Shown here one piece after another: positions 1 to 61,023 of a stretch of 61,023 nt of DNA. The translations under genes and the position numbers were made by a program. The stretch spans positions 1 through 61,023 of the forward strand of contig DATGPC010000050.1 of the NCBI GenBank assembly GCA_035305265.1, written 5' to 3'. A model generated the notes under the pieces. The model was given only the letters and a program-made list of their open reading frames with translations. It was not told where the DNA came from and ran no database searches. How positions within the stretch are numbered: the first letter of the stretch is position 1; the number at the start of each line of letters is the position of its first letter. This DNA comes from Thermomicrobiales bacterium. GTDB taxonomy: Bacteria; Chloroflexota; Chloroflexia; Thermomicrobiales; UBA6265.

Positions 1-545
1 CGCGACAGCGTCGTTTCCCAGATAAAGACGTAGAAAACGCCGAACAGCAACGCCCGGTTGATCACCAGGCTCAGGAACAGGAAGAGCGAACCAAAGCCGA
101 GGATGCCAACCAGCGACGACACGAAGAGCGGCGGGATCAACGAATCCAGGACCTCGAAGTGTCCCCACGCGGCGACCACCCAGATCACCGCCAGTGATGT
201 CCAGACGATCGCCGTCGTCAGGGCCACCACCGAAAGCCACTTCTCGAAGACGATCCGGAACCGGCTCACCGGTTTCAGCGCGAGGTAGTGCAGCGTTTTG
301 TCCTCGATCTCGTTCCCGAGCGCCGCCGTCGCCAGGACCAGCGTCGCCAGCGGCAACAGCGTCGAGGCGAACAGCCCGAGGTAGATATCGTCGGAGATCA
401 GCCACAACAGCTCGATATCGCGGTCATACCCGGTCGGGAAGTGCGGCAGGATCGCGAACAGGATCGGGATCAGGCAGATAACCGCCACGACCAGCAAGGT
501 GCGCGAGCGGGTGTATTGGCGTAACGTCAGGGCCGCAATGGTCAC
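1..545 (-). CDS. ABC-2 family transporter permease, N-terminal part (gene runs off the left window edge)
   Basis: Minus-strand frame is open from position 1 up to a GTG at 545..543. Translation VTIAALTLRQYTRSRTLLVVAVICLIPILF... is multi-TM with high GC3. It lies 40 nt downstream of ATPase 585..1592, repeating the ATPase-permease pattern at 1604..3497. Confidence 0.6.
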   Translation of the reverse strand, partial: MTIAALTLRQYTRSRTLLVVAVICLIPILFAILPHFPTGYDRDIELLWLISDDIYLGLFASTLLPLATLVLATAALGNEIEDKTLHYLALKPVSRFRIVFEKWLSVVALTTAIVWTSLAVIWVVAAWGHFEVLDSLIPPLFVSSLVGILGFGSLFLFLSLVINRALLFGVFYVFIWETTLS

Positions 546-584
546 GTTGGCAACTCTCTTTCGACGCGCCGGACTCGCGCCGGT

Positions 585-1592
585 CTACTGCTTCACCAGG
601 TACGAGAAGACCGACGTCAGGGAATCGTCCGTGGGTTGCATCTCGAACAGCCGCACGTCCGCGTGCTGCGCCGCCCGTGGGACAACCTGGAAAAAGGAGC
701 GAACATCCCGGGTGTGGACCAGGAGCCGGCCTTGCCGGTCGATCTCGATGCCGCTCACCATCGGCTGCGTGATGAGCAGCGAGCCGAGCTTGCGCGGGTC
801 GGACGCGCGGATCCGGATCTCGTGATCGTGCGCGTCGATCCGGTCGCGAATCGCGCGGAAATCGCCGGCCGCCGCCAGCTTGCCGTTGATGATGACCAGG
901 ATGTTATGGGCGAAGCGCTCGACCTCGACGAGGACGTGAGACGAGACAACGACCGTCTTGCCCTGCCGCCCGAGCTCCCGGATGAGCCGGATGATCTCCG
1001 CGCGCTGGACCGGGTCGGTCCCGTTCAGCGGCTCGTCCATCAGGATGACATCCGGGTTATGGACCAACGCGCCAGCGATCTTGATGCGCTGCCGCATGCC
1101 CTTCGAGTACCCGCCGACCTTGCGTTCCGCAGCTGATTGCATATTGACGAGGTCGATCGCGCGCTCCACGGCCTCTTTCGCGTTCGGCAGCTTCTGGAGC
1201 TTCGCGTTGAGCGTGACGAACTCCCGCCCCGTCAGGAACGGATAGATCAGCTCGTTCTCGGAGACCAGCCCGAGCGACCGATAGGTCGTCGCGTCACCTC
1301 GCGGCTCCTTCCCCTTCACCCGCACCTCTCCGGCCGATGGGGGCAGCAACCCGGCCATCATCTTCAACGTGGTCGACTTGCCGGCGCCGTTGGGCCCGAG
1401 CAGGCCCGTGACGCCGGGACCGATATCGAAGCTGATATCGCTGACCGCGACGATGTCCCCGAACCAGCGTGAAACATGATCGAGCGAGATCGCAACCTCA
1501 CCGTTCCTCGTTGCGGGGTTCTCCTCCAAAGGCACGTCCGACACGACGACGGAGGGCGCATCTTTCATTTTCGATCGGGATCGTCCGAACAC
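585..1592 (-). CDS. ABC transporter ATP-binding protein
   Basis: Walker A GPNGAGKST, ABC signature YSKGMRQR and Walker B ILMDEP in the 335-aa ORF. Confidence 0.9.
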   Translation of the reverse strand: MFGRSRSKMKDAPSVVVSDVPLEENPATRNGEVAISLDHVSRWFGDIVAVSDISFDIGPGVTGLLGPNGAGKSTTLKMMAGLLPPSAGEVRVKGKEPRGDATTYRSLGLVSENELIYPFLTGREFVTLNAKLQKLPNAKEAVERAIDLVNMQSAAERKVGGYSKGMRQRIKIAGALVHNPDVILMDEPLNGTDPVQRAEIIRLIRELGRQGKTVVVSSHVLVEVERFAHNILVIINGKLAAAGDFRAIRDRIDAHDHEIRIRASDPRKLGSLLITQPMVSGIEIDRQGRLLVHTRDVRSFFQVVPRAAQHADVRLFEMQPTDDSLTSVFSYLVKQ

Positions 1593-1603
1593 CTTACCGC
1601 CTC

Positions 1604-2527
1604 CTAAACGTCGTCACGAGGTGCGTAGCGCCAGCGCAGGATGAACCAGGCGAGAACCGTGAGCCCAAGCATGTAGGCGATCAGGCCTCCCAGCGGGAGA
1701 TCCAGCTGCTGGACAAACTCATCGGGCGTCGTGGAATCACTGAACAGGCGATCGCTGAGGCTCGCGACCAGCGTGTTCAGGTCCGCGAGCAGGAACCATC
1801 GGCTCCATTCGTACTCGTCGAGCGTGATCGCGAGGGCTTGCGCCGCCCCGGTCAACACAAGGAAGCCGATCAGGATGATGGTGATCGCGACGCCCTTGCG
1901 ATTCGTGAACGACGAGATCATCAATCCCAGCGTCCCCAGCAGGAGCGAGGTAATCACGCCGAGCATCAGGATCTTCCAGAGATCGTCGATGTTGTCCACC
2001 ATGGCCTGGCGAATATTGTCCGATGTCAGCTGGCGCCCCAGCCACAACAGCACACCCGGCAGGCCGGTCATGGTCATGGTCAGCAGCGACATCGCCACGA
2101 CCTTCGCGAGGACATAGTCGCCGCGATAGATCGCGCGGGAGAAGTACAGCGGCAATGTCCGCTCGTGCCGATCGACACAGATCATCTCCGGCGCGGCGAT
2201 CGCGACGAACAGGCCAACCAGCATGAAGATGCCGCTGAAGTAGTCGGAATAGGACGCGAACGGGAAATCCGGCACGATCGCGGTGATGCCGATCATGATG
2301 ATCAGTGGGATGCTCGCGGAGAGGTAGAGCAGGAATGGCATGATCTTCGCCGTCCAGCTCTTGCGGATGCCCATCGCCCGCTTCATCGAATAGCCGATCA
2401 GCGAGGTGATGGCTCCACGGCGTCCACGACGTGGACCGTCGTAATGCTTGTAACCACGGTCGAAAACCTCGCCGTACCGTTCCGGCATCTCAGCCACGGT
2501 CGGCACGGCGGCTCTCTCAGCTGACAC
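1604..2527 (-). CDS. ABC-2 family transporter permease
   Basis: 307-aa ORF with multiple hydrophobic helices. Its start overlaps the stop of ATPase 2517..3497 by 11 nt (coupled). Confidence 0.8.
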   Translation of the reverse strand: MSAERAAVPTVAEMPERYGEVFDRGYKHYDGPRRGRRGAITSLIGYSMKRAMGIRKSWTAKIMPFLLYLSASIPLIIMIGITAIVPDFPFASYSDYFSGIFMLVGLFVAIAAPEMICVDRHERTLPLYFSRAIYRGDYVLAKVVAMSLLTMTMTGLPGVLLWLGRQLTSDNIRQAMVDNIDDLWKILMLGVITSLLLGTLGLMISSFTNRKGVAITIILIGFLVLTGAAQALAITLDEYEWSRWFLLADLNTLVASLSDRLFSDSTTPDEFVQQLDLPLGGLIAYMLGLTVLAWFILRWRYAPRDDV

Positions 2528-3497
2528 CGGCCACCTCCCGACTCGCGTTCACGTTGCCAAGGTAAATGTCTTCCAGAGACTTCGATCGCGACCGCAGGCT
2601 CCGGATCGTGACCTGGCGAGCGACGGCGACGTCCCGGACGACGTCGTAGATGCGCTCGTCATGGACGTCAACGACGATCTGCGGCATGCCCGTGACTTCG
2701 GACGGCATCTCCGACACCGTGACGCCCTGCTCCCGCAGGGCCTCGATGAACGGCGCATGAGGTCCATCGATGTCGATCGAGACCTGCCCCAGCGTCTCGT
2801 TCACGTCGCCAAGCGGTTGGGAGGCCAGCAGCCGGCCGCCGTCGAGGATGACGACGTAATCACACACCCGCTCGATGTCCTCGAGGATGTGGGATGAGAA
2901 CACGACGGAGATACCCATCCGGCGATAGATGCGCTCGACCAGCTCCAGCATCTCTTCGCGCCCTTGCGGATCCATACCCGCGGTGGGCTCGTCGAGGAAC
3001 ACCAGTTTCGGATCGTGCACGATCGCCTGCGCCAGCTTCACTCGCTGCCGCATACCGGTCGAGAACCCCTTGATCAGCCGGTACCGCTCTTCGCCGAGCC
3101 CAACCTGGTACAGGACGTCCGCCGCTCGTTGTCGGGCCTCGCGAGGCGGCAACCCGCTCATCTCGGCCATGTGGCCGACGAAGTCCGCCGCCGTCGTGGA
3201 CATTGGGAGCGCGTCTGCCTCCGGCATATACCCGACCTGCTCGCGAACCTTGATCCCCTGCGACCGCGTGTCGAACCCCACCACTTTCGCCGAACCCGAG
3301 GTCGGCCGGATAATCCCCAGCAGGCTGCGGATGAGCGTGGTCTTGCCCGCACCATTCGCGCCCAGGAGGCCAACCGAGGCGGACGGGATCGAAAGGTCGA
3401 TGTTATCCAGGGCCAGGAATCCCCGGTACCGTTTGGTAAACCCCTTCGTCTCGATGACGGGAGCCTGGTTTCCGGCTATTTCCGTCTGTGATGACAT
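2517..3497 (-). CDS. ABC transporter ATP-binding protein
   Basis: Walker A GANGAGKTT, signature FSTGMRQR, Walker B VFLDEP. Start set at ATG 3497 (MSSQTEIAG...) because GAGAGAGG lies about 12 nt upstream. The longest ORF reaches 3551. Confidence 0.85.
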   Translation of the reverse strand: MSSQTEIAGNQAPVIETKGFTKRYRGFLALDNIDLSIPSASVGLLGANGAGKTTLIRSLLGIIRPTSGSAKVVGFDTRSQGIKVREQVGYMPEADALPMSTTAADFVGHMAEMSGLPPREARQRAADVLYQVGLGEERYRLIKGFSTGMRQRVKLAQAIVHDPKLVFLDEPTAGMDPQGREEMLELVERIYRRMGISVVFSSHILEDIERVCDYVVILDGGRLLASQPLGDVNETLGQVSIDIDGPHAPFIEALREQGVTVSEMPSEVTGMPQIVVDVHDERIYDVVRDVAVARQVTIRSLRSRSKSLEDIYLGNVNASREVAGVS

Positions 3498-3734
3498 TGG
3501 CGCGTTCGCCTCTCTCGCGTGAATCCAGCCACAATACAGGGCACCACGCAATGTGTGCCCCGTCCGTTCCTTCGCAGTGTATCACCGGCGAAAACCGGCA
3601 TATATCCCGGAAGTGTCACAGCATCGCAATGACCCTTCAGGCCGAATTTCGGTACCCGTTGTCGCTCCCGGGCAGATACACATTACGACTTGACGTTTTA
3701 ATCAAAGCAGGGGATCATTTTGGTACCCGGACTA

Positions 3735-3764
3735 TTGACAGAACGTACATCGATCTCCTATTCT
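3735..3764 (+). promoter_or_regulatory. Candidate sigma-70 type promoter for the small gene 3849..4070
   Basis: TTGACA (3735..3740), 18-nt spacer, TATTCT (3759..3764), inside a locally AT-richer intergenic stretch. Confidence 0.35.
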
Positions 3765-3848
3765 GATCGTAGTCAAACGTTCTCCTCATTTGTCCGTCGA
3801 TCAAGATATTTTCCGGGGCAAGGGTTCCACGGTAACAGGAGGGTTAGG

Positions 3849-4070
3849 ATGCACCGCTCGTCCAACGAACTGGTCAACGAAGATCGCTCGATGTCACGCC
3901 GCAAGGCAATCAAGGGCGGGCTTGCTGCCGCCGCCGGCGCTGTTGCCGCTGCTATGGCTGCGCGTGCGGGTACTGCTGCTGTGACGCCGCTTGACGTCAA
4001 GCGCCCGGGCTTCACCATGAGCCGGGTCGGCACTCCCACCACGCAGAGCGTGGAAGACGCGGGCGAGTAA
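3849..4070 (+). CDS. Small secreted protein with twin-arginine signal (73 aa), function unknown
   Basis: AGGAGGG RBS before ATG 3849. SRRKAIKGGLAAAAGAVAAAMAARA looks like a Tat signal with an AxA site. A strong terminator follows. Confidence 0.55.
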   Translation: MHRSSNELVNEDRSMSRRKAIKGGLAAAAGAVAAAMAARAGTAAVTPLDVKRPGFTMSRVGTPTTQSVEDAGE

Positions 4071-4094
4071 TCTCGCGAACAACCAGGAATGTCC

Positions 4095-4124
4095 AACAGC
4101 CCGGCGAGCTTTCGCCGGGCTGTT
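4095..4124. terminator. Bidirectional intrinsic terminator hairpin
   Basis: Perfect 13-bp stem AACAGCCCGGCGA / TCGCCGGGCTGTT with a GCTT loop, then CCTTTT. Lies between convergent genes 3849..4070 and 4139..5107. Confidence 0.8.
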
Positions 4125-4138
4125 CCTTTTCGGCCGGT

Positions 4139-5107
4139 TCAGGCCGGCGAGACGACGGGCAGGAGATCGACCCGTAGCGACGATGGCCGGCCATCCGAGC
4201 CAAACGCATCCTCCGACGGCCGCATCGCCCGCGCCCACACCGGCTCGTCCATATCGGGCACGACGATCTGGTACATCACCTCGTAGCCCTCGGCGCTCGT
4301 CGCCGTGGAATCCTCCGGGCCGGCGGCGATACCGGTGATCGCATACCGAGCCCCTTCCTCCAGCAGGAGTTCCCCGATCGTCTCGCCACCGTCTGGATCC
4401 CTCCATAGCGGGATGGATCCCTCGGCTCCCCTGGCGACCATGACCTCGGCCCCTGATCCCGGCGCCTCGCCGTCAAACGCGCGGCGGGCGATCACGTGCG
4501 TCGGGTTCATCCACCCCATTCCGGACGGATGCTCCGGCGCGTCGATGGGCCAGTAGCCAGGCCCGGGAGGACAGTTGGGTCCGCACGTAAAGCTGTATCT
4601 CGGGGAGAGCCCGTTCACCTCGGGCGTCGTCAGGAACCGCCGGATCTCGAAATGCAGGTGGCTGGGCGACCGGCCATCCGTCCGGTCCAGCACCGTGCCG
4701 AGGAGCTGCCCTCGCCTCACCGGGCCGCTCTCCACAGCCAGATCGTAGTCGAGATGCCCGTACATCGAATACAGGTCATCATCGTGCTGGACAATCACGA
4801 CCGGTCCGGGATAATCGAACCCGGCATAGACGATCTCCCCGTCCGCGACGGCATACACATCCGTTCCCGCCGTATCTCCATCCAGCAGGTACCAATTCTC
4901 CCCGGTGTGCCATCCGCCGGGATAAAACGATGTGTTCTCCGTCGCGTACGCGTGGCGCAGGTAGAACCCGTTGCCCGGGATGTCTCCCCGCACGCCGATC
5001 GGGAGGGACCACTGCCACTCCGTCTCCTGCGCTGGCGTCGGGCTTGCGGGGATCGCGGCGAGAACGGCGGCCACGAGGAATGACCGTCGCGAGAATCGGG
5101 TCGGCAT
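4139..5107 (-). CDS. M23 family metallopeptidase (secreted)
   Basis: M23 motifs HTGENWY, VADGEIVYAG, LYSMYGHL and HLHFEIR. N-terminus MPTRFSRRSFLVAAVLAA is Tat/Sec-like. The longest ORF starts at 5140. Confidence 0.85.
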   Translation of the reverse strand: MPTRFSRRSFLVAAVLAAIPASPTPAQETEWQWSLPIGVRGDIPGNGFYLRHAYATENTSFYPGGWHTGENWYLLDGDTAGTDVYAVADGEIVYAGFDYPGPVVIVQHDDDLYSMYGHLDYDLAVESGPVRRGQLLGTVLDRTDGRSPSHLHFEIRRFLTTPEVNGLSPRYSFTCGPNCPPGPGYWPIDAPEHPSGMGWMNPTHVIARRAFDGEAPGSGAEVMVARGAEGSIPLWRDPDGGETIGELLLEEGARYAITGIAAGPEDSTATSAEGYEVMYQIVVPDMDEPVWARAMRPSEDAFGSDGRPSSLRVDLLPVVSPA

Positions 5108-5321
5108 GGAAGCGTGTCCCTTTCCAGAGTCCGGACTCATCCTGGGACGTTAGTATGCCGGAACCGAATCGTGATTTTCATAACGACCCTGGTGGTGTGA
5201 CCCTGTTATGCCACCTACAATGGACTCGAGGGCCCCGTCCCTCAGCGACGTCGATGACTCTGGCGCCTGATGCCCCGTGTCGGCCCAAGGCTCGGAGTGA
5301 AGTGATCAGGAAGCGCGACGC

Positions 5322-6458
5322 ATGACTGCCTCGACGACATCCGGCAAACGAAAAATCGGCATCATCAACAGTGGCGGCGACTGCGCCGGCATCAATACGG
5401 TGATCGCATCCGTCGTCATTGCCGGCTCCCAGATGGGCTACGAATTCTACGGGTTCGAGCTGGGCTGGGAAGGCCTGCTGGACCGCAAGTATCGCCAGCT
5501 GACGGTCAAGGACGCCCATGCGATCGCCCATCTGGGCGGGACGATCCTGCACACTACCAACCGCGGCCGCTTCGCCGCCAAGGTCGGCACCGGCCAGACC
5601 GTCGGCATCGACCCCGAGATTCTGGCCCAGTGCAAGGAGTCCATGGAGGCGCTTGGCGTCGAGGGCCTGATCGTCATCGGTGGCGACGGCACCCTCTCCG
5701 GCGCCCTGCAGTTGGCCCAGACCGATGTCAACATCGTCGGCATCCCGAAGTCGATCGACAATGACCTGAACGCGACCGACCGCACCTTCGGCTTTGCAAC
5801 GGCCGTCCAGGTCGCGGTGGACGCGGTCGACAAGATCAAGACGACCGCCTTCAGCCACAACCGCATCTTCTTCGTCGAATGCATGGGCCGCAACGCCGGC
5901 TGGCTGTCGCTCTACACGGGCGTCGCGTCCGGCGCTGACGCGATCCTCCTGCCGGAATTCCCGACCTCGCCAGAGAGCATCGTCGAGTTCCTCCGTGAGC
6001 GGCGCGACCATCACCGCCAGTCAACCATCGTGGTCGTCTCCGAAGCCTTCGAGCTTGATGGCCAACTGGTGACCCTCGGCAACGACTACACCAACGAGGT
6101 GATCTTCTCGGGCATCTCGAACCAGTTGATCCGCCGGATCGAAAAGATCGCCCCAAACGAATTCGAGATGCGCAACGTCGTGCTTGGACATACGCAGCGC
6201 GGCGGATCCCCCATCGCCGACGACCGCATCCTCAGCACCCGATTCGGCACCCGCGCGATCCAGGCCTACGACGAGGGCCAATTCGGTCATATGGTCTCCC
6301 TGCAGAATGACCGCATCGTGACCGTCAAGCTGGAAGACGCGGTGAACCAGCTGAAGCTCGTCACCAAGGACAACGTCCTCTTCCAGGCCGCCTGCAAGAT
6401 GGGCATCTTCTTCGGCGATTCCGTCCCTCAGGAGAAAAAGCACCTGCTCGACGTCTAG
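5322..6458 (+). CDS. pfkA: 6-phosphofructokinase (ATP- or PPi-dependent)
   Basis: GIINSGGDCAGINTVI, IGGDGTL, IPKSIDNDL and MGRNAGWL are PFK family A hallmarks. Confidence 0.9.
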   Translation: MTASTTSGKRKIGIINSGGDCAGINTVIASVVIAGSQMGYEFYGFELGWEGLLDRKYRQLTVKDAHAIAHLGGTILHTTNRGRFAAKVGTGQTVGIDPEILAQCKESMEALGVEGLIVIGGDGTLSGALQLAQTDVNIVGIPKSIDNDLNATDRTFGFATAVQVAVDAVDKIKTTAFSHNRIFFVECMGRNAGWLSLYTGVASGADAILLPEFPTSPESIVEFLRERRDHHRQSTIVVVSEAFELDGQLVTLGNDYTNEVIFSGISNQLIRRIEKIAPNEFEMRNVVLGHTQRGGSPIADDRILSTRFGTRAIQAYDEGQFGHMVSLQNDRIVTVKLEDAVNQLKLVTKDNVLFQAACKMGIFFGDSVPQEKKHLLDV

Positions 6459-6503
6459 GCGGCCCGCCCTCTCGGGCGATACCGCAAAACGAACTGGACG
6501 CGA

Positions 6504-6532
6504 AACGGGGAGGGCATGATGCCCTCCCCGTT
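6504..6532. terminator. Bidirectional terminator hairpin
   Basis: 14-bp perfect stem AACGGGGAGGGCAT / ATGCCCTCCCCGTT between convergent pfk and permease genes. Confidence 0.75.
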
Positions 6533-6559
6533 CTCATGTGTTTCAGCTCTGTGCGCGCC

Positions 6560-7636
6560 CTAGTGCGACTTGCGCGGATCCAGCGCGTCGCGCAGTCCGT
6601 CACCGATGAAGTTGATCGAGAGCACGGTCAGGAAGATCATCGTGCCCGGGACCACCGCTTCATGCGGGCTGAACTGCAGCAGGTCCTTCGCGTTGTAGAG
6701 CATCGCGCCCCACGTCGGCACGTCGTACGGGAAGCCGAGGCCGAGGAACGACAGCGACGACTCCGTAATGATCGCCGAGCCAACCTCGAGCGTCGCCGCC
6801 ACGATGATCGGGCTCATGACGTTCGGCAGGATGTGCTTGAGGATCAGCGTGTGCTCCCTCGCCCCGATCGAGCGCGCCGCCTCCACGAACTCCTTCTCCT
6901 TCATGGAGAGGAAGCTCGCGCGCACGAGTCGCGCGGTCGGCATCCAGGCGAGGACCGCGATGACGCCGACGATCAGGATAAAGGTCCCGAGCTGCCCGGC
7001 GCCCAGGACGTCATCCGCCCAGTTCACGATCGACTCGCGGAACAGGAAGGTGATCAGGAGCAGGAGCGGCAGGGTCGGGAGGCTGATGAATAGGTCCGTG
7101 ATGCGCATGAGGATGCTGTCGACAACGCCGCCGTAGAATCCGGCCGCGGCGCCGATGGCGGTGCCCATGCCGATCGCGATGAACGCGGCGACGATGCCCA
7201 CGGAGAGCGACACACGCCCCCCGAAGAAGATGCGTGCCAGCATGTCCTGACCCATCGAGTCCGTCCCGAAGAAGAAGAACTTGCTCTCTTCCTCACCGGT
7301 CTGGAGGTTCAGGATGCTCTCGGAGCTCGCCACGCCAAGGCTGGTCGGGTACTTGAACGGCGAGAAATACGCCTCCGTGTACACGAGCGGGCCGATGAAG
7401 CAGGCGAGGACGAAGAAGACGAAGACGATCATGCCTGCCATCGCCAGCTTGTGGCGGCGGAACTGGCGCCATGCGTTCCCCCACAGCGAACGCTGGGGAC
7501 GAACGCGAGCGGCTTCGGCGCTCGCGAGCGTGACCCGGGTTGCCGAGCCCGCAGCCTGCCCGGAAACCTCGGCGGCGGCCGGGCTTGCCTCGACCGGAGT
7601 GCCCTTGGTGTTTGATGGATTCCTGGTGACGGACAT
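6560..7636 (-). CDS. Peptide/nickel-type ABC transporter permease (DppC/OppC family)
   Basis: Binding-protein-dependent transport inner-membrane component with an EAA-like loop (EAARSIGA). Start at ATG 7636, preceded by AAGGGAA. The longest ORF reaches 7651. Confidence 0.85.
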   Translation of the reverse strand: MSVTRNPSNTKGTPVEASPAAAEVSGQAAGSATRVTLASAEAARVRPQRSLWGNAWRQFRRHKLAMAGMIVFVFFVLACFIGPLVYTEAYFSPFKYPTSLGVASSESILNLQTGEEESKFFFFGTDSMGQDMLARIFFGGRVSLSVGIVAAFIAIGMGTAIGAAAGFYGGVVDSILMRITDLFISLPTLPLLLLITFLFRESIVNWADDVLGAGQLGTFILIVGVIAVLAWMPTARLVRASFLSMKEKEFVEAARSIGAREHTLILKHILPNVMSPIIVAATLEVGSAIITESSLSFLGLGFPYDVPTWGAMLYNAKDLLQFSPHEAVVPGTMIFLTVLSINFIGDGLRDALDPRKSH

Positions 7637-7688
7637 GTGATTTCCCTTCATTCACACCGGCCCGGGAAGACCGTGCGAACACCTCATG

Positions 7689-8636
7689 CTAGCTGTACTT
7701 AATGCGGGGATCCATCAGCGCATACAGGATGTCCGCGATGATATTGAACACAACGACCAGGATCGCGATGCCGAAGGTGATCGCCATGACCACCGGGATG
7801 TCCTTCGACTGCATGGCCCGGATGAGCGCGCTGCCGATACCCGGAATGAGGAAGATCTGCTCGGTGATGATCGCGCCGCCGACCACGCCCGGAACCTGCA
7901 TCGCGATGATCGTGATCACCGGGATCAGCGCGTTCCGCATGGCGTGCGCGACGATGACCAACCGCTCCTTCAGGCCCTTCGCCCGGGCGGTTCGGACATA
8001 GTCCTGCCCGATCGTTTCGAGCATGGAGGCACGGGTATACCTCGTTAATTGGGCCGATGAGAAGAGCGCCAGCACGGTAATGGGCATGATCGATTGTTTG
8101 ATCGTGCCCCAGAAACTTTGGACGTCCGCGTTATAGATAAACGGCAACCAGCCCAGCTTCACACTGAAGAGAAGGATTAACAGGAGGCCGGAGAAGAACG
8201 TCGGGATCGAGTAGCCGATGAAGGCGAACGTCGTCGCGATGTTGTCGAACCACGAGTACTGCTTGACGGCGGAGATCACGCCCACCGGGATCGCGATCAG
8301 GATACCGAGCAGGAACGCTGTACCGGAGATCGAGAGAGTCACCCCGATCCGGTTCATCAGGTAATCCTTGACCGGAATTCGCGACGTGAACGACTGTCCC
8401 CAGTCGAAGTCGATGAAGTAGGCCTTCGCCCATTTGAAGTACTGCTGGTAGAGCGGATCGTCCAACCCGTAGCTTTCCCGGATACGCTGGCGCACCTCGG
8501 GCGAGACATTCGGGTTGGCGGCCAGCTCGCCGAGCGGGTCACCAGGTGCAAGGAACAGGATCGAATAGATGATCATGCTGATGGCGATCAGCGTGATGAC
8601 CGAGATGATCCCGCGACGAATAAGGTATCGGCCCAC
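7689..8636 (-). CDS. Peptide/nickel-type ABC transporter permease (DppB/OppB family)
   Basis: 315 aa with the typical MGRYLIRR... N-terminus and YVRTARAKGL EAA motif. Confidence 0.9.
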   Translation of the reverse strand: MGRYLIRRGIISVITLIAISMIIYSILFLAPGDPLGELAANPNVSPEVRQRIRESYGLDDPLYQQYFKWAKAYFIDFDWGQSFTSRIPVKDYLMNRIGVTLSISGTAFLLGILIAIPVGVISAVKQYSWFDNIATTFAFIGYSIPTFFSGLLLILLFSVKLGWLPFIYNADVQSFWGTIKQSIMPITVLALFSSAQLTRYTRASMLETIGQDYVRTARAKGLKERLVIVAHAMRNALIPVITIIAMQVPGVVGGAIITEQIFLIPGIGSALIRAMQSKDIPVVMAITFGIAILVVVFNIIADILYALMDPRIKYS

Positions 8637-9057
8637 GTCAGGCTCCTTCGGAGATGGAAAACATTAGAACAGGCGCACACCGCAAAACGGCAACGCCATT
8701 CGATCCCCCGTAACCCATGCGGCGCCTACGGCACTGCCCAGCCAGAGGGTTACAGCGCCGACGCCAACACGACCGCACACGCTCGTCGTATGCGTCGCTG
8801 ATCCCGGGGGCTCCATTGCCCCGCCCTTAGGGAATTTCGATCATGCTACGGGCCACGATCGCATTGCGTCAAGTAAATCGACATTCTCGACTGGCAACAT
8901 TGCCCGGCTTTCCGTCTCCCACGCACGACCGGATTGTGAAAGCACGCACAAAAGGCCTCGCAATTGTGCCCTGAATACCAATGCCCCAAGGTCGCCAAAC
9001 CCTGCCGGTCGTGCACAATTGGCGCGAACTGTCGATCGCTCATTCAGGGAGGCTCCC

Positions 9058-9786
9058 ATGTCATCCGCGTCTTCACCCCGCCGCGCACCCGTTCCGGACG
9101 CGATTGCCGCGCTCCACGGCGGCCTCGTCGTCTCCTGCCAGGCGGGTGACCAGACGAACCCACTCTACGGTCCGGAAACGATGGCGCTGATGGCCCGGGC
9201 GGCCGAGATCGGCGGCGCTGTCGCCCTGCGCGTCAACGGACCGGACGACACCCGGGCCGTGATGGCCGCGACATCACTCCCCGTCCTCGCCATCAACAAG
9301 GTCGACTATCCGGATTCCGACGTCCGGATCACGCCGACCGTGGCCGATACGATCGCCATCCTCGAGACCGGCGCACCCTTCATCGCGCTGGACGGAACCA
9401 ACCGTCCACGACCGAATGGTGAACGCCTCGTCGACAGCGTCAACGCCATCCATGAGCGGGGCGCGTACGCCTTCGCCGACCTCGCCACCCGCGACGACCT
9501 CGCGGGCGCGATCGAAGCGGGCGTCGACGCGGTCGGCACCACCCTGAGTGGCTATACCGCCGAGAGCGCGACGGATTCCGACGAACCCGATCTCGATTTG
9601 CTCGCCTGGCTCGTGACCTACTCGCCCGTGCCGGTCTATGCCGAAGGCCGCTACTGGACGCCGGAGCAGGCCGCCGCCGCGCTGGAGATCGGCGCGTCCT
9701 TCGTCGTCGTTGGCACCGCGATCACCAACCCGATGAAGATCACCCAGCGCTTCGTAACGGCCATCCGCCGGGAGCGCGGAGCATGA
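9058..9786 (+). CDS. nanE: N-acylglucosamine/mannosamine-6-phosphate 2-epimerase
   Basis: GGLVVSCQA...NPLYGPE...ALRVNG matches the NanE family. AGGGAGG RBS before ATG 9058. Confidence 0.8.
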   Translation: MSSASSPRRAPVPDAIAALHGGLVVSCQAGDQTNPLYGPETMALMARAAEIGGAVALRVNGPDDTRAVMAATSLPVLAINKVDYPDSDVRITPTVADTIAILETGAPFIALDGTNRPRPNGERLVDSVNAIHERGAYAFADLATRDDLAGAIEAGVDAVGTTLSGYTAESATDSDEPDLDLLAWLVTYSPVPVYAEGRYWTPEQAAAALEIGASFVVVGTAITNPMKITQRFVTAIRRERGA

Positions 9787-10514
9787 CGGGCTACCTGGAG
9801 CGGGTCCACGCCCTGCTGGACGAGATGGCGACGACCAATGACGCAACCCTCGATGCCGCCGCACAGATGCTCGCCAGCTCGATCGGCGCCGGCGGCATCG
9901 TGCACGTATTCGGCAGCGGCCACTCGGCCATGCTCGCGCAGGAGATCTTCCATCGCGCGGGAGGTCTCGCGTGTATCAACGCGATGCTGGACGTTAACCT
10001 GACAATCTTCGGCACCTCCCGTCCGACCTGGGTCGAGCGATTGGAGGGTTACGCGCCCTCCCTCTTCGCCTCCCACGATGTCCGCGCTGGCGAGGTGATG
10101 CTGGTCATCAGCACCTCCGGCATCAATCCCGTCCCCATCGAGGTCGCCCTCGGAGCGCACGAGCGCGGGATGCAGGTCATCGCCGTCGGCTCATATGCGG
10201 CCTATGCGGACGCGACAAGCCGGCATTCGTCCGGGAAGCGGCTCTTCGATATCGCAGATCTCGTTCTGGATACTCGCGTGCCGGTCGGCGACGCCGTCTC
10301 CCCGCTTGACGAAGACGGCCAGGCGGTCGGGGCAGTCTCGACGGTGCTGGGCTCCGCGCTCCTGAATGAGCTGGTCATCCGCACGGCACGGCGGCTCCAG
10401 ACGTCTGGCGACCCCGTCCCGGTCTTTGCCAGCCAGAACGTTCCCGGCGGTGACGAGCGCAATGCGGGCCTGATCGAGCGGTACCGACCGCGCATTCCCC
10501 TGATGAAACCATGA
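9783..10514 (+). CDS. SIS (sugar isomerase) domain protein, UPF0309 type
   Basis: IVHVFGSGHSAMLAQE... and VISTSGINPVPIE are SIS phosphosugar-binding motifs. 4-nt overlap with nanE. Confidence 0.75.
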   Translation: MTGYLERVHALLDEMATTNDATLDAAAQMLASSIGAGGIVHVFGSGHSAMLAQEIFHRAGGLACINAMLDVNLTIFGTSRPTWVERLEGYAPSLFASHDVRAGEVMLVISTSGINPVPIEVALGAHERGMQVIAVGSYAAYADATSRHSSGKRLFDIADLVLDTRVPVGDAVSPLDEDGQAVGAVSTVLGSALLNELVIRTARRLQTSGDPVPVFASQNVPGGDERNAGLIERYRPRIPLMKP

Positions 10515-11482
10515 CGCGACACCTGGTGCTCGCGATCGACGGCGGGCAGACGAGCACGAAAGCGCTGATCGCCGACACCGAAGGGCACCTCCTCGGTCGG
10601 GGCACCGGTTCGCCGTGCGACCACATCACCGGGCCGCACGGCTATGAACGGAACCGGGACGCGATCCACAGCGCGACCCGTGCCGCGCTTGCTGACGGTG
10701 GTCTCGATGCCTCGAACATCGTCGCCGCCGGGCTCGGCCTGACCAGCGCGCCGCCGGAGATCGGCGCCCGGCCACTGTTCGAGCAGATGGTGCGGGAGAT
10801 CGCTTCTCCCAAACACCTGTGGATCCATCACGACGCCGCCTCGAACCTCGCTGGTGCCTCCGCTGGCCAGCCGGGCATCGTCGTCATCGCCGGTGGCGGC
10901 TCGCTCGGCTTCGGCATGGACGCAGCCGGCAACGAAGCCAAGGCCGGTGGCATGGGATACCTCATGGGAGATGACGGCAGTGCCTGGTGGATCGGCCTCC
11001 GCGCCCTCCATGCGGCAGCAGCTGCGGCGGATGGCCGAGGCCCGGAAACCGTCCTGCTCCCGTTCATCCTCGACCATTTCGAGCTACCAACGATCCGTCA
11101 TATCGTCGGCATCCTCTACGCGCCGGACTTCACGCGGGACAGGGTCTCCAGCCTTGCTCCTCACGTCGTCCGGATCGCGAAAGATGACGCCGTCGCCCGC
11201 GAGATCGTCGCCGAAGGAGGCAGGCGTCTCGCCGGCCTCGCCCTCGCCGTTGCCCGGAGACTGTTCGAACCAGGGGTGCCGGTCCACGTGTACCCGACCG
11301 GTGGTGTGTTCAATGCCGGCCCGCTCGTCAACGACCCGTTCCGGAACACCCTCGCCGACGGATGGCCGGAAGCGACCATCCGCGAGCCGCAGTTCCCGCC
11401 CGTGTACGGCGCCCTCTTCCAGGCGTACCGCCAGGCAGGCATCGACATCACGCCGTCGATCCTGGAGAACCTGCGGAGCTAG
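10511..11482 (+). CDS. BadF/BadG/BcrA/BcrD-type ATPase (N-acetylglucosamine kinase-like)
   Basis: LAIDGGQTSTKALIAD and VIAGGGS actin-fold ATPase motifs. 4-nt overlap with the upstream gene. Confidence 0.75.
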   Translation: MTRHLVLAIDGGQTSTKALIADTEGHLLGRGTGSPCDHITGPHGYERNRDAIHSATRAALADGGLDASNIVAAGLGLTSAPPEIGARPLFEQMVREIASPKHLWIHHDAASNLAGASAGQPGIVVIAGGGSLGFGMDAAGNEAKAGGMGYLMGDDGSAWWIGLRALHAAAAAADGRGPETVLLPFILDHFELPTIRHIVGILYAPDFTRDRVSSLAPHVVRIAKDDAVAREIVAEGGRRLAGLALAVARRLFEPGVPVHVYPTGGVFNAGPLVNDPFRNTLADGWPEATIREPQFPPVYGALFQAYRQAGIDITPSILENLRS

Positions 11483-11638
11483 CAGATCGTGTACACCCGT
11501 CCACAAGAGGCCGGTGTACAGGGCAACTCCTGCTCACGCGTGCTACACTTCGGCGGTTGCGCGCCAGGTTGGCGCGGTGGTTGTCGTGTGCCAGATCGCG
11601 CCTCAACCGCAAGCGTTTCAGGAAGTAGGAGTTCGCTC

Positions 11639-12295
11639 ATGGCAGATGAGCTGATTCTGATGGCCGAGCCGCGGGAAATTCACGGCAAGAAGGTCAAGCG
11701 CCTTCGCCGTGAGGGCCTGTTGCCCGGCGTCGTGTATGGCCCGGTGATGGACGAGACGGTCTCCGTCTCCGTCAACGAGCGCGAGTTCAACAAGTTCTTC
11801 ATGGCGCACGGCCACTCCACCATCTTCACTCTGAAGTGGGAAGGTGGCTCGCAGCCGGTGCTGATCCGCGAGGTGCAGTACGAGCCGGTCCGGCACGAGC
11901 CGCTGCACGTCGATTTCTTCGCGCCGAACATGAACGTCAAGCTGCGCCAGTCGGTCCAGCTTGCGCTGCACAACGCCTCCGAGGAGATCGAGGCGGGCGG
12001 CGTCCTGCAGCAGGTCCTCACCGAGATCGAGGTCGAGGCGCTGCCGGCGGACCTGCCAAGCGAGATCGTTGCCGACATCTCCAGCCTGACGGCGGTCGGC
12101 GACTCGCTCCACGTCCGTGACATCACGGTCGAGGGCAACATCGAGATCGTCACCGATCCCGACGCCACCGTCGCGTCCATCATCCGCCAGGTCGTCGAGG
12201 CCGAGGAGACGGATGAGGAGGCCGAAGAGGCTGTCGAGGGCGAGGCTGCCGAGGATACCGAGGCCACGGAAGAGGCCGAGGGCGGCGAGGAGTAA
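11639..12295 (+). CDS. rplY: 50S ribosomal protein L25 / general stress protein Ctc
   Basis: MADELILMAEPREIHGKKVKRLRREGLLPGVVYG plus an acidic C-terminal tail. GGAGT RBS before ATG 11639. The upstream part of ORF 11489.. is not protein-like. Confidence 0.9.
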   Translation: MADELILMAEPREIHGKKVKRLRREGLLPGVVYGPVMDETVSVSVNEREFNKFFMAHGHSTIFTLKWEGGSQPVLIREVQYEPVRHEPLHVDFFAPNMNVKLRQSVQLALHNASEEIEAGGVLQQVLTEIEVEALPADLPSEIVADISSLTAVGDSLHVRDITVEGNIEIVTDPDATVASIIRQVVEAEETDEEAEEAVEGEAAEDTEATEEAEGGEE

Positions 12296-12325
12296 TCTCC
12301 TGCCCCGTATCCCGACGCACGGTCC

Positions 12326-12359
12326 AGCGGGCTGGTGGGCACATGCCTGCCAGCCCGCT
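12326..12359 (+). terminator. Terminator-like hairpin after rplY
   Basis: 10-bp stem AGCGGGCTGG / CCAGCCCGCT, followed by TCCGTTC. Confidence 0.5.
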
Positions 12360-12443
12360 TCCGTTCACCCGCCGCTTTGACGGGCTCATCCCCCGCTTCC
12401 TACACTGGTTATGGCAGCGTCACGCGCGCGGAAAGGCGATACG

Positions 12444-12653
12444 ATGGACCGGCTCAGGCAACTTTCGGCACAATCACTGAAGTGGACGGCCATCGGCCTG
12501 TTCGTTGCCGCGTTCATCGCCGTTTACATCGCCCAGCGAACGACGACGCCCGTCGACATCATCGCGATCGTGTTGGCCATCGCCCTCGGCATTGGTGGCT
12601 TCATGATCTGGCTCATGTACGGTGAGCGTGTCGATGGCGGACCGCGCCACTAG
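12444..12653 (+). CDS. Small membrane protein (2 TM), unknown function
   Basis: MDRLRQLSAQSLKWTAIGLFVAAFIAVYIA...IIAIVLAIALGIGGFMIWLMY; high GC3. Confidence 0.5.
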   Translation: MDRLRQLSAQSLKWTAIGLFVAAFIAVYIAQRTTTPVDIIAIVLAIALGIGGFMIWLMYGERVDGGPRH

Positions 12654-12690
12654 CATTCCGGCCCCAACCCGGTTCCCCAGGAGTTCCATC

Positions 12691-12930
12691 ATGTCGCAGC
12701 AACCTTCCCGCCCGGTCAATCGCGTTCCGCAAATCGTGTTTCTCACCGTCGCCGCCGCCATGGTCATCTTCATGATCCTGCTCGGCACGGACACGATCAG
12801 CCCCGATGGTCCCATCATTCTCATCGTCGGATCGAGCCTGTTCGCGATCGCCCTGCTGGCCATGGCGATGGAGATCGGCATCAACCGGACCGGGCTCGAC
12901 AAGCCGGCGCCGAAGAAGGACGAGCAATAG
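12691..12930 (+). CDS. Small membrane protein (2 TM), unknown function
   Basis: MSQQPSRPVNRVPQIVFLTVAAAMVIFMILL...LIVGSSLFAIALLAMAMEIG. A terminator follows. Confidence 0.5.
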   Translation: MSQQPSRPVNRVPQIVFLTVAAAMVIFMILLGTDTISPDGPIILIVGSSLFAIALLAMAMEIGINRTGLDKPAPKKDEQ

Positions 12931-12953
12931 CTTCCGACAGCCAAAACCTCCTC

Positions 12954-12981
12954 AAAGCCGCCTCGTACGAGGCGGCTTTTT
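12954..12981 (+). terminator. Intrinsic terminator
   Basis: AAAGCCGCCTCG-TA-CGAGGCGGCTTT hairpin followed by a T-run. Confidence 0.8.
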
Positions 12982-13068
12982 CGTTCCCGACAGCGTCAAC
13001 CAAATCTTGACAATCAACTAATGTCAACGTATGGTTGACATCGTACAAACGTGAACGGGAGGTTCGAT

Positions 13069-13305
13069 ATGAAACGCTCGCAAATCCAGGTACCTGTACA
13101 GTTGGTCGCATTACTTGGGGCGTTCGCGACCGTGCTCCTCTCCTCAGTTGGCGTCCAGATGCAGGACGGACCGATGAGGATCGCGCTCATCCTCGCGATT
13201 CTCCTGCTTACCCCGGCGGTCGGAGCCCTCCTCGCCGTCGGGCTCGTGCAGAGGGATGGCAGGGACGAATGGGAGAAGGGAGGTAACCATGGCAGCAGGG
13301 AATGA
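13069..13305 (+). CDS. Small membrane protein, unknown function
   Basis: GGGAGG RBS before ATG 13069. Two hydrophobic helices (VQLVALLGAFATVLLSSV, IALILAILLLTPAVGALLAVGLV). Confidence 0.5.
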   Translation: MKRSQIQVPVQLVALLGAFATVLLSSVGVQMQDGPMRIALILAILLLTPAVGALLAVGLVQRDGRDEWEKGGNHGSRE

Positions 13306-13876
13306 CCATATGGACGAGCTGCTTTCGGAAGCGATCGCCGTGGGCGGTCCGGATATCGCAAGCCGGATGGATGAGGATCCGCAGGCGTACCTCGAGCTGG
13401 TCATCCGGACGAACCAGGCATGGCAGCGGACCGGGGACATGCTGCGCGCGGCCGTCCTCGCCGCCCGCAACGCAGGACATAGCTGGGAAGCGATCGGCGC
13501 CTCGCTCGGCATGACCCGCCAGGCGGCGCAGCAGCGGTTCGGCAAGGGCGCAGACCAGAACGTCGACGAGTCCGGTCCCGAGCGACGACGGCTCCGCGGT
13601 CTCACCGCGTTCAACGAGATGGCGGTGCTGGAGCGAGCGGGCCGATACGGCTGGCATTCCGTGGATTACGGTCCCTACTTCCACCTGCTCGAGCGTGACG
13701 GCGTCCAGTGGGAGCATCGCCGCGTCTACGCATGGTCCCGCAACCGCAACCAGCTCGAAGCCGAAGGATGGCAGATCGTCGGGAACGGCTGGTTCCCCTG
13801 GACCTACTACGCGCGTCCGACAGGCATTCCCGCGCTCCCGGGCGACCCCAGCTACGACGAGCTGATGGACACGTAG
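13289..13876 (+). CDS. Hypothetical protein with HTH-like segment
   Basis: GGGAGG RBS before ATG 13289. SWEAIGASLGMTRQAAQQRFGKG is a helix-turn-helix-like motif. The rest is unassigned. Confidence 0.6.
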   Translation: MAAGNDHMDELLSEAIAVGGPDIASRMDEDPQAYLELVIRTNQAWQRTGDMLRAAVLAARNAGHSWEAIGASLGMTRQAAQQRFGKGADQNVDESGPERRRLRGLTAFNEMAVLERAGRYGWHSVDYGPYFHLLERDGVQWEHRRVYAWSRNRNQLEAEGWQIVGNGWFPWTYYARPTGIPALPGDPSYDELMDT

Positions 13877-13966
13877 CGTTCTTCCGCACTACGCTACCCA
13901 GGTGACGCTCCACGCTCCCGGGGACACGGGTGTCGCGAATATCCACAAAAGTCCCCGGGAACGCAA

Positions 13967-13994
13967 AAAGGCCGACCCGCATGGGCCGGCCTTT
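13967..13994. terminator. Bidirectional terminator hairpin
   Basis: AAAGGCCG...CGGCCTTT stem with an inner CCC/GGG extension, flanked by an A-run and a T-run. Confidence 0.7.
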
Positions 13995-14024
13995 CCGCTT
14001 CGGTCATCACGACCGGCTGCTCCC

Positions 14025-14069
14025 TTAGGAGGCAACCTCCGTCGTGATGCCCGTACTATCGCTACTCAT
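14025..14069 (-). other. 14-codon micro-ORF (MSSDSTGITTEVAS) with a strong SD, embedded in hairpins
   Basis: AAGGAGG lies 8 nt before ATG 14069 and the stop TAA is at 14027..14025. The ORF body forms a 9-bp inverted repeat GTGATGCCC/GGGCATCAC. It sits between the nitrilase stop and terminator 13967..13994. Confidence 0.25.
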
Positions 14070-14165
14070 GGGCATCACCTCCTTTACCCTGTTCGGTTGG
14101 AGTTATGCGTCCGGACGGAAATGGTTCCGTCCTGCAGCTAACACTACACGCTGCATGCGACCACG

Positions 14166-15044
14166 TCAACCAGTCCTCTCGCCCATACCGGTTTGGTCCG
14201 GCCATACATACCGCTGTGGCATCCGGTTACGAAGAGATGGTACCTGCGCCCGAACCCGCGAGATCTCGTCCAATTCCAGCGTGGCGGTGATCACAGTCGG
14301 GATATCACCTGCTTGCGCCAGCACCACGCCCCAAGGGTCGACCACCATCGACCGACCGTAGCACTGACGGTGTGGCGGATGCTCCCCAACCTGCGCCGGC
14401 GCGATCATGAACAGGGAGTTCTCGATCGCACGCGCGCGAATCAGTGGTTCCCAGTGATCCTTGCCCGTCGCCATCGTAAACGCTGCTGGCAGCATGATGA
14501 TCTCGGCGCCCTCGAGCGCCATGATCCGGAACAGCTCCGGGAAGCGCAGGTCGTAGCAGATCGCAAGGCCAACCTTCGTCCCGTCGAGGTCGAACGTCAC
14601 GATTTCGTCGCCCGCCTCGATCGTGTCAGACTCGCGGAACGCGGCCTGGCCGGCAAGGTCGACGTCGAAGAGGTGGATCTTCCGGTATCGCGCGCAGATA
14701 TCCCCAACCGGGTCGAATACGACGGTCGTGTTGAACAGCCGATCGTGCTCGGGGTGTTTTTCCAGCACGCTCCCGGCATGAAGCCAGATGCTATGCTCGC
14801 GCGCCTTGTCCGCCAACATGCGCGTCAGCTCGCCGGGAATCTCCTCGGCGGCCTTCTTCGCGCCACGTCCCGGACCGAGGTAGTTCCACGTTTCGGGCAG
14901 CGATACAAACTGCGCCCCCATCCGGGCGGCACGATCGATGCCGGCCATCACTTCGTTGATATTGGCGTCCCGGTTGTCTTGCGAGTTCGTCTGTACCAGC
15001 CCGACAACAAGCTGTCGCGGCCGGTTGGCGGTCTGTCTTGCCAT
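14166..15044 (-). CDS. Carbon-nitrogen hydrolase (nitrilase superfamily amidohydrolase)
   Basis: Glu-Lys-Cys triad context: VSLPETWNY, YRKIHLFD, GLAICYDLRFPELF. Confidence 0.9.
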   Translation of the reverse strand: MARQTANRPRQLVVGLVQTNSQDNRDANINEVMAGIDRAARMGAQFVSLPETWNYLGPGRGAKKAAEEIPGELTRMLADKAREHSIWLHAGSVLEKHPEHDRLFNTTVVFDPVGDICARYRKIHLFDVDLAGQAAFRESDTIEAGDEIVTFDLDGTKVGLAICYDLRFPELFRIMALEGAEIIMLPAAFTMATGKDHWEPLIRARAIENSLFMIAPAQVGEHPPHRQCYGRSMVVDPWGVVLAQAGDIPTVITATLELDEISRVRAQVPSLRNRMPQRYVWPDQTGMGERTG

Positions 15045-15121
15045 CGTGTCGCTGGCCTCCTCTCGCGTTCATCCTATGATCAGGCGCGCGTGGTGTCGAG
15101 GTACGGACGATACGGCAGGAT

Positions 15122-15895
15122 CTAGAGTGCCAGCGCATCCCGTAACGCCGCGACCGTTTCCGCGTGCCCGGCGATCACACAGTCCAGCACCTCGTCCGGC
15201 ACCCGATAAATATCGCCGCCTGCCTCCCGCACGATCATCGCGCCACCAAGCAGGTCCCACAGCTCGTTCCGGTACGACACGAACGCGCCCACATGCCCCG
15301 CCGCAATCAGACCCCAGTCGACGGCAGGCGACCATGTCCGCAGCACCCGCTTTGTGTTCGCCTCCAGCGTGTCGACGACACGCGCCCGGAACGGATCATC
15401 GTGCGTGACCCCGTACCCCTGCGTCCACGAGATCGTTGCCCGCTGCAACGGCACTGCTTCGCCCAGCCGGACCGGGTTTCCGTTCCGGAACGCGCCCTGG
15501 CCCGCCATCGCCGACGTCGTGATCCCCCGCACGCTCTCATGCACGACCGCGACGATTGGCTCCTCGTCCTTCAACGCCGTGATACACACCCCGAACATAG
15601 GCATACCCATCACATAGTTGTTCGTCCCGTCCAAGGGATCGACGAGCCATCGCACTGGCGCGTCGTCCTGGCCGATATGGCCGCTCTCCTCACCGAGGAT
15701 GGCGTGATCCGGGAACGTGCCGAGGATCCCTTCGATAATCCGCCGCTCCGCCTCATGATCGACCAGCGTCACGACATCGCCACGCTCGCCCTTGCCGCGA
15801 ATGCCGTTGTCGGCATCCAGCTGTGCCACCGCGAAGTCGCCCGCTTCCCGCGCCAGGCGCACGGCGAGGTCGTGCATCTCCTGCAACCGTTCCAT
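15122..15895 (-). CDS. Inositol monophosphatase family protein
   Basis: ILGEESG, WLVDPLDGTNNY and WDLLGG motifs. GAAGGAGG RBS before ATG 15895. Confidence 0.85.
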   Translation of the reverse strand: MERLQEMHDLAVRLAREAGDFAVAQLDADNGIRGKGERGDVVTLVDHEAERRIIEGILGTFPDHAILGEESGHIGQDDAPVRWLVDPLDGTNNYVMGMPMFGVCITALKDEEPIVAVVHESVRGITTSAMAGQGAFRNGNPVRLGEAVPLQRATISWTQGYGVTHDDPFRARVVDTLEANTKRVLRTWSPAVDWGLIAAGHVGAFVSYRNELWDLLGGAMIVREAGGDIYRVPDEVLDCVIAGHAETVAALRDALAL

Positions 15896-15966
15896 CCTGC
15901 CTCCTTCAGTCATGTTCGGCATGGAAGCGTACACTCTTTGGGAAGCGGATTGATCGGGAGGATGAG

Positions 15967-16344
15967 ATGCAATACCTGTGGGTCGGAATCGGGGGATTCC
16001 TTGGGGCGAACGCGCGCTATGTCGCGGGTCGATTCATCCATGCTCATCTCGGAACCGCCTTCCCGTGGGGAACCGGCATCGTCAACGTGACCGGCGCCTT
16101 CCTGATCGGCATGCTCTTCACCTTCCTCACCGACCGCGTCGTCGCGGACCCGATGTGGCGCCAACTGGTGATCGTTGGCTTCCTCGGCGGCTACACAACA
16201 TTCAGCAGCTACACCTGGGAGGCTGTCGGGTTGATACAGGACGGGCGCTGGCTCCCCGCGCTCGGCTATGTCCTCGGCAGTAACCTGCTTGGCCTCCTCG
16301 CCTGCTTCGGCGGCATTTGGGCCATGCGGACCATGGGACTGTAA
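15967..16344 (+). CDS. crcB: Fluoride ion channel CrcB
   Basis: MQYLWVGIGGFLGANARY...GFLGGYTTFSSY is the CrcB/FEX signature. GGGAGG RBS precedes the start. Confidence 0.9.
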   Translation: MQYLWVGIGGFLGANARYVAGRFIHAHLGTAFPWGTGIVNVTGAFLIGMLFTFLTDRVVADPMWRQLVIVGFLGGYTTFSSYTWEAVGLIQDGRWLPALGYVLGSNLLGLLACFGGIWAMRTMGL

Positions 16345-16408
16345 GGACGACGTAAACCCGGAACGCCAACCCGCGCTCCGGACGCCGATCATCCAGGAGA
16401 ATCCACCA

Positions 16409-17404
16409 ATGGACCTTCGCTCGTTGCCGAAAATCGAGCTCCACAGCCATCTCGACTGCGCGATCAGCTTCGATGCGGTCCACGCGATCGACCCAACCAT
16501 CACACGCGACGTCTACGAAACCCGTTTCGTGGCCCCGCGTGACTGTGGATCACTCGCCGAGTACCTCACCTACACCTTCAACTACCGCAAGCTCCTCCAG
16601 ACCGAGGCGGCCCTGCGGATCGCAGTGCAGGACGTCTTCGCCCAGATGCAGCAGGAGAACGTCATCTACGCCGAGCTGCGCTTCGCCCCGCTGATCCATA
16701 CGGAAGGAGAGCTCGCCGCCGAGGAGGTCGTGCGCACGGTCGCCGACGAGGTCTCGACCCAAATCTCGATCACGGGGATCGAGGCATCGATCATCCTCTG
16801 CACCCTGCGCGACTACACCTCCGTCCAGAGCCGGACAACCGGCGAGCTAGTCCGCCAATTCGCGCACACCACACCCGTTGCCGCGCTGGACATTGCTGGT
16901 GACGAGACCGCGTACCCGCTGACGCCGCATCTCCCCGCCTTTCACGCCGTACGCGCGGCGGGGCTGGGCGTCACGGTCCACGCCGGGGAAGCCGGCGGCG
17001 CGGCAAGCGTCATCGAGGCGCTGGACTACACCGGAACGAAGCGCATCGGTCATGGCGTCCAGAGCATCGAAGATGCCGACCTGGTCTCGAGACTCCGTGA
17101 CGAGCGGATCCACCTCGAGATCTGCCCGATCTGTAATGTCCAGACCCGGGCGGTAGGATCGCTGGAGAAGCACCCGGTCGACGCACTCTACCGGCAGGGC
17201 GTCCGCCTCGGCATCAGCACCGATACGCGCGGCGTGACCGCGAATTCCTTGACCGAGGAGTACGAGGCCCTTCGCGACACCTTCGCCTGGACGCTCGAAG
17301 ACTTCGGTCGCGTGAATCGCTATGCGCTGGAGGCAGCGTTCGCCAACGATGACGTGAAGGAATCGCTCGCCGCCCTGCTGGACGAGGCGTATCCGGCACC
17401 CTGA
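16409..17404 (+). CDS. add: Adenosine deaminase
   Basis: LPKIELHSHLD, VTVHAGE, RIGHG and ISTD metal and catalytic motifs. Confidence 0.9.
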   Translation: MDLRSLPKIELHSHLDCAISFDAVHAIDPTITRDVYETRFVAPRDCGSLAEYLTYTFNYRKLLQTEAALRIAVQDVFAQMQQENVIYAELRFAPLIHTEGELAAEEVVRTVADEVSTQISITGIEASIILCTLRDYTSVQSRTTGELVRQFAHTTPVAALDIAGDETAYPLTPHLPAFHAVRAAGLGVTVHAGEAGGAASVIEALDYTGTKRIGHGVQSIEDADLVSRLRDERIHLEICPICNVQTRAVGSLEKHPVDALYRQGVRLGISTDTRGVTANSLTEEYEALRDTFAWTLEDFGRVNRYALEAAFANDDVKESLAALLDEAYPAP

Positions 17405-18433
17405 CTAGTGATGATGGTGCCCGGCGTCTGCAGACACGACGTGGTGACCCTCCTCGAGCGCCGTGATACAGGCACGGCGTCCGTCAACGGTGTCGAGGCT
17501 GCACTCCCCGGTCGTCACATGGACGCCACCACCGCATGACTCCGGCTGGAGCGTGACATGCGCGATCCCGAAGCGGTCACGCATCGCGTCGGTCAGGTCA
17601 ACGACAACATCGTTCCATTCGCGCGTGTCGTTCACCTGGACGTGGGCGCTCATCGAATCGAGGCCCGACGTCACCGTCCAGATGTGCAGGTCATGGACTC
17701 CGCAGACCCCGTCGACCTCCGCCAGCGCGCCCCGCACCTCGTTCGAGTCGATGCCCTGCGGTGTAGCGTCCAGGAGCACGTCGACCGACTCCTTCAACAG
17801 GAACCACGCGCTGCGCAGGATCAGCAACCCGATGATCGAGGAGAGGATCGGGTCGGCGAGATACCAGCCGGTCGCCATCATCACCAGCGCGGCGACGATC
17901 GCCCCGACGGATCCGAGCATGTCGCCGACAACGTGCAGGAATGCGCCGCGGGTATTGAGGTTGTGCTGGTGACCACCCCCACGCGACAGCACCCACGCCG
18001 ATGCCGCGTTCGCGGCCAGTCCGGCGAACGCGACCGCGAGCATCGGGCCGCTGTCGACTTCAGGCGGCTCACCGAAGCGCCTGAACGCCTCGATGAAGAT
18101 GAAGATCGACATCACCACCAGCGTCACCGCGTTGATGAAGGCGGCCAGCACCTCGGCGCGAAGGAAGCCGAACGAGCGCTCCGGCGTTGCGGGCCTTCGT
18201 GCCAGCCAGATCGCGAACAGCGCCAGCGCCAGCGCGGCCGCATCGGTCAGCATGTGCCCCGCATCGGCAAGCAGCGCCAGCGAGTTCGTCAGCAGGCCGC
18301 CAACCACTTCGAGGATCATGAAGCCGGTCGTGATCAGTAGCGCGATGGTCAGTGGCTTCGGTGAAACGCGCTCACCGCGATGGGCGTGCTGATGGTCATG
18401 GTGATCGTGCCGGTGCCCGGCGTGGCTACTCAC
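17405..18433 (-). CDS. Cation diffusion facilitator family transporter (CzcD/ZitB-like)
   Basis: His-rich N-terminus, LLADAGHMLTD and HVVGDMLGS motifs. Start proposed at GTG 18433 (GGGAGGG 8 nt upstream; 8-nt overlap with the ArsR stop). The longest ORF reaches 18466. Confidence 0.85.
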   Translation of the reverse strand: MSSHAGHRHDHHDHQHAHRGERVSPKPLTIALLITTGFMILEVVGGLLTNSLALLADAGHMLTDAAALALALFAIWLARRPATPERSFGFLRAEVLAAFINAVTLVVMSIFIFIEAFRRFGEPPEVDSGPMLAVAFAGLAANAASAWVLSRGGGHQHNLNTRGAFLHVVGDMLGSVGAIVAALVMMATGWYLADPILSSIIGLLILRSAWFLLKESVDVLLDATPQGIDSNEVRGALAEVDGVCGVHDLHIWTVTSGLDSMSAHVQVNDTREWNDVVVDLTDAMRDRFGIAHVTLQPESCGGGVHVTTGECSLDTVDGRRACITALEEGHHVVSADAGHHHH

Positions 18434-18839
18434 TGACTGATCCCTCCCCATCCTCATGCGCCACATGCGCGAGCGCCATCCGGATCACATCCTCGACATG
18501 CTCGTCATCCAGCACGTAGTACCGCCGCCGTCCATTCTTCCGGGCACGGACGAGATTCTGCTCGCGCAATACCCGAAGCTGGTGCGATACGGCCGATTCG
18601 CTCTGGCCGACCGACGCCGCGATATCGCAGACGCACATCTCGCGCCCTCTCAACGCGGCGATGATGCGAAGCCTCGTGGGATCGCCGAGGATCGAGAACA
18701 TCGCGGAAAGCGACGCGACCTCATGGGCCGAGGGCATACCGACCCGCGCCTCGCGCACCGCGTCCACATGGACGATCCGGTCCTCACAGGCGTCATCCCG
18801 ACTCTCGGTTATCTGGTCGATTTTTCTCGGTCGCGCCAA
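18426..18839 (-). CDS. ArsR/SmtB family metalloregulator
   Basis: LGDPTRLRIIAAL...CVCDIA...VSHQLRVLREQNLV winged-HTH with a metal-site Cys pair. Confidence 0.9.
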   Translation of the reverse strand: MARPRKIDQITESRDDACEDRIVHVDAVREARVGMPSAHEVASLSAMFSILGDPTRLRIIAALRGREMCVCDIAASVGQSESAVSHQLRVLREQNLVRARKNGRRRYYVLDDEHVEDVIRMALAHVAHEDGEGSVSE

Positions 18840-19012
18840 TGATGCCTCCGTTACATGAATACTTATTCACAAGTATCGACCATCTCGGAATGGAATCAAG
18901 GGCAGCGCCGGCCAATTCGTGGAATAGATCACGATCTTCACGCCCACCCTGTCATCCCCTACACTGGACACATCGACCACAAGCCATAGCCACTCGATGG
19001 AAGGAGCGCCCC

Positions 19013-20197
19013 ATGTCCAGGGATTTCCCCGCCCTGTCATCCGACCGCCCGTTCGGTATCGATCGACGGCGACTCGTCGGGGGCCTCGCGGCCGCCGGGA
19101 TCGCCACCTCCGCCATGCCCGCGCTGCGGGGCGCCGCGCAGGACGCGACTCCCGAAGGCCTCCCCCAGCAGTTGATCGATGCGGGCAAGAGCCCGGACCT
19201 GATCAACCATGGCAGCTCGTTCGAGATGCCGATGTCCGGCTATGACGAGTTTCTGACCCCGAATGACCGCTTCTTCGTTCGCGCAAACGGCCCGTTCACC
19301 GTCGATGTCTCGCCGGAAGACTGGCGCCTGACCATCACAGGGCTCGTCGACAGCGAGCTGGAGCTCTCCATCGATGACCTGAAGAAAATGGAGTCGACGA
19401 CGATCACCGCGTGGATCGAGTGCTCCGGCAACGGGCGTGGACGCTTCGGGACCGATCCGCAACCGCCTTCCGGGACGCCCTGGATCCACGGCGGCATCGG
19501 CAACGCCGAGTGGGAGGGCATCCGGGTCGCGGACCTGCTGGGTGCCGCGGGAGTGCAGGAGGGAGCCATCGACGTGGTTTCCCAAGGAGGCGACTTCGAG
19601 GGGATGCGGCGCGGGTTGCCGCTCGCGAAGGCGCTCGATCCTGCCACCATGATCGTCTGGAGCATGAACGGCGAGGATATCCCGAACCCGAACGGCGGGC
19701 CACTCCGCCTGCTCGTTCCCGGATGGGGCGGCATCGCCTCGACCAAGTGGGTCGTCAACCTCGAGGTCATCGACCATCCGTTCGATGGCGAGTTCAATAC
19801 CGAGAGCTATGTCTATATCGATGAGGATGGGTCGATACTACGCCCGGTGACGGAGCTCGGGCCGAAGTCCGTAATCACGTCCCACGAGCCGGACTCATCG
19901 ACGCAGGCGGGTGCGCAGAAGGTGTTCGGCTTCGCATGGTCGGGCCACGGTGGCATCGCCCGCGTCGAGGTCAGCACCGACGGCGGCGAGAATTGGGAAG
20001 AGGCGGAGATCACGCAGGAGGCAGGGCCGTATTCGTGGGTGCGCTTCGAGTATGACTGGGAGGCCGCATCCGGAGAGGCGACGCTCGCCTCCCGGGCCAC
20101 GGACGCCCGAGGGCTCAACCAACCATTCTCGATTCCGTGGAATGCGAAGGGCTACGGCATGAACGAGATCTTCATGATCCCGCTCACCGTTGAGTAG
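19013..20197 (+). CDS. Sulfite-oxidase-family molybdopterin oxidoreductase (Tat-exported)
   Basis: RRRLVGGLAAAGIATSAMPALRGAAQ Tat signal. WIECSGNGRG molybdenum-Cys motif plus a C-terminal Moco dimerisation-type domain. GGAAGGAG RBS precedes the start. Confidence 0.85.
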   Translation: MSRDFPALSSDRPFGIDRRRLVGGLAAAGIATSAMPALRGAAQDATPEGLPQQLIDAGKSPDLINHGSSFEMPMSGYDEFLTPNDRFFVRANGPFTVDVSPEDWRLTITGLVDSELELSIDDLKKMESTTITAWIECSGNGRGRFGTDPQPPSGTPWIHGGIGNAEWEGIRVADLLGAAGVQEGAIDVVSQGGDFEGMRRGLPLAKALDPATMIVWSMNGEDIPNPNGGPLRLLVPGWGGIASTKWVVNLEVIDHPFDGEFNTESYVYIDEDGSILRPVTELGPKSVITSHEPDSSTQAGAQKVFGFAWSGHGGIARVEVSTDGGENWEEAEITQEAGPYSWVRFEYDWEAASGEATLASRATDARGLNQPFSIPWNAKGYGMNEIFMIPLTVE

Positions 20198-20223
20198 CAT
20201 CCAGCAGGATCGTCAGAAGCGCA

Positions 20224-20252
20224 GCGAGCCGCCCCGTCGTGGGGCGGCTCGC
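20224..20252. terminator. Bidirectional terminator hairpin
   Basis: 12-bp perfect stem GCGAGCCGCCCC / GGGGCGGCTCGC between convergent genes. Confidence 0.75.
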
Positions 20253-20259
20253 CTGGTCC

Positions 20260-21129
20260 CTACGGCACGAACTGAAGCGGCTCCGCCTCGGGGATCCCGG
20301 CGAACCGCGTCCGCATGACCTCGATCGCCTCCGGATTCTCGTCCACGAGCACGAACCGGCGTCCCAGCTTCGCGGCGACAGCGCCGGTCGTGCCGCTTCC
20401 CGCGAAGAAATCGAGCGCCCAATCGCCCGGCTGGCTACTCGCCTGGATGATCCGACGCAGGATGCCTTCCGGCTTCTGGGTCGCGTAGCCGGTCTTCTCT
20501 TTCCCGGTCGGTGACACGATCGTGTGCCACCAGACATCCGTCGGGAGCTTCCCGCGCGCGGCCTTCTCCGGTGTAACGAGACCTGGCGCCATGTACGGCT
20601 CGCGATCGACGTCATCCGCGTTGAAGATGTAGTTCGCCGGGTCCTTCACGTACACGAGGATCGTGTCGTGCTTTGACGGCCATTTCTTCTTCGTGCGCGC
20701 GCCATAATCGTAGGCCCAGATGATCTCGTTCAGGAAGCACTCCCGGCCGAAGAGCGCATCCAGCAGCACCTTCGCGTAGTGCACTTCGCGGTAGTCGAGA
20801 TGCAGGTAGAGCGTCCCGTCATCCGCGAGCAAGCGCCACGCCTCATCCAGCCTCGGCTCGAGGAAGCTCCAGTAATCGGCGAAAGCGTCATCGTATCCAA
20901 GCACCGTGCCCCGGATCGTCTCGTACGCCTTGCCCTGGAATCCGATACGGGAGCCGTTCTCCGAACGCACGGTGCGGATCGATCGTCGCTTTTGGGCGCG
21001 GCCGGTATTGAACGGCGGGTCGAGATAGATCAGCCTGAACGCGCCGTCCGGAAACTGCGGGAGGATTTCGGCGTTGTCGCCGTGGATGACGAGGTTCGGG
21101 CCGTCAGGAGTCCAAAGGGAAGCTGTCAT
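20260..21129 (-). CDS. Site-specific DNA methyltransferase (beta-class N6-A/N4-C, Mod-like), solitary
   Basis: Motif IV IYLDPPFN precedes motif I DFFAGSGTTG. Also GYATQKPEGILRRII and LHLDYREVHY. Confidence 0.85.
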   Translation of the reverse strand: MTASLWTPDGPNLVIHGDNAEILPQFPDGAFRLIYLDPPFNTGRAQKRRSIRTVRSENGSRIGFQGKAYETIRGTVLGYDDAFADYWSFLEPRLDEAWRLLADDGTLYLHLDYREVHYAKVLLDALFGRECFLNEIIWAYDYGARTKKKWPSKHDTILVYVKDPANYIFNADDVDREPYMAPGLVTPEKAARGKLPTDVWWHTIVSPTGKEKTGYATQKPEGILRRIIQASSQPGDWALDFFAGSGTTGAVAAKLGRRFVLVDENPEAIEVMRTRFAGIPEAEPLQFVP

Positions 21130-21276
21130 CGTGTACAGCCGCCCCTCGCAGCTGCGTCGATGGCCGGCTTCCGTGTGCCGCTTCTGCGTACCGGCGCACC
21201 GTGCGTGCGGCGTTCACACCAGCTCCGCACAGGAGATGCGGCGATACGGAGGGAGCACGCCATCACGAGCACGACG

Positions 21277-21474
21277 CTATTCCAGGAACGGCTGAACGGC
21301 GAGGAACGCGCAGATCATCGCGGCGATGAGGATCAGGATGACGATGATCGCGAGACAGGAGCGCGACGTCGACTCGATATCTTCCGGACGAACCAGGACC
21401 TCGCCGTCGTCATCGTCATACCCTCCTGATCCGGGTACGACGATCTTCTTCGGTTCCTGCTCTCCCTCGGTCAT
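21277..21474 (-). CDS. Small single-pass membrane protein (acidic N-terminus)
   Basis: 65 aa with the TM segment CLAIIVILILIAAMICAFLAV. 4-nt overlap with the upstream CDP-alcohol transferase gene. Confidence 0.45.
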   Translation of the reverse strand: MTEGEQEPKKIVVPGSGGYDDDDGEVLVRPEDIESTSRSCLAIIVILILIAAMICAFLAVQPFLE

Positions 21475-22085
21475 GATGCCTGCTTCTTGGAGTGAATCTC
21501 ACCGTCCGCCGCCGCAAGACGGTAGACATGGATAATGCGCCAGATCGCGGTGACGTGTGTGAGGATCGCCAGGATCCAGAGCGCCCACATCGGCTGCTTG
21601 ATGATGAGGCAGATCGCGAGCAGGACCACCCGCTCCGGCCGCGCCACCAACCCGACGGACGCGCCGTACCCGATCGCCTCGGCCCGGGCCCGGGCATAGC
21701 TGATCATCAGCGCGCCAGTCGCGGCGACCAGCGTCAGGAACGACCCGAGATGGTCGTCCGACGTCGTGTTCAGCCAGACCAGCAGCCCGACGTAGACGAC
21801 GATCTCGGAATACCGGTCGATCGTCGAGTCGAAGAAGCCGCCGAATGCGGAGATCGTGTTCGTCGCGCGGGCGATCGCGCCGTCAACCATGTCGAACGCG
21901 CTGGCGAGCAACAGGAGCACGCCGGCGATGATCGGGTGGCCGAAACCGAGGATGATCGCCACGACAACATTGAGCGCCAGCCCGATGAGCGTCGCCATAT
22001 TCGGCGTGATGCCAAACTTCGCAAAAAAGGACCCCACATGGAGCATATAGTGCCGGACCCACGTCCCGATACGCTCCGAGATCAT
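21471..22085 (-). CDS. CDP-alcohol phosphatidyltransferase (phosphatidylinositol-phosphate synthase-like)
   Basis: Exact CAPT motif DG-AI-AR-ATNTISAF-G-GFF-D-STI-D. Confidence 0.85.
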   Translation of the reverse strand: MISERIGTWVRHYMLHVGSFFAKFGITPNMATLIGLALNVVVAIILGFGHPIIAGVLLLLASAFDMVDGAIARATNTISAFGGFFDSTIDRYSEIVVYVGLLVWLNTTSDDHLGSFLTLVAATGALMISYARARAEAIGYGASVGLVARPERVVLLAICLIIKQPMWALWILAILTHVTAIWRIIHVYRLAAADGEIHSKKQAS

Positions 22086-22138
22086 TGCCTGTTCCTCACG
22101 CGGTCCATCCCCCCGGCAAACGCCGGCTTCCCCACCAA

Positions 22139-23284
22139 CTAACGGACCTCACGCCGCCAGGATGCGGTTTGAGCCCGCTCGGCCGACGCCTGGTATTCCT
22201 CGAGCACCCGGGCAGCCACCCGGTGCCATGCATACTGCTGCGCGTCGATCATGCCCTGCGCGCCAAGCCGCTGCTGCAGGTCCGGATCGGCCAGCACACG
22301 GACGAGCGCAAGCGCAAGCGCCTGCGGGTCACGCGGCTCGACCAAAATGCCGTTCCGGCCCGACGTCATCACGCTCGCGTAGCCAGCGATATCGCTTGCG
22401 ACCACCGGTTTCCCGGCCGCCATCGGCTCGACAACCGTGTAGCCGAAGCTCTCCTTGCCCGTCGACGGCACGCAGGCCACGTCGCAACTGGCATAGTAAC
22501 GCGCCTTGTCCTCATTGGATACGAAGCCCTTGAACTCGACGCCGTGGACGCCGTAGCGCTCCATGAGCCCCTCGAATTTCTCCGGGCGGCCGCCGCCGAC
22601 GACGATCAGCTTCGCGTCCGGGAATTGCTGCTGCACCAGCGGCAGCGCGCGCAGCAGGTACTTGAACCCCTTGCGCGACTCCTCGAACCGGCCGACGAAC
22701 AGGATGCGCTTGCGCCCGTCGTTGGCCCACGGGAACGGCTCGATGTGCGGCCCGTATGCACCGACATCGATGCCGTTCGGGATGACCGTGTAGTCGCCCT
22801 CGAAATACTTGTTCGCCAGCTCTCGCGCCGGCGGCGACACGGCGATCCGCCCGTCGACCCGGCCAAGCACGAAAGACATGTAGGGCTTGAACGCCGTGTA
22901 CCAGGGCTGGTTCGGCGTGTAGGCGTGGAACGTCGCCACGTTCACGGCGGTCGAGTTGAGCAGCACCATGTACGGCAACACCGGCATCAGTGGCTCGTGC
23001 AGGTGCACGACGTCGAACTGCTCACGCTTCATGATCGCCTTGACGTCGGCGTACAGCGTAACGTCGAACGTCAGGCGCATCTTGCTGCCGTTGCCGGGGA
23101 TCGTAATGGAGCGACCAATGCCGTAGTAATCCTCGCCAACCTCGAGTCCGCCACGCGGCCCACGGGGAGCCATCACCTTCACGGTATGGCCAAGGCGCCG
23201 GAACTCATCACGCAAATGGGCAACATGCTCGGCCACTCCGCCGGGTTTGTGCATGCTGTATGGCGAAACAAGCGCAATCTTCAC
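22139..23284 (-). CDS. GT4 family glycosyltransferase (PimA-like mannosyltransferase)
   Basis: N-terminal MKIALVSPY...GGV..HV and C-terminal E-x7-E region (PSTGKESFGYTVVEPMAAGKPVV). Confidence 0.85.
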   Translation of the reverse strand: MKIALVSPYSMHKPGGVAEHVAHLRDEFRRLGHTVKVMAPRGPRGGLEVGEDYYGIGRSITIPGNGSKMRLTFDVTLYADVKAIMKREQFDVVHLHEPLMPVLPYMVLLNSTAVNVATFHAYTPNQPWYTAFKPYMSFVLGRVDGRIAVSPPARELANKYFEGDYTVIPNGIDVGAYGPHIEPFPWANDGRKRILFVGRFEESRKGFKYLLRALPLVQQQFPDAKLIVVGGGRPEKFEGLMERYGVHGVEFKGFVSNEDKARYYASCDVACVPSTGKESFGYTVVEPMAAGKPVVASDIAGYASVMTSGRNGILVEPRDPQALALALVRVLADPDLQQRLGAQGMIDAQQYAWHRVAARVLEEYQASAERAQTASWRREVR

Positions 23285-23354
23285 ATCGGGGATTCTAGCA
23301 GGTTAGCGATAACCGACATGGCGCAGTTCGCCAACGAGAACGGGAATTGCAGGC

Positions 23355-23834
23355 TCAGGAGGAAGCAACGCTTTCACGTCGGTAGTATCGCCGGGAGGGA
23401 CCTGCGTAGAGCGAAAGCAATCCGAGAAGCACGAAGACCACGTGCGCCACTCGTACTCCGGCAAAGAGCGCTCCAACAGCATCGAGGCCCTTGATCCCCG
23501 CGATCACTGAGTTCCCGTCTCCGAGCCACAAGAGATAGGGAACGACCAGCGATCCCATGCCCAGGACGCCCAGGACAAGGGTGAGCGCGTGTGAGGACCA
23601 CCGGTGTCCCTGCCGCAGGTACCTGATGATGACCAGGACCGATCCATAGACAACGACCCGGAGCGCGACGTTGGCGATAATTTCGCCCGATGAATACGTG
23701 CCGGTTTCAAGGAAGACCCCATCAACGACACTGATCGCTGATTCGGCGATACCGGCTATGACCGCCAGGGTGAACCACATTGCCGCCTGACGGAGCGATT
23801 CCGGTACGGGATTCCGCCGTCCTGTTGCACTCAT
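23355..23834 (-). CDS. Integral membrane protein, unknown function
   Basis: Four or five hydrophobic helices. GGAGGTG RBS before ATG 23834. Confidence 0.55.
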   Translation of the reverse strand: MSATGRRNPVPESLRQAAMWFTLAVIAGIAESAISVVDGVFLETGTYSSGEIIANVALRVVVYGSVLVIIRYLRQGHRWSSHALTLVLGVLGMGSLVVPYLLWLGDGNSVIAGIKGLDAVGALFAGVRVAHVVFVLLGLLSLYAGPSRRYYRRESVASS

Positions 23835-23966
23835 CGACCACACCTCCAAACATCCGTTCAGATCGATGTGGCCAGACTAGTGCCGTCGCCCCGCCCTCAC
23901 GCGGGGGATACCCTCCATATGGAGATCCCGATTCTCCGTCACGTCCCCTGCCTCCGGCGGCCCCGA

Positions 23967-24932
23967 TCAGGCACGCTGTCGCCGATTCGCCTGCTGCATG
24001 ACGAGCATGCCGGCCAGCGCCAGCGCGCCGCCGACAATCTTGAGCGGACCGAATTCCTCCCCGTAGAAGAGGATCGACAGCGTCCCGGCCATTACCGGCA
24101 CGAGGAGCGTCAGGCCGGCGATCGCGACCCCGCGCGTGCGGATCACCCAAGCCCAGACGATGTACGCCAGGTACACCGGGAAGACGCACATATAGAGGAT
24201 GACGAGCCACGTCTGGAGGCTGACCGCGCCCCAGTCCTGGCTCGTCGCCTGTGGCATCGCGATCAGCAGGAGCGGGATGGCGCCGAACAACGTCGAGTAC
24301 GCCGAATAGGTCGCGGGCGGATACTCGCGGACGAGGCGACGATTGAACACCTGGTAGAGCGCGAACGAGGCCCCGCCGAGGAAGGAGATCACGTTGCCGA
24401 GCAACTGGCTATCGCCCTCGCCGTTGGCGAGGAACATCGCCACGCCCGCAAGCGACACCAGCACGCCAAGCCAGACCAGTGCCGGCTGGCGCTCGCCGAG
24501 CAGCGTCACCAGGCCGAGCGTCACGATCGGCTGGAGCGAGATCATCAACGCACCGGAGAACGGCGACGTGTGCTCCAGCCCGAGCATGAACCCGAGCTGG
24601 TAGAACGTGTAGCCGCACAGCCCCGTCATCACGAACAGCGGCAGGTCCGCCCGGCGAATCCGCCACCAGTCGACGCCACCGGTCCGACGCGCCTGCAAGG
24701 CGAGGACAGCGAACGCGATCAGGACAATGCCGATAAAGCGGACGAAGCCGAACGCCAGCGGCTGGACCTCTTCATACGCCGATTTGGTGAGGGTGAACGT
24801 CGAGCCCCAGACCACAACGACGGCCAGGCCGGCCAGCTCAGGCAGGATTCCGGCCCCGAAACGGCGTGACGCGACTTCGGGTGCCGACGACTGGACGGAC
24901 GGCTCCCTCGCCGCAAGCTCTCGCGTTGGCAT
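23967..24932 (-). CDS. EamA/DMT family transporter
   Basis: Ten-TM duplicated EamA architecture (AVVVVWGSTFTLTK..., second repeat NVISFLGGASFALY). Confidence 0.8.
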   Translation of the reverse strand: MPTRELAAREPSVQSSAPEVASRRFGAGILPELAGLAVVVVWGSTFTLTKSAYEEVQPLAFGFVRFIGIVLIAFAVLALQARRTGGVDWWRIRRADLPLFVMTGLCGYTFYQLGFMLGLEHTSPFSGALMISLQPIVTLGLVTLLGERQPALVWLGVLVSLAGVAMFLANGEGDSQLLGNVISFLGGASFALYQVFNRRLVREYPPATYSAYSTLFGAIPLLLIAMPQATSQDWGAVSLQTWLVILYMCVFPVYLAYIVWAWVIRTRGVAIAGLTLLVPVMAGTLSILFYGEEFGPLKIVGGALALAGMLVMQQANRRQRA

Positions 24933-25058
24933 GGATGATGAGCGCCTCTCGTAATTCCGGTAACCGGGAACAGGTCGCGTAATCGCGATGCAACGATGTC
25001 GATACGCCCATCATACGAGGGAATGGTGACAGGAGGCGTCCGGTTTCCCGGCATCACA

Positions 25059-25805
25059 TCAGCTGGATCGCGCCTGGATCCCGCGATACACGGACGTTCG
25101 CAACTCGACGGCGTACGCCTCCAGCTCCGGCATCCCCATCTCCGCCGCAATACCGATCTCGCGCTCGATGTCGTACGGCACGCGCACGATCTCGACCTGG
25201 ACACCGTCCTCCGCAGCCCCGTTGCCCAGGATGGCATAGGCGGCGGTCGGCTCGTCCAGCGGGTTCCCGACACTCCCGGCATTCACCAGTGTCTTGCCAT
25301 CCGCTTCCTTGATATACGCCCAGTGAATATCGCCGTAGACCACCACATCCGGCTCCGGTCCATCCCCGGTCGCCTCGGTGTTGGCGAACATTGCCCGGAA
25401 TTCCTCGGCATCGGGATCGGGAAAGACACGATGGAACACACTGTCGGACGACGCATGAAAGAGGCGAATGCGCGATCCCCCAAGCTCGAGATCCAGCGAG
25501 AACGGAAGCGAGCGAACCCAATCGAGGTCGTCACCAGACATTTCGTCCAGCCACCAGCTCAACGGCGGACAGGCTTCCTCGCGAGGCTTTCGGGCCAGCA
25601 CGTCCCAGTTCCCGAGGACAGTTGCTTCGCACCGCTCGCGGGTCGTCGCGACCACGGCGGACCCGTTCGGCCCCTTTCCGAAGACATCGCCGAGATTGAA
25701 GATCCGTTCGATTCCTCGGGCGTCGATATCTGCCAGGACCGCCTCATACGCGGTCATGTTGCCGTGGACGTCCGAGATAATGGCGATGTGTTCCATAGAA
25801 GCCAA
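25059..25805 (-). CDS. Metallophosphoesterase
   Basis: IAIISDVHGN, NLGDVFGKG, LGNWD and YGDIH calcineurin-like motifs. Confidence 0.85.
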   Translation of the reverse strand: MASMEHIAIISDVHGNMTAYEAVLADIDARGIERIFNLGDVFGKGPNGSAVVATTRERCEATVLGNWDVLARKPREEACPPLSWWLDEMSGDDLDWVRSLPFSLDLELGGSRIRLFHASSDSVFHRVFPDPDAEEFRAMFANTEATGDGPEPDVVVYGDIHWAYIKEADGKTLVNAGSVGNPLDEPTAAYAILGNGAAEDGVQVEIVRVPYDIEREIGIAAEMGMPELEAYAVELRTSVYRGIQARSS

Positions 25806-26126
25806 TCAGTTTCCTTGCGCATCGTGCGCCGCCGGCGCGTCCTTCTTCCATGGCCAGCGACCGTCCAGCTCCATCTCGATCTCGATACTGAGGAACGAGC
25901 GTATCGCGATCAGGATCGCGAGGAGTCCCAGGCTCTCGAAGGTCAGCGGGGTGGCGACGGTATGGATAATATCCCCCGCGACGAGGAATTCCAGTCCCAG
26001 GATGATGGCCCGTCCAACATGTCTCCGGAAGAATGCGTACGCCGAGGGGTCAGCCTCCAGCCGCTCGCCACGGAGCCAGGCGATCAGGGCGTAGATAATA
26101 CCCCCTACGATGACGAGCACGCCCAC
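25806..26126 (-). CDS. DUF1622 family membrane protein
   Basis: ILGLEFLVAGDIIHTV...IRSFLSIEIEMELDGRWPWKK matches the DUF1622 pattern. Abuts the downstream gene with no gap. Confidence 0.7.
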   Translation of the reverse strand: MGVLVIVGGIIYALIAWLRGERLEADPSAYAFFRRHVGRAIILGLEFLVAGDIIHTVATPLTFESLGLLAILIAIRSFLSIEIEMELDGRWPWKKDAPAAHDAQGN

Positions 26127-26231
26127 GCACTCGAGCCCGGTAGCGAGCCACTACCCGACGTCCTGCAACGACACCATCAACCCCTTTCCCGGAAACAGTC
26201 AATGCGTCCGGGGAGGGCAACTCCCGTGCCG

Positions 26232-27059
26232 TCAGCTCCGGTCCGTCGCCCCGGCGGAAGAGGAAACGGGAGTGCTGACCACCAACCCGTCCGTCGCGAG
26301 CTCGACGCCCTCCGGCAGCATCGGCTGGATTTCGGCATGGAGACCCATCTCGTGGGCGATATGGGTCAGGTACGCCCTCCCGGGCCGCAACTGTTCGACC
26401 GTCGCCAACGCCTCGTCCAGCGTCATGTGCGCCGGGTGATTGAAACGGCGCAGCGCGGTCAGCACAAGGACGTCCAGGTCCTGGAGATACGGTATCGACT
26501 CCTCCGGGATCGTCTTCACGTCCGTGAGGTAGGCAACCGACCCCACGCGATACCCGACGATCGGCAATGTCCCATGGTTGATCGGGATCGGCTGGATCGC
26601 CACGCCCTTCACGTCGAACGGCTCCGCCCCGTCGAGGACGTGCAACTCGAGGTCCGGCTTCATCCCGAGGACAGGAAAATTGTCCTCGAACGCATAGCCA
26701 AAGCGCTGTCGCAGGTCTTTCGCCGCGTTCGCCGGGGCATACGCCGGGATCCACTCCTGCTGGAGGGCATTGAACCGGCGCATGTCGTCGATGCCGGCCG
26801 TGTGGTCGGCATGCATGTGCGTGTAGAGCAGCGCGTCGATCCGGCGAGCGCCGCTCCGGAGCATCTGGTACCGGAAATCCGGCGAGGTGTCGATCAGCAG
26901 CGTGACGTCATCGACGCGAATCAACGCCGATGTGCGCAACCGGGTATCACGCGGGTCGTCCGAGCGACAGACCTCGCAGTCGCATCCAATGACGGGGATC
27001 CCGGTCGAGGTGCCGGTACCCAGGAACTCGATCTCGATCACAAAACGCGCTTTCTGCAT
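26232..27059 (-). CDS. MBL-fold metallo-hydrolase (PhnP-like)
   Basis: FLGTGTSTGIPVIGCDCEVC Zn-ribbon-like start and HMHADH motif. Start at MQKARF (27059). The longest ORF reaches 27173. Confidence 0.8.
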   Translation of the reverse strand: MQKARFVIEIEFLGTGTSTGIPVIGCDCEVCRSDDPRDTRLRTSALIRVDDVTLLIDTSPDFRYQMLRSGARRIDALLYTHMHADHTAGIDDMRRFNALQQEWIPAYAPANAAKDLRQRFGYAFEDNFPVLGMKPDLELHVLDGAEPFDVKGVAIQPIPINHGTLPIVGYRVGSVAYLTDVKTIPEESIPYLQDLDVLVLTALRRFNHPAHMTLDEALATVEQLRPGRAYLTHIAHEMGLHAEIQPMLPEGVELATDGLVVSTPVSSSAGATDRS

Positions 27060-27197
27060 CGTCACATGGCGGGCAGAACAGCCCGCTTCTCTGTCGGAAG
27101 TATAGTGCCGGCGTGAAGCAACGCTCCTCGCTGCTGCCCCGGCGTCGCATACTGTGAATGGAACGAAGGACAAACATTCCGGGGCAAGGAGGCGAGT

Positions 27198-27983
27198 ATG
27201 GCAATCCGGGAAGTCGCGTCAAGCTGGCTCGAGCTGCAGCAACTCCTCTTCGACTATCCCCCGGATCCGCACCTGAACCGGTTCCGGTCCAATCTCGTCT
27301 ACCGAGGCGTGCCAACAACTGCCGCCCGGCAGATGGCGACCGGTCTCATGCGGCTTGGAGGCGACTACGCCGCCAAGGAAAAGCACCTGATCCGCAATTT
27401 CCGCAAGTACGCCCTGCACGATGTCAACGCCGGTGATTCCGTGTGGCACTGGCTCGCGATCGGCCAGCATTACGGCCTTCCCACCCGTCTCCTCGACTGG
27501 ACCTTCTCCCCCTACACCGCGCTCCATTTCGCGACATCCGACCTGGCATTGATGGACGACGATGCCATCGTCTGGTGTGTCGACCGGGAGGAGACAGGGC
27601 GCTACCTGCCCGCGGAGCTGTCGCAGATCCTGCGGAAGGAGGGCGCCCACCTCTTCACGGCGGAGATGCTGGAGGAGGCATCCAGGCGGATCGAGGACTT
27701 CGACACCTTGCCCGGGGACTTCGTCGTCTGGCTGGAGCCGCCCGCGCTCGACTCCCGGATCGTGAACCAGTACGCGCTGTTCTCGCTAATGTCGAGCCCG
27801 ACGGCGCTGCTGGACGAATGGCTGGACGCCAACTCGGTGACGGCCCGTGAGATCATCATCCCGGCGGAGCTCAAGTGGGAGGTCCGCGACAAGCTGGATC
27901 AGGCCAACATCACCGAGCGCATCATCTATCCCGGACTTGGCGGTCTCAGCGCCTGGCTGAAACGTCATTACTACACGCGATAA
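27198..27983 (+). CDS. FRG domain-containing protein
   Basis: LVYRGVP... and IGQHYGLPTRLLDWTFSPYTALHFA are the FRG domain signature. Confidence 0.75.
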   Translation: MAIREVASSWLELQQLLFDYPPDPHLNRFRSNLVYRGVPTTAARQMATGLMRLGGDYAAKEKHLIRNFRKYALHDVNAGDSVWHWLAIGQHYGLPTRLLDWTFSPYTALHFATSDLALMDDDAIVWCVDREETGRYLPAELSQILRKEGAHLFTAEMLEEASRRIEDFDTLPGDFVVWLEPPALDSRIVNQYALFSLMSSPTALLDEWLDANSVTAREIIIPAELKWEVRDKLDQANITERIIYPGLGGLSAWLKRHYYTR

Positions 27984-28225
27984 CCCTGTCCTGGAGCTCC
28001 AGGTATCAATTCCGGGCGGCATTTGCTACACTCCTGAACCGGAATACCGTTCGCAGGTTCGTTGCAGGGACACTCCCTCATGCGCAAGAACAACTGCGCT
28101 CGCCTGAGCGCCACAACTGACTGGATTCCGTTCTACGGATAACAGCCGCTGCCCTCCTCGTTCGGCGCTAATGGGCAGCGGGAGAACAGGCGCCCTGCTC
28201 TCCCGACTTTGCGGGAGCTGTTCCT

Positions 28226-29518
28226 GTGCATCTTCGACAACGCATTTTCTCCAGGCGGTCGACCCTCTGGTCGAACCGCGACTTCCTTCATCTATGGTCT
28301 GCTGAAACCATTTCCCAGTTCGGATCCCAGCTCGGCTTGCTGGCGATCCCGCTCATCGCTGCGCTCGTGCTGGATGCCTCGCCCCTGCAGATGGGCCTCC
28401 TGACAGCAGCCGGGCAGGCGCCACGCCTCGTCATCGGCTTCTTCGCCGGCGCGTGGGTAGATCGCCTTCCCCGCAAGCCGATAATGGTCGTGACCGATAT
28501 CGGCCGCGCGCTCACCTACGCCGTCATCCCGGCGGCGTGGTTCCTCGACGTCCTCTCAATAGAACTACTGTTGCTCGTCGCGGTCATCGAGGGCTGCCAA
28601 ACCGTCTTCTTCAACGCCGCCTGGTCGGCGATCATCCCGAGCCTTGTCCAGCGCAAGCACCTCGCCGATGCCAACGGCAAGCTGATGGCGAGCGTCTCAC
28701 TGGCGCAGGTCACCGGCCCGGCGCTCGCCGGGACGCTGATCGCATGGCTGTCCGGACCGGTGGTGATGGCGATCACCTCCGCGACGTTCGGGATGTCCGC
28801 GTGGTTCCTGCAGCATATCCGCAAGCCGGAGGTGCGCCGGGAACGCGACGTCACCAGCCCGACACGGCTGATGGAGGAAGTCCGGGAAGGCTTGCGCGAG
28901 CTGATCGGCTCGCGAATCGTCCGCCCGCTCACCACCAGCTCGATGGTGATCAACCTCGGCGGCAACATGTTCATGTCGGTCTACGTGCTGTACATGGCGC
29001 AGGACCTCGGTCTCTCGTCACGAGGCATCGGTCTGGTCTATGCCTCGGGTGGCGTCGGCGCGCTCGTCGCCAGCATGGTCGCCGCGCCGCTGGCTACCAG
29101 GTTCGGCGTCGGCCGCACGGTTCTCTGGAGCGCGGGTGCGTTCGGGATCGCAAACCTCTTCGTGCCCATGGCGATCCTCGTGCCGGAGTATGCGCTCCCG
29201 CTCATCGTCTTCTCGGAGCTGGCCGCCTGGATGTCGCTCCAGGTCTTCAACGTCAACCGCTTCAGCCTGCGGCAGGCCCTGACGCCGGATCACCTCATGG
29301 GCCGGGTCTCCTCATCGACGCTGACCCTCGTCGGCGGCGCGCAGCTGACCGGCTCGTTGCTTGGCGGCGTGATCGGCCAGGTTTTCTCGGTCCACGTCGC
29401 GCTCTTCGTTTCGGTGGGCATCATGGCGCTCGCCGCCGGAGTCGTGTGGGCGTCCTCGATCCCATCCATCGGTGAGATGCCGGACGGTCCGGAGGTGGCG
29501 GCATCGGTCGCCGACTAG
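28226..29518 (+). CDS. MFS transporter
   Basis: 12-TM profile with an N-terminal NRDFLHLWSAETISQFGSQ motif (EntS-like subgroup). GTG start. Confidence 0.85.
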   Translation: MHLRQRIFSRRSTLWSNRDFLHLWSAETISQFGSQLGLLAIPLIAALVLDASPLQMGLLTAAGQAPRLVIGFFAGAWVDRLPRKPIMVVTDIGRALTYAVIPAAWFLDVLSIELLLLVAVIEGCQTVFFNAAWSAIIPSLVQRKHLADANGKLMASVSLAQVTGPALAGTLIAWLSGPVVMAITSATFGMSAWFLQHIRKPEVRRERDVTSPTRLMEEVREGLRELIGSRIVRPLTTSSMVINLGGNMFMSVYVLYMAQDLGLSSRGIGLVYASGGVGALVASMVAAPLATRFGVGRTVLWSAGAFGIANLFVPMAILVPEYALPLIVFSELAAWMSLQVFNVNRFSLRQALTPDHLMGRVSSSTLTLVGGAQLTGSLLGGVIGQVFSVHVALFVSVGIMALAAGVVWASSIPSIGEMPDGPEVAASVAD

Positions 29519-29521
29519 AGG

Positions 29522-29560
29522 CATGCAAAAGGGGCGCCCGGCTGGCGCCCCTTTTGCATG
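29522..29560. terminator. Bidirectional terminator hairpin
   Basis: 17-bp stem CATGCAAAAGGGGCGCC / GGCGCCCCTTTTGCATG. Confidence 0.8.
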
Positions 29561-29581
29561 GTCAGCTCGTTGCGACGCTCG

Positions 29582-29998
29582 CTACTCCTTCGGCGGGTAC
29601 TCGTCCCGCGAGCGCGTGGGCTCGACCTTGTCAGGTTGCGAATAAACCTCTTCCCCTTGCTCGGCGACACCGGCCGAGGTGGGCTTTGCGCTGGCGACAC
29701 CAGCCTTGGCCGGCTCACCGACCCGCTGGAGGAAATCCTGCCGGAACCACTGTGCCGTCCACGGGATCGCCACGCGGTTCTCGTGCCCCTTGAAGTCAAC
29801 GAGGTAGAGCGGGATGTTATGCGTGCCGTCCGGCTTGATATCCGTGATCGTGCCGGTCGCGCCGTCGAACTTCGCTTCCTGTGACGTCACGTACATCGGA
29901 TGGATGGTGACCACACCACGCTTGTTCGTGCCACGGGGCAGCTGGACCCGCACCGTGTCCCCGACATTCAATCCGACCATCTCGCGACGCTCCTCCAC
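29582..29998 (-). CDS. Hypothetical protein (SH3/KOW-like N-terminal half, low-complexity tail)
   Basis: 138-aa ORF with high GC3. No motif I can name. Confidence 0.55.
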   Translation of the reverse strand: MEERREMVGLNVGDTVRVQLPRGTNKRGVVTIHPMYVTSQEAKFDGATGTITDIKPDGTHNIPLYLVDFKGHENRVAIPWTAQWFRQDFLQRVGEPAKAGVASAKPTSAGVAEQGEEVYSQPDKVEPTRSRDEYPPKE

Positions 29999-30180
29999 TC
30001 GCAGCGGCCGGCATCATCACCGGCCTCGATCACCTGCACGCACTCCATCGTTCTGGCGTGAGTATACCGGTTTTGCCGCCATCACCCCCGGGTTGTACGC
30101 CCCGGTTGTGGCATCGGCGACACCCCGTGGTAACAGAATCGTGATATTCAACATCGGTATTAAGATTTTCAATGTTGATA

Positions 30181-30209
30181 TTGACATTTTTGATTCGCCG
30201 ATCTAGTAT
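30181..30209 (+). promoter_or_regulatory. Near-consensus sigma-70 promoter of the DUF2089 operon
   Basis: TTGACA (30181..30186), 17-nt spacer, TAGTAT (30204..30209). It lies in a short AT-rich island carrying the imperfect inverted repeat ATATTCAACAT / ATGTTGATAT. Confidence 0.55.
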
Positions 30210-30312
30210 GCCTGTATCAGGGCATCAGCCAGACCCCCTGGATGCCCCGATTAACGGACCTCCCGGCCAACAAGGCTGCCGGGAGGCGCCGGAACGACAC
30301 AGGAGTACTGAC

Positions 30313-30741
30313 GTGACCGAATCTTCACGAACGCAGCGACAGGAGCGGCTCGCCCAGGGCGATTGCCCGGTGTGCGGCGAGATGCTGCATATCACCCGTA
30401 TGGAATGCGATAGCTGCGGCACGGCCATCGAAGGACACTTCGTCCTCCACGCGTTGTCCCGGCTGTCCGGCGATCATCTCGATTTCCTCGAGTCGTTCAT
30501 CCGCAACCGCGGCGTCATCAAGGACATCGAGGTGGACCTCGGCATCTCCTACCCGACCGTCAAGTCCCGGCTCGACGACGTCGTGACATCCCTCGGCTAT
30601 CCTGCGGCTGAAGGCCGGCTCCGCCCGAGCCAGGTTCGCGAGGAGCGCCGGACGATCCTGGAGCAGCTACGCAAGAAGGAGATCTCGTCCGAGGAGGCGG
30701 CCCTGAAACTGGCCAGTCTCGGAGAAAGGAGCATGCGATGA
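30313..30741 (+). CDS. DUF2089 domain protein (Zn-ribbon plus HTH)
   Basis: CPVCGEMLHITRMECDSCG zinc ribbon, then LSGDHLDFLESFIRNRGVIKDIEVDLGISYPTVKSRL. AGGAG lies 7 nt before GTG 30313. An upstream ATG start would overlap the promoter. Confidence 0.75.
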   Translation: MTESSRTQRQERLAQGDCPVCGEMLHITRMECDSCGTAIEGHFVLHALSRLSGDHLDFLESFIRNRGVIKDIEVDLGISYPTVKSRLDDVVTSLGYPAAEGRLRPSQVREERRTILEQLRKKEISSEEAALKLASLGERSMR

Positions 30742-31136
30742 GCATGTTATCCGGCGTTCCCGGCAACTCCGGCGAGGAACGGCTGCAGATCCTCAAGATG
30801 GTGGAAGACCAATCCATCTCCCCCGAGGAAGCGGCCCGCCTCCTGGAAGCGCTGGATCGCACGGACCGCAAGCGCGCCCAGACGCGGCAACAGGCACCGG
30901 GTCCCCGCAATATCCGCATCAAGGTCACCGATGTCGGAACGAAGCGCACCGACGTCGACATCACGCTCCCGCTGGGACTGGTCAACACGATCGTCAGCAT
31001 GGCGAACCGGTTCGCGCCGGGACGCGTGCCAGACCTCTCGGCCCTCCAGAGCCAGATCGAGGGAGGCTACGTCGGAACGCTTGTCGATATCGAAAACGGC
31101 CAGGATCGCGTCCAGATCATGGTCGAACCGCGCTAG
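30738..31136 (+). CDS. SHOCT-like domain protein
   Basis: ERLQILKMVEDQSISPEEAARLLEAL motif. 4-nt overlap with the DUF2089 gene. Confidence 0.65.
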   Translation: MSMLSGVPGNSGEERLQILKMVEDQSISPEEAARLLEALDRTDRKRAQTRQQAPGPRNIRIKVTDVGTKRTDVDITLPLGLVNTIVSMANRFAPGRVPDLSALQSQIEGGYVGTLVDIENGQDRVQIMVEPR

Positions 31137-31199
31137 TCAGCCACCGGATCGCACGGGCGGTCCAGGACAGAAGCAATACGCAGGAAAGGAACCTCAACC

Positions 31200-32684
31200 A
31201 TGAGCCAGAACTCTATCGTCCCCGGCGGAAGCACGGCCGACTTCACCCGGACTGCCAGCTTTGACCCGACCAAACCAGTCCGCCTGACGGTCAGCAACCA
31301 CGACGGTGAGGTCCGCGTGCGCCGGACCGACGGAAGCGACATCGTCATCAACGGCTTCCACCTCCGCTCCCGTGGCAACGCCAACGGCGACGTGGACGAG
31401 AACGTGGTCTTCGAGGTCGACGGCAACACAATTTCCTTCCGCCCGTCCTGGCAGGTCGGCAACACCGTGTCCGACATCGCCCAGAAGGTAAAGACCCAGC
31501 TCAAGGACGGCTTCCGCGCCGAGGACTGGGACTTCAAGAAGATGCGCTTCGCTGGTGACATCTCCTATGACATCGACGTGCTCATCCCGCGCAACCTGCC
31601 GGAAGGCTCGTCGGTCTCCGTTCGCACCACCAGCGGCGATGTGAAGATCGAGGATCTCGACGCCAGCGTCTCCGTCGCGACAGCCAGCGGCGATATCGAC
31701 CTGGAGCGCGTGGAGGGAAAAGTGTCGGCCCACAGCGCCAGTGGCGACGTCGAGGCTCGCTCGCTGAAGGGCAGCCTCGAGACCAATACCGCCAGCGGCG
31801 ATATCTCGGTGGAGGGAGGCGACGCCTGGGCGGCGCTCCGCTCCGTCAGCGGCGATATCTCCATCCGCGACTTCACGCTGAAGAACGCCCGCGTAACCAC
31901 GGTTAGCGGCACGGTCACGGTGAACGCGGTGGTGAACAACGACGCGGAATACACCTTCGACTCCGTCAGCGGCGATATGCGGCTGACGACGGCCCTGCCG
32001 GCCAGCGGCGCCTCCCTCTCCTTCCGCTCGATGAGCGGCGATGCGTCCGTGGAGGGTGACTGGACCAAGGGGTCCGGCAAACGCGCCTGGACGCTTCGTG
32101 GACAGGAAGGTGGCCCGAAGATCAGCGTCAAGACGGTGTCCGGCAGCCTGAAGGCGAACGGCGTGATCTCCGGCGATCTCGAAGCCCGCACCGAGAGCAT
32201 GCCGAAGGACGTCACCGAGGATGCCCGGCACGAAGATGCTGCTACCGACGAGTCGACCGGCCCGAACATTACCGTCGACGCCGATTGGGAGCGCGCCAAG
32301 ACCTGGCTGAAGGACATCAGCCAGCGCGTCTCGAAGTTCGTCAACGATCTCGATGCTGCCGGGGATCGCCGGTATCAGGAGCGCCAGACATCGGGCGACG
32401 AGACGCAGCCGATCGATGTGACGCTCTCCGCGCCGGAAGCACCCGAGCCGGCAGCGACGGCGCCGACCGAGCCCATGCCGGAGATGCCTGCGCAGCCCGA
32501 GAAGCCGGAGCCGCCGGCTTCCCCGGCGGGAGCCGAGACCGCTCCGTTGCCGCCGACGCCGCCCGAGGCGCCGGAGAAGCCGGAGACCAGCTCCGAGCGA
32601 CGCCTGCGCCTGCTCCAGGCCGTACAGCGCGGCGAGCTGTCGGTCGACGAGGCGCTGGCACAGCTCGACGACCAGCAGTCCTGA
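31200..32684 (+). CDS. DUF4097 (beta-helical putative adhesin / toast-rack) protein with Pro-rich linker and C-terminal SHOCT-like helix
   Basis: At least nine periodic S-G-D-[VI] repeats (TSGDVKIE, ASGDIDLE, ASGDVEAR...). PEAPEPAATAPTEP linker, then RRLRLLQAVQRGELSVDEALAQL. Confidence 0.75.
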   Translation: MSQNSIVPGGSTADFTRTASFDPTKPVRLTVSNHDGEVRVRRTDGSDIVINGFHLRSRGNANGDVDENVVFEVDGNTISFRPSWQVGNTVSDIAQKVKTQLKDGFRAEDWDFKKMRFAGDISYDIDVLIPRNLPEGSSVSVRTTSGDVKIEDLDASVSVATASGDIDLERVEGKVSAHSASGDVEARSLKGSLETNTASGDISVEGGDAWAALRSVSGDISIRDFTLKNARVTTVSGTVTVNAVVNNDAEYTFDSVSGDMRLTTALPASGASLSFRSMSGDASVEGDWTKGSGKRAWTLRGQEGGPKISVKTVSGSLKANGVISGDLEARTESMPKDVTEDARHEDAATDESTGPNITVDADWERAKTWLKDISQRVSKFVNDLDAAGDRRYQERQTSGDETQPIDVTLSAPEAPEPAATAPTEPMPEMPAQPEKPEPPASPAGAETAPLPPTPPEAPEKPETSSERRLRLLQAVQRGELSVDEALAQLDDQQS

Positions 32685-32698
32685 TACCGATCACGGGA

Positions 32699-32722
32699 GA
32701 GCGGTGCCCGTAAGCACCGCTC
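32699..32722 (+). terminator. Terminator-like hairpin
   Basis: 9-bp stem GAGCGGTGC / GCACCGCTC after the DUF4097 gene. Weak T tract. Confidence 0.4.
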
Positions 32723-32840
32723 CTTCCACAAACAGGTCACGAACGGCGGATTACCGGTCCCGCGCAAGCGGGCGGCAACCCGCAGGGGGTCCCTGTCTCT
32801 CGAATCTCCGCGTATCCAGGAAAAGAACGAGGCAGTCTCC

Positions 32841-33062
32841 ATGAACACGATCCATCCCGACCATGCCGTCTACCAGATCCGGGGACGCCAGGAGATCGTC
32901 CGGGACGGCATCAAGGCCGCCCGCCAGCCGGGCGACGTCGCCGCCATCCGTGAGATGATCGGCCAGATGCTGATCCATGCCGGCGAGCGCATCCGCGGAC
33001 ACCAGCAGCGAGCCACGCTGCCGCTCCGGCCGACGGCCCGAGTCGCGCAGGCCACCCGCTAA
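32841..33062 (+). CDS. Hypothetical small protein (73 aa)
   Basis: Very high GC3 in this frame and no competing ORF. No recognisable motif and a weak RBS. Confidence 0.4.
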   Translation: MNTIHPDHAVYQIRGRQEIVRDGIKAARQPGDVAAIREMIGQMLIHAGERIRGHQQRATLPLRPTARVAQATR

Positions 33063-33107
33063 CATGCCCCGGAGCGCCGGGTATCACGTCCAGCGCTCCG
33101 GGTCCCC

Positions 33108-34391
33108 ATGAGGAGACCTCACGACATGATCACCGACGAGGTGACCGCACAGGGAAACGGGTCCCTGTTCTCGGCGCAAAAGCGCCCGGTCACGACGATG
33201 GTGGCGACCAGCTTCATCTCCGCCATCAGCAACAACATGACCGCCATCGCCGTGCCCTGGTTCGTCCTGACGCTGACCGGAAGCGCCTCCCAAACCGGCA
33301 TCACCGCCGCGGTCACGCTCCTCCCCTCCGTGTTCATGTCGTTCTTTGGCGGAGCCGTCGCCGACCGGATGAACGCCCGCCGATTGTCGGTCTTCTCCGA
33401 CGTGATGAGCGGCGCCACGGTCGCGCTCGTACCGTTGTTGTTCATGCTGGACGTGCTCTCGTTCCCGCTTCTCCTGCTCCTGATGTTCCTCGGCGCCATC
33501 TTCGACACGCCGGGCCATACCGCCCGGAGCACGATGCTTCCGCGCCTGGCCGAACGGGCCGGGATGCCCCTCGAGCGGATCAACTCCGCCATGGGCGTGA
33601 GCCAGTCGATGTCGTCGATCATCGGCGCGGCGGCGTCCGGTATCCTGATCGGCCTGATCGGCGCGACGAACGTGCTCTGGTTCAACGCCATTGCGTTCGG
33701 GATCTCGGCGCTCGCCATGACCCTGTTCATCCCGGACCTCGGCGTGAACCCGCCAAGCGGCGCATCCCTCCTGGGCGACGTCAAGACGGGACTCCGGTAC
33801 GTCCTGGACAACTCCCTGATCCGCACGATCATCATGGTGTCGCTGGTCGTCAACGGCGTGTACAGCCCGCTCTTCGGCGTGGTCATTCCGTATTACGCCA
33901 AGACCGTCTACGACTCCGCAGCCGCCCTCGGCGTCCTCTCGGCGTCCTACGGGGTCGGCATGCTGATCGGCTCGGTGCTCTATGGCGTGATCGGGGACAA
34001 GCTCTCGAAGCGCACGCAGATGTTCGCGTCCGTCGCGCTGATCTCGCTCCCCGTCGCCGGGTTGATCGCCGTCCCTTCCCTCGGCTGGAGCATCGCGATC
34101 CTGCTGCTCTGCTCGCTCGGTTCCGGACTGGTGAACCCGATGGTCTTCACGATCATCATGAAGGAGACACCCCAGAACCTGCTCGGTCGGGTCGTGGGCG
34201 TCATCTCGGCCGGGGCGATGGTCGCCTCGCCGCTCGGCATGATCGCCGTCGGCCCCGTGCTGGACTCCGTAGGATTGCGCGGCACCTTCGCTGGCATCTC
34301 GGCAATCCTCGCAGCCGTGCTCGTCATGGTGGTCGGGAATCGGACGATCCGCACGATCGACTCGCGGGAGCCAGCACCCCAGAGCGCGTAG
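33108..34391 (+). CDS. MFS transporter
   Basis: 12-TM profile. Same subgroup as 28226..29518 (FISAISNNMTAIAVPWFVL). Alternative start at ATG 33126. Confidence 0.85.
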   Translation: MRRPHDMITDEVTAQGNGSLFSAQKRPVTTMVATSFISAISNNMTAIAVPWFVLTLTGSASQTGITAAVTLLPSVFMSFFGGAVADRMNARRLSVFSDVMSGATVALVPLLFMLDVLSFPLLLLLMFLGAIFDTPGHTARSTMLPRLAERAGMPLERINSAMGVSQSMSSIIGAAASGILIGLIGATNVLWFNAIAFGISALAMTLFIPDLGVNPPSGASLLGDVKTGLRYVLDNSLIRTIIMVSLVVNGVYSPLFGVVIPYYAKTVYDSAAALGVLSASYGVGMLIGSVLYGVIGDKLSKRTQMFASVALISLPVAGLIAVPSLGWSIAILLLCSLGSGLVNPMVFTIIMKETPQNLLGRVVGVISAGAMVASPLGMIAVGPVLDSVGLRGTFAGISAILAAVLVMVVGNRTIRTIDSREPAPQSA

Positions 34392-34520
34392 CGCATAACG
34401 CCCCGTACCGCCGGAGCTGGTCTGCGGCGCTCGTCGCCCCACATGAAAACGACCCGGCGCCTCCAGCCAGGCGTCGGGTCGTTTTCAGTCTGGTGTGCAA
34501 TGAATCGGGGAGAGACCGAT

Positions 34521-36083
34521 CTACATCGGATAAACGGCAAGCCCCATGCCATCGACGACCGACCACAGCTCCTGGAATGTCGCCCAGTCGTAGTGGTCCG
34601 TGGACCCCTTGGCAGGATCCATGACGAAGACGCCGCTGTCGTCGTAGCCGGTGACGGTCACGACGTGCATGCCGGCGAACACCGAGTAGGTGTCCTCGTC
34701 GTGCAGCACCTCGCGCGTATCGCCCCAGAAGCCGAGCCACACCACGACCGGGTGGCCTGCGTCCAGGTGCGAGATGAGCGGGCCGACCTCACCCTCGGTG
34801 TACATGACCTCGCCATAGTAGCCATGCGCGTTCAGGGTCGGGACCAGCGCCTCGGCGTACACGCCGTAGTCGGTGGTGTTGCCCCACCAGCCGTCGATGT
34901 TGCCGCGATAACCGTAATGCGGGTTCAGCGTGATCGGGGTGCTGTTGATGAACGTCTGCTCCGACACGCCCGCTCCGAACGCGGCCGTGGCCGCGTAGGT
35001 TGCCGCGAACTCGCAGCTGAGATTGCGCGTCTGCGCGAAGTTCGGGACCGGCAGCGAGACGATCGGGGCGGAGGTCGCCGCGGTCGACATGGTGCTGTCA
35101 CCACGCTCCCATGGGATGAGCACGCGCTCGCCCGGGATGAGGTTCGTCGGGGCCATGTGATCGTTGAAGCTGATCAACGTATCGACGTTGACGCCCCACT
35201 CGGCGGCGATGCTGTTGTAGGTATCGCCGTACTCGACCCAGTGCGCGCCCATCACCCACGGGCTGGTGCCCTCGCGCTCGGCCGCCATCTGGGCGGCCTC
35301 GGCCGGAGACTGCCCCGGCTCCGGGATGATGATGACCTGGCCCGGCTCCACCGTCCAACCGTTCGGCATGTAGCTGGAGCGATAGATGCCTTCCGGATCG
35401 ACGCCGAACTCGGCGGCAATCGACTCGATGGTGTCGCCCGGGCGGACTTCATAGCGCTGCTGACCATAAGCGGACGTCGCCGCACCGGCAATGACGAGCG
35501 CGAACGCCATCATCGAGGCGATCACGGCCCGGCGGGGAGCCTGGAGCCGAGGCGCGTTGAGCGCGCTCGAACAGGTCCTGCGGACCGACTGGTAAACAGC
35601 ACTCGGCCGCAACGCGTCGAGCGCATCACGAACTGCGGAAGACCCGGCGGTGACCCTCATCGATACCCCTTCTCTCAACTCCCCCACGCCCGGGACCTCC
35701 CGGGACGGGTACAAGCGCTGGTAATGCGCATCGGTCCCCCGACCGATCGCCATCGTCTCGCGCACGACAGTCTGCGGTCGTGACTGCGCGGTGCCGTCCG
35801 CGCGCAATCGCCGGCCTGTTGTCATGCGACGGGCACGTTGTGCCTCGATACGGTTCGCGTACAACCCTACCAAACCGTCGGTTCGGGAGGAATGTCGCGA
35901 CAAACGGTCACGGTCCGCGTCCGGAACATGCATCCGGACCTCCGCCAGCGGCACCGGTGCGGGCCCCTCAGGGATCTCGCATCGGCGTTCCGGCTTCTGG
36001 AATTGCTTGACCCAGGCGGCCCTGCGTGCAGACAAGGAATCTCCCTGCTCTCCGTTGGGACGCTGTCCAAGCACGATGGTCAT
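34521..36083 (-). CDS. LysM-repeat protein with C-terminal C39-like (papain-fold) peptidase domain
   Basis: Two LysM repeats (YEVRPGDTIESIAAEFGV; VEYGDTYNSIAAEWGV). C39-like Cys/His context (NLSCEFAA; GMHVVTVTGYDD). Start is uncertain: ATG 36083 (GGAGA RBS) gives an Arg-rich cytoplasmic extension, and ATG 35660 (GAAGGGG RBS) gives a signal-anchor start. Confidence 0.7.
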   Translation of the reverse strand: MTIVLGQRPNGEQGDSLSARRAAWVKQFQKPERRCEIPEGPAPVPLAEVRMHVPDADRDRLSRHSSRTDGLVGLYANRIEAQRARRMTTGRRLRADGTAQSRPQTVVRETMAIGRGTDAHYQRLYPSREVPGVGELREGVSMRVTAGSSAVRDALDALRPSAVYQSVRRTCSSALNAPRLQAPRRAVIASMMAFALVIAGAATSAYGQQRYEVRPGDTIESIAAEFGVDPEGIYRSSYMPNGWTVEPGQVIIIPEPGQSPAEAAQMAAEREGTSPWVMGAHWVEYGDTYNSIAAEWGVNVDTLISFNDHMAPTNLIPGERVLIPWERGDSTMSTAATSAPIVSLPVPNFAQTRNLSCEFAATYAATAAFGAGVSEQTFINSTPITLNPHYGYRGNIDGWWGNTTDYGVYAEALVPTLNAHGYYGEVMYTEGEVGPLISHLDAGHPVVVWLGFWGDTREVLHDEDTYSVFAGMHVVTVTGYDDSGVFVMDPAKGSTDHYDWATFQELWSVVDGMGLAVYPM

Positions 36084-36655
36084 GACACCATTCTCCGTAC
36101 CCAAGCGGGCGACGGGGAGCGCCCTGGGGAACACGCTTGGGATCCCGCGGGAGGAATCCTCTCTGATAGACGACGGCGGTACACGAGATGTGTACGTACA
36201 CGACGATCCTACCCGAACGGTGACTACTTGGCAAGGGTAGAGTGATGGCGTGAGTATAGCGTGACAGGATCCCCACCGTGGAGTCCGTCGACGCTGGCGA
36301 TCGATCACCTTCCTTAATGGTTGCGACTTCTCTCCAGACCTCCTATAGTCAGGGAGAACTCCGCAACGGAGCGGAATCACGATCCGCGACCGGTCTTCCT
36401 GGCCGGCCGTGCTGTTTTGTTTCGGTATGTACGTTGAGGGCATCATGGCCGTTTACGGCGAGACCTATCTTCGAGGCACACGATTGCGGTCGTTCCTGAC
36501 GACTGGACGCATCTGCGCCTATATCCCTTCCTGGGCGGCGGAACCCCCTACCGGCGCCTGATCACCCCTGCGTTCCCGGTGATCAGGGCATTTCTCCTCT
36601 CCCCGATCCCCCATCCCGCCGCGAACGGCGGGCCCATTCCAGGAAGGCACGTTTC

Positions 36656-37870
36656 ATGTCCACCACCGCGGCCGACCAGGCCACCCGCTCCCTGACGGAG
36701 CGATTCGCCAAGCGCACCTCCGTGTTCGGCACGTCCATCTGGACCGACATCCTTCGCCAACTCAAGGCGCATCCGGATCCGGTCTACTTCGGCGACGGCG
36801 CGCCGTCGCCGGAATGCATGCCGGTCGAACGCCTGAAGTGGGCTTCGGCAAAAGCGTGGGAAGATGCCCCGGGATGCCTCGCCTACGGTGACCAGCTCGG
36901 CTACCTCCCGCTGCGCGAGCTCATCGCCGGGCGCGTCGCCCAACGCGGCATCGAGACGAACCCGGACAATATCCTCATCACGGGCGGTGCGACCCAGGGT
37001 CTCGATATTGCGGCCCGCGCGTTCCTCGAGCCGGGTGACGCCATCATCGTCGAGGTGCCAACTTTCCTCGGCGCGATCGAGATCTTCGAGCTCTACGGCG
37101 TCGAGATCATCGGCGTGGGCGGGGACAACGACGGCATGGACGTCGACGAGCTAGCCCGGGCGCTCGAGGCCAACCCGCAAGCCAAGGCGATCTACACCAT
37201 CCCGACCTTCCAGAACCCGTCTGGCACGACAATGCCGCTCGAGCGCCGCCAGCGCATCGTGGACCTCGCGCGGGAGTACAACGTCGCCGTCTTCGAGGAC
37301 GACCCGTATGGCGATCTCCAGTACAGCGGCGAGCCGGTCGCCCCGATTCGCTCGCTCGATGATCGCGTGATCCACTTCGGCACCTTCTCCAAGACGATCG
37401 CGCCGGGCATCCGTGTCGGCTTCCTCATCGCTCCGGATGATGTCATCCGCATGCTGCTTTCGGTCCGTGAGGTAACCGACATCAGCAACGACCGCATCAT
37501 GATGCGAACCGTCTACCACGCGGCAAAGGACTTCCTCGATGACCACATCGAGCGCGTCCGCGATGTCTACCGCGCCCGCCGGGACGCCATGCTGGCCGCG
37601 CTCGACGAGCACATGCCGGAGGGCGTGACGTGGTCGAAGCCGGACGGCGGCTTCTTCGTCTGGATCACGTTCCCGGAGAATGTCGACCAGACCGAACTCT
37701 TCGATGATGCGGCTCGCAACGGCGTCATCTTCTTCCCGGGCCGCTGGTTCGATCCGGAGAAGCGGATCGGACATACCCTGCGGCTGAGCTTCTCGACCGT
37801 CCCGGAGGACCGGATCCAGCTCGGGATCGAGCGCCTCGGGAAGACACTGCGGGAATCCATCGGCAGCTAA
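36656..37870 (+). CDS. PLP-dependent class I/II aminotransferase (LysN / 2-aminoadipate transaminase-like)
   Basis: YGDQLGYLPLRE, TGGATQGLD, IPTFQNPSGTTM and the FGTFSKTIAPGIRVGF PLP-lysine motif. Confidence 0.85.
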   Translation: MSTTAADQATRSLTERFAKRTSVFGTSIWTDILRQLKAHPDPVYFGDGAPSPECMPVERLKWASAKAWEDAPGCLAYGDQLGYLPLRELIAGRVAQRGIETNPDNILITGGATQGLDIAARAFLEPGDAIIVEVPTFLGAIEIFELYGVEIIGVGGDNDGMDVDELARALEANPQAKAIYTIPTFQNPSGTTMPLERRQRIVDLAREYNVAVFEDDPYGDLQYSGEPVAPIRSLDDRVIHFGTFSKTIAPGIRVGFLIAPDDVIRMLLSVREVTDISNDRIMMRTVYHAAKDFLDDHIERVRDVYRARRDAMLAALDEHMPEGVTWSKPDGGFFVWITFPENVDQTELFDDAARNGVIFFPGRWFDPEKRIGHTLRLSFSTVPEDRIQLGIERLGKTLRESIGS

Positions 37871-37907
37871 CACCCCGCAACTGCGGCGTCACAGGCAGGA
37901 AATTACG

Positions 37908-37954
37908 CACGAACCGGGGGACGGACACTTTGTCTGTCCCCCGGTTCGTGTTTT
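37908..37954 (+). terminator. Intrinsic terminator
   Basis: Long stem CACGAACCGGGGGAC...GTCCCCCGGTTCGTG followed by TTTT. Confidence 0.85.
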
Positions 37955-38036
37955 CCGGTATCCTTTCGCGTAGCATTTCGCGCCCGGGCGGGCGCGCTTC
38001 GTCTCGTCACACCTCACGTTATGGACCAGACCTGCC

Positions 38037-38585
38037 TTGTTTGACTTTGACCTCAACAATCTGCCGACGGGACCGTTCGACACGCCACTGTGGTGGTTGC
38101 TCATCGGCCTCGTCATCGCCCTGCTCTTCACGCTCCAGGGGCTCGAGACCGCCGTTGAAGGCGCATGGCCGCATCAACGGCGCGACAACGAGTACATCCC
38201 CGGCGCTCGCGGGATCAAACCCGCATGGGCCTTCGCCGCCATCCTGATCATTCCCGGCGCCCTCGCGCTGATCGGCACCGTCATCGTCATGATCTGGCAA
38301 GACATCGCCACGCCGGACGGCGTGCGGCTCGGCGGATGGCTGCTGGCGTTCGGCTGGGCGCTCTTCCTCGTGTTCGGCCTGAATCTTCTCGGGCTGGGCC
38401 GCCTGCTCGGGACGCTCGGCATGCTCGGCCCCCTCGCGATCGGGTTCGTCCTGCTCATCGCCGACGCGCTGCTGATCGTCACGCTCCTCGATGTGCTGCC
38501 CTCCTGGGACATCGTCCAGGACGGACTCAAGGAACTGATCGAGAACCTGTTGCCGTTCGTGGAATTCGAGGACGACGCGCTGTAA
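38037..38585 (+). CDS. Integral membrane protein, unknown function
   Basis: 182 aa with four or five TM helices and a TTG start. High GC3. Confidence 0.5.
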   Translation: MFDFDLNNLPTGPFDTPLWWLLIGLVIALLFTLQGLETAVEGAWPHQRRDNEYIPGARGIKPAWAFAAILIIPGALALIGTVIVMIWQDIATPDGVRLGGWLLAFGWALFLVFGLNLLGLGRLLGTLGMLGPLAIGFVLLIADALLIVTLLDVLPSWDIVQDGLKELIENLLPFVEFEDDAL

Positions 38586-38728
38586 CCCGGCCCGACGGCG
38601 TCGCGTTAGGCCCCAACTTGTCCTGACATTTGACCACGGCGAGTTTCTGGCGATGGTGCTACAGTGACGGTACGAGACCTGTACGTGCAGACGCACGTCC
38701 GGGTGCAAGCACACGGATTGCGCCGGCT

Positions 38729-40357
38729 ATGAGCGACTTCGCGCCGCGAGACAGGGAAGGCAACGGGGCACCGGATCAGGGACGATCCAGGCCGCGCGAG
38801 CGTGCGCGATCGGTCCCCCGGACCCGCCAACGCCCCGCGGTCCAGCCCCGGCGAAAGTCGCGTATCCCGCTGGGCCCTTCCCCATCCGAGGCCCGCGATC
38901 AGGACGTCGATCAGCAACAGGTCGTCAGTATCGAGCTACGACCCGTCAGCGGTCTCTTCGGCCGGTCCGACACCGTCGAGATCACCGGTGAGGACGAGTC
39001 CCCCAGCCGCCTGCGTCTCCCCGCGAGCCTTCGGCGCCGCAAGGGTGACGTCCGCGAGACATCGCTGCTCCAGGATCCGGACTTCCGGCTGCTGTGGTGG
39101 TCACGGCTGCTATCCCAGACCGCGCAGGGAGCACTGCTCTACGCGCTGATGATCCTCGTTATCGATCTCTCGAACCGGTCGTTCTACAGCGCGCTCTTCG
39201 TGGCCTGCTCGAATGTGCCGTCGATCCTGCTCGGCCTTCCTGCCGGCATGGTCGTCGACAACATCTCGCGCAAGCACATGATGGTGATGCTGAACGGTTT
39301 CCGCTTCACGTTCATGCTCTTCATGGTTGCGACGGAACCGACCCTGGCCAGCGTCTTCGCCGCCACGATCGGGATCTGGATCATCCACCAGTTCTATTCG
39401 CCGTCCGAAGCATCGATGCTCGCCGACCTCGTCCCGGCACACCGGTACACGTCCGCGCAATCGCTGTTCAATCTCGCGCTCACGATCTCGCAGGCGGTCG
39501 GCCTCGCCATCCTCGCACCGATCATGCTGCGCCTGGGCGGAGCCGAGCTCGTGTTCGTCCTCGCCGGGTCACTGTGGCTGATCAGCGGGGCGTTGACCCT
39601 CCTGCTCCCGAGCGTTCCTGCCCACATGTCCACCTCCGTCCGGCCGCGCCGCCGTGGGCTGCTCGACACCCTCACGGCCGGTATCCAGTTCGTGCGGAAG
39701 GACCGCCCGACGTTCGAGGCGATCCTCCACGACGTGCTGGTCAGCGTCGGCATGAGCGCGCTGGTGGTCATCATCCCGTTCTATCTGGAGCGGGTGCTCG
39801 GCACGTCGAAGGAGAACACGGTGTTCGTCTTCGCGCCGGCGGCGATCGGCCTTGTCCTCGGCCTCCGGGCCGCGCCGATCCTCGCGCGCATTATCGGCGA
39901 GCGCTATTCCGCGTTCATCTCTGTCGCCGCGTTCGCCGTCTGCATCTTCATGCTCGGGTTTATCGAGCAAACCTACTTCTTCCTGAACGACATCCTCCGC
40001 CTGCCGCTGGACCAGTTCACCGACTGGATCTCCATCTCGCCCTACATCTTCCTGACGATGTTCGTCTCCGTGCCGGCCGGGCTGGCGATGTCCGTGGTAA
40101 ACGTTGCGGCCCGCTCGATCCTGCTGCAGCGCACGCCCGGCTACGTCCGTGGCCAGGTGATCGCCACGCAAGGCCTGATCGGGAACGTCCTCGGGCTGGT
40201 GCCAACCCTGCTGACCGGTCTCGCCACGGACCTCTTCGGCGTGATCCCGGTGGCGGTCGGTATCGCGGCGATCATCCTCGCCGGTGGCCTCTTCGCGCGG
40301 AATATCGGCCGGTCCTCACCACCCGGCGAGACCATGATTCCCGCGCCGGCCGTCTAG
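38729..40357 (+). CDS. MFS transporter with disordered N-terminal extension
   Basis: The 12-TM core starts near DPDFRLLWWSRLLSQTAQG. The N-terminal ~115 aa is Arg/Pro-rich. Start at ATG 38729 is tentative. Confidence 0.75.
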   Translation: MSDFAPRDREGNGAPDQGRSRPRERARSVPRTRQRPAVQPRRKSRIPLGPSPSEARDQDVDQQQVVSIELRPVSGLFGRSDTVEITGEDESPSRLRLPASLRRRKGDVRETSLLQDPDFRLLWWSRLLSQTAQGALLYALMILVIDLSNRSFYSALFVACSNVPSILLGLPAGMVVDNISRKHMMVMLNGFRFTFMLFMVATEPTLASVFAATIGIWIIHQFYSPSEASMLADLVPAHRYTSAQSLFNLALTISQAVGLAILAPIMLRLGGAELVFVLAGSLWLISGALTLLLPSVPAHMSTSVRPRRRGLLDTLTAGIQFVRKDRPTFEAILHDVLVSVGMSALVVIIPFYLERVLGTSKENTVFVFAPAAIGLVLGLRAAPILARIIGERYSAFISVAAFAVCIFMLGFIEQTYFFLNDILRLPLDQFTDWISISPYIFLTMFVSVPAGLAMSVVNVAARSILLQRTPGYVRGQVIATQGLIGNVLGLVPTLLTGLATDLFGVIPVAVGIAAIILAGGLFARNIGRSSPPGETMIPAPAV

Positions 40358-40380
40358 AGAGACCCTTTTCGTGCACGCAC

Positions 40381-40413
40381 AAAAAAACGACACCCGGCCG
40401 CGAGGGCCGGGTG
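40381..40413 (-). terminator. Intrinsic terminator of 40439..40888
   Basis: 9-bp stem CACCCGGCC / GGCCGGGTG followed (minus strand) by TTTTTTT. Confidence 0.8.
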
Positions 40414-40438
40414 CAGATGCCTGGGCGATGAATCAGGA

Positions 40439-40888
40439 TCACGCCTCGCCATTGACGACCAGGCTCTCGATCTCGCCCGTGTCGACGTTGTAGGTGGCGC
40501 CCCAGTAGCACGGCCCGCCGTCCTCGACTTCGATGAGGCGGATCCGCCAGTTGTCGGCTTCGCTGCACATGCTGTTGATGCGGATCTTCCGCTGGCCGTC
40601 CTCGACGACCCCGATGTACTGGCGATAGCCGTCCAGCACCGGAGGTCGAGCGGAATTGCGCGTCTCCGCTTCGACCGCGTCCTCGGCCGCCTGCAGGTGC
40701 TCGTCGGATGGCGTCCAATTTTCGCCGGATTCAGCAGGCAAGATCACGCCCGGATTGCCGTTGATCTCCACCTCCGGGTTCACCGCCGCAACCGGTCCGT
40801 CGATCCGCGTCGCCGTGCTTACCGATCCCACCCCGAAGATCAAAGCCAAAAGGAGAAGCAAGACCACAATCCAGGCGTCTATTCTCAC
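40439..40888 (-). CDS. Secreted/anchored small protein, paralogue A (unknown family)
   Basis: N-terminal hydrophobic anchor. Shares INGNPGV, W-TP, DLQAAED, GYRQY, EDG-RKI-I-SMC, DGGPC-W and Y-N-DTGE-E-VNG blocks with 40927..41376. Confidence 0.65.
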   Translation of the reverse strand: MRIDAWIVVLLLLLALIFGVGSVSTATRIDGPVAAVNPEVEINGNPGVILPAESGENWTPSDEHLQAAEDAVEAETRNSARPPVLDGYRQYIGVVEDGQRKIRINSMCSEADNWRIRLIEVEDGGPCYWGATYNVDTGEIESLVVNGEA

Positions 40889-40926
40889 TGTTCATCCCTC
40901 CACGACGTGACAGCAGCCAGCGCAAC

Positions 40927-41376
40927 CTACGCCTGGCCGTTGACGTAGAACGTCTCTACTTCACCGGTATCTGCGTTGTATGCCGCTTGCCAGAAGCATG
41001 GCCCGCCGTCCAGGACGATCAGGAAGCTCTGGCCCCATCCATCCAGCGGCTTGCACATGCTGTGGATGACGATCTTGCGCTCGCCATCTTCCATGTACCC
41101 GGCGTACTGTCGATACCCGAAAAGGACCGGATCGCGATCGTCGCTCACCGCAACCGCCATCACCTCGTCTTCGGCGGCCTGGAGATCGTCGGTGCCGGGC
41201 GTCCAACCCTCGGCGTCGCGCCTGTATTCCGTGGCTTCGAAGACCACGCCGGGATTCCCGTTGATGAACAGGACGTCGGCATCACCCACCGTTGCCCTGT
41301 CCCCGGCGAAAAGGCCTTGTCCGATCGCCAGCGTCGCAAACACAACAGCAATGACCCAGATCGACGCGATCTTCAT
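40927..41376 (-). CDS. Secreted/anchored small protein, paralogue B (unknown family)
   Basis: GGAGG RBS before ATG 41376 (MKIASIWVIAVVFATLAIG). The longer ORF to 41847 is Arg-rich and not protein-like. Confidence 0.65.
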   Translation of the reverse strand: MKIASIWVIAVVFATLAIGQGLFAGDRATVGDADVLFINGNPGVVFEATEYRRDAEGWTPGTDDLQAAEDEVMAVAVSDDRDPVLFGYRQYAGYMEDGERKIVIHSMCKPLDGWGQSFLIVLDGGPCFWQAAYNADTGEVETFYVNGQA

Positions 41377-41564
41377 GGTGGAACGCCTCCGTTCGTGCCG
41401 AGGTCCCGCGCATATCCCTGCAGACAAGACGTTGGAATCCGCCAACTGGTGCCGGAACCGCCTAAATCGGCCCCATTCCCCACACCGAAGACACGCGAAA
41501 ACGCCTGGCTGCGCACGATGGCGCGCCAGGCGTTCCTTCAGGCGTTCACGAGATGTGGGACCCT

Positions 41565-42092
41565 TTATTCGGTCGCATCGTCCTCGCTGCCAGCCGACCG
41601 GGACGACGGACCGGAGTCCCGCACCTCGTTGACGGCGATCAGCGCATCCTTCAGCCGCCCGATCCAGTCGCTCTCGTGCTCGCCAACGAGCCGCACGCAC
41701 CACGCGAGCGCATGCGACCGCGACCGTGCCACGCCCGCGGCCACCAGCGTGTCCAGCACTTGCCGCTCCGGCTGTCGCAACCGCGTCATCACCGGGATCG
41801 AGAGCGTCGTGAACAGGATGCGCGTCCCGCCGCACTCCGCCCCCCACGACACCTTGCGCCCGTATCTCGCCTCGGTCTCGTCGGCGATCCGCATCCGCTG
41901 CCCGCGGGTCTCCTCGCGGAACCGGGCGATCCGCGCCTCTTCGGCAACGGAGGCATCCCCGTTACCTGACGACTCAGGGGCAGACAACCTGCCCACCACC
42001 AGGATCTCCTCCCGATCGACGGTGATCTCCGGGGTCCCCTCGAACCACGTATCCGGAAGCCGATTCTCGAACCACGTCCTGATCTCGCTCAT
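41565..42092 (-). CDS. Conserved hypothetical protein
   Basis: 175-aa ORF with high GC3. The segment PVMTRLRQPERQVLDTLVAAGVARSRSHALAWCVRLV resembles a small DNA-binding fold, but I cannot name the family. Confidence 0.6.
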   Translation of the reverse strand: MSEIRTWFENRLPDTWFEGTPEITVDREEILVVGRLSAPESSGNGDASVAEEARIARFREETRGQRMRIADETEARYGRKVSWGAECGGTRILFTTLSIPVMTRLRQPERQVLDTLVAAGVARSRSHALAWCVRLVGEHESDWIGRLKDALIAVNEVRDSGPSSRSAGSEDDATE

Positions 42093-42200
42093 GGTGCTTC
42101 TCCTGGGCTAAACGACGAGGGAACGTCCGACGCATTAAGAATTACATGATTACACGCTTACGTGTCAACATTTTGCGCGATGAACCCACTTAACGACAAT

Positions 42201-42231
42201 GCGCCCCGGCTCGAGATATGAGCCGGGGCGC
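42201..42231 (-). terminator. Terminator-like hairpin after the cyclophilin gene
   Basis: 12-bp stem GCGCCCCGGCTC / GAGCCGGGGCGC. Confidence 0.5.
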
Positions 42232-42269
42232 CTGTGCGATTCAGATTCGGTTGTGCGACGCGGTCTCGC

Positions 42270-43004
42270 CTACTGCTCCGTGATCGTGATATCGAGAATC
42301 GTGATCGTCACCGCCGGCTTCGACAGCTCGCCATTCTCGTTGGTCGAGACCGGGATCTCGGCGATGGTGTTCACCACCTCCATGCCCTCGACGACCTCAC
42401 CGAAGATCGTGTAGTTCTTCTGGAGATTCGCCATGTTGTTCGCATGGTTGATGAAGAACTGCGAGCCGTTCGTGTTCGGGCCCGCGTTCGCCATGGCTAC
42501 CGTGCCCGGCGTGTAGTTCAGCTCCTCGCCCGGCAGCTCATCGCCGATCTGGTAGCCCGGTCCACCCCGGCCAGTGCCGGTCGGGTCGCCGGTCTGGACC
42601 ATGAAGTCGCGCATGATCCGGTGGAACGTAACGCCGTCATAGTAGTCCTCGGTCGCGAGGCAGACGAAGTTGTTGACCGTGTTCGGTGCGACATCCGCAT
42701 ACAGCTGGATGACGAAGGTGCCGCGATTGGTCTCGACCGTCGCGAAATAGGTCTTGGACGCGTCGATCTTCATCTCCGGCTGGCTACCCCACTGCGGATA
42801 GCCCATCGTCGAGGAATCCGGCTCCTCGCTCCAGCAGCCGAGATTGTCCACCTCGGTGCCCTGGGCAACAACCGGGCTGGCCGCAGGACTGGCATCCGGC
42901 GTCGCCTGGGCGCTTGCGCCAGCAGCCCCCAGCAGTGATCCGATACCCATCAGCATTGAAAGCGCAAGCGCCGGCACGAGCCGCCGGCCTCTGTCCTGAA
43001 TCAC
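42270..43004 (-). CDS. Peptidyl-prolyl cis-trans isomerase, cyclophilin type (exported)
   Basis: VTFHRIMRDFMVQTGDPTGTGRGGPGY and MANAGPNTNGSQFFI, with an N-terminal signal peptide. Confidence 0.9.
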   Translation of the reverse strand: MIQDRGRRLVPALALSMLMGIGSLLGAAGASAQATPDASPAASPVVAQGTEVDNLGCWSEEPDSSTMGYPQWGSQPEMKIDASKTYFATVETNRGTFVIQLYADVAPNTVNNFVCLATEDYYDGVTFHRIMRDFMVQTGDPTGTGRGGPGYQIGDELPGEELNYTPGTVAMANAGPNTNGSQFFINHANNMANLQKNYTIFGEVVEGMEVVNTIAEIPVSTNENGELSKPAVTITILDITITEQ

Positions 43005-43110
43005 ATTGTCCTCCCGGACGTGCTCGCCGCACGCCGCTCATCTCTGGCGGATAGTCAGTATCCCGTCCACTTTCGGACATCCTGCAAAGAATGCCACATT
43101 CCGCGTTCGG

Positions 43111-43494
43111 CTAGAGGGTCGCCCCGGATGCTAAATCGGGAGTCGCCCCGCAGCACGCCTCATCCTCGCCCCGTTCCGGGAGCGCATCGGCCAGGTGCCG
43201 TTCACCCCACTCGCACAACGGCATCAGCGCATCCATCGCCGAGCGACCCAGGGACGTGAGCGAATACTCCACGCGGGGAGGGATCTCGTTGAACTGCTCA
43301 CGCCGCACCAGTCCGTCCCGCTCCATTTCCCGAAGCTGCTGGATCAGCATCTTCTCACTGATCCCCGCGACTGCCCGTCGCAGCTCGCCCGGACGGTACG
43401 GCCGCTGGTACAGCTCCCACAAGATGAGCGTCTTCCACTTGCCGCCAATGACGCTGAGCGCCACTTCGAGACCCGACCTGATGGCGGTTTGCAT
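43111..43494 (-). CDS. HxlR family transcriptional regulator
   Basis: IGGKWKTLILWEL...PGELRRAVAGISEKMLIQQLREMERDGLVRR...PPRVEYSLT. Start at MQTAIRSG. Confidence 0.85.
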   Translation of the reverse strand: MQTAIRSGLEVALSVIGGKWKTLILWELYQRPYRPGELRRAVAGISEKMLIQQLREMERDGLVRREQFNEIPPRVEYSLTSLGRSAMDALMPLCEWGERHLADALPERGEDEACCGATPDLASGATL

Positions 43495-43635
43495 CGCTAT
43501 CGCCTCCAATACATACGTCGCGGTCAGTACCCCACTTTTGCGTAAGTACTTGCCCTCCCTACAGTACCTCCCTAGCCTCGAAATCGGGACCGGTAACGAC
43601 ACATCGCGTTCACCAGATCAGGAGTCAGAGCTTCC

Positions 43636-44571
43636 ATGACGACCTCCAGTACGACCGGCCGCCGCTTCGGCATCATGATCTATCCAGACAAACCGATCGA
43701 CCGCATCGTGGAGGAGGCGCAGTGGGTCGAGTCGCTCGGATTCGACCATGTGTTCCTTCCCGATCACACCGCCGACCTGCGAAACCCGCAAGGGTTCTGG
43801 CTCGAGACCATGACGACCCTCGCGATCATCGCGCGGGAAACCCGGCATATCAGGGTCGGCACGCTGGTCTCGAACCCGATCATGCGCTCGCCGTTCGTTC
43901 TCGCCAAGCAGTTCCTGACGATCGATCACGCGTCCGGTGGCCGTCTCGATATCGGTATCGGCGCCGGTCTCTTTGACTGGGACCATGCGGCCATGGGGAC
44001 GGATATGTGGGAGAGCCGCGAGAGAACGGAACGCCTGGAGGAGATCGTGGCCATGGTCGATGCCATCCTCCGCGGCACCGGTGATCCCGTCGATTTCGAC
44101 GGACGATGGTACCGCGCGCATGGCGTGAGGACCGTCCCGGCGGCCGTCCAGCAGCCGCGCCCGCCGATCATCATCGGGGGCCAGTCCCCGGCGGTGCTGC
44201 GGATCGCCGCCCGGTATGCCGACGAGTGGAACACGATCGGCCCGATGGGGAAGAGTGCGGAAGAAATCCTGGCGACCACTGCCCGGCAAAACCAGGCACT
44301 CGATCAACTCGCCATCGAGGCGGGACGGGATCCCGCCTCGATCCGTCGCTCCTATTCGACGTTCGGCCCGTGGGTTCCCTGGGACCAGCCGGATCCGGTC
44401 GCCGCCTTTGAGCAAACGGTTCGGGCGTTCAGCGATATCGGGATGCAGGACTTCCACACCGGCATCCCGGATAACGATCCAGAGGCGCTGACCGAGGTCG
44501 CACATGACCTGATCCCCCGCCTGCGTGAGCGCCCCGTTGTGCCGACGATCGAAACAGCCACGACACCCTGA
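43636..44571 (+). CDS. LLM-class (luciferase-like) flavin/F420-dependent oxidoreductase
   Basis: TIM-barrel LLM pattern (GFDHVFLPDH, LGTLVSNP, SGGRLDIGIGAG). Confidence 0.8.
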   Translation: MTTSSTTGRRFGIMIYPDKPIDRIVEEAQWVESLGFDHVFLPDHTADLRNPQGFWLETMTTLAIIARETRHIRVGTLVSNPIMRSPFVLAKQFLTIDHASGGRLDIGIGAGLFDWDHAAMGTDMWESRERTERLEEIVAMVDAILRGTGDPVDFDGRWYRAHGVRTVPAAVQQPRPPIIIGGQSPAVLRIAARYADEWNTIGPMGKSAEEILATTARQNQALDQLAIEAGRDPASIRRSYSTFGPWVPWDQPDPVAAFEQTVRAFSDIGMQDFHTGIPDNDPEALTEVAHDLIPRLRERPVVPTIETATTP

Positions 44572-44624
44572 ACGTGGACCGTCGTCCACCGTCAGGTTTC
44601 CATCGACTATAGACAGGAGCACCG

Positions 44625-45548
44625 ATGCCCCCATCTCCTTCATTTGGCCTGGTTCTGCCGAATTTCGGTCCCTGGGCGCACCCACAAACCTTCGCAGACC
44701 TCGCGGCGCTCGCCGACGCTTCGGGCTGGCACGGTATCTTCCTGACCGACACGATCCAGATGCAAGGGACAGAGGGCCTCCCCGCAGTTGACCCCTGGAT
44801 CTCGCTCGCCGCAATGGCGATGCAGACCCGTGACATCAGGCTCGGGACCATCGTTTCAGCTCCTTCACGCCGACGGCCCTGGCAACTGGCACGTGAGCTC
44901 GCCACGCTCGATCACCTGTCCGGGGGACGGCTGATTCTGGGAGTCGGAGCCGGGGATCCTCACGATCGCGCATTCTCTGCGTTCAACGAAACCGGGACCG
45001 TTCGGGAGCGGGCTGCGATCCTCGACGAAACCCTCGAGCTCATCACCCGATTCTGGAGCGGTGAACAGGTGCGTCACGACGGCCAGCACTTTACCGTCGA
45101 CGATGTTGCCCTGCTCCCCCGGCCGATACAGCGGCCCCGGATCCCGATCTGGGTGGGGTGGCAGTGGCCCGCGAAGAAACCCCTGGATCGCGTTGCGAGA
45201 TGGGACGGTGCCGTCCCGTTCGCCATCGAGGAGGATGGCACCTATTCGAACCCGACGCCCGACGAACTGCTGGAGATCCAACACCTGATCGCCCAACGAC
45301 ACGCCTCAGGCACGCGGCCGGATATCGTGTCATATGCCGAGTTGCTGGATACCGAAACCCATCCGAACGACGTTGACGCCCTCCACCAACTGGTCTCGGC
45401 CGGGGCGACGTGGCTTATCCATTTTGTGGACCCATCGGTATCGCTTGACACCCTGCATCGAGGGATCGAATCGGGTCCGCCCGTTCTCCCGTCCGACCGC
45501 AGCCGCGTGGAAGGCCGCGTCGGTCAGGAGTCCTCGGCAACAGGCTGA
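44625..45548 (+). CDS. LLM-class (luciferase-like) flavin/F420-dependent oxidoreductase
   Basis: GWHGIFLTD, LGTIVSAP and SGGRLILGVGAG. Paralogue of 43636..44571. Confidence 0.8.
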   Translation: MPPSPSFGLVLPNFGPWAHPQTFADLAALADASGWHGIFLTDTIQMQGTEGLPAVDPWISLAAMAMQTRDIRLGTIVSAPSRRRPWQLARELATLDHLSGGRLILGVGAGDPHDRAFSAFNETGTVRERAAILDETLELITRFWSGEQVRHDGQHFTVDDVALLPRPIQRPRIPIWVGWQWPAKKPLDRVARWDGAVPFAIEEDGTYSNPTPDELLEIQHLIAQRHASGTRPDIVSYAELLDTETHPNDVDALHQLVSAGATWLIHFVDPSVSLDTLHRGIESGPPVLPSDRSRVEGRVGQESSATG

Positions 45549-47077
45549 ATTGTCAGCAGCCCGCGCGAGGTCACCGGCGGGAACGCACCGTATCCGGCAA
45601 GGCCACTCTTCACCGCATCGAAATAGTGTGGCCGGAAGAGCACGATCACCGGGGCTTCCTGTCGCACGCGCTCTTCGATCAGCCGGTAGCGCGGCTGGCG
45701 AAGGGCGCGCGGGCGTTGCAGGATCGCGCCCCGCACCAGCCCGTCGATATGCGGGTTCGCATACCCGGAGTGGTTGAGGTTTCCGTCTGACGCCAGCAAT
45801 GGCCGCACCAGTTCGTGAGGGTCCCGCCACGGCTCGGAATAGCCGACAAACATATCGAACCTGCGATTGCGGAGGGCCTCGTCCAGCTCCCGGCCCCGCA
45901 GGAGATCGACCGACAACGCGATCCCGCACGTCGCGAGCTGCTCCTGCAGGACGACCGCCGTCGTCGCCAATGTCGCGTCCTCATCGTCGGTGATCATGTG
46001 CAGCCGGAGATCGGAGGGGATACCCAAGCGCCGCAGCTCCTCGCGCACGCGATCGGGCGACTCCTGAGGCACCTCATCCAGCCCGGAAAACGCCCATGAG
46101 GACTCCGGGAAAAGCAGGCCCGTGGGTGTCGCCTGCCCTGCGGTCGCGACCTCGACCAATCGCGCCCGGTCGATCGCGGCCGAGAGCAGACGACGCACCC
46201 GGGCGTCTCGCAGCTCGGGCATCTGCAGGTTCAGCTGCAAATGGCAGATCCGGTTCGACGGCCCACCGACCAGATACACCGTCGGCTCGTCTCGCAGCAT
46301 CGGGATATCGAGGAGCGGCACATTCGGCACGAGATCGATGGTGCCGGCCGCGATGGCTGTCGCCCGGCGGGAGTCGTCGGCGATCGCCTCGACATGGACG
46401 GCCTCGATCCGGGGCCGCCCGATCTCCCAGAAATGCTCGTTCCGCGCATAGAGCATGCGGTTGCCATCGCGAACACGGAGCCAGAAGGGTCCCGTGCCGC
46501 CGACGATGGCCGGCGGGTTGGTACCGGCGCGCACCACGCCGAACGCCTGGTGTGCCAGGGACGCCTCGAGCGAGGCATCCGGTCGCGACAACTCGAGCCG
46601 GACAGTCTGGCCGTCGATCCGCTCGCAGCGCTCGATATGCTCGGTTCGCCATCCATGCCGCGTCGACGAAGCGCCGTTGCGCACCCGCTCGATCGCATAC
46701 TGGACGTCCTCGGCGCGCACCGGCGTGCCGTCAAAGAACAGCGCGCCTGGCCGGACGACGAGGTCGATCGCCGTCTCATCCCCCGCGACCGGTTGGTAGG
46801 ACGCCAGCGCCGTCACGACCTGACCGGATGCGTTCCACCTGCTCGGCGTATCGAGCGCCAGCGTGTCCATCCAGAGGTGGTCGATCGACTCGCGCCGTGT
46901 CGGGTCCAGTGACAGGGGAAGACGCCCGACGGCCACCCGGACAAGGCCGATCCGTTCCGGCGGTGGCGATTGCGCGCGGGAAAGTCCGGACATGGCGACG
47001 GCCCCCACGCCGCCGGCAAGGAGTGCCCGGCGCGAGAGCCGTCGAGACGTGAGCATATGTTCAGGCCGGCGTGCCAT
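45524..47077 (-). CDS. ABC transporter substrate-binding protein, family 5 (peptide/nickel/opine type)
   Basis: SRRLSRRALLAGGVGAVAMSG Tat-like signal and SBP_bac_5 length and profile. Start ATG 47077 lies 10 nt after the lysJ stop. The 3' end overlaps the convergent LLM gene by 25 nt. Confidence 0.8.
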   Translation of the reverse strand: MARRPEHMLTSRRLSRRALLAGGVGAVAMSGLSRAQSPPPERIGLVRVAVGRLPLSLDPTRRESIDHLWMDTLALDTPSRWNASGQVVTALASYQPVAGDETAIDLVVRPGALFFDGTPVRAEDVQYAIERVRNGASSTRHGWRTEHIERCERIDGQTVRLELSRPDASLEASLAHQAFGVVRAGTNPPAIVGGTGPFWLRVRDGNRMLYARNEHFWEIGRPRIEAVHVEAIADDSRRATAIAAGTIDLVPNVPLLDIPMLRDEPTVYLVGGPSNRICHLQLNLQMPELRDARVRRLLSAAIDRARLVEVATAGQATPTGLLFPESSWAFSGLDEVPQESPDRVREELRRLGIPSDLRLHMITDDEDATLATTAVVLQEQLATCGIALSVDLLRGRELDEALRNRRFDMFVGYSEPWRDPHELVRPLLASDGNLNHSGYANPHIDGLVRGAILQRPRALRQPRYRLIEERVRQEAPVIVLFRPHYFDAVKSGLAGYGAFPPVTSRGLLTIQPVAEDS

Positions 47078-47087
47078 CAGGACCGCG

Positions 47088-48269
47088 TCACGCCTCGAGC
47101 GCGCGGGACAGGGCCTCAACGAGCGTATCAGCGTGCTCGCGCTCCCAGATCATCGGCGGCAGGAACCGGATCACGAGCGACCCGGCGGGCAGCGCCAGCA
47201 CGCCATGCTCCTGCAGCGCACGCAGCACCGGCGTGGCCTTCTGCTTCAGCTCGATGCCCAGCATCAGCCCCTCACCACGCACCGCGCGGATCTTCGGGCT
47301 CCCGATGGCCTCGATCTGCTGTTTTGCATACGCGCCAACATCCGTTGCACGCGTATACAGGTCATCCTCGCGCAGGATGCGGAGCGTCTCCGTTGCGCCG
47401 CGGGAGACGAGCGGATTCCCGCCGAACGTCGAGCCGTGCGCCCCGGCCGGGATCGCCTCGCTGATCGTTTCCGTCACGAGCGTCAGGCCGATCGGCATCC
47501 CGTTGGCAAGGGCCTTCGCCGTCGCGAGGATATCGGGCACCACGCCCTTCGCCACGCCGGCGAACGGCGCCCCGGTCCGGAAGCCGGACTGCACCTCATC
47601 GAACATCAGCAGCGCACCGTGCTGCGTCGCCAGCTCGCGGGCCTTCTGGAGCCATGCCGGGTCGGCGGGATGGATACCGCCTTCTCCCTGTACCGGCTCG
47701 AGGATCACCAGCGCCGTCGTCTCGTCGATCGCCGACTCGAGCGCTTCGAGATCGTTGAAGGAAACATGCGTCGCCTCCATCGCGAACGGCTCGAATGGCG
47801 CCCGGTACTTCTTGTCCGCGGTCGCGGCGAGCGCGCCCATCGTCCGGCCGTGGTACGCGCGCTTCGCGGCGACAATACCAGTGCGGCCGGTCGCGGCACG
47901 GGCGAACTTGATCCCCGCCTCGATCGCCTCGGTTCCGGAGTTGCTCAGGAACGCGCGCCCCAGCCCTTCCGGCGCGATGGTGCCGATCTCCTCCAGCAGC
48001 GCCGATCGGGCGTCGTTGTAGAAGCTCTGGTGGCAGGTCGTGAGCAAGCCGAGCTGATCGGTCACCGCCGCCGTGAAACGCGGATGCGCGTGCCCCAGCA
48101 CCGCGACGCCGTAGTTGCTCATCGCGTCGAGGTACCGGTTCCCCTCGCTATCGAACAGCCAGGCGCCCTCACCGCGCACCAGCGCGATGTCCCGCTTCGC
48201 GTACAGCGGAATCTGCTTCTCGCGGTCGAGCTGCGCGATCGATTCGGTGGTCATTGTGTCAGTCATCAT
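47088..48269 (-). CDS. lysJ: Class III aminotransferase: acetylornithine / [LysW]-aminoadipate-semialdehyde transaminase
   Basis: GHAHPR, SNSGTEAIE, LMFDEVQSGFRTG and the ATAKALANG PLP-Lys context (ArgD/LysJ family). Confidence 0.85.
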   Translation of the reverse strand: MMTDTMTTESIAQLDREKQIPLYAKRDIALVRGEGAWLFDSEGNRYLDAMSNYGVAVLGHAHPRFTAAVTDQLGLLTTCHQSFYNDARSALLEEIGTIAPEGLGRAFLSNSGTEAIEAGIKFARAATGRTGIVAAKRAYHGRTMGALAATADKKYRAPFEPFAMEATHVSFNDLEALESAIDETTALVILEPVQGEGGIHPADPAWLQKARELATQHGALLMFDEVQSGFRTGAPFAGVAKGVVPDILATAKALANGMPIGLTLVTETISEAIPAGAHGSTFGGNPLVSRGATETLRILREDDLYTRATDVGAYAKQQIEAIGSPKIRAVRGEGLMLGIELKQKATPVLRALQEHGVLALPAGSLVIRFLPPMIWEREHADTLVEALSRALEA

Positions 48270-48357
48270 AGTCCTCAAGAAGCCAAAAAAAGCGCTCGCC
48301 GCCCATGAAAAAGTTTGTCATTCTGAGCGGAGCGAAGAATCCCCGTGCGAAGCACAT

Positions 48358-49005
48358 TCAATCGCGCGAAACGCGTTCCTTATTCAATCGCCGCACGAGA
48401 TCCGGCACCTCCGCGAGCGAGTCGATCCGGTGCCGCACCTGCTCCATCTCCGGCCACCCTGCGTGGAGATAGCCCCACGGGCCTCGCCGGATGAACACAG
48501 CGTGCATCCCGATCTCCTGCGCCGGCAGGATGTCGTTGTCGATACGGTCGCCGACGTACATCACCTCAGCCGGCTCCATCTCCAGCTCATCGGCCATCCG
48601 CCGGAAGAAGGCCGGGTCCGGCTTCGTCACGCCCCATGACGTCGAGGACGCGTTGAGCGTCAGCGGAAGACCGAGGTCCGCCATCTGCTCGATAGCGCCG
48701 GACGGCTGGTTCCCCGCCACGCCAAGCACGAACCCCTGATGGCTCAGGCGCTTCAGCGTCGGGACTACATCCGGGTACAGGTCGCGGCTCTCGATGCGGT
48801 AACCAATGATGTTCGGGTCGACCGACTCGATCTGCATCACGTTGAAGAGGCTGCGATGGCTCTCCCGCCGCTCGATCAGGCCGCCCAGCACGCCATGCAA
48901 AGTCAACTCGGGGACACCGGCGTAGGCCGCCACCGATGACCAGAACCTGGTCTCGTTGACGAGCGTCTCGCCCTGGTCGAATACGATCGCCCGAATCGTT
49001 GTCAT
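48358..49005 (-). CDS. HAD-superfamily hydrolase
   Basis: Motif I VFDQGET, motif II GVAGNQ, motif IV YVGDRIDND. 4-nt ATGA overlap with the upstream lysZ. Confidence 0.8.
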   Translation of the reverse strand: MTTIRAIVFDQGETLVNETRFWSSVAAYAGVPELTLHGVLGGLIERRESHRSLFNVMQIESVDPNIIGYRIESRDLYPDVVPTLKRLSHQGFVLGVAGNQPSGAIEQMADLGLPLTLNASSTSWGVTKPDPAFFRRMADELEMEPAEVMYVGDRIDNDILPAQEIGMHAVFIRRGPWGYLHAGWPEMEQVRHRIDSLAEVPDLVRRLNKERVSRD

Positions 49006-49826
49006 GCCACCTTCTTCCCCGCCCGAACGACGGTGCCCTCACCTGCCAGTGCCCGCGTCACAGGTTGTTCGACGCGAGCATCGGCGAAGATCACTTGCTC
49101 GACACCCTTCTCGACCGCCTTGATCGCCTGCTCGACCTTCACGACCATGCGTCCGGCCGCCGCGGCGAGCGCGCCTTCGGCATCCGAGGCGTCGATCTCG
49201 CGAACCAAAGTGCTCTCATCATACCGGTCCTGGAGCAATCCCGGCGTATCGGAGAAGAAGAGCAAGCCCCGCGCGCCCATCGCTTCGGCGAGTCCGAGTG
49301 CGAGCTTGTCGCCGTCGAAGTTGATCGGCACGCCGCCCTCCGACAGGCCTGGCGGCGAGACGAGGACGACGAACCCGGCGTCCATCAGCGTCGTGATGAC
49401 GGTCGGATCGAAGTCCTTGACGCTCCCGGCGTGGTCGTCGCGCAGGACCTTCATCTTGCCGTCGATGTCGGTGCCACGGATCTCCGCCTTGCGCTTGCCG
49501 AAGGCGATGCCGCCATCGATCGCGCTGAGCCCAACCGCATTCACGCCCTGGGCCCGGAAATCGGCCACGGCATGCTTGTTCACCTTGCCGCAGTACGCCA
49601 TGAGCATGGCATCCATCGTCTCGGCGTCGGTGTAGCGGCTCTCGCGGCCGCTCTTCGAGGTGATCTTGCGCACGGGAAGCCCGAGTGCCTCGCAAAGCTG
49701 GCTGAATTCCGCGTTCCCGCCATGCACGATCACCACCGGCTCATCGAGCGTGGCGATATCCTTCGCGAACCGCGTGTACACATCGGCGCCGATCCCCGCG
49801 CCGCCTCCGATTTTGACCACAAGCAT
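49002..49826 (-). CDS. lysZ: [LysW]-aminoadipate / acetylglutamate kinase family
   Basis: MLVVKIGGGAG, VIVHGGN and amino-acid-kinase fold motifs. Short form (274 aa) typical of LysZ. Confidence 0.85.
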   Translation of the reverse strand: MLVVKIGGGAGIGADVYTRFAKDIATLDEPVVIVHGGNAEFSQLCEALGLPVRKITSKSGRESRYTDAETMDAMLMAYCGKVNKHAVADFRAQGVNAVGLSAIDGGIAFGKRKAEIRGTDIDGKMKVLRDDHAGSVKDFDPTVITTLMDAGFVVLVSPPGLSEGGVPINFDGDKLALGLAEAMGARGLLFFSDTPGLLQDRYDESTLVREIDASDAEGALAAAAGRMVVKVEQAIKAVEKGVEQVIFADARVEQPVTRALAGEGTVVRAGKKVA

Positions 49827-49978
49827 GAAACGTTCTGCCTCTTTCGCGCCTACGCGCCGGACACAAGGTCCGGCGGTACGGATGTCCTTGCGTACCGCCG
49901 GACCTCGCAGCCGCGGCCGGTGTCCGGCGCAATGGAGCGGAGGGCTTTTCGCCCTCCGCCCGTACGCGAAGCGATTGG

Positions 49979-51028
49979 CTAAATCGGGTGCAGGCCCGGG
50001 AACTCCAGCCCGGTCTTCTCCGGGAAGCCCATTCGGATGTTCATCGACTGCACCGCCTGCCCCGAAGCACCCTTCATCAGGTTGTCCAGCGCAGCCATGA
50101 CGACAACGCGGTTCGAATGCTCATCGCGCTCGAAGCCCACGTCGCACCAGTTCGACCCACTCAGGAGCTTCGGCTCCGGATAACGGTGAACGCCGGTGTT
50201 CTCCTTCACCAGCCGCATGAACGGCTCGTCCTTGTACGCCTCGCGGTAGATCTTCCGCAGCCTCTTGTCGTCGAGGTCTTCCTTCAGGAAGACGTGGGAT
50301 GTCGCCAGGATGCCCCGCACGGCCTCGATCGACGTCGCCGAGAAGCTCACCTTCGGCGTCTCGCCGTGGAACGTCAGCTCCTGGATGATCTCCGCGCTGT
50401 GCCGGTGGCCGGTCGGCTTGAACGAGCGCATTGCGCCGCTCCGCTCGGCGTGGTGCGAGGCCACGCTCGGCGATCCCCCGGAGCCGGACGAGCCGGTCTT
50501 CGCCTCGACGATCACCGGCATCTCCAGGTCGACGACGCCAGCCATGAAGAGCGGATAAAGCCCGAGGATCGTCGTTGACGACATGCAGCCAGGAGACGCG
50601 ATCCAGTCCGCCGACTCGATCTGCTTCCGGTGTAGCTCCGGCATGCCGTAGACGAACGTGCCGAGCGCGTCCAGGTCCTCATGCTCGTGGCTATACCACT
50701 TCGGATAGTCACCGGCGTTGTTCAGCCGGAAGTCCGAACTGAGGTCGATCACGACCGGCGCGAGATCCCGCACCTTCGGCAGCATCTTCATCGAGACGCC
50801 GTGCGGCAGCGCGAGGAAGAGCACGTCGCAGGGCTCGAGCTTGTCGCTGGAGACGAACTTCAGGTCGGTGACGCCTCGCAGGTTCGGGTGCGTGCTCTTC
50901 ACGAACTTGCCGGCCTGCCGCTCCGAGGTGACCTGCTTCAGGGCGACCTCCGGGTGGAACAGCAGCAGCCGAACCAGCTCGCCGCCAGCGTAGCCAGACC
51001 CGCCGATCACAGAAACGTTGAGACTCAT
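49979..51028 (-). CDS. lysY: N-acetyl-gamma-glutamyl-phosphate / [LysW]-aminoadipyl-phosphate reductase
   Basis: [12 protein letters not shown] Rossmann start and SPGCMSTT active-site Cys (ArgC/LysY). Confidence 0.9.
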
Positions 51029-51933
51029 ACCGCTATTTCCTCCGCCTGGACCTGTCGCCTGGCTCGATTCCCCTCGCCGACGGCGAGCACGTAATCAATG
51101 ATCTTCGCCGGGATATCGACCCCGGTCGTGTGGATGGAGTTCCGGAACTCCATCGTGTAGTTCACTTCGTTGACCTGCAGTCCCTGGTCGGTCTCGAACA
51201 GGTCAACCGCAACCACCCCGCCGCCAACCGCCTGCGCCGCCCGGAGGGATACCTCGGACAGCTCCGGTGTCACTGGGCAGTTGCTCGCCTGCCCACCGCG
51301 TGCCGTGTTCGTGATCCAGTGCGGCGAGTCCCGGTAAATCGCGCAGATGGTCTCATCGCCTACCACGAACGACCGGATGTCCCGACCATTCTTCTCGACG
51401 TACTCCTGGATATAGAACGCGCCGTGATGGAACGACCCCAGCGTCACCTTGTGCTCCAGTAGCGCCTCGGCCGCGTCGCGGTCGTTCACCCGCGCCAGCA
51501 GCCTGCCCCACGACCCGATCGCCGGCTTGAGCACCACCGGATACCCCAGCTCCTCGATCGCCTCGATGGCCGACTCCGGCGTGTAGGCGATCCGCGTCCG
51601 TGGCATCGGCACGCCGTGTCGAGCCAGGGCCTGCGTCGTCAGCAGTTTGTCGCCGCAGATGTTCGCGACCTCGTACATGTTGACCGTCGGGATGCCCCAG
51701 TCGTTCAGCGTCCGCATCGTATACATCGCGCGCAGGTGGTTGATGCAACGCTCCAGCACGACGTCGCAGGCCATGAGCTCCGGATCCGGATGCACCGGAT
51801 CGAGCGTCAAGGTCCGGTCATCGAACCGAACGACCTCCACGCCCCGGCGCTCCAGCTCCGCGAGCAGCAGCTTTTCTTCCACGCGAACCCGCGACATGAG
51901 AATCCCCACGCGCGGAGAGTGTTCCTGTACCAT
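51025..51933 (-). CDS. lysX: RimK-type ATP-grasp ligase, LysX/ArgX family (copy 1, intact motifs)
   Basis: [55 protein letters not shown] and VAVDLFE...VNEVN. 4-nt overlap with lysY. Start at MVQEHSPR (51933). Confidence 0.85.
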
Positions 51934-52250
51934 CCGGAACGTCCTTTCCCGGCGCCCTGATGCGCCGGCGAACTGCACACGGCCCACCTCGTCAAGAGGA
52001 CGGGGGCCGCTCCGTGGTACCACCTCTGTTCGCGTGCTCCTCACAGATGCACGCCTTGGCGAGTGCGCGCCCGCGCACCCACGCCCGATAACGGAGGCTG
52101 CCGACCGGGTCTACTGACCGGGCGATTCTCGCCCGGCGTTCTTCCGGTTGCTCGGGGACCTTCATGTGACCACCCATGCCGCGACGCTCTCACCGTCTCG
52201 TCGCTCGCTGGGGCCGGGTTACCGGCCACATGTTCCCGTCAACGCAGGTA
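51934..52250 (-). promoter_or_regulatory. T-box riboswitch leader (non-canonical specifier loop) with predicted SD sequestration
   Basis: Minus strand: AG bulge AGCGA (52209..52205), distal loop GGUGAGA (52194..52188) closed by GCGACG/CGUCGC, specifier-side loop GAAGGUC (52163..52157), F-box-like CCGUUA. T-box core AACAGAGGUGGUACCACGGA (52030..52011). CGUCCU (52002..51997) is complementary to SD AGGACG (51945..51940). Confidence 0.75.
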
Positions 52251-52272
52251 TTCGGTTTTCAGGTTGCTTCGT

Positions 52273-52291
52273 CCTGCACCACGCGTGCAAG
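52273..52291 (-). repeat. Copy c of a conserved spacer hairpin (CTTGCAC-GCGTG-GTGCAGG)
   Basis: Shares the stem and loop pattern with 53323..53345 and 55319..55339 (one stem mismatch). Lies upstream of T-box leader 1. Confidence 0.5.
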
Positions 52292-52346
52292 ACATCGACC
52301 GCAAATCGATAGATAACCCAGCGCAATGCGGCGCCTGCGGGTCCGA

Positions 52347-52367
52347 TCCCGGACACATGGTCCGGGA
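52347..52367 (-). terminator. Hairpin after the lysX-like copy 2 stop (no U-tract)
   Basis: 7-bp stem TCCCGGA / TCCGGGA with a 7-nt loop, 10 nt after the stop codon. May separate the two T-box-controlled units. Confidence 0.35.
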
Positions 52368-52376
52368 CTACGAAGA

Positions 52377-53291
52377 TTACCCGACACCCGCCGCCGTCAA
52401 CGGGTCCATCACCCGCTCACGCGCCACCCGCGCCGCCTCCTCGACAATCTCTCCCGCGATATCACGGTCGGTCGTCGTCATCAGGCCCTTGAACTCGCCG
52501 CCGGTATTGATCTCGATGACCTTCAAGCCGTCATCGGTCTCGATCAGGTCGACACCAGCGAGCCGCGCCCCGACGACCTCGCAGGCCCGCAGGGCAAGCT
52601 CCTCGATCTCCGGCGTCACCGGACACGGTACCGACACCGCGCCCCGCGCCGCATTCGTGATCCAGTGCTCCGACGTGCGATACGACGCCGCGACGATCTT
52701 CCCGCCGACAACGTAGGCGCGAATATCCCGTCCCGGTTTCTCGACGTACTCCTGGATATAGAAGATTTCGTGATGGAAGGAGCCATGCTCGGACTTCTGC
52801 TGGATGATCGCCCGGGCCTGGTCCGGACCGTTCACCTTCGAGATGAGGCGACCCCAGGAGCCCGCGACCGGTTTCAGCACCGCCGGGTACCCGAGCTGCT
52901 CGCACGCCTCCAGCGCCGACTCCACCGAGTAGGCGACGAAGGTCTTCGGCGACGGTATCCCCGCCGCCTCCAGCACCATGCTGGCTCGGGCCTTATCGTC
53001 GCAGATCGTCACTGCCGCCGCGCTGTTCAGCGTTGGCACGCCCCATCGATTCATCGCCCAGAGCGTGTAGCCGGCGCGGGAGTGAACGACGCTGCGGTCC
53101 AGCATGACATCGACATCGACTCCACTCTCGGCGGCCGTCGGCGCCGACAGGTTCAGCGTCAGGTTGCGGTCGAAGACCGGCGTGACGATCATGCCGCGCG
53201 CCCGTGCCGCCGCGAGGATCAATTTCTCTTCCTGCCGGAGATAGGAGACGAGCACTCCGAGCCGGAGCCCCGCCCCACGTTCCTGTGACAT
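52377..53291 (-). CDS. RimK-type ATP-grasp ligase, LysX/ArgX family (copy 2, intact motifs)
   Basis: [56 protein letters not shown] and GVDLIE...VIEINT. Confidence 0.85.
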   Translation of the reverse strand: MSQERGAGLRLGVLVSYLRQEEKLILAAARARGMIVTPVFDRNLTLNLSAPTAAESGVDVDVMLDRSVVHSRAGYTLWAMNRWGVPTLNSAAAVTICDDKARASMVLEAAGIPSPKTFVAYSVESALEACEQLGYPAVLKPVAGSWGRLISKVNGPDQARAIIQQKSEHGSFHHEIFYIQEYVEKPGRDIRAYVVGGKIVAASYRTSEHWITNAARGAVSVPCPVTPEIEELALRACEVVGARLAGVDLIETDDGLKVIEINTGGEFKGLMTTTDRDIAGEIVEEAARVARERVMDPLTAAGVG

Positions 53292-53322
53292 GTATTTTTC
53301 CTTATCAGAGGAGCGCTCCGTC

Positions 53323-53345
53323 GTCTCGCACCATGCGTGCGAGAC
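53323..53345 (-). repeat. Copy a of the conserved spacer hairpin (GTCTCGCAC-GCATG-GTGCGAGAC)
   Basis: Perfect 9-bp stem in the 66-nt spacer between lysK and lysX-like copy 2. Confidence 0.55.
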
Positions 53346-53357
53346 ATGGCCCCGGGC

Positions 53358-54420
<1,063 letters not shown>

Positions 54421-54443
<23 letters not shown>

Positions 54444-55278
54444 CGCGTGCCTCCTGGACCGCGCCCGACGGGGAGACCAGCGCGGCAATGGCTTCCGCCA
54501 CCGTCTTCGTTCCCAGCAACGTGCTCTTGCGGAACTCGGCCACCGGGATCGCATCCCAGACAACCAGCTCGCCTTCAATCGTCGCGATCTCGATCGCCAC
54601 CACGGCAGCGCCGATCACATTCGCCGCCTTGCACGCAAGGTCGGTCATCGCTGCGGACGGAATCGGCCCGTCGTACGCGACAGCCTCGCCGCCCACCACG
54701 TGAATACGATGCAGATGCTCATCCGACGGCGCGCCGGCCTGGACGAGAATGACAGCCTCATCCGCGCTGCCCAGAACGATCCGGTGCTCGATGACCGCAT
54801 CAGCGGTATCCGCATCATGCAGCGTCGTCGACGCGGTTCCCGGGATCATCGGCAGCAGCGTGGCGGGATAGCCCACCATACCGGCCGCCTGAACACCGGT
54901 CGCCTCGGAGAAGGCGATCATCGTCTTCGGCCGCGGAAGCCCCGCTCGAGTCAGGGCCGTGGCGACTTCCTGACGGTTCCTCGTCGACGCCAGGCCGGCA
55001 TCGATGACCCGCACGCCGGACTGGCGAAGCAGCCTGGCAAACGGCCTGGCCACCTGCCGGTTCGTCGACCGGTCAATGATCACGCCATCGGCGCCGAGGA
55101 TACCGGCGTCGGAGGAGTCGCCCAGCGCCGCGATGTCCTGCGGCGCCGGGCACGGAGGCAAGGGCAGGCTCATGGGGGATACCGGCATCGCCACCGCTCC
55201 GGCCTCGCCGAAGGCGGTGATGAGCTGCTTCTCTTCCACACGAACGCGCGCGCAAAGCACGCCGACTGCCGTTGCCAT
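54421..55278 (-). CDS. Degenerate LysX/RimK-like ATP-grasp paralogue (predicted catalytically inactive)
   Basis: The N-terminus VGVLCARVRVEEKQLI aligns with both LysX copies. The motifs are replaced: GYPATLLPMIPGTAS for [14 protein letters not shown], ILVQAGAPSDEHLHR for [14 protein letters not shown], IEIAT...VWDAI for VDLxE...ExN, and there is no NTARGG. The frame is intact with high GC3. Confidence 0.7.
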
Positions 55279-55318
55279 GTCCGTTGACTTCTCCTTGCGA
55301 GGTCATATCCTCGCGTAG

Positions 55319-55339
55319 CCTCGCACCATGTGTGCGAGG
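55319..55339 (-). repeat. Copy b of the conserved spacer hairpin (CCTCGCAC-ACATG-GTGCGAGG)
   Basis: Perfect 8-bp stem in the spacer between lysW and the degenerate ATP-grasp gene. A second hairpin GCGAGG/CCTCGC sits next to it (about 55295..55315). Confidence 0.55.
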
Positions 55340-55367
55340 AATCGGCCACAGGCGGATATTCGGGCGA

Positions 55368-55535
55368 CTACTCGCCCCAGTCCTCGCCCTCTTCCGGCGC
55401 CAGCGCGAGCGTCACCGGATCGGTGCTTACAACTTCGAGATCCGCGCCACAATCACCGCACGGCACGATCTCGCCAACCTCAACGCCTTCGACCTCGACC
55501 TCGGCGTCACACTCGGGGCAAACTGCGGTAGCCAT
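55368..55535 (-). CDS. lysW: Amino-group carrier protein LysW
   Basis: 55 aa. Zinc-ribbon CPECDAEV...CGDCGADL and an acidic tail ending EEGEDWGE. AAGGGAAGG RBS upstream. Confidence 0.85.
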   Translation of the reverse strand: MATAVCPECDAEVEVEGVEVGEIVPCGDCGADLEVVSTDPVTLALAPEEGEDWGE

Positions 55536-55601
55536 TGCTGAACCTTCCCTTTCATCAATCCCTGGATCACGGCCGATCGCCGGACCTGACATACCTACGC
55601 G

Positions 55602-56678
55602 TTAGCTCTTGTCCATGACGGCCGAGGCATCGGACACCGTCGGGATGTCCTCACTCGTACGCTCGTCATGCAGCACCTGCAGCAGCACCGCCTTGTGGAC
55701 ATGCAGCCGCCCTTCGGCCTGGTCGAAGATGATCGACTGCGGGCCATCCGCAACCTCCGGCTCGACCTCCTGTCCGCGGTGCAACGGCAGGCAGTGCATG
55801 AAGACCGCCTCCGGTTTCGCGTGTGCCATGACCTCCCTGGTCACCCGGTAGGGCGCCAGCGCGACCAGTTTTCCCGGATTCTCCTGCTCGCCCATGCTCT
55901 CGTGCACATCGGTATAGACCGCATCCGCACCGTCCGCCGCCTCGAACGCCGAATCGACGAACTCCAATTTGGCACCGGTCTGCGCCGCAATCGCTTGCGC
56001 TTCGGCGACCACGGCCGGCTCCGGCGCGTAGTCCTTCGGCGTCGCGACGGACATGTTCACGCCGCTGGATGCCATCGCCAGCATCAGTGAATGGCAGACA
56101 TTGTTGCCATCACCCAGATAGGCGAATTTCAACCCGGTGAGGGTCCCGAAGTGTTCATACAATGCGAAAACGTCGCTCAACGCCTCGAGCGGGTGATCGT
56201 GCGAGGTCAGGGCGTTGAACACCGGCACCGTCGCGCCGCCGGCGAACTCATCCAGGTCGGCCGGGTCCGCGATGCGCGCGGCGACCGCATCGACGTAGCG
56301 GCTGAAGATCCGCGCCGTGTCCCCGATCGTCTCGCCTCGCTTGAGCTGCAGGTCCTGGATCCCAAGGAAGATCGCCTGCCCGCCCAACTGCTCCATCCCC
56401 GCCTGGAACGCCGTCCGCGTTCGCGTGCTCGGGTGCTGGAAGATCATCCCCAGCGTCTTGCCGCCCAGCCACGGATGCGGCTCCCCCGCCACGCGCATCG
56501 CCTTGAGCGTAAGCGCGGTCTCCAGGATCGCGGTGCGCTCGTCCGGGCTGAGATCGGTGTCGCGCAGGATGGACTTGCCGCGAAGCGATCCTGTCAGGAC
56601 CATTTCCTTGATCTCGCCGTCTCGCACCTGCTGGATCCTTCGTTCTTGCGTGGTGGTAGCTGTCGACACTGCGCTCAT
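55602..56678 (-). CDS. argF: Ornithine carbamoyltransferase-like protein (copy 1)
   Basis: FQHPSTRTR, LKRGETIGDTA, HPLEALSD, GDGNNV, DVHESMG and HCLPLHRGQEV. Confidence 0.8.
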   Translation of the reverse strand: MSAVSTATTTQERRIQQVRDGEIKEMVLTGSLRGKSILRDTDLSPDERTAILETALTLKAMRVAGEPHPWLGGKTLGMIFQHPSTRTRTAFQAGMEQLGGQAIFLGIQDLQLKRGETIGDTARIFSRYVDAVAARIADPADLDEFAGGATVPVFNALTSHDHPLEALSDVFALYEHFGTLTGLKFAYLGDGNNVCHSLMLAMASSGVNMSVATPKDYAPEPAVVAEAQAIAAQTGAKLEFVDSAFEAADGADAVYTDVHESMGEQENPGKLVALAPYRVTREVMAHAKPEAVFMHCLPLHRGQEVEPEVADGPQSIIFDQAEGRLHVHKAVLLQVLHDERTSEDIPTVSDASAVMDKS

Positions 56679-56688
56679 CCGGCTTCCC

Positions 56689-57783
56689 CTAGCACATCGT
56701 GTGCACAAGAAGCGCCTTGTGCATGTGAAGCCGGTTCTCGGCCTGGTCGAAGATCACCGACTGCGCACCATCGGCGACGTCGGCGGCGACTTCCTCGTCC
56801 CGGTGCATCGGCAGGCAGTGCATGAAGATCGCATCCGGCGCGGCCTTGGCCATGACATCGGACGTCACCTTGTACGGCGCGAGCGCAACGGCCCGGTTCG
56901 CGGCATCCATCTGGCCCATGCTGACGTGCACGTCGGTATAGACCGCGTTGGCGTCCTTCGCTGCCTCATACGGATCCGTCGTGACCTCGATCGTGGCGCC
57001 GGTGGACGAGGCGATCCACTGCGCGTGCTTCACCACGGCAGGATCGACCTGGTAGTTGGATGGGGCGGCGACCGAGACGCTGACGCCCATCGCGGCGCCG
57101 GAAAGCATGAGCGACGACGCCATATTGTTGCCGTCCCCGAGGTAGGCCAGCTTCAGCCCCTTCAGCTCTCCAAAGTTCTCCTGGAGCGTCATGAGGTCGG
57201 CCAGCGCCTGCAGCGGATGGCAGAGATCGGAAAGACCGTTCATGACCGGGATGGTCGCGGACGTCGCAAGCTGGATGAGGTCGTTGTGGTCCGCGACGCG
57301 GGCAACGATGGCATCCACGTACCGGCTGAGGATCTGCGCCGTATCGCCGATCGTCTCCCCCCGCTTCATCTGCAGGTCATTCACGCCGAGGAAGATCGCC
57401 TGGCCACCCAGCTGCGCCATGCCCGCCTCGAGCGAGACGCGGGTCCGGGTGCTCGGGTGCTGGAAGATGAGGCCAAGGGTCTTTCCGGTCAGGTAATGAT
57501 GCGGCTGGCCGGTCTTGGCGAGTCGCTTCAGCCGAACAGCGGTATCGACCAGCTCGGCGATCTCGTCCGGCGTGAGGTCGGTGTCGACCAGCACATGCCG
57601 CCCCCGCAGCCGGGTGCTGACGGAGAACGCCGGCAATGACTGCACCTGCGGGCCGCCGAGCAGCGAGGTGCGGTCCGACGCCGGGCCGGAGAGCTTCTGG
57701 CTCACGGACGGCACGGACCGAAGCTCCGGCGTGACATGCGGCAGGGCGGAATCGTCGACTGTGGTGGTGACCTGGTTCTGCAT
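56689..57783 (-). CDS. Ornithine carbamoyltransferase-like protein (copy 2, about 65-aa N-terminal extension)
   Basis: FQHPSTRTR, MKRGETIGDTA, HPLQALAD, GDGNNM, DVHVSMG and HCLPMHRDEEV. AAGGGAG RBS 6 nt before ATG 57783. Confidence 0.8.
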   Translation of the reverse strand: MQNQVTTTVDDSALPHVTPELRSVPSVSQKLSGPASDRTSLLGGPQVQSLPAFSVSTRLRGRHVLVDTDLTPDEIAELVDTAVRLKRLAKTGQPHHYLTGKTLGLIFQHPSTRTRVSLEAGMAQLGGQAIFLGVNDLQMKRGETIGDTAQILSRYVDAIVARVADHNDLIQLATSATIPVMNGLSDLCHPLQALADLMTLQENFGELKGLKLAYLGDGNNMASSLMLSGAAMGVSVSVAAPSNYQVDPAVVKHAQWIASSTGATIEVTTDPYEAAKDANAVYTDVHVSMGQMDAANRAVALAPYKVTSDVMAKAAPDAIFMHCLPMHRDEEVAADVADGAQSVIFDQAENRLHMHKALLVHTMC

Positions 57784-58103
57784 GGTGGACTCCCTTTGGT
57801 TCTGGTTCTTTCCTGCGAAAAGCCGCAGACGCCAGGTCGACTGGCCAATATGGCCTGTCGAACCAAAGGGGCGAGAGACGTCGAATCCCGCGGTACCACC
57901 CTTCTTGCGCGGCGAGCGCCACGCATCTCTCGGCTGTTGCTTCCATGGGAGCCACCCATCCGGACCTACTTGCGCGAACGCGCTTTCTTCGGCCGGCCGC
58001 TCATGGGCGCGTTCGGCGATCCTGCGCTGGTCCCGGGCTTCCACCGTCCCCGGGTCGCTATGGCGCATGAACCGCGTACTGGTCCCAGTCATCGCGGGCG
58101 GTG
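57784..58103 (-). promoter_or_regulatory. T-box riboswitch leader, Arg specifier (CGC), with predicted SD sequestration
   Basis: Minus strand: GAUGA K-turn (about 58093..58089), AGUA (58080..58077), AG bulge AGCGA (58059..58055), distal loop GGUGGAA (58045..58039), specifier GAA-CGC-G (58014..58008). T-box core AAGAAGGGUGGUACCGCGGG (57906..57887). CCUUUGGUUC (57869..57860) is complementary to GAACCAAAGG (57802..57793), which covers the SD. Confidence 0.85.
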
Positions 58104-58589
58104 TCCCGACAAACGGACACCAGGCACATGAGGTTGTGAGAAAAGACGAAGTTGCGGAAAGCGCTAACGGTGTTCGGCCGCTAGCGCGTCGTACGGTCGC
58201 GACGCGCGAGCGGCGTTCGGGGATGGAGGGCAGGTGACCATCCCAACACCTTGCTTGTACTGGAATCTGTGCTGATCATCGTGTGCTCCGTTGAGGAGAT
58301 AGGAAAACCGAAGGATCGACAACCCGAAAACGTTACGGACGGCGACGAGGCTCGTCCGCAGGCCTGGGCCTGGGGTCGATACGACGATCGGTTCGACGGA
58401 GCATGGTCATGATGGTCAAATACTTTCTTGCGTGCCGTTTGAGTTCCACAAACAGCGATTCGGCGTCCACGAGACACCCCACCCGGCACTCGCGATCTCC
58501 CAATCGGGATGGCATGTCACGAGCACGAGGTCAGCGTAATGGACCACGAACGCGGATGTCAAGTGAAAGAGCCATCGCCGGGCCGATGG

Positions 58590-58842
58590 CTATTCGTCAT
58601 CGTCCCCGAAGAGCGTCAGGGACCACGCTTCGCGGTTGATCTCCGTCGCGTAGCCAGAGGGGCGCATGATGAGCCCACCACCGCTGGTCGTCGCCACCGG
58701 CACCGTCTCGCCGATCTCGGTTGGGCATCAGCCCTGCATCCACACGACAGGATCGGTCTCTTCAATTTCACGCGTAGAGCATCGCAATCGTTTCACATAA
58801 ACCGACCAGCGCATCCTTCATCCGCCCGCAATCAATAGTCAT
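58590..58842 (-). pseudogene. Possible decayed small gene (one frameshift plus one in-frame TGA)
   Basis: ATG 58842 gives MTIDCGRMKDALVGLCETIAMLYA then a stop. A shifted frame continues REIEETDPVVWMQG-TGA-CPTEIGETVPVATTSGGGLIMRPSGYATEINREAWSLTLFGDDDE to TAG 58592..58590. A hairpin GCCATCG/CGATGGC plus a T-rich tail follows. Confidence 0.3.
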
Positions 58843-58942
58843 TGTTCGTAGTCGTGTCTAAATTTGTCTTTGTTATGCGTCTTAACTAGTGAAGACATCT
58901 TTGGTCTTCGTCGCATTGGTTTTCGCTCGGAGGAGAGATGCA

Positions 58943-59707
58943 ATGAGCGCGGAACGGAATGAGATGATTATTCGTGCCAGTATTTCTGACATCGCAGGAG
59001 TTGCCGACAGAGACGAGAGACCTCTGGAGATTGGCTACTACCTCGCCTTCGATGATCGCTGTGGTACTTGCATTTATCTCGCTCAAGAGATTCGAAAGAT
59101 CACCTCGAAGATAGCCACGATCGGCTTCTCTGATCGAAGAGTCTCTGCCCTACTCCAGGAACTAGAAATGGATGAGTCTATGATTCGTCCAACTATGTTT
59201 CGCGTGGAATCGAGAGAAACCCAAGCCTGGACTGGTTATGGCCTGATGGCAAAACTAGCCACTGTACTTGGCCCGCGAGACTCTTTCAGAATCGCTCGCT
59301 TGATCGGCGACATGGAAGCGTCACGGTCAACTGATGACTCCACAAAGTCGAGGCTGCTGCGCAGGGATTTTGTCAAGGGCTTGGCAGGAGCGGCTGCGGG
59401 ATTAGCCTTGGTCAACACAGCGCGATCTAGTGCTTCAGCCGATGATTTGTCCAATTGCGAGAGCTGGGTGCCCGACTCTGTAGCCCACAATTACAACTAC
59501 ATTGTGGAAGAACCCGCTAACTGCCGTCGCTGCCCATACACGTGGTCCCCAGAAGCAACGACGCTGAGCCAAGGTGTAGTGGTAGGCGTCCGAGAAATGG
59601 TGGCGAGTCAGGATGCCTTCGGAATCGGTAACCCGTATTGGTTCCGGACCCGTGGTCAAAAAGGCTGTTGGGTGTACGGGCCGCTTCTGAGCGACAACCC
59701 GGTTTAG
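58943..59707 (+). CDS. Hypothetical two-part protein: N-terminal CxxC domain, internal twin-arginine signal, Cys-containing C-terminal domain
   Basis: GGAGGAG RBS before ATG 58943. FDDRCGTCIYLAQEI CxxC motif. Residues about 124-165 (counted from ATG 58943), MEASRSTDDSTKSRLLRRDFVKGLAGAAAGLALVNTARSSASA, form a complete Tat signal in frame (ATG 59312). Low-GC region. Confidence 0.6.
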   Translation: MSAERNEMIIRASISDIAGVADRDERPLEIGYYLAFDDRCGTCIYLAQEIRKITSKIATIGFSDRRVSALLQELEMDESMIRPTMFRVESRETQAWTGYGLMAKLATVLGPRDSFRIARLIGDMEASRSTDDSTKSRLLRRDFVKGLAGAAAGLALVNTARSSASADDLSNCESWVPDSVAHNYNYIVEEPANCRRCPYTWSPEATTLSQGVVVGVREMVASQDAFGIGNPYWFRTRGQKGCWVYGPLLSDNPV

Positions 59708-59733
59708 AGCCCTATTTTCCTGTCCGACTTAAC

Positions 59734-59766
59734 TCGGGCGGCTCGCCTCATTGGCGAGCCGCCCGA
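59734..59766. terminator. Bidirectional terminator hairpin
   Basis: 14-bp perfect stem TCGGGCGGCTCGCC / GGCGAGCCGCCCGA between convergent genes. Confidence 0.75.
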
Positions 59767-59942
59767 ACCGCCTTAGCGACACCGCGGACAGCGATGAGTG
59801 TGACTATTTGAGCCGTTGCCAGAGCCGCGGTCGCGCAACAACGAGACGCTGATACTCAATACAATGCTCCTCGTGCAGGTCCTTTCATGTTCGCTCTAGA
59901 CGCGGTCGTAAAGTAACTGAAACGGTGGCAGATCTGATGGCC

Positions 59943-60509
59943 TCAAAAAGCATCAAAGAGTTGGTTCGCGCTTGCCTGCTCCCATATCTTCTGTTTTATT
60001 CTCGTGAGCCGCTTCGACATACCAGCAACTGAACTGGAATGCCTCTCCGCAAGTTCTCTAGCGCTGAATCCAAAGAGAACATTCTCAATCAGCAGGATCC
60101 GGCTCTCGTGATCCACCATCTGCAATATCACTCCAACGGTTGACTCCCCAAGCACTATTGACGTCACAAATCTCTCCCAGGATTCGTTAGGGACACTCTC
60201 ATCCGGCAAGAGATCCAAACTCACGTTCTGGTTGTCACGCTTTCGTAGATGATCGTGATACTCATTCACGGCGATCGTCTTTGCCCAGCCAAAGAAACTC
60301 CCAGAAATGTGAAGCCGATTGAGCTGAAGGATGCATCTGGTGAGCGCGTTATGAGTGATTTCCTCAGCTAGTACAGGGTCTTCCGTTCTTGAAACGACTA
60401 CGGGATACGTCCTCTTGACACCTTGCTCGTACAGCAATTCGCAAGCATGCTCGTTACCTGCGAGACATCGCTTAACAAATACAGCAATAGCATCTGTCGC
60501 CGTGTCCAT
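59943..60509 (-). CDS. ECF-type sigma-70 family sigma factor
   Basis: Region 2 FFGWAKTIAVNEYHDHLRKR and region 4 HTH FSARELAERHSSSVAGMSKRLTRIKQKI. Low-GC codon usage. Confidence 0.75.
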   Translation of the reverse strand: MDTATDAIAVFVKRCLAGNEHACELLYEQGVKRTYPVVVSRTEDPVLAEEITHNALTRCILQLNRLHISGSFFGWAKTIAVNEYHDHLRKRDNQNVSLDLLPDESVPNESWERFVTSIVLGESTVGVILQMVDHESRILLIENVLFGFSARELAERHSSSVAGMSKRLTRIKQKIWEQASANQLFDAF

Positions 60510-60609
60510 AGTGCCCCCGCTCGTTGTCGTAATTTTCCGGTGACTACATCTTGCAAGGGCTATGTCTGAATGTCAATAGGTATGAGGGCGAAATCTTGGC
60601 GTTCGATCC

Positions 60610-60852
60610 CTAAGATGTGCCGTTGCCGACACAGGAAAGGATACGCCGCCAGAGAGCGTACTCTGGAGAACTCACAGCGCCCGAGCTTTCTTGAACACGA
60701 TCCGCCCAATGATGAAACTGCTCTGCAACGTCAGTGAGCTTTTTGGCTCTCTTTTCCGAGGCTGCAACGTTACTCGCCTCTACGGTTATTTCCCTGTGAT
60801 TCAGATAATCGTTCAGCGGTCCCTGAACGTAGTCTTCACCTTTATGCATCAT
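60610..60852 (-). CDS. Hypothetical small protein (80 aa) upstream of the sigma factor
   Basis: GGGGGAGG RBS before ATG 60852. No recognisable motif. Confidence 0.45.
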   Translation of the reverse strand: MMHKGEDYVQGPLNDYLNHREITVEASNVAASEKRAKKLTDVAEQFHHWADRVQESSGAVSSPEYALWRRILSCVGNGTS

Positions 60853-61023
60853 TGCGTACCTCCCCCCTGAGGACGTTAGCCAGTCGCATCATCTGCATTA
60901 CCGAAATGGCCCTCCACATGGAAAGCGATTGTTGGTTCTTACACCTGATAACGGAATATCATCGAAGCGGGTATCAAATTGATTCGGCGTCAGTTATTCT
61001 GCGCAATCAGAAGCCACCTCGTA

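Follow-up and report, generated by a model that had tools for sequence, protein, structure and literature searches.

Comparison with described LysW systems

To our knowledge, the use of LysW for both lysine and ornithine has been described so far in archaea only. Sulfolobus possesses separate LysX and ArgX ligases that act on one LysW (Ouchi et al., 2013, summarised in PMC12998189). Natrinema gari converts glutamate to ornithine by a carrier-protein route with ArgW and ArgX, which is clustered with argF (OTCase); this archaeal system serves arginine only, with lysine derived from DAP, and has no riboswitches (PMC10433800). In Thermus, LysW is used for lysine only and arginine is made via the acetyl route (PMC12998189).

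The window analysed here, a stretch of 61,023 nucleotides, stems from a soil bacterium, as yet uncultured, that belongs to the order Thermomicrobiales (Chloroflexota). Like Sulfolobus, it encodes a single carrier and two paralogous ATP-grasp ligases that would choose between lysine and ornithine, with a kinase, reductase, transaminase and hydrolase common to both routes, although for the window this sharing is inferred. It differs in that the Sulfolobus system is archaeal, has an ArgX with the motif I-Y-V-GF and lacks T-boxes, an OTCase in the operon and a dead paralogue. The Thermus thermophilus pathway (LysX 3VPD/1UC8) is bacterial, as here, has the same LysZ, LysY, LysJ and LysK types and carries the F-I-T-NS motif that is identical in ligase 2 of the window, but it has one ligase and no T-box control.

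Gene content and order

Gene identities were scored against NCBIfam models, with bit scores compared to the model cutoffs. This recovered the gene content and order given by an earlier note on this DNA: all 11 pathway-cluster genes are present on the minus strand, at the same coordinates or a few bases off. The order is Arg T-box, OTC2, OTC1, lysW, a dead LysX paralogue, lysK and ligase 1, followed by Lys T-box, ligase 2, lysY, lysZ, a HAD gene and lysJ. Since it is repeated at about 70 species-level loci in Thermomicrobiales, it is no chance arrangement. The two halves are interdependent: the Arg half contains lysW and lysK, the Lys half lysZ, lysY and lysJ. The OTCase genes, which the note called fused to the carrier unit, share an operon with it, but there is no protein fusion. 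The possible extension of the Lys half to 45524 was rejected, as ORF 45524-47119 encodes an ABC substrate-binding protein (SBP_bac_5) outside the pathway. The gene-annotated window segments (about 26.6-61 kb) contain no arg gene besides the OTCases.

The first gene, OTC2 (56689..57783, minus strand; TIGR00658, 385 bits, cutoff 281), encodes an OTCase of canonical type whose N-terminus is extended by a variable stretch of about 58 amino acids; the SD and ATG conserved across the aligned leaders fix its start codon. A motif census showed that OTC2 keeps STRTR, HPxQ, DxxxSMG and HCLP, and that OTC1 (55602..56678, minus strand; 354 bits to TIGR00658) is canonical but for HPxE in place of HPxQ. OTC1, for which gene callers place the start at 56627, is missing at 16 of 55 loci. 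Because both paralogues keep DxxxSMG and HCLP, their substrate would be free ornithine.

The carrier gene lysW (55368..55535, minus strand; TIGR01206, 68.8 bits, cutoff 53.2; Pfam Zn_ribbon_LysW) encodes 55 amino acids with Zn-ribbon cysteines (CxxC...CxxC) and EDWGE at the C-terminus. The remaining pathway genes, all on the minus strand, are lysK for a [LysW]-lysine/ornithine hydrolase of the M20 family (53358..54443; NF003367, 406 bits, cutoff 363), lysY for the reductase (49979..51028; TIGR01850, 394 bits), whose start overlaps the ligase 2 stop by 4 nt, lysZ for the kinase (49002..49826; NF010659, [LysW]-aminoadipate kinase, 305 bits, cutoff 223) and lysJ for the aminotransferase (47088..48266; best model LysJ_Th_th, 404 bits; ArgD family, 384 bits). 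That the best NCBIfam model for lysZ is an aminoadipate-only kinase counts against a dual pathway. Sharing of LysZ, LysY, LysJ and LysK between two routes is chemically plausible because the T. thermophilus enzymes take Glu-derived intermediates (PMC12998189). The HAD-family hydrolase gene (48358..49005, minus strand) gave weak HAD subfamily matches only; it is confined to the subclade of the window and missing from many loci.

Two T-box leaders

At the gathering score, Rfam gave no match to either T-box leader. Both were detected in E-value mode, below the gathering score yet at full length (model positions 1-219), and both are conserved across uncultured Thermomicrobiales. Leader 1 (57864..58101, minus strand; RF00230, 70.2 bits, E = 9.8e-14) has the specifier CGC at 58011-58009, followed by G. 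Over 55 loci the specifier is CGC (50) or CGG (5), a synonymous Arg switch upstream of the OTCase, which bears out the Arg sensing that the note had claimed. An Arg specifier before an OTCase gene has a precedent in the Arg T-boxes on clostridial argF and argCJBD (PMC3766115 supplement).

Leader 1 has a UGGU bulge and an antisequestrator helix at about 57905-57868. Pairing in this antiterminator-type helix reaches 99.8%, with 14 double-change cells, and the helix is mutually exclusive with a sequestrator (57790..57870, minus strand) that was predicted by MFE folding and is supported by covariation. In the MFE fold the anti-SD CCCUUUGGUUC (57870-57860) pairs with GAACCAAAGGG (57802-57792), which is contained in the SD region GAACCAAAGGGAG (57802-57790) immediately upstream of the OTC2 ATG at 57783. 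Over 54 species this helix is 82% paired, versus 60% after a one-column slide; compensatory changes include UUUGG/CCAAA, UUCGG/CCGAA and UUCCG/CGGAA, and the observed covariation count was reached in 0 of 500 shuffles. No U-tract terminator was found in leader 1. Because a terminator is lacking and the OTCase Shine-Dalgarno is masked by a covarying helix, control is predicted to be translational and to act on the first OTCase only. T-box riboswitches of the actinobacterial ileS type reportedly act on translation as well (an account attributed to Sherwood and colleagues, 2015), and like them leader 1 combines SD sequestration with the lack of a terminator. Compared to these actinobacterial and clostridial T-boxes, Stem I is here of full length, the host belongs to Chloroflexota, the operon is that of a LysW pathway and a second, Lys-specific T-box lies inside the same gene array.

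This leader 2 (51993..52251, minus strand; full-length Rfam match, 53.6 bits, E = 1.8e-9) has the specifier AAG at 52162-52160, followed by G. In about 35 loci AAG plus a purine never changes, whereas the bases ahead of it vary. The second T-box is thus real, and Lys can be added as the specificity that had been left unspecified. Its 3' hairpin has arms at 52009-52004 and 51985-51980. In most species the hairpin is followed by a U-rich tail and looks like a classical attenuator, whereas the tail of the window copy is U-poor, and in this strain leader 2 may act on translation. Two T-box regulons, as the note had it, is therefore an oversimplification: both leaders are real, but the first appears to govern translation of a single gene and the second is missing from about half of the related species.

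Two intact ligases with different motifs

Ligase 2 (51025..51933, minus strand; LysX_arch, 345 bits; 325 bits against T. thermophilus LysX 3VPD) carries F-I-T-NS, the exact published LysX specificity motif, and FITNS is found at 60 of 64 loci. It is the predicted 2-aminoadipate-LysW ligase, and one of the two ligases is thus indeed LysX-type.

Ligase 1 (52377..53291, minus strand; LysX_arch, 301 bits) has intact catalytic motifs and GSWGR, and we propose that it is a Glu-LysW ligase and ArgX analogue. The five-residue specificity motif (PMC12998189) was mapped by an alignment that reproduced Tt FITNS, Tk YITNA and St IYVGF. In ligase 1 it reads Y-S-A-GL in the window and x-S-x-GL throughout the clade (YSAGL 59, FSTGL 14, FSVGL 4, YSSGL 3). 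Ligase 1 forms one single cluster at 50% identity and is the most constrained gene of the cluster (dN/dS 0.02-0.06). The earlier note had suggested placing both ligases on a phylogeny with LysX and ArgX; there, ligase 1 falls outside archaeal ArgX in its own bacterial clade (monophyletic in 100/100 bootstraps, sister to StArgX in 0/100). Orthology with archaeal ArgX was rejected, and because ligase 1 is a separate bacterial clade such a test would mislead as to function. ArgX function has also been found with differing motifs in Sulfolobus and haloarchaea (PMC12998189; PMC10433800). The idea of an ArgX-type second ligase holds in so far as the motif is not that of LysX and its Gly-Leu fits Glu enzymes.

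Glu-specific enzymes have a small and a hydrophobic residue at 258/259, GF in SaArgX and AL in Natrinema ArgX, for which Glu loading was shown in vitro (PMC10433800), and AAA-accepting enzymes carry Asn258. At the sequence level, the Gly-Leu of ligase 1 matches this Glu-loading pattern. At 192 and 203, ArgX has Y and V and LysX has I and T, whereas ligase 1 has Ser and Ala. These two would widen the pocket instead of narrowing it, and the substrate could therefore be another one, or both. Unrelated GL/AL ligases occur in an argH-linked cluster and in a Glu-primed AmCP/transketolase cluster.

Two loci, L026 and L052, encode an Arg T-box, OTCase, lysW, the dead ATP-grasp, lysK, ligase 1, lysY, lysZ and lysJ. 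A third, L048, retains ligase 1 behind an Arg T-box and OTCase, with only lysY and lysZ found past a 2.6 kb gap. None of the three contains a FITNS ligase. Judged from gene content, L026 and L052 are Arg-type operons, and they resemble the haloarchaeal arrangement. In Thermomicrobiaceae, an x-S-x-GL ligase is the sole ligase found on the short contigs examined, where no OTCase or T-box was seen; there it may be bifunctional.

A conserved dead LysX paralogue

The degenerate ATP-grasp gene (54421..55278, minus strand; LysX_arch only 69 bits, cutoff 276) adjoins lysW at every related locus. Its product lacks the VLKP Lys, GSWGR, GRDIR, a 10-residue loop and the Mg ligands and is predicted to be catalytically dead. 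Its dN/dS of 0.06-0.31 indicates purifying selection, 42 residues are invariant over 37 sequences, and most of the 214 family members are annotated as 'hypothetical'. The fold matches TtLysX, StArgX and 5I47, with a poorly modelled central domain. PDB 5I47 ('RimK domain protein ATP-grasp', Sphaerobacter thermophilus DSM 20745), from the same order as the window host, is the best solved relative by sequence (53 bits) and third by fold, behind T. thermophilus LysX (27% identity, TM 0.54-0.61). This structural-genomics entry without assigned function is a candidate orthologue, but it differs in that the VLK lysine seems to be kept, as seen by eye in the alignment.

Proposed dual pathway and alternatives

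We propose, with a probability of roughly 0.6, that Thermomicrobiales independently evolved a bacterial LysW pathway for two products with LysX- and ArgX-like ligases. The most serious alternative, which we consider unlikely, is that ligase 1 is bifunctional or a second 2-aminoadipate ligase; the cluster would then essentially be a lysine (AAA) pathway, arginine would be made via N-acetyl genes elsewhere, and the OTCases would be operon-mates whose Arg T-box regulates these genes only. Both ligases indeed pass the LysX_arch model, the nearest non-self relatives of ligase 1 are FITNS LysX types (44-47% identity), the bifunctional Thermococcus enzyme likewise has Tyr182, leader 1 appears to control OTCase translation only, and in Thermomicrobiaceae one single x-S-x-GL ligase lies upstream of lysY and lysZ. 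However, the Asn258 of all AAA-accepting enzymes is Gly in every ligase 1, two neighbouring AAA ligases would be redundant, with ligase 1 under the strongest constraint in the cluster, the ligase-1-only operons L026 and L052 are headed by an Arg T-box and OTCase with no Lys element, and the annotated segments hold no other arg gene.

It is far less probable that lysW, the dead ATP-grasp, lysK and ligase 1 perform another carrier-protein chemistry, as in Streptomyces AmCP systems, whose product would be an amino acid not used in proteins or a precursor of the cell wall other than ornithine. The unique Ser192 motif, a dedicated pseudo-enzyme partner unusual in primary metabolism and AL-motif AmCP ligases in secondary-metabolite clusters would agree with this, but the roughly 70 loci contain no transketolase, NRPS, oxygenase or like tailoring enzymes, nothing is added beyond OTCases controlled by an Arg-tRNA sensor, and the universal presence and synteny of the cluster across the order are what core metabolism would show. 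Hardly credible is a single constitutive operon with a decaying ATP-grasp pseudogene and a relic internal T-box. The loss of every catalytic motif, the poorly modelled central domain, the patchy distribution of leader 2 and its missing U-tract in the window point that way, yet the selection analysis has already largely refuted it. The ORF is intact at all loci under the constraint given above, the S. thermophilus relative 5I47 folded and crystallised, and leader 2, where present, keeps its invariant AAG specifier and T-box core.

In the proposed dual pathway, ligase 2 would put 2-aminoadipate and ligase 1 glutamate on LysW, the former on its C-terminal Glu. The common LysZ, LysY, LysJ and LysK would turn both adducts into lysine and ornithine, and the dead paralogue may have been kept beside lysW as a non-catalytic component. 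Uncharged tRNA-Lys would pair with the AAG of leader 2 and allow read-through into lysX-lysY-lysZ-lysJ. A point against this scheme is that lysZ, lysY and lysJ, needed for ornithine as well, lie behind this Lys attenuator: lysine sufficiency would starve ornithine synthesis, unless much transcription reads through or there are further copies of these genes. Uncharged tRNA-Arg would pair with the CGC of leader 1, stabilise the antisequestrator helix and free the SD of the first OTCase. The co-encoded OTCase(s) would convert free ornithine to citrulline, toward arginine, and translational control would thus act at the ornithine-to-arginine branch point. Arginine control may lie on the OTCase and not on ornithine synthesis because Sphaerobacter murein contains ornithine (PMC3035262).

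Organization and conservation of the LysW cluster

Between positions 47088 and 58101, the reverse strand encodes eleven co-directional genes with short gaps or overlaps between them, together with two leader RNAs (NCBIfam, Rfam). In the order of transcription these are two ornithine carbamoyltransferase (OTCase) genes, OTCase 2 (56689-57783; TIGR00658, 385 bits, cutoff 281) and OTCase 1 (55602-56678; TIGR00658, 354 bits, cutoff 281), lysW (55368-55535; TIGR01206, 68.8 bits, cutoff 53.2), a degenerate LysX-like protein (54421-55278; LysX_arch only 69 bits, cutoff 276), lysK (53358-54443; NF003367, 406 bits), ligase 1 (52377-53291; LysX_arch, 301 bits), ligase 2 (51025-51933; LysX_arch, 345 bits), lysY (49979-51028; TIGR01850, 394 bits), lysZ (49002-49826; NF010659, 305 bits), a HAD hydrolase gene (48358-49005; weak HAD subfamily matches) and lysJ (47088-48266; best model LysJ_Th_th, 404 bits). 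LysW is a carrier with a Zn ribbon and the C-terminus ...EGEDWGE. The LysW-pathway enzyme set LysX, LysZ, LysY, LysJ and LysK is thus complete and clustered; LysX, LysZ, LysY and LysK pass their NCBIfam cut-offs, and LysJ stays under the strict equivalog cut-off, yet LysJ is its best model.

The gene content that the earlier note had listed for its two units was correct in every item. Its description of the OTCases as fused to the carrier unit holds in the sense of a shared operon, but not of a protein fusion. The possible extension of the second unit to 45524 has to be dropped, as the ORF at 45524-47119 encodes an ABC substrate-binding protein outside the pathway. The proposed LysN-like aminotransferase (36656-37870) matched MocR/PdxR-type regulator aminotransferase domains and MppQ-like enzymes and no LysN or 2-aminoadipate (AAA) aminotransferase model; a role in AAA formation is therefore not supported. 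This gene stands alone amid MFS transporter genes.

Identical copies of ligase 1 occur on metagenome contigs only, and all homologues that carry names come from MAGs labelled ‘Thermomicrobiales bacterium’ or ‘Chloroflexia bacterium’. Species-representative genomes contained 424 relatives, and the best 80 loci were all from uncultured Thermomicrobiales. Mapping of the related loci by tblastn (+/-10 kb per locus) gave a single gene order: T-box, OTCase, lysW, degenerate ATP-grasp gene, lysK, ligase 1, optional T-box, ligase 2, lysY, lysZ, optional HAD gene and lysJ. The HAD gene is confined to the subclade of the window and missing from many related clusters. Its 4-nt overlap with lysZ amounts to translational coupling, and it could act as a phosphatase on acyl-phosphate intermediates. 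Just upstream of the first leader, G+C falls from ~65% to 50-58% (58000-61023). This segment, which encodes an ECF-type sigma factor (59943-60509, reverse strand) and an ORF of 272 aa that matches no family, may be foreign or mobile.

Two ligases with a putative shared carrier

Both ligases had been described as intact, and this is borne out by their conserved catalytic residues and GSWGR, the motif that recognizes the EDWGE tail of LysW. Ligase 2 has the ATP-grasp catalytic motifs and scores 325 bits against TtLysX; ligase 1 keeps VLKP, GSWGR, QE, GRDIR, HWITNxARG and D/E/N. To compare specificity we used the five-residue motif at positions 182-192-203-258/259 (T. thermophilus LysX numbering) of Shi et al. 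(2025; PMC12998189). Our alignment recovered all three reference motifs, i.e., F-I-T-NS for TtLysX, I-Y-V-GF for StArgX and Y-I-T-NA for the bifunctional TkLysX. Ligase 2 carries FITNS, the LysX signature, in 60 of 64 loci. The motif census of ligase 1 gave YSAGL (59), FSTGL (14), FSVGL (4) and YSSGL (3), with Ser192 and Gly258-Leu259 present without exception. In vitro, the ArgX of Natrinema, which has Ala-Leu at 258/259, uses glutamate and not AAA; SaArgX has Gly-Phe at these positions and AAA-accepting enzymes have Asn258 (PMC10433800). With Gly-Leu, ligase 1 thus fits the glutamate pattern at 258/259, while its residues at 192 and 203 are new.

The earlier note had favored the ArgX route for one ligase and proposed a phylogeny against characterized LysX and ArgX. 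Ligase 1 does share Gly258 and a hydrophobic residue at 259 with the Sulfolobus-type ArgX, but it has nothing else of the signature I-Y-V-G-F. It was monophyletic in 100 of 100 neighbor-joining bootstraps and sister to StArgX in none of the 100, so that an archaeal ArgX orthologue is ruled out, although the tree did not settle its own sister group. When 1.8 billion cluster representatives were searched exhaustively, the ligase 1 type formed one 50%-identity cluster, with FITNS proteins as next-nearest relatives (44-47% identity). Judged by motif and clade, ligase 1 would at most work like ArgX and stands outside that clade as an analogue. GL/AL motifs were also found in an unrelated ligase within an argH-like-lysW-ligase-lysY-lysZ cluster and, independently again, in a ligase of a transketolase/NRPS amino-group carrier protein (AmCP) cluster, a pathway type that is primed with glutamate (PMC9570651). 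Contig L086 (ENA ERZ27253201, 16.9 kb) holds an unrelated AmCP secondary-metabolite cluster with the ligase motif IMVAL. It encodes a split transketolase, LysW, the ligase, LysY, LysZ, an M20 hydrolase, several phosphodiesterase-family proteins, MbtH and an NRPS, and resembles clusters of the vazabitide/DADH type.

Some of the numbered related loci contain the ligase 1 type only. In L026 (10891-10968) and L052 (10849-11246), lysY, lysZ and lysJ come straight after ligase 1, and a FITNS ligase is missing within 10 kb. A FITNS ligase is likewise missing from L048, where a gap of 2.6 kb separates ligase 1 from lysY and lysZ, the only two of these three genes that were found. In all three loci the Arg T-box and OTCase still head the operon, which, judged by gene content, has the appearance of a carrier operon dedicated to arginine. 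Three loci of Thermomicrobiaceae MAGs (L081-L083) and L084 have lysW, the degenerate ATP-grasp gene and lysK, followed by a single FSVGL-type ligase and no FITNS ligase. The ligase is followed by lysY in L081 and L082 and by lysZ in L082; L083 ends at the ligase. No T-box was detected in L081, L083 and L084 at E <= 1e-3, and no OTCase was seen in the Thermomicrobiaceae contigs. The x-S-x-GL ligase may be bifunctional in this family. In L084 a UbiE-like methyltransferase gene immediately follows the ligase, and at the contig end lies the 5' part of a bacterial 16S rRNA gene (16048-16182; RF00177, 92 bits), which could help to place this lineage taxonomically.

A degenerate ligase paralogue under selection

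The gene that adjoins lysW encodes a LysX paralogue of 285 aa that keeps the N-terminal pre-ATP-grasp motif RVRVEEK. As the earlier note had stated for the window, it is degenerate, and the catalytic motifs are gone across the whole family: the ATP-binding Lys is lost (VLKP to TLLP), as are GSWGR, GRDIR, the Mg ligands and the whole substrate loop of ten residues. Such losses could be read as those of a pseudogene. However, the gene is present in every related locus and its dN/dS is 0.06-0.31, compared with 0.02-0.06 for ligase 1; retention and dN/dS together rule a pseudogene out. Furthermore, 42 residues are invariant across 37 diverse sequences. The AlphaFold model (mean pLDDT 64.6) has confident terminal domains and a very low-confidence central lid. 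The protein matches TtLysX, StArgX, TkLysX and PDB 5I47, an uncharacterized ‘RimK domain protein’ from Sphaerobacter thermophilus, and databases mostly label its family ‘hypothetical protein’. By its sequence the paralogue is a selected, predicted non-catalytic protein; that it holds LysW or is a partner of ligase 1 is conjecture.

Ornithine carbamoyltransferases

Both proteins that the earlier note took for OTCases pass the equivalog model TIGR00658 (cutoff 281) and carry STRTR, DxxxSMG and HCLP, with an HPxE exception in the second paralogue. Two OTCase copies occur in 37 loci and one in 16. In the second OTCase (55602-56678 in the window, and in 39 loci) the canonical carbamoyl-phosphate motif HPxQ is consistently replaced by HPxE, and DVHESMG stands where DVHVSMG is expected. 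HDLP replaces HCLP in 7 of the 100 OTCase sequences censused, five of them from single-OTCase loci (e.g., L070) and two being first-of-two copies; the frameshifted OTCase of L074 also has HDLP. These variants may reflect a changed substrate or kinetics. Carbamoylation of LysW-bound ornithine, by analogy to acetyl- and succinyl-ornithine carbamoyltransferases, was considered and rejected, since both copies keep DxxxSMG, the loop by which the free alpha-amino group is bound. With DxxxSMG and HCLP retained, both enzymes should act on free ornithine, after its release by LysK. The start of OTCase 2 is fixed by the conserved Shine-Dalgarno (SD) sequence and ATG behind its leader, which gives an N-terminal extension of ~58 residues (57610-57783). 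This extension is of low complexity, poorly conserved and precedes the canonical fold; it is present but variable in all species.

Arginine and lysine T-box leaders

At Rfam gathering thresholds (93 bits for RF00230) there was no match anywhere in the window. In E-value mode, RF00230 matched twice on the reverse strand, in leader 1 upstream of OTCase 2 (58101-57864; 70.2 bits, E = 9.8e-14) and in leader 2 between the two ligases (52251-51993; 53.6 bits, E = 1.8e-9). Both scores lie below a threshold that is curated and not structural; high G+C and long insertions depress such scores. Both matches span model positions 1-219, including Stem I with K-turn, specifier loop and distal loop, Stem III and the 14-nt T-box with the UGGN bulge. 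The T-box core GGUGGUACC is invariant in 54 loci. The two tRNA-sensing leaders of the earlier note are thus full-length T-box matches, and its assignment of the OTCase leader to arginine also stands: the 3' strand of the specifier loop reads GAA-CGC-G in the window, and the specifier is CGC in 50 loci and CGG in 5, both Arg codons, followed by G or A in all 55. An apparent third T-box between OTCase and lysW in some loci was discarded, as the pattern had matched codons of the conserved OTCase peptide LGGTAIY.

A consensus scan of 51800-58400 found no terminator for leader 1. Instead, the 3' strand of the T-box helix runs on as CCCUUUGGUUC (57870-57860), which pairs with GAACCAAAGGG at the SD sequence (57802-57792), 8 nt upstream of the ATG at 57783. 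This SD-sequestering helix is predicted by MFE folding. In a 54-species alignment it is 82% paired, compared with 60% when slid by one column, and it has 22 double-change cells, a number reached by 0 of 500 shuffles; the compensatory changes are UUUGG/CCAAA, UUCGG/CCGAA and UUCCG/CGGAA. The antisequestrator helix that competes with it is 99.8% paired and shows 14 double-change cells. Covariation of both helices and the missing terminator indicate that leader 1 is a putative Arg T-box that controls translation of the first OTCase cistron.

In leader 2 the seven-base specifier strand is AUG-AAG-G. In ~35 loci AAG never changes and is always followed by A or G, whereas the three bases before it vary freely; therefore the specifier is Lys. 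A Gly specifier (GGU) is excluded, as only AAG and the purine are conserved and the next base varies. In most species a 10-13 bp G+C-rich hairpin with a U-rich tail follows, i.e., a classical attenuator. The subclade of the window keeps the hairpin (arms 52009-52004 and 51985-51980), but its tail GUGUGCAGUUCG is U-poor and a short CGUCCU/AGGACG pairing with the SD of ligase 2 is also possible, so that the mode of action in this strain is uncertain. MFE folding of 51925-52022 also pairs the region of the palindromic T-box core (UGGUACCA) with the ligase 2 start region (CCGGAUGGUAC), which could sequester the start codon in this model or be due to chance. The spacer between ligase 1 and ligase 2 is bimodal, with ~350-600 nt where a T-box is present (~33 species) and 3-310 nt where it is absent (~30). 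Rfam found a single T-box each in L035 and L037, the two scanned loci that lack leader 2, and neither a lysine riboswitch nor another Rfam element in them. Directly after the stop codon of ligase 1 (within 52252-52376) the window has a hairpin with perfect pairing, UCCCGGAC-caugu-GUCCGGGA, that lacks a U-tract. The spacer of ~100 nt between this hairpin and leader 2 leaves room for an internal promoter, so the unit from ligase 2 to lysJ may also be transcribed on its own.

Proposed pathway and its implications

Sequence and comparative evidence support the cluster well; the biochemistry is a proposal. LysX (ligase 2) would put AAA, and ligase 1 glutamate, on the same single LysW carrier. LysZ, LysY, LysJ and LysK would be common to both adducts and lead to lysine or ornithine, and OTCase would then commit ornithine to arginine. 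The system would work like the LysX/ArgX arrangement of Sulfolobus, and its ligase-1-only variants like the haloarchaeal ArgW pathway. Since the Thermus enzymes LysZ, LysY, LysJ and LysK take glutamate-derived intermediates (PMC12998189), such sharing is plausible by analogy. The murein of Sphaerobacter contains ornithine (PMC3035262), which offers a rationale for arginine control of OTCase translation instead of ornithine synthesis. Still, ornithine synthesis would need lysZ, lysY and lysJ, which all lie downstream of the Lys attenuator. Either the basal read-through is high, or LysX is the main target of the attenuator in some lineages, or these genes have further copies.

We tentatively propose, with a probability of about 0.3, that Thermomicrobiales make lysine as well as the ornithine of the cell wall and of arginine on one carrier. 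Here the glutamate-specific ligase would be independent of archaeal ArgX, and the degenerate paralogue would be a new non-catalytic subunit that binds LysW or pairs with ligase 1 and sorts or protects carrier-bound intermediates. The Arg T-box would be placed at OTCase because ornithine is needed regardless of the need for arginine.

LysW carrier biosynthesis is a leading model for the divergence of lysine and arginine pathways from a promiscuous ancestor. To our knowledge, its arginine/ornithine branch has been demonstrated in archaea only, and bacterial LysW was thought to serve lysine or secondary metabolites. Our full-text literature searches found no description of a bacterial LysW ornithine/arginine route, of a T-box on a LysW operon or of this pseudo-ligase. 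The GapMind papers and papers on Chloroflexi do not mention a bacterial LysW arginine route, and recent reviews of the field give the arginine branch for archaea only. If true, bacteria would have their first carrier-protein route to arginine and AmCP pathways their first pseudo-enzyme, and a single shared pathway would be divided by two T-boxes, each specific for one amino acid. A T-box that is specific for Arg and controls translation would be added for Chloroflexota, as would a Lys T-box in the interior of an operon. The cultured relative S. thermophilus makes the idea testable, and a relative of the degenerate paralogue there has a crystal structure. Current annotation names both ligases ‘LysX’ and the pseudo-ligase ‘hypothetical’; therefore, pathway-prediction tools would likely be wrong about the arginine auxotrophy or prototrophy of this clade. 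Lastly, two paralogous ligases on one carrier in a bacterial order would mean that the LysX/ArgX split evolved more than once, and the motif x-S-x-GL of ligase 1 would be a third, independent solution to the discrimination between glutamate and AAA.

Follow-up and report, generated by a model that had tools for sequence, protein, structure and literature searches.

Upstream of lysX, in a gene cluster of the LysW carrier-protein pathway, we identified what is very probably a tRNA-Lys-responsive T-box riboswitch that controls lysX together with lysY, lysZ, a HAD hydrolase gene and lysJ. The window, that is, the whole 61,023-nucleotide stretch of DNA that we analyzed, carries this leader on its minus strand at 51934–52251, from the first position of the Rfam T-box model RF00230 to the base preceding the lysX ATG. 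Judged by its anatomy and by covariation, the element at 52251–51934 is a complete T-box leader. It departs from the T-box pattern in only two respects: its score lies below the curated Rfam value, and its specifier loop has no S-turn. The leader has a G+C content of 68%.

The initial annotation had proposed a T-box leader ahead of lysX-lysY-lysZ-HAD-lysJ and had suggested a comparison with the RF00230 covariance model. Both held up: a permissive cmscan of the whole window aligned the full length of RF00230 (model positions 1–219) to 52251–51993 with 53.6 bits and an E-value of 6.5e-9, though under the curated gathering score of 93, and all the motifs listed in that annotation were located in the minus-strand sequence. 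The same permissive scan recovered a second full-length T-box at 58101–57864 (70.2 bits, also below 93), which we refer to as the Arg leader. A default Rfam scan of the whole window at the gathering score reported no T-box; it is silent on both leaders because their scores are below the curated value. Orthologous leaders scored 38–84 bits, every one below 93, and with every family member under the Rfam cut-off, standard annotation leaves these leaders unmarked. The permissive scan of the window gave zero matches to the L-box (RF00168) at E ≤ 0.01, and no tRNA genes were found within the 61 kb. A simple scanner called no promoters or terminators in the window; the clear terminators of two orthologous loci, L016 and L170, escape it as well.

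To follow the leader across genomes, we gathered orthologs by their LysX protein: 80 loci from species-representative genomes, a further 80 from metagenomes and 11 contigs with the closest LysX (83–92% identical). Anchoring on the protein kept the RNA from influencing which loci were sampled. The nearest LysX relatives belong to Thermomicrobiales and Sphaerobacteraceae metagenome-assembled genomes of the phylum Chloroflexota. A T-box was present upstream of lysX in 31 loci (upstream of lysW-lysX in L028), which makes the family widespread in Thermomicrobiales. In one additional locus, L001, the T-box core is present and Stem I is truncated by the contig end; its specifier is unreadable, and it stands outside the 31. 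The core of L015, GGUGGCAUC, was missed by a strict regular expression and recovered by cmscan.

Stem I occupies 52150–52245 on the minus strand and comprises a K-turn (GCGUUGAC ... CGAGC), a base helix, the specifier loop, middle helices, an AG bulge, and a distal helix with its loop. In the cmscan alignment, the base helix GGGA/UCCC pairs 52237–52234 with 52158–52155. The AG bulge AGCGA (52209–52205) is followed by the distal helix GCGACG/CGUCGC (52204–52199 and 52186–52181), which encloses the loop AGACGGUGAGAG; together (52181–52209) they form the predicted platform that would stack on the tRNA elbow. Stem I is thus long and carries both AG bulge and distal loop, and is not the short, platform-less Stem I usual, though not universal, in class II T-boxes. 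The helix CAUGUGGCC/GGUCACAUG adjoins the specifier loop directly, as the initial annotation had described (ATGTG/CACAT), and the reduced loop lacking an AGUA partner that it reported is also there: the 5' side is reduced to A or ACA, in the window as in most orthologs. No specifier-loop S-turn (AGUA/GAA) was found in the window; the canonical form is kept in L013, with related forms in L018 and L090. The proposed loop sides, AAC and GAAGGUC, had to be revised, as the base helix is GGGA/UCCC rather than GGG/CCC, and the 3' side reads (UG)AAGG, CAUGAAGG. This places the triplet AAG (52160–52162), a Lys codon, directly before the purine G at 52159, which in turn stands right before the base-helix strand UCCC (52158–52155).

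This architecture is maintained by compensatory change. In a MAFFT alignment of Stem I from 19 leaders (alignment A1), 91% of cells were paired, and 18 of the 22 pairs had changed on both sides, including all six pairs of the distal helix. None of 500 shuffles matched this level of pairing, and slid registers dropped to 34–46% paired. Only 14 columns were invariant, among them AAG, AG.GA, GGUG..A and K-turn residues.

A second alignment (A2, 20 sequences) covered the region from Stem II to the antiterminator, where 20 of 36 pairs were compensatory, with Stem II, the IIA hairpin, Stem III and helix A1 all contributing; as the leaders are phylogenetically related, p-values overstate their independence. 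Stem II (52105–52147) contains an S-turn (CCGGAAGAAC ... CAGUAGACCCGG), its basal and upper helices covary, and every leader retains the elements GGAAGAA and AGUAGA. The F-box CCGUUA (52089–52094), in the Stem IIA/B region that forms a putative pseudoknot, aligns to the F-box of RF00230 and is conserved in A2, and the Stem III hairpin GCGUGC...GCACGC (52032–52054) is a covarying helix (A2 columns 112–135). The antiterminator, or discriminator, was delimited at 51995–52027 by the cmscan alignment and by covariation of helix A1. It reads AGAGG-UGGUACC-ACGG...CCGU-CCUCU: helix A1 pairs AGAGG (52027–52023) with CCUCU (51999–51995), helix A2 pairs ACGG (52015–52012) with CCGU (52003–52000), and between their 5' strands lies the 7-nt bulge UGGUACC (52022–52016), whose UGGU is the predicted partner of the tRNA 3' end. 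Helix A1 covaries, with AGAGG/CCUCU exchanged for AAAGG/CCUUU in 9 of the 20 sequences, and the bulge begins with UGGU in 28 leaders and with UGGC in the other three.

These patterns also bear on whether the leader is still in use. If the leader were a T-box remnant that no longer functions and is decaying in the window's lineage, this would account for the lost S-turn, the lost terminator U-tract (described below) and the sub-threshold Rfam score, and the leader is indeed gone in relatives L005, L008, L011, L017 and L020, with no match in L006. We nevertheless regard a relic as very improbable, given that the tRNA-contacting motifs are all intact and that compensatory changes maintain the helices even among relatives with 84–92% identical LysX.

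The identity of the codon in the specifier loop was ambiguous in the window alone. The triplet AAG was found in all 31 leaders, each time followed by one base, a CCCC-type strand, any nucleotide and GAGC; the base after AAG is A in 25 leaders, G in five and C in one. Our specifier parser admitted only AAA or AAG; the same result came independently from the unparsed sequences and from the MAFFT alignment. Anchored on the K-turn and base helix, the window reads UG-AAG-G-UCCC-C-GAGC, and the Arg leader, in the equivalent register, reads GAA-CGC-G-CCCA-U-GAGC. In L161, whose LysX is 92% identical, the specifier region reads AAGAUCCC / UGAAGAUCCC.

Two other triplets, GGU (Gly) and GAA (Glu), are readable in the window's UGAAGGUCCC, and GAA precedes G in 20 of the 31 leaders. 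The initial annotation had weighed all three and suggested aligning orthologous leaders. By position, it read GGU followed by C, a reading that fails: the corresponding register is GAC in 24 leaders, GGC in four, and GAU, GCC and GGU in one each, so that GGU occurs in the window alone. Moreover, the top pair of the base helix (alignment columns 16–99) is A-U in the window and G-C in most leaders, a compensatory change by which the U of this "GGU" is base-paired with A16. The GAA register reads GAA in only 20 leaders and is replaced by CAA in nine and AAA in two. In L013, where the S-turn is canonical, the order is AGUA...GAA-C-AAG-A. The bulge UGGU, too, fits an A73 discriminator base, as one would expect of tRNA-Lys but not of tRNA-Gly. 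We consider it exceedingly unlikely that either GGU or GAA is the specifier. The specifier is AAG, which makes tRNA-Lys the predicted ligand, and the view that gene context favors Lys proved correct. The use of AAG would also fit a leader with 68% G+C.

The genes downstream agree with this assignment. The first regulated gene, lysX (51025–51933, minus strand), encodes a LysW–2-aminoadipate ligase (TIGR02144, 345 bits), and lysY/argC, lysZ, the HAD hydrolase gene and lysJ, all with NCBIfam matches, follow on the same strand down to 47088. Along the minus strand the order is the Arg T-box (CGC), argF, an argF-like gene, lysW, a conserved ORF with a weak ATP-grasp match (X), lysK, a second LysX-type ligase gene, the Lys T-box (AAG), lysX, lysY, lysZ, HAD and lysJ. 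The arrangement lysW-X-lysK-paralog-[T-box]-lysX-lysY-lysZ-(HAD)-lysJ is conserved across Thermomicrobiales, and in relatives without the leader the two ligase genes abut.

Ligases of this family can be sorted by a five-residue signature, F-I-T-NS in LysX, I-Y-V-GF in ArgX and Y-I-T-NA in the bifunctional type (PMC12998189). In ungapped alignments to the Thermus thermophilus LysX (1uc8), the ligase behind the Lys leader has F-I-T-NS and the upstream paralog has Y-S-A-GL. Based on the signature of the downstream gene, the Lys T-box directly precedes a ligase predicted to be specific for alpha-aminoadipate (AAA). The paralog, by the same residues, appears not to be of the LysX type, and its glycine-plus-hydrophobic pair resembles that of ArgX. 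By analogy, the cluster would fit the logic of Sulfolobus, where the choice of lysine or ornithine lies with the two ligases (PMC12998189). The Arg (CGC) T-box heads argF-argF'-lysW-X-lysK and the ligase with the non-LysX signature, and the Lys (AAG) T-box heads lysX, a clear split in the regulation of a carrier-protein pathway that both modules share. The T-box specifier thus offers a means of distinguishing, from sequence, the Lys-committing and Arg-committing ligases of uncultured Chloroflexota.

In relatives resembling the window, the leader begins 18–23 nt past the stop codon of the paralog, and for this reason it is probably transcribed from upstream. Several orthologs of the terminator type instead have TTGACA-17/18-TAnnnT promoters just upstream of the leader; these are seen by eye in L009, L013, L014, L016, L018, L019 and L021, and the scanner calls none of them.

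The model we propose takes its steps from the established T-box mechanism; what the sequences themselves show is how the leader is built, that its helices covary and that AAG never varies. The Stem I codon AAG (52162–52160) would pair with the tRNA-Lys anticodon CUU, or with UUU through wobble, and the platform of AG bulge and distal loop would stack on the tRNA elbow. When the tRNA is uncharged, its 3' NCCA would pair with the UGGU of the bulge, stabilizing the antiterminator (52027–51995) and turning expression on. When the tRNA is charged or absent, CCGUCCUC, which is common to the 3' strand of the antiterminator and the 5' arm of a competing hairpin, would be captured by that hairpin (52009–51980), turning expression off.

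How the off state is executed in the window is less straightforward. The competing hairpin, CGGCCCCCGUCCUC-UUGAC-GAGGUGGGCCG (51980–52009, minus strand), has 12 pairs and a predicted energy of −17.4 kcal/mol, and is homologous to the terminator of the orthologs. In most of them its counterpart is stronger and runs into a U-rich tail, with 5–7 U in most; the close relative L170 has a U-tract (UCGUUUUUCUC), and the terminator of L013 was also called by the simple scanner. In the window and L161 the tail reads GUGUGCAGUUCG or GUGUGCGGUUCG; that of the window, GUGUGCAGUUCG, has three U in its first nine bases and is not a U-tract. In L162–L165 the hairpin is weak (−6 to −10 kcal/mol) and lacks a U-tail, and the T-box is intact. 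With U-tracts in most orthologs and none in the window, L161 or L162–L165, the ancestral output of the family would therefore have been transcription termination, which appears to have decayed in the window's lineage. Because the U-tract of the hairpin has decayed, we infer for the window an off state with at most weak termination, and/or a block of translation in which the released 5' strand of the T-box (52021–52010) would pair across the lysX start codon (51939–51926).

Pure transcription attenuation, in which the hairpin at 52009–51980 terminates despite its poor tail, possibly helped by NusA or NusG, and the start-codon complementarity is incidental, is a serious contender, although we would put its chances below even. 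The homology to U-tract terminators in most orthologs, including L170, speaks for it, as do the 12 pairs of the hairpin and the long Stem I with its elbow platform, which is typical of transcriptional T-boxes (PMC7583486). It has to contend, however, with the three U in nine bases of the window's tail and with L162–L165, which keep the T-box without a stable hairpin or U-tail. Window-like leaders, moreover, start 18–23 nt after the upstream stop codon, and termination there would also cut lysY, lysZ and lysJ off from upstream transcripts. A leader internal to the operon that blocked translation of lysX alone would spare these three genes for the arginine branch, and this could be a rationale for the loss of the terminator.

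A translational output had already been suggested in the initial annotation, in a different form. The lysX start region contains a Shine-Dalgarno (SD) sequence, AAAGGA (51947–51942), and the ATG at 51933–51931 (together 51931–51947, minus strand), with the same start called in close relatives. Just 5' of the SD, a hairpin CCGGCGC-AUCAGG-GCGCCGG (51949–51968) is present in every fold and is kept with altered sequence in L001, L002, L168 and L170. CGUCCU (52002–51997) overlaps the 3' strand of helix A1 and is complementary to AGGACG (51945–51940), as had been noted. The further claim, that this strand would sequester the SD as in the Arg leader, did not stand. The 6-bp duplex, at −9.7 kcal/mol, is at chance level: of 25-nt windows drawn at random from the 61 kb, 23% pair equally well, and 31% do so with a longer query. 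The Arg leader gave a very different result in the same background test, with an anti-SD pairing of −15.9 to −20.8 kcal/mol (CCCUUUGGUUCG at 57870–57859 against GAACCAAAGGG at 57802–57792), in the top 1%. The sequence makes a convincing case that the Arg leader is an SD-sequestering T-box; the Lys leader is predicted not to be one, at least not via CGUCCU:AGGACG, and the class II arrangement, in which the antisequestrator masks the SD with its 3' strand, is not found in it.

We thus judge it improbable that the Lys leader is a translational T-box whose off state is a pairing of CGUCCU with the SD, on the pattern of the Arg leader and the actinobacterial ileS. The 6-nt complementarity does exist, a fold enforcing it reaches −45.3 kcal/mol, the window has no U-tract, and the neighboring Arg leader clearly works by SD sequestration. 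However, apart from the chance-level energy of the duplex, CGUCCU is already paired in the antiterminator and in the stronger local hairpin, so that a third state would be needed, and the unconstrained minimum free energy (MFE) structure (−52 kcal/mol) does not contain CGUCCU:AGGACG. In L162–L165 the SD is AGGAUC, and the duplex, at −5.4 to −6.6 kcal/mol, equals the background median.

The complementarity that did stand out across the family involves the opposite strand of the T-box. In the window, the start-codon region UUCCGGAUGGUACA (51926–51939, minus strand), a candidate sequestrator, is complementary to the T-box 5' strand GGUACCACGGAG (52021–52010). The duplex has a predicted energy of −13.7 kcal/mol and spans −6 to +8 relative to the start, and 11 of its pairs appear in the unconstrained MFE structure. 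Unconstrained folds of family members as divergent as the window, L162, L165, L170 and L089 all close the expression platform by pairing the T-box 5' strand with the lysX start region. Across the family the duplexes lie between about −7 and +12 and involve differing start-region sequences: UUCCG-GA-UGGUAC in the window, CUCCGUAUGGUGC in L162, CCGUGGUAC in L089 (nine contiguous pairs), ACCGUG..ACCACC in L009 and UUCCGUGGGUACACC in L018. The GGUAC element of the start regions varies in codon phase among leaders.

We compared this pairing with several backgrounds. At least six start-region pairs were present in 24 of the 31 MFE structures, with a mean of 8.3 pairs against 3.0 when the start regions were shuffled. 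The median duplex energy was −14.7 kcal/mol in the 31 leaders, compared with −10.3 for the start regions of 30 neighboring genes and −9.75 for composition-matched shuffled queries (z about −11.7, a value inflated by the relatedness of the leaders). For 108 lysX genes without a T-box, taking the best of several candidate starts, the median was −6.75; the 12 of these genes that come from close relatives gave −8.75. The enrichment of the start regions over arbitrary GC-rich windows from their own loci was only modest (median fraction about 0.17). In the window alone, start-codon pairing is borderline, being equalled by 18% of the windows of the locus, 4 of 60 shuffled starts and 18 of 300 shuffled queries. 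The signal therefore shows against other start regions, T-box-less lysX genes and shuffled queries, and not against the sliding-window background in the window. A reversed query reached −13.0 kcal/mol, though the palindromic core GGUACC makes it uninformative as a control. Modelled accessibility of the SD and AUG changed little between states, which speaks against the pairing as an output: it was 0.29 in the on state and 0.49 in the off state for the window, and 0.37 and 0.42 for the family mean, from a model that always finds some partner in GC-rich RNA.

From these comparisons we tentatively propose, as a possibility that we would not yet call likely, that the invariant T-box 5' strand GGUGGUACCACGGAG doubles as an anti-start-codon element when it is not kept in the antiterminator by uncharged tRNA-Lys. 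Start-codon pairing of this kind would make the leader a translational, or a dual transcriptional-translational, T-box, and would provide the main output in lineages such as those of the window and L162–L165, whose terminator has decayed and whose leader lies within the operon. If this is true, lysine would shut off only the lysine-committing ligase, and lysY, lysZ and lysJ would stay available for the arginine branch; T-boxes would then have a second way to control translation.

Set against known systems, the leader shares most of its anatomy with class I T-boxes such as Bacillus subtilis tyrS and glyQS: the K-turn, a codon followed by a purine, the AG bulge/distal platform, the Stem II S-turn, the F-box, Stem III, an antiterminator whose bulge begins with UGGN, and a competing hairpin that draws on the antiterminator 3' strand. 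It differs from them in its 53.6 bits against a gathering score of 93, in the missing AGUA/GAA S-turn and hairpin U-tract, and in that window-like leaders lie inside a gene cluster, right after the stop codon of another gene. Like translational T-boxes (the actinobacterial ileS, PMC7583486, and the Arg leader), it has no U-tract and has its SD and start codon near the discriminator domain. In translational T-boxes, the SD is bound by the antisequestrator 3' strand, and Stem I tends to be short and to lack the platform (PMC7583486). In the Lys leader, by contrast, pairing of the 3' strand with the SD is no better than chance, Stem I is long with a platform, and the only complementarity above background is that of the 5' strand with the start codon; the polarity of the start-codon model would be a mirror image of the actinobacterial mechanism, whose 3' strand pairs with the SD. 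With the L-box (RF00168) it would share lysine-dependent control of lysine biosynthesis genes; the L-box, however, is unrelated in fold and takes lysine itself as its ligand.

Lys T-boxes are known from the Bacillus cereus lysK/LysRS1 gene and a few other LysRS genes, where they have been called very rare (PMC2916919), and from Bacillus lysine permeases (PMC2494555). In TBDB, Lys, Glu and Gln are the least common specificities; a 3' A is favored over a 3' G in two-codon families, and AAG is a minority Lys specifier (PMC7778990). The T-boxes of a Chloroflexi survey precede only glyS, ileS, thrS, trpB, pheS, serS and valS (PMC3766115, supplementary file 2), and the "lysX" of Sun et al. (2013) is a Bacillus transporter and not the AAA-pathway ligase. 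In the searchable literature, outside of which the main 2008 survey lies, we found no report of a T-box with LysW/alpha-aminoadipate genes or Thermomicrobiales lys genes. Like the known Lys T-boxes, the leader described here carries a Lys codon in Stem I that would sense tRNA-Lys; unlike these Firmicutes synthetase and transporter leaders, the Thermomicrobiales leader would control biosynthesis by the LysW (alpha-aminoadipate) pathway, with AAG as its codon. It thus represents a known kind of switch with a rare specificity, a new regulon and, possibly, a new variant of output.

The T-box leader that directly precedes lysX (the Lys leader) is absent from some of the relatives' loci that were collected by anchoring on the LysX protein. 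In nine of these loci, all from close relatives (L005, L008, L011, L017, L020, L084, L085, L091, and L006), the two ligase genes lie end to end or have only a short spacer between them that holds no T-box. Because such close relatives lack a T-box between the ligase genes, the Lys leader has undergone repeated loss or gain in Thermomicrobiales. The leaders themselves also differ: the T-box bulge reads UGGC in L014, L015, and L021 and UGGU in the remaining Lys leaders, and in L015 the T-box core is altered further, to GGUGGCAUC. The UGGC bulge may go with a tRNA-Lys whose discriminator base is different.

Several Lys leaders carry additional sequence. Large insertions of approximately 40–130 nt, some of them palindromic, were observed in the apical Stem II of L090, L169, L171, and L086, where the leader is otherwise intact. 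The terminator, the orthologs' hairpin that competes with the Lys-leader antiterminator, contains loop insertions of approximately 70 nt in L001 and L168, and in L166 the 31-nt repeat CCGGUAGCACCGACCCGACGUGGUCGGUGAA occurs twice, once upstream of the leader and once within the terminator loop. It seems that the upper terminator was disrupted in these three loci by small elements, either mobile or repetitive.

In the window, a GC-rich hairpin (UCCCGGAC-CAUGU-GUCCGGGA; 52347–52367, minus strand) lies directly 3' of the stop codon of the second LysX-type ligase gene, the last gene before the leader. Between the two modules it may act as a partial terminator or in RNA processing or stability. In L162–L165, hairpins of other sequence stand right 3' of the upstream stop codon, followed in L163 by UUUUUC. 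The window also has a 5-bp helix, GUUCC...GGAAC, around the lysX start codon (51920–51940, minus strand), whose 3' arm derives from conserved Glu-His codons of lysX; it was also observed in L161, L001, L002, and L166–L171, sub-lineages with differing start contexts.

The second ligase closes the operon headed by the Arg leader (52377–57783, minus strand), which encodes two ornithine carbamoyltransferase paralogs, lysW, lysK, and this LysX-type ligase. Its specificity signature is Y-S-A-GL, versus F-I-T-NS in the lysX that follows the Lys leader; this sequence difference suggests that the second ligase is ArgX-like and loads glutamate, and that the bacterium has a dual Lys/Arg LysW pathway. Between lysW and lysK lies a 285-aa ORF (54421–55278, minus strand) whose match to the LysX/RimK N-terminus is only weak (69 bits); it is kept at this position in all Thermomicrobiales loci with 37–55% identity.

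The Arg leader itself (57781–58101, minus strand; RF00230, 70.2 bits) carries the Arg specifier GAA-CGC-G and a strong anti-SD: CCCUUUGGUUCG (57870–57859) is complementary to GAACCAAAGGG (57802–57792, minus strand), a stretch that includes the argF SD. At -15.9 to -20.8 kcal/mol, this duplex ranks in the top 1% of the background. The Arg leader appears to be a translational T-box of the long-Stem I form, in a member of the Chloroflexota.

What the first reader, a model, noticed from the sequence alone, without database searches (positions are those of the whole stretch)
54421..55278. Third LysX-like ATP-grasp paralogue with eroded catalytic motifs, wedged between lysW and lysK
The 285-aa product aligns end to end with the two intact ligases (VGVLCARVRVEEKQLI versus [16 protein letters not shown]). 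Every motif I associate with ATP/Mg binding in RimK/LysX enzymes is substituted:
- VLKP becomes TLLP (Lys lost).
- GSWG becomes GTAS.
- [13 protein letters not shown] becomes ILVQAGAPSDEHLHR.
- NTARGG is absent.
- VDLFE...NEVN becomes IEIAT...VWDAI.

The reading frame is intact, GC3 is high, and its stop overlaps the lysK start by 23 nt with a good internal RBS. It therefore looks maintained, not decaying.

A non-catalytic LysX fold could act as a LysW-binding adaptor, chaperone or regulator. I know of no described role for such a protein.
Basis: partly seen in the sequence, partly recalled or inferred. Interest (0 to 1): 0.65.

Follow-up and report, generated by a model that had tools for sequence, protein, structure and literature searches.

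The report
Catalytically dead LysX paralogue beside lysW
This gene encodes an intact, expressed and selectively maintained copy of the LysX ligase that has lost every residue needed to use ATP; it is kept between lysW and lysK across a whole bacterial order (Thermomicrobiales), so it is probably a non-enzymatic helper of carrier-protein-based lysine/arginine synthesis whose role nobody has described.

Summary
Window 54421-55278 (-) encodes a 285-aa protein with a LysX/ArgX ATP-grasp fold (Foldseek TM about 0.7). It lacks the ATP-phosphate Lys, the GSWG loop, the adenine-hinge Glu, the whole N-T-A-R-G-G catalytic loop (13-residue deletion) and the Mg ligand Asn.

It is not decaying:
- dN/dS is 0.13-0.19 in close species pairs.
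- 39 residues are invariant across 60 homologues.
- The ORF is intact in about 35 species-level genomes.
- It lies on the same metatranscriptome contig as lysK.

- The protein is not a recent third copy. It belongs to an old, monophyletic clade of degenerate LysX proteins that always sit in the order lysW-X-lysK-lysX throughout Thermomicrobiales.
- One member, from Sphaerobacter thermophilus, already has an unpublished crystal structure (PDB 5I47).
- The lysK start codon overlaps the 3' end of this gene by 17-32 nt in 33 of 34 close orthologous loci.

Best reading (confidence 0.4): a pseudoenzyme that still binds the LysW tail and works with LysK. Heteromerisation with the live ligase is the main rival. 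No function has been described. I classify it as a new variant of a known kind.

The parts
54421..55278 (-). Degenerate LysX paralogue ('X3'), 285 aa. It has a LysX/ArgX ATP-grasp fold but lacks the ATP, Mg and catalytic residues.
55291..55296 (-). Shine-Dalgarno-like AAGGAG, 12 nt upstream of the X3 ATG.
   Evidence: Read directly from the sequence.
54421..54455 (-). Translational-coupling junction. AGGAGG (54455-54450) and the lysK ATG (54443-54441) lie inside the X3 coding sequence, giving a 23-nt overlap with the X3 stop.
   Evidence: The overlap of 17-32 nt is conserved in 33 of 34 X3-clade loci.
55368..55535 (-). lysW, the amino-group carrier protein (55 aa, ending EEGEDWGE).
   Evidence: Pfam PF21344 and TIGR01206 are both above cutoff. 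The start codon was read.
53358..54443 (-). lysK, the [LysW]-lysine/ornithine hydrolase (M20 family). It is translationally coupled to X3.
   Evidence: NF003367 scores 405.6 bits against a cutoff of 363.
52377..53291 (-). Intact ligase LysXa. Its specificity motif is Y-S-A-GL, which is ArgX-like. It is the orthologue of the single live ligase in 5I47-type operons.
   Evidence: TIGR02144 scores 301 bits.
51025..51933 (-). Intact ligase LysXb. Its specificity motif is F-I-T-NS, the LysX type. It groups with Thermus LysX and is present only in the X3 sub-lineage.
   Evidence: TIGR02144 scores 344.8 bits. The motif definition comes from PMC12998189.
47088..51028 (-). The rest of the operon: lysY (49979-51028), lysZ (49002-49826), a HAD hydrolase (48358-49005) and lysJ (47088-48278).
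55602..58092 (-). Two tandem ornithine carbamoyltransferase paralogues upstream of lysW.

Best explanation
X3 is a pseudoenzyme: a LysX-derived ATP-grasp protein that can no longer bind ATP/Mg or form an acyl-phosphate, but is kept as a protein.

The most likely mechanism is as follows. Its vestigial active-site cleft still accepts the acidic C-terminal tail of LysW, either free or carrying its cargo. Because it is made in fixed proportion with LysK through translational coupling, it serves the release end of the pathway. It may present LysW-gamma-ornithine/lysine to the hydrolase, or hold freed LysW for reloading by the live ligases.

Shown here: the fold, the loss of catalytic residues, purifying selection, the order-wide conserved position, the conserved overlap with lysK, and transcription.

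Inferred only: binding of LysW, and cooperation with LysK.
For: **Fold**
- The AlphaFold model (pLDDT 78, pTM 0.79) best matches LysX 3VPD, ArgX-LysW 3VPB, LysX/ArgX-LysW 5K2M and 5I47, at TM 0.66-0.71.

**Catalytic loss**
- K129, GSWG, K141, E170, D178, N202/R205/G206 and N251 are all absent in 60 of 60 X3-clade sequences.
- By motif alignment (my inference) they correspond to the RimK ADP contacts K141, E178, I180, S212 and N213 listed in PMC10092738.

**Selection**
- dN/dS is 0.13-0.19 in pairs with dS of 0.36-0.6. LysXa shows 0.02-0.04 and LysK 0.05-0.12.
- pN<pS with p<1e-17 in eight pairs.
- 39 columns are invariant.

**Antiquity**
- The gene order lysW-X-lysK-lysX holds in 36 X3-clade loci and in four loci of the 5I47-type and deeper branches.
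- The degenerate clade is monophyletic in 96% of bootstraps.

**Retained binding elements**
- R191 aligns with Thermococcus LysX R173 and RimK R189. [quoted passage not shown]
- It is kept in 75% of the X3 clade, 97% of the 5I47 clade and 100% of the third branch.
- R10, K14, R55, K89, K155 and K257 (Thermus numbering) stay basic in every clade. The basic residues that are lost are mostly those of the ATP/phosphate and catalytic motifs (K129, R137, K141, R205).

**Coupling to lysK**
- The start codon lies 17-32 nt inside X3, behind a Shine-Dalgarno sequence, in 33 of 34 loci.

**Expression**
- Compost metatranscriptome contigs from four studies cover X3, and in three runs from two of those studies one contig spans lysK and X3.
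- The lysW contig is 2-4 times deeper in the two runs with continuous coverage, which argues against plain DNA carry-over.
Against: - No binding evidence of any kind was obtained.
- The protein is more acidic than the live ligases (median pI 4.95 against 5.4-5.5), and LysW is itself very acidic.
- R191 is replaced in a quarter of the clade.
- The best-conserved segments are the N-terminal RVRVEEK motif and the central-domain helix DTADAVIEHRxxLG. In RimK the ATP-binding (central) domain contacts the N-terminal loops of the neighbouring subunit (PMC10092738). Their conservation may therefore reflect oligomerisation, not LysW docking.
- In Sphaerobacter-type operons the overlap with lysK is replaced by a 77-nt gap.
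- Thermus LysK is reported to act on LysW conjugates without a helper (my own knowledge, not checked here).
- Evolutionary-rate correlation did not single out LysW or LysK.
Confidence: 0.4

Rival explanations
1. X3 is a non-catalytic subunit that forms a hetero-oligomer with the live ligase (LysXa, and possibly LysXb). It would stabilise or tune that enzyme, as dead paralogues do in many enzyme/pseudoenzyme pairs.
For: - Every operon with a degenerate X also carries a LysXa-type ligase two genes downstream.
- The sequence most strongly shared between X3 and live LysX is the N-terminal motif and the central-domain helix. In RimK tetramers, the ATP-binding (central) domain contacts the N-terminal loops of the partner subunit (PMC10092738).
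- The partial rate correlation with X3 is highest for LysXa (0.58).
- A precedent in the held literature is the Ser4/Ser5 heterooligomeric aminotransferase (PMC11726168, abstract).
Against: - The rate correlation is barely above the OTC2 control (0.40), so it discriminates nothing.
- Translational coupling is to lysK, not to the ligase.
- X3 evolves 4-8 times faster than LysXa, which is unusual for an obligate partner.
- No interface was examined.
Confidence: 0.22
2. X3 is a small-molecule sensor. The remnant amino-acid pocket binds lysine, ornithine or arginine, and the protein then sequesters LysW or inhibits a pathway enzyme. That would provide feedback control in a pathway that has no obvious allosteric step.
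For: - Positions equivalent to the LysX substrate-specificity motif are remodelled, not randomised. His is invariant at position 182, and Asp/Glu occupies position 192 in 87% of the X3 clade and about 91% (Glu 88%) of the 5I47 clade. The motif is defined in PMC12998189.
- An acidic residue there would suit a basic side chain.
- No riboswitch or attenuator was found in the window.
Against: - The alignment next to the 13-residue deletion is the least certain part.
- The invariant His is specific to the X3 sub-clade; the 5I47 clade has Val or Ala there.
- There is no ligand evidence.
Confidence: 0.1
3. X3 has no function as a protein. The open frame is kept only because ribosomes must read through it to reach the overlapping lysK start.
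For: - The overlap with lysK is almost universal.
- X3 is the fastest-evolving gene of the cluster: 41-69% identity where its neighbours keep 63-94%.
- Apparent dN/dS rises to 0.4-0.7 in distant pairs.
Against: - Read-through alone would constrain stop codons, not amino acids.
- Close pairs give dN/dS of 0.13-0.19, 39 residues are invariant, and specific motifs persist between clades that are only about 26% identical (structural alignment).
- The high values in distant pairs coincide with saturated dS.
- Sphaerobacter-type operons keep the gene without the overlap, and that protein folds well enough to crystallise (5I47).
Confidence: 0.08
4. X3 is still a ligase, or another enzyme, using an unconventional active site.
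For: - Two acidic residues at the former Mg sites survive: D/E230 and the invariant D242.
- Together with the invariant H193 and D/E203 they could in principle form a metal site.
Against: - No phosphate-binding Lys, no GSWG loop, no hinge Glu and no Asn ligand remain, and the catalytic Arg loop is deleted.
- The protein scores 69 bits against the 275.6-bit LysX cutoff.
- No ATP-grasp enzyme is known to work without these elements (my own knowledge).
Confidence: 0.03

Closest known systems
LysX / ArgX, the [LysW]-aminoadipate and [LysW]-glutamate ligases (RimK-type ATP-grasp; PDB 3VPD, 1UC8, 3VPB, 5K2M)
   Same: - Three-domain fold at TM about 0.7.
- End-to-end alignment.
- Residence in a lysW operon.
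- Shared N-terminal R-x-R-x-E-E-K motif, E-H-K/R helix, Gln169, the tail-binding Arg of D-I-R, and the E-F-K/R motif.
   Different: - All ATP, Mg and catalytic residues are lost, and the catalytic loop is deleted.
- It scores far below the family cutoffs.
- It evolves 4-8 times faster.
- It carries a conserved proline-rich insertion at residues 32-62 that is predicted to be disordered.
PDB 5I47, 'RimK domain protein ATP-grasp' from Sphaerobacter thermophilus DSM 20745 (structural-genomics entry; no paper found)
   Same: - It is the best sequence match among solved structures (E 2e-22 with the family profile).
- It belongs to the same monophyletic degenerate clade.
- Its close homologues (95% and 56% identical) hold the same position between lysW and lysK.
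- It shares the loss of GSWG, K141, E170, R205, E249 and N251.
   Different: - Identity is only about 26% (structural alignment).
- In its clade the phosphate Lys is kept in 66% of members, and a longer non-canonical loop stands where X3 has a 13-residue deletion.
- It still reaches the Pfam RimK model.
- Its operon has one live ligase, not two, and in Sphaerobacter there is no overlap with lysK.
RimK (ribosomal protein S6 poly-glutamate ligase)
   Same: - Same superfamily and fold.
- The Arg that binds the acidic C-terminus is conserved (PMC10375531).
   Different: - RimK is an active ATPase and ligase, with K141, E178, I180, S212 and N213 contacting ADP (PMC10092738). By motif alignment, X3 has none of the equivalent residues.
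- The genomic context is different.
Non-catalytic ATP-grasp-fold proteins in general (for example eukaryotic synapsins and TTLL12; recalled from my own knowledge, not tested here)
   Same: An ATP-grasp fold kept for a binding or regulatory role and not for ligation.
   Different: These are eukaryotic and unrelated in sequence and context. Some still bind ATP, whereas X3 has lost the nucleotide contacts.

Membership tests
LysX/ArgX [LysW]-amino acid ligase (TIGR02144; Pfam PF08443 + PF22626) | Three-domain ATP-grasp fold of the LysX type | tested here: met
   Foldseek top hits are 3VPD, 3VPB, 5K2M and 5I47, with E 1e-13 to 2e-15 and TM 0.66-0.71.
LysX/ArgX [LysW]-amino acid ligase (TIGR02144; Pfam PF08443 + PF22626) | Score at or above the curated family cutoffs | tested here: not met
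   TIGR02144 scores 69.1 bits against 275.6. There is no PF08443 hit. PF22626 scores 23.6 against 27.
LysX/ArgX [LysW]-amino acid ligase (TIGR02144; Pfam PF08443 + PF22626) | ATP phosphate-binding Lys (V-L-K-P), the G-S-W-G loop and the second Lys | tested here: not met
   K129 is L/M/F, GSWG is deleted or replaced, and K141 is T/A/S in 60 of 60 clade members.
LysX/ArgX [LysW]-amino acid ligase (TIGR02144; Pfam PF08443 + PF22626) | Adenine/ribose hinge Q-E-Y-V-E | tested here: not met
   The motif is Q-A-G-A-P. Only the Gln is retained.
LysX/ArgX [LysW]-amino acid ligase (TIGR02144; Pfam PF08443 + PF22626) | Catalytic loop W-I-T-N-T-A-R-G-G with the catalytic Arg | tested here: not met
   The loop is absent through a 13-residue deletion in all X3-clade sequences.
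LysX/ArgX [LysW]-amino acid ligase (TIGR02144; Pfam PF08443 + PF22626) | Mg ligands Asp, Glu and Asn (D237, E249, N251) | tested here: not met
   The equivalents are D/E, Asp (invariant), and Leu/Val/Ile.
LysX/ArgX [LysW]-amino acid ligase (TIGR02144; Pfam PF08443 + PF22626) | Arg that binds the C-terminal residue of LysW (D-I-R; Thermococcus R173) | tested here: met
   R191 is present in the window protein and kept in 75% of the clade.
LysX/ArgX [LysW]-amino acid ligase (TIGR02144; Pfam PF08443 + PF22626) | Gene located in a lysW operon | tested here: met
   It lies directly downstream of lysW in every locus examined.
LysX/ArgX [LysW]-amino acid ligase (TIGR02144; Pfam PF08443 + PF22626) | ATP-dependent ligation of Glu or AAA to LysW | not testable with these tools
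   This needs an enzyme assay.
Pseudoenzyme (dead paralogue kept for a non-catalytic role) | Clear homology to an active enzyme family together with loss of essential catalytic residues | tested here: met
Pseudoenzyme (dead paralogue kept for a non-catalytic role) | Purifying selection on the protein sequence | tested here: met
   dN/dS is 0.13-0.19 and pN<pS with p<1e-17. 39 residues are invariant.
Pseudoenzyme (dead paralogue kept for a non-catalytic role) | Expression | tested here: inconclusive
   Metatranscriptome contigs from several studies cover the gene together with lysK. Depth differs from lysW. These are assembled contigs that may include DNA, and there are no protein-level data.
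Pseudoenzyme (dead paralogue kept for a non-catalytic role) | A demonstrated non-catalytic function (binding, scaffolding or regulation) | not testable with these tools
No biochemistry is available.
5I47-type degenerate LysX clade of Thermomicrobiales | Common ancestry with the Sphaerobacter 5I47 protein, separate from the live ligases | tested here: met
   The degenerate clade is recovered in the NJ tree with 96% bootstrap support. Long-branch attraction cannot be excluded with this method.
5I47-type degenerate LysX clade of Thermomicrobiales | Conserved position lysW-X-lysK-lysX | tested here: met

The most novel reading that the evidence does not exclude
The degenerate LysX is a dedicated 'reader' of loaded LysW. 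Its remodelled pocket (invariant His193, Asp/Glu203, Asp242, and Arg191 and Arg250 kept) would recognise LysW-gamma-ornithine/lysine. Together with the translationally coupled LysK it would form a two-protein release module. That would be the first case of a ligase-derived pseudoenzyme serving as the substrate-recognition subunit of a carrier-protein hydrolase in amino-group-carrier-protein metabolism.
Probability: 0.15. Interest if true: 0.75.

Novelty: new variant of a known kind. Interest (0 to 1): 0.55.

Why it matters
LysW-mediated lysine and arginine synthesis is treated as a closed set of five enzymes plus the carrier. [quoted passage not shown] Such a protein could show how carrier-bound intermediates are handed between enzymes, or how flux is shared between the lysine and arginine branches.

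It is also easy to test. Sphaerobacter thermophilus is cultured, and a crystal structure of its family member (5I47) already exists without an assigned function.

For annotation, these proteins are currently labelled either 'hypothetical' or, wrongly, '[LysW]-L-2-aminoadipate ligase'.

Tried and rejected
- **Complex modelling.** I built a paired X3-linker-LysW alignment (22 species) to model the complex.
- **Mirror-tree test.** I computed partial correlations of pairwise dN with X3: LysXa 0.58, LysK 0.49, LysW 0.08. The unrelated control OTC2 gave 0.40, so the method does not discriminate between partners.
- **Papers on LysW complexes.** The JBC papers describing the LysX-LysW, LysZ-LysW and LysY-LysW interfaces are not held. 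The LysW-docking residues of the globular domain therefore could not be mapped.
- **Literature.** Searches for 5I47, for a LysX pseudoenzyme, and for LysW in Thermomicrobia found nothing relevant.
- **Regulatory elements.** An Rfam scan of the whole window found no riboswitch or leader. The promoter/terminator scan of the operon was at chance level.
- **'Residues present but shifted'.** Rejected: three independent alignments agree.
- **'Pseudogene'.** Rejected on dN/dS, invariant residues and order-wide retention.
- **Apparent frameshift in L005.** It comes from the same MAG series (MFD) as L020, where frameshifts in other genes (lysK, lysXb) are also seen. I read them as assembly errors and excluded the affected genes from the dN/dS analysis.
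Full report
**1. What is there**

The minus strand of window 47088-58092 carries one gene cluster. In order of transcription:
- two ornithine carbamoyltransferase paralogues (56689-58092 and 55602-56708)
- lysW (55368-55535)
- the gene in question, called X3 here (54421-55278, 285 aa)
- lysK (53358-54443)
- two intact LysX-family ligases: LysXa (52377-53291) and LysXb (51025-51933)
- lysY, lysZ, a HAD hydrolase and lysJ

X3 starts at an ATG that follows AAGGAG. The lysK ATG lies 23 nt inside the 3' end of X3, six bases after AGGAGG. GC3 of X3 is 0.80, against 0.83-0.90 for its neighbours.

**2.

X3 aligns end to end with both ligases. The key substitutions are the same in three alignments: a MAFFT family alignment, an HMMER profile alignment to Thermus LysX (3VPD), and an L-INS-i alignment of 196 sequences.

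In Thermus numbering:
- K129 of V-L-K-P is Leu.
- G-S-W-G133-136 is shortened and replaced.
- K141 is Thr.
- Q-E-Y-V-E has become Q-A-G-A-P.
- D178 is lost.
- The loop W199-G207, with N202 and the catalytic R205, is deleted (13 residues).
- The Mg ligands D237, E249 and N251 read Glu, Asp and Ile.

By motif alignment (my inference) these correspond to the positions that contact ADP in RimK (K141, E178, I180, S212, N213; PMC10092738).

Family models agree with this picture:
- There is no Pfam RimK-domain hit.
- The pre-ATP-grasp domain scores below its cutoff.
- X3 scores 69 bits on the NCBIfam LysX model, whose cutoff is 275.6. The paralogues score 301 and 345.

The fold is nevertheless that of LysX. 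The AlphaFold model (pLDDT 78, pTM 0.79) is weak only at residues 1-11, 34-62 and 271-285. It best matches LysX 3VPD, ArgX-LysW 3VPB, LysX/ArgX-LysW 5K2M and 5I47, at TM 0.66-0.71.

**3. It is maintained, and it is old**

*Distribution.*
- A search of 5.8 billion proteins found 214 relatives. All that carry a taxonomic name come from Thermomicrobiales.
- An exhaustive profile search of 1.84 billion cluster representatives found only 58 clusters at E<=1e-30 and 393 at E<=1e-3, so the family is small and sharply diverged.
- A scan of one genome per species returned 38 loci. All but two whose record titles give no taxon and one ordinary Chloroflexaceae LysX are labelled Thermomicrobiales, Sphaerobacteraceae, Chloroflexia or Chloroflexota.

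*Synteny.* In those loci the order OTC2-OTC1-lysW-X3-lysK-lysXa-lysXb-lysY-lysZ-HAD-lysJ is essentially invariant. X3 is 41-69% identical to the window protein, where its neighbours are 63-94%.

*Selection.* For species pairs with unsaturated dS (0.36-0.6):

| Gene | dN/dS |
|---|---|
| X3 | 0.13-0.19 |
| LysXa | 0.02-0.04 |
| LysXb | 0.01-0.02 |
| LysK | 0.05-0.12 |
| HAD | 0.11-0.16 |

In eight close pairs pN<pS with p<1e-17. Thirty-nine columns are invariant across 60 sequences. The gene is therefore under purifying selection, relaxed about four- to eight-fold relative to the live ligases.

**4. Relation to PDB 5I47 and the history of the gene**

The closest solved structure by sequence is 5I47, 'RimK domain protein ATP-grasp' from Sphaerobacter thermophilus (E 2e-22 with the family profile). 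It was released in 2016, and no paper in the library cites it.

Its relatives come from Sphaerobacter, Thermomicrobiaceae and Nitrolancea. They, and a third more divergent branch, occupy the same slot. Four loci read lysW, degenerate X, lysK, one intact ligase, lysY, lysZ, lysJ.

In a neighbour-joining tree:
- All degenerate proteins form one clade (96% of bootstraps).
- LysXa groups with the single live ligase of the 5I47-type operons (78%).
- LysXb groups with Thermus and Chloroflexaceae LysX.

The specificity motif defined by the Nishiyama laboratory (PMC12998189) reads F-I-T-NS in LysXb, which is the LysX type. In LysXa it reads Y-S-A-GL, which is closer to the ArgX type.

The loss of GSWG, K141, E170, R205, E249 and N251 is shared by the whole degenerate clade. 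The X3 branch has in addition lost K129 and deleted the loop.

The likely history is therefore this. An ancestral Thermomicrobiales operon already contained a dead ligase next to lysW and a live ArgX-like ligase after lysK. The lineage of this window later added a LysX-type ligase, the OTC pair and the HAD gene. X3 is not 'the third copy that eroded'. It is the oldest resident of that slot.

**5. What survives, and what that suggests**

Positions that stay basic in every clade, live or dead, are R10, K14, R55, K89, K155, R180 and K257. Basic residues lost only in the dead clades are R61, K129, R137, K141, K174, R177, R194 and R205; K129, R137, K141 and R205 lie in the ATP/phosphate and catalytic motifs.

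R180 (X3 R191) aligns with Thermococcus LysX R173 and RimK R189. [quoted passage not shown] It is kept in 75% of the X3 clade, 97% of the 5I47 clade and 100% of the third branch.

Two specificity positions are remodelled, not randomised:
- His is invariant at position 182 (X3 clade only).
- Asp/Glu occupies position 192 in 87% of the X3 clade and about 91% (Glu 88%) of the 5I47 clade.

The lysK start codon overlaps X3 by 17-32 nt, usually 20 or 23, behind a Shine-Dalgarno sequence, in 33 of 34 X3-clade loci. It also overlaps in two of the deeper branches. Sphaerobacter-type operons have a 77-nt gap instead.

Compost metatranscriptome contigs from four studies cover X3. In three runs from two of those studies a single contig runs from the 5' end of lysXa through lysK and X3. 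In the two runs with continuous coverage the lysW contig is two to four times deeper, which is not what DNA carry-over would give.

**6. Interpretation**

I commit to a pseudoenzyme that still accepts the LysW tail and works with LysK at the release step (confidence 0.4).

- Shown: the fold, the catalytic loss, selection, antiquity, coupling to lysK and transcription.
- Inferred: binding.

Weaknesses of this reading:
- There are no binding data.
- The protein is acidic (pI about 4.95).
- The tail-binding Arg is only partly conserved.
- The two most conserved shared segments (the N-terminal motif and the central-domain helix) lie in the two regions (N-terminal loops and ATP-binding domain) that form a subunit contact in RimK.

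The main rival is therefore a heteromer with the live ligase (0.22). It is followed by a ligand-sensing regulator (0.10), a frame kept only for ribosome delivery to lysK (0.08), and residual catalysis (0.03).

**7. Comparison with what is known, and novelty**

X3 works on the LysX scaffold but fails six of the defining features of LysX membership. It should not be annotated as a [LysW]-aminoadipate ligase, as some sources do.

It is a new variant of a known kind: a dead subfamily of LysX/ArgX, restricted to Thermomicrobiales, with one orphan crystal structure and no assigned role.

It is moderately interesting. It does not overturn the pathway, but it adds an unexplained, conserved and experimentally tractable component to it.

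Noticed in passing
window 55602-58092 (-): Two tandem ornithine carbamoyltransferase paralogues sit directly upstream of lysW. Both score above the NCBIfam OTC cutoff. The pair is conserved across the X3 clade, but loci L028 and L034 have only one, and the 5I47-type operons have none. The upstream copy has an N-terminal extension of about 60 residues before the OTC domain. Why two are kept is unexplained.
   Followed up: partly
window 48358-49005 (-): A HAD-family phosphatase gene is embedded between lysZ and lysJ, overlapping the lysZ stop by 4 nt. It is conserved in most X3-clade operons (absent from L032 and L033) and absent from L039, L042 and L043. A phosphatase inside a pathway with an acyl-phosphate intermediate is curious.
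   Followed up: partly
window 51025-53291 (-): The two live ligases carry different specificity motifs. LysXb has F-I-T-NS (LysX type, aminoadipate). LysXa has Y-S-A-GL, which matches neither the published ArgX motif (I-Y-V-GF) nor the bifunctional motif (Y-I-T-NA) exactly.
   Followed up: partly
window 55279-55367: The lysW-X3 spacer is 89 nt here. In the 5I47-type operons (L039, L040, L042, L043) it is only 6-8 nt. No terminator or known RNA element was found in it.
   Followed up: partly
window 55368-55743 versus 53014-55349: In two compost metatranscriptomes the contig covering lysW is 2-4 times deeper than the contig covering X3 and lysK. This suggests a separate or more stable lysW transcript.
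   Followed up: no
window 55184-55095 (X3 residues 32-62): X3 carries a proline-rich insertion (consensus PVPPASxPLPPGPA followed by a variable stretch) relative to live LysX. Its first half is conserved, yet the whole stretch is predicted to be disordered (pLDDT below 50).
   Followed up: no
window 55521-55535 and 55264-55278: LysW and X3 both begin with the pentapeptide MATAV, encoded by different codons. This is probably coincidence.
   Followed up: no
window 58001-60000: G+C drops to 0.56, against 0.61-0.69 in the rest of the window. The region holds an ORF with no Pfam match (58889-59707) and a sigma-70 region-2 protein (59943-60509). It may be a foreign insertion bordering the operon.
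   Followed up: no
L005 10001-10802; L020 10881-14264: Apparent frameshifts occur in X3 (L005) and in lysK and lysXb (L020). Both loci come from the same MAG series (MFD). I read them as assembly errors, not gene decay.
   Followed up: partly

Follow-up and report, generated by a model that had tools for sequence, protein, structure and literature searches.

An Arg-specifier T-box leader with a putative SD-sequestering platform upstream of ornithine carbamoyltransferase in the LysW operon of Thermomicrobiales

Translational T-boxes have been studied almost only in the ileS leaders of Actinobacteria, in which stem I is shortened. In these leaders, described for Mycobacterium and Nocardia (Sherwood, Grundy and Henkin, 2015, via the review PMC7583486), the T-box sequence provides an antisequestrator that is stabilised by tRNA and whose 3' strand otherwise pairs with the Shine-Dalgarno (SD) element, with no terminator involved; the leader described here, found upstream of a gene for ornithine carbamoyltransferase (OTC1) in a LysW carrier-protein operon, is predicted to be built in the same way. 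In the ileS T-boxes the amino acid is Ile and the target an aminoacyl-tRNA synthetase, whereas this leader, from the Chloroflexota, reads Arg and would control a biosynthetic enzyme. In most ileS T-boxes stem I is intermediate or ultrashort and lacks the elbow platform, while the Arg leader has a full-length one with both AG bulge and distal loop, and its predicted sequestrator, unlike the ileS type, forms a three-way junction that takes in an insert of 57 nt. Neither the shortened stem I nor the missing distal platform that marks TBDB class II, the structural class of the actinobacterial ileS leaders, is seen in it; it would function like a class II leader while lying structurally outside that class, and appears to fit the rarer type of translational T-box with a long stem I, a few of which are already on record, so that the mechanism itself is not new (PMC7583486).

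The canonical transcriptional T-boxes, such as those of B. subtilis tyrS and glyQS, have the same aptamer parts as the Arg leader: the K-turn, the specifier loop with its codon and following purine, the AG bulge, the distal loop, stem II with its S-turn, the IIA/B element, stem III and the 14-nt T-box with its UGGN bulge. The Arg leader differs from them in having neither terminator hairpin nor U tract, the competing helix taking the SD instead. The Arg T-boxes of Firmicutes include argS leaders, and a 2008 study by Vitreschak and colleagues is said to have described Arg-specific T-boxes in the arginine biosynthesis regulon of Clostridioides difficile. Such Firmicutes leaders are reportedly specific for tRNA-Arg and placed before arginine-related genes, as is the leader described here; they are also reported to act by transcription terminators, in low-GC Gram-positives with the classical acetylated pathway, whereas this one would sequester the SD and stands before the OTC genes of a LysW carrier-protein operon. 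According to TBDB, Arg specifiers prefer C-ending codons (PMC7778990), which CGC fits. No paper that connects a T-box with the LysW carrier or with ornithine carbamoyltransferase came up in a literature search.

A full-length T-box leader with an Arg specifier

The window, the whole 61,023-nucleotide stretch of Thermomicrobiales DNA analysed here, carries at 57864..58101 of its minus strand a full-length T-box leader (Table 1). The Rfam T-box model RF00230 matches it over model positions 1-219 of 219, without truncation, at 70.2 bits, with E values of 4.6e-15 when the local stretch was searched and 3.5e-13 when the whole window was. The first-pass annotation had recognised the leader from its letters; the minus-strand search returned a significant match, though one below the Rfam gathering score of 93 bits. 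That is why a default Rfam scan of the window at this score is silent, with zero matches, and both T-boxes of the window surface only under an E-value threshold. The gathering cut-off is a curated operational threshold rather than a structural feature; the RF00230 consensus is AU-rich as against the 68% G+C of the Arg leader, the orthologue at locus L002 scores 72.5 bits, and all four T-boxes scored in the clade fall below the cut-off. Two further T-box-like cores at locus L002 (positions 490 and 3894), both within coding sequence, were rejected as chance matches.

Table 1. Features of the Arg leader, its platform and the LysW operon (positions in the window)
Feature	Position	Strand	Evidence or remark
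T-box leader aptamer: stems I, II, IIA/B, III and T-box sequence with antisequestrator	57864..58101	-	RF00230 match, compensatory changes
K-turn GAUGA, base of stem I	58089..58093	-	sequence; aligns to model GAUGA
AGUA	58077..58080	-	sequence
AG bulge AGCGA	58055..58059	-	sequence; aligns to model AGAGA
Distal loop GGUGGAA, closed by CCCGGG/CCCGGG	58039..58045	-	sequence; aligns to model UGGUGaaA
Specifier region GAA-CGC-G	58008..58014	-	sequence
Specifier codon CGC (Arg), after GAA and before purine G58008	58009..58011	-	invariant in related leaders
T-box sequence AAGAAGGGUGGUACCGCGGG	57887..57906	-	sequence, RF00230; invariant in orthologue alignment
Antisequestrator (ON-state helix, A1 + A2)	57866..57903	-	RF00230, RNAalifold
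Helix A1, AAGGG with CCCUU	57899..57903 with 57866..57870	-	RF00230 alignment; RNAalifold consensus of 20 orthologues
Bulge UGGUACC	57892..57898	-	UGGU could pair with tRNA 3' end ACCA
Helix A2, GCGGGA with UCUCGC	57886..57891 with 57871..57876	-	RF00230 alignment; RNAalifold consensus of 20 orthologues
Anti-SD strand CCCUUUGGUUC, common to helix A1 and sequestrator	57860..57870	-	perfect 11-nt complement of 57792..57802
Insert of 57 nt with two hairpin arms, making the sequestrator a three-way junction	57803..57859	-	fold of 57770..57912
SD-containing strand GAACCAAAGGG	57792..57802	-	pairs with CCCUUUGGUUC
SD AAGGGAG, 6 nt before ATG 57783..57781	57790..57796	-	sequence
OTC1, ornithine carbamoyltransferase, 364 aa, ATG 57783	56689..57783	-	TIGR00658, 385 bits
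OTC2, tandem paralogue, 60% identical to OTC1	55602..56678	-	ATG 10 nt after OTC1 stop
Rest of LysW operon: lysW, degenerate ATP-grasp gene, lysK, lysX-A, (Lys T-box), lysX-B, lysY/argC, lysZ, HAD hydrolase, lysJ	47088..55592	-	Pfam, NCBIfam matches
Second T-box leader (Lys), inside operon	51993..52251	-	RF00230, 53.6 bits, E 6.9e-11
Lys T-box specifier AAG (Lys)	52160..52162	-	AAG + purine invariant in 16 orthologues
Terminator-like hairpin after Lys T-box	51980..52009	-	U tract clear in several orthologues
lysX-B, orthodox LysX copy, directly downstream of Lys T-box	51025..51933	-	TIGR02144, 345 bits

The canonical stem I elements were all located, in the order first proposed, between 58008 and 58093. 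The base of stem I reads GAUGA...GAGC, and GAA-CGC-G is followed by a stem CCCA/UGGG. The AG bulge and distal loop (58039..58059) are the motifs of the tRNA elbow-binding platform, which has been judged here from these sequence motifs and not from a three-dimensional fold; AGCGA and GGUG.AAGCC vary little or not at all among the 23 orthologues. The heptamer GAA-CGC-R is invariant in all 24 related genomic Thermomicrobiales leaders (the window plus 23 loci), and when metagenomes are included the 76 distinct leaders have CGC (73) or CGG (3) at this place, all of them Arg codons, in keeping with the original reading of CGC as an Arg specifier. Compensatory changes are seen in 17 of 23 stem I pairs of the orthologue alignment and, by RNAalifold with 20 orthologues, in 13 pairs across stems II, IIA and III. 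Stem II with its S-turn, IIA/B and stem III were aligned by RF00230, and II, IIA and III were recovered by RNAalifold. (A IIA/B pseudoknot pairing, GGCU/AGCC, replaced by GGUU/AACC in L028, was seen by eye only.)

The segment AGGGUGGUACCGCG is invariant among orthologues, with a 7-nt bulge of the UGGN-ACC type, and the sequence, the RF00230 alignment and RNAalifold all agree with the A1/bulge/A2 antiterminator shape that had been drawn for the core. All 24 genomic loci that carry the element have it some 100 nt upstream of the OTC1 start, and an OTC1 homologue is directly downstream in 71 of 120 metagenomic matches to the core pattern. A search for tRNA genes in the window and 34 related loci found none.

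Pairing of the T-box 3' strand with the OTC1 SD

Between the T-box and the OTC1 start codon no terminator-like site was detected in a terminator scan, in line with the lack of a U-tract terminator noted before, and a sigma-70 promoter scan upstream gave zero candidates. What is found there instead is the pyrimidine-rich 3' strand of A1 running on into a perfect complement of the SD region, of 11 nt and not the 10 first counted, while the SD does lie where the first-pass annotation had put it. Both the lowest-energy and the centroid folds of 57770..57912 have the anti-SD strand paired to the SD strand; when the antiterminator-like helix A1 is forced, only two of the six SD bases are still paired. 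The sequestrator and the antiterminator-like helix thus compete for the same strand and are, in the predicted folds, mutually exclusive, as had been claimed. For the window, the constrained ON fold lies 13.3 kcal/mol above the OFF fold, a gap too large for an equilibrium switch, so that the decision would have to be kinetic, made during transcription. A further pairing, of the A2 loop GACGUC (57877..57882) with GGCGUC (57828..57833), is conserved in sequence but showed no compensatory change and was dropped.

The arrangement recurs throughout the orthologues. In all 24, the anti-SD strand forms its best duplex with the SD element, and the partner strand ends on AAGGGR at 0-10 nt from the start codon (6-10 nt in 23 of them), while the inserts at the site equivalent to 57803..57859 vary in both length and sequence. 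In 16 of the 24 platforms, SD and anti-SD are paired in the fold of lowest energy; most of the other eight have two states within about 1 kcal/mol, and two differ by about 3. The U content between the anti-SD strand and the start codon is at most 5 in 8 in these 24 orthologues.

Since the A1 3' strand CCCUU complements any AAGGG-type SD, part of this pairing comes free. In an alignment-free test, which compares duplex energies of cognate and non-cognate anti-SD/SD strands, the means over 54 distinct pairs were -16.4 and -15.2 kcal/mol respectively (permutation p ~5e-5). The column-wise tests were run on spliced and on ungapped anchored alignments, in which gaps were not fitted to the structure, and the fixed register is broken by bulges and register shifts in several orthologues (e.g. 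L009 and L028). With ungapped anchored alignments, the paired fraction was 76.7% against 76.9% after partner shuffling in one test, and in a second 75.2% against 74.0%, a value matched by 168 of 2000 shuffles; the covariation score of the sequestrator was reached by 58 of 2000. At register 0, 75% of positions are paired, as against at most 58% when the partner is slid by one column or more, and helix positions 7-9, which lie beyond the free core, are paired in 70-83% of leaders. Individual compensatory variants can be picked out (UUUGGUUC/GAACCAAA, UUCGGUC/GACCGAA, UUCGACUCA/UGAGUCGAA, UUCCG/CGGAA and UUCAG/CUGAA), and in one clade (L013, L019, L021 and L022) the sequestrator is down to 6-8 bp, with duplexes of -9.8 to -12.9 kcal/mol. 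What backs the sequestering helix is its conservation and a small energy effect; its covariation is weak.

Proposed read-out and its alternatives

We consider it probable that the leader is a tRNA-Arg T-box which acts on translation initiation, and not on transcription termination, of OTC1; both the binding of tRNA-Arg and the translational read-out are inferred from the features above. The long stem I, with its K-turn, specifier loop, AG bulge and distal loop, would present the Arg codon CGC to the tRNA anticodon, and the UGGU of the T-box bulge would pair with the free ACCA 3' end of an uncharged tRNA. In the absence of uncharged tRNA-Arg (OFF), the pyrimidine strand CCCUUUGGUUC would pair with GAACCAAAGGG, forming a three-way junction that buries the OTC1 SD. 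When uncharged tRNA-Arg accumulates (ON), it would stabilise A1 (AAGGG/CCCUU), the strand would leave the SD, and the ribosome could start OTC1.

A tRNA-Arg T-box with a transcriptional read-out seems unlikely by comparison. It would work through a U-tract-less terminator or through Rho-dependent termination on the exposed, untranslated OTC1 message, sequestration of the SD then being a step toward operon-wide polarity. The OFF state, a very stable GC-rich multi-branch helix, would suit such a scheme, and the 13.3 kcal/mol gap resembles those of transcriptional T-boxes with a kinetic decision; a long stem I with elbow-binding platform is, moreover, typical of transcriptional T-boxes (PMC7583486). 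Yet a crude terminator-like hairpin plus T run is found in only 2 of the 76 distinct Arg leaders, and 6 U in 8 is reached by just 4 of them, whereas T-boxes with the same core and other specifiers (mostly Leu and Trp) have a GGGGCG hairpin and U tract in 19 of 25 cases. That the lineage uses classical terminators is clear from the Lys T-box of the same operon, which has a hairpin and UUUUU downstream in several orthologues. In every orthologue it is the SD, close to the start codon, that supplies the 3' strand of the alternative helix, and a terminator at this point would turn off lysW/K/Y/Z/J as well, genes on which lysine synthesis depends.

Still less probable is that the anti-SD/SD complementarity is incidental, all T-boxes carrying CCCUU and strong SDs being AAGGG-like, and that the leader is a relic or acts in some other mode, such as on mRNA stability, with OTC1 translated constitutively. 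The column-wise covariation, no better than that of shuffled partners, and the short helices of the one clade speak for it. An aptamer under strong purifying selection, with compensatory changes and a specifier fixed on Arg codons, is however not a relic, and the pairing, which in most leaders reaches past the free core, its drop when the register is slid, the better energies of cognate duplexes and the lack of any other expression platform all argue against chance. It is very improbable that another amino acid is sensed through an overlapping triplet of GAACGCG, be it AAC (Asn), ACG (Thr) or GCG (Ala). These triplets share in the conservation of the complete heptamer, and for Ala the change between G and A that follows CGC would be silent (GCG/GCA); but the CGC register is the one that fits, with GAA directly before the triplet and a single purine between it and the stem. 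The register in glyQS, GAA-GGC-A-stem, is the same. Were GCG the specifier, a pyrimidine belonging to the stem would come next, and the three CGG leaders still read Arg in the CGC register while turning the GCG frame into GGG, which is Gly and not Ala, and leaving AAC and ACG unchanged. The gated gene, too, is an ornithine carbamoyltransferase.

The LysW operon and its second T-box

The OTC1 start and an N-terminal extension of about 58 aa are kept at the protein level in 24 orthologues, and the gene order of the LysW operon is repeated in about 30 Thermomicrobiales loci. The first-pass annotation had the leader apparently gating translation of the carbamoyltransferase-lysW operon; the computational support extends to the first cistron, OTC1, and the claim has to be limited to it, since OTC2, which starts just after the OTC1 stop, could at most follow by coupling and the genes after OTC2 each have their own SD. 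A further refinement is the Lys T-box, which splits the operon. A reading of its specifier as GAA-GGU (Gly) was ruled out, as the GAA is not conserved while AAG plus purine is invariant. It shares family, lineage, operon and UGGU bulge with the Arg leader, and differs from it in its AAG specifier, in the terminator-like hairpin that follows, in being optional (it is missing from about one third of related loci) and in lying 100-250 nt from the next start codon. The lysX-B product matches chains 1uc8 and 3vpd, which we take to be the Thermus and Sulfolobus LysX, at 297 and 325 bits, as against 210 and 225 bits for that of lysX-A. No further arginine or lysine genes were found among the large ORFs scanned in the rest of the window.

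A translational Arg T-box would leave untouched the transcription of lysW/K/Y/Z/J, needed for both lysine and arginine, while the terminator-type Lys T-box further down would control the orthodox lysX. It is possible, though we put it forward only tentatively, that the two T-boxes form one circuit by which a shared LysW carrier-protein pathway is apportioned to two end products. In such a circuit the Arg T-box would be translational precisely in order to switch the Arg-specific carbamoyltransferases without halting lysW/K/Y/Z/J transcription, the Lys T-box would tune the orthodox LysX (the alpha-aminoadipate ligase), and the divergent LysX-A, encoded upstream of the Lys T-box, would be the glutamate-LysW ligase (ArgX-like).

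The leaders make up a conserved family, with about 76 distinct members in Thermomicrobiales genomes and metagenomes, that falls below the gathering score in the window and one orthologue; a cut-off of 93 bits misses T-boxes of high-GC lineages. It joins a full-length tRNA-binding architecture, a putative SD-sequestering platform and an Arg specifier, and so offers a natural system for studying how one aptamer is wired to two kinds of output. That Arg should control the carbamoyltransferases and Lys the orthodox lysX points to a LysW pathway that, in these bacteria, feeds the synthesis of both amino acids, and the T-box specificities suggest which ATP-grasp paralogue belongs to which branch. 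If true, the circuit would speak, on regulatory grounds, for arginine synthesis through LysW in Thermomicrobiales, and would be an example of a riboswitch whose mode, translation or transcription, is set by the logic of its operon.

Aptamer and specifier of the OTC1 leader

At the gathering threshold, the Rfam scan of the window gave zero matches; the curated gathering cut-off for RF00230 (T-box) is 93 bits, and an E-value threshold was used instead. The RF00230 search, proposed as a check by the first-pass annotation, then gave a significant match below that cut-off in the leader of OTC1, the first of two tandem ornithine carbamoyltransferase genes: a full-length alignment over model positions 1-219, with its elements in canonical order and an E-value of 4.6e-15 when the local stretch is scanned by itself, or 3.5e-13 for the entire window. 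The G+C content of the leader is 68%, while the model consensus is AU-rich. The stem I motifs and T-box core which that annotation had named, on the minus strand at 57784..58103, were all found in their places. RNAalifold predicts a canonical stem I from 23 sequences, with compensatory changes in 17 of 23 pairs and with AGUA, AGCGA, GGUG.AAGCC and GAACGC invariant; in a second alignment, stems II, IIA and III and the antiterminator-type helix also appear, and 13 pairs are compensated. The leader is almost certainly a T-box.

Features of the operon and its T-boxes, with RF00230 scores where available
Feature	Position	Strand	Basis or score
Arg T-box	57864..58101	(-)	70.2 bits
K-turn GAUGA	58089..58093	(-)	RF00230 alignment
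AG bulge AGCGA	58055..58059	(-)	RF00230 alignment
Distal loop GGUGGAA	58039..58045	(-)	RF00230 alignment
Specifier region GAA-CGC-G	58008..58014	(-)	RF00230 alignment
Stem II with GAA/AGUA, then IIA/B element, then stem III		(-)	RF00230 alignment
T-box sequence AAGAAGGGUGGUACCGCGGG	57887..57906	(-)	RF00230 alignment
A2 loop GACGUC	57877..57882	(-)	
Downstream GGCGUC	57828..57833	(-)	
OTC1, ornithine carbamoyltransferase	56689..57783	(-)	
OTC2, ornithine carbamoyltransferase	55602..56678	(-)	
Degenerate ATP-grasp/LysX-like gene, 285 aa	54421..55278	(-)	
lysX-A, LysX-like ligase	52377..53291	(-)	
Lys T-box	51993..52251	(-)	53.6 bits
Lys specifier AAG	52160..52162	(-)	
Terminator-like hairpin	51980..52009	(-)	
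Hairpin before lysX-B, CCGGGAAAGGACGUUCCGG	51934..51960	(-)	
lysX-B, second LysX	51025..51933	(-)	
Seven-T run, GCGCTTTTTTTGG	about 48279..48318	(-)	
T-box in related locus L002	5182..5419		72.5 bits
T-box in related locus L002	10996..11255		34.8 bits

All 24 genomic leaders (the window leader and those of 23 related loci) have CGC as the triplet following GAA, with one G or A between it and the stem, which is the register of the glyQS specifier, GAA-GGC-A-stem; the CGC (Arg) specifier proposed earlier thus holds. Among 76 distinct Arg leaders, drawn from genomic sequences and the metagenomic matches listed, 73 carry CGC and three CGG, a synonymous change that favors Arg and opposes an overlapping GCG (Ala) reading, which the CGG leaders would turn into GGG (Gly). 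It is very probable that this T-box reads Arg. CGG was seen in the OTC leaders of two metagenome contigs, L049 (JAESFT010002988.1) and L105 (JAESGR010000056.1), where it would imply a different tRNA-Arg isoacceptor, with anticodon CCG. The UGGU bulge predicts a cognate tRNA with A73; the tRNA search found no tRNA genes in the window or in 34 related loci.

Predicted expression platform of the Arg T-box

No terminator-like site lies between the Arg T-box and the OTC1 start codon in the window, and over the same interval in the 24 orthologues no 8-nt stretch holds more than five U residues, in agreement with the first-pass annotation. The 3' strand of helix A1 of the antiterminator-type element continues as an anti-SD strand, CCCUUUGGUUC (57860..57870), which complements GAACCAAAGGG (57792..57802) exactly over 11 nt; the latter contains the SD AAGGGAG, 6 nt upstream of ATG 57783. 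The perfect pairing and the SD position had been recognized before, though the length had been put at 10 nt. When 57770..57912 is folded, the two strands pair in both the lowest-energy and the centroid structures, closing a three-way junction whose two arms are formed by a 57-nt insert, with the A2 hairpin kept. Forcing A1 leaves two of six SD bases paired, in an ON fold 13.3 kcal/mol less stable than this OFF fold; the two structures are mutually exclusive, as had been claimed. In every one of the 24 orthologues the anti-SD strand finds its best duplex partner in the AAGGGR element, 0-10 nt before the start (6-10 nt in 23 of them). SD and anti-SD are paired in the lowest-energy fold of 16; for the remaining eight the ON and OFF folds lie mostly within ~1 kcal/mol of each other, with two differing by ~3. 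The N-terminal extension of OTC1 (~58 residues, pattern VPSV..LGGP..F.xSTRLRGRH) is conserved at the protein level, and the start codon is secure. The A2 loop GACGUC and the downstream GGCGUC, both strongly conserved, are complementary over 6 bp, one of them G-U, and may make a loop-to-junction contact; no compensatory change in this pairing was seen among the orthologues.

Since CCCUU complements any AAGGG-type SD, part of the sequestrator helix comes free. The paired fraction, computed on ungapped anchored alignments, is 76.7% in the set of 24 leaders and 75.2% in that of 54 distinct anti-SD/SD pairs, as against at most 58% in slid registers, but it is no higher than in partner shuffles (76.9% and 74.0%, respectively), and the sequestrator covariation score was equalled by 58 of 2000 shuffles. 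An alignment-free test of duplex energy is clearer than column-wise pairing: cognate anti-SD/SD pairs average -16.4 kcal/mol versus -15.2 for non-cognate ones (permutation p ~5e-5, in a kind of test that kinship inflates). Compensatory variants include UUUGGUUC/GAACCAAA, UUCGGUC/GACCGAA, UUCGACUCA/UGAGUCGAA, UUCCG/CGGAA and UUCAG/CUGAA. Among the metagenome matches listed, a GGGGCG-type hairpin with a U run is found with 19 of 25 same-core T-boxes of a different specificity (in most cases Leu CUC or Trp UGG) versus two of 76 Arg leaders; with the terminator-like hairpin after the Lys T-box, this indicates that the lineage uses ordinary terminators and specifically lacks them after the Arg T-box. 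The Arg T-box probably acts on translation.

In the proposed mechanism, uncharged tRNA-Arg would bind stem I at the CGC specifier and, with its ACCA end, the UGGU bulge, stabilizing A1 and so setting the OTC1 SD free; with charged tRNA, A1 would not be stabilized and the SD would remain in the three-way junction. The width of the energy gap between the two window folds points to a decision taken during transcription, before the SD strand emerges ~60 nt later, though many orthologues are instead nearly iso-energetic. The earlier idea that the leader gates the carbamoyltransferase-lysW operon would hold for OTC1 and perhaps, by coupling, OTC2; the genes further on possess SDs of their own and need not be affected. 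A terminator at this place would shut off lysW/K/Y/Z/J, needed for lysine synthesis, as well, which is an attractive but unproven rationale for translational control.

The Lys T-box and the operon genes

On the minus strand downstream of the Arg T-box lie OTC1, OTC2, lysW, a degenerate ATP-grasp gene, lysK, lysX-A, lysX-B, lysY/argC, lysZ, a HAD hydrolase gene and lysJ; among the large ORFs scanned, no arginine or lysine genes were found elsewhere in the window. A genome-collection scan with LysX-A as query gave 48 loci, the closest 34 of which (60-94% identity) are nearly all labelled as Thermomicrobiales, Sphaerobacteraceae, Chloroflexia or Chloroflexota MAGs, which places the window in this lineage. 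Gene order is kept in related loci; in the window and in 23 of them the Arg T-box precedes the OTC1 start by ~100 nt, and none was found with an intact OTC1 upstream region lacking it. A metagenome scan with the T-box core pattern gave at least 120 matches, with an OTC1 homologue directly downstream in 71 of the 120 listed. The OTC1 of a 174.6-kb metagenome contig, L068 (Ga0182741_1000064), is 98.6% identical to that of the window, and the SD-proximal regions of the two leaders differ at one base; the contig probably represents the same or a sister population.

OTC1 and OTC2 are 60% identical and share STRTR, SMG and HCLP motifs, with HPLQ in OTC1 being HPLE in OTC2; one of the two might act on LysW-bound ornithine. 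The degenerate gene, a third one of the ATP-grasp/LysX type, whose only match is a weak one to a pre-ATP-grasp domain, is found between lysW and lysK in all related loci, at 41-69% identity, and its 3' end overlaps the likely lysK start. The seven-T run just 5' of the lysJ start and 3' of the HAD hydrolase gene may serve as a terminator or attenuator within the operon.

The second T-box lies between lysX-A and lysX-B (E 6.9e-11 in the whole-window scan). AAG followed by a purine is invariant at its specifier position in 16 orthologues, which indicates that it reads Lys; a GAA-GGU reading was rejected because the bases preceding AAG vary. A strong terminator-like hairpin follows, with a U tract that is weak in the window and clear (UUUUU) in related loci L008 and L015-L017. 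This T-box is optional: about a third of related loci do without it, and in these lysX-A and lysX-B are 14-200 nt apart. The lysX-B product is much nearer to PDB chains 1uc8 and 3vpd (297 and 325 bits), presumably LysX of Thermus and of Sulfolobus, than is the lysX-A product (210 and 225 bits); these scores and the T-box specificities suggest that LysX-A is the glutamate (arginine-branch) ligase. A small conserved hairpin, whose end abuts the ATG, holds the lysX-B SD (AAGGA) in its loop, an arrangement also present in L003, L015 and L016. A difficulty for any circuit logic of the two T-boxes is that the terminator-like Lys T-box sits ahead of lysY/Z/J, genes that arginine synthesis would require too.

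Relation to known T-boxes

Translational T-boxes form a smaller class, mainly in Actinobacteria, and the stem I of most is intermediate or ultrashort, with a canonical long one in a few (PMC7583486); the TBDB translational model was applied only to Actinobacteria and to truncated-stem-I matches (PMC7778990). A literature search of partial coverage found no paper linking a T-box to a LysW carrier or an ornithine carbamoyltransferase. Vitreschak et al. reportedly described in 2008 that Arg-specific T-boxes of Firmicutes precede arginine genes. The aptamer, like the switching principle, is well established and shared with known T-boxes; four features appear to be new, namely an Arg specifier combined with a long stem I and SD sequestration in Chloroflexota, the target, a sequestrator built as a three-way junction, and the presence of a Lys T-box alongside in a single operon. 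The T-box observation is confirmed and its interpretation supported. Each of the four T-boxes examined in the clade falls short of the 93-bit Rfam gathering cut-off, and annotation depending on that cut-off would miss them.
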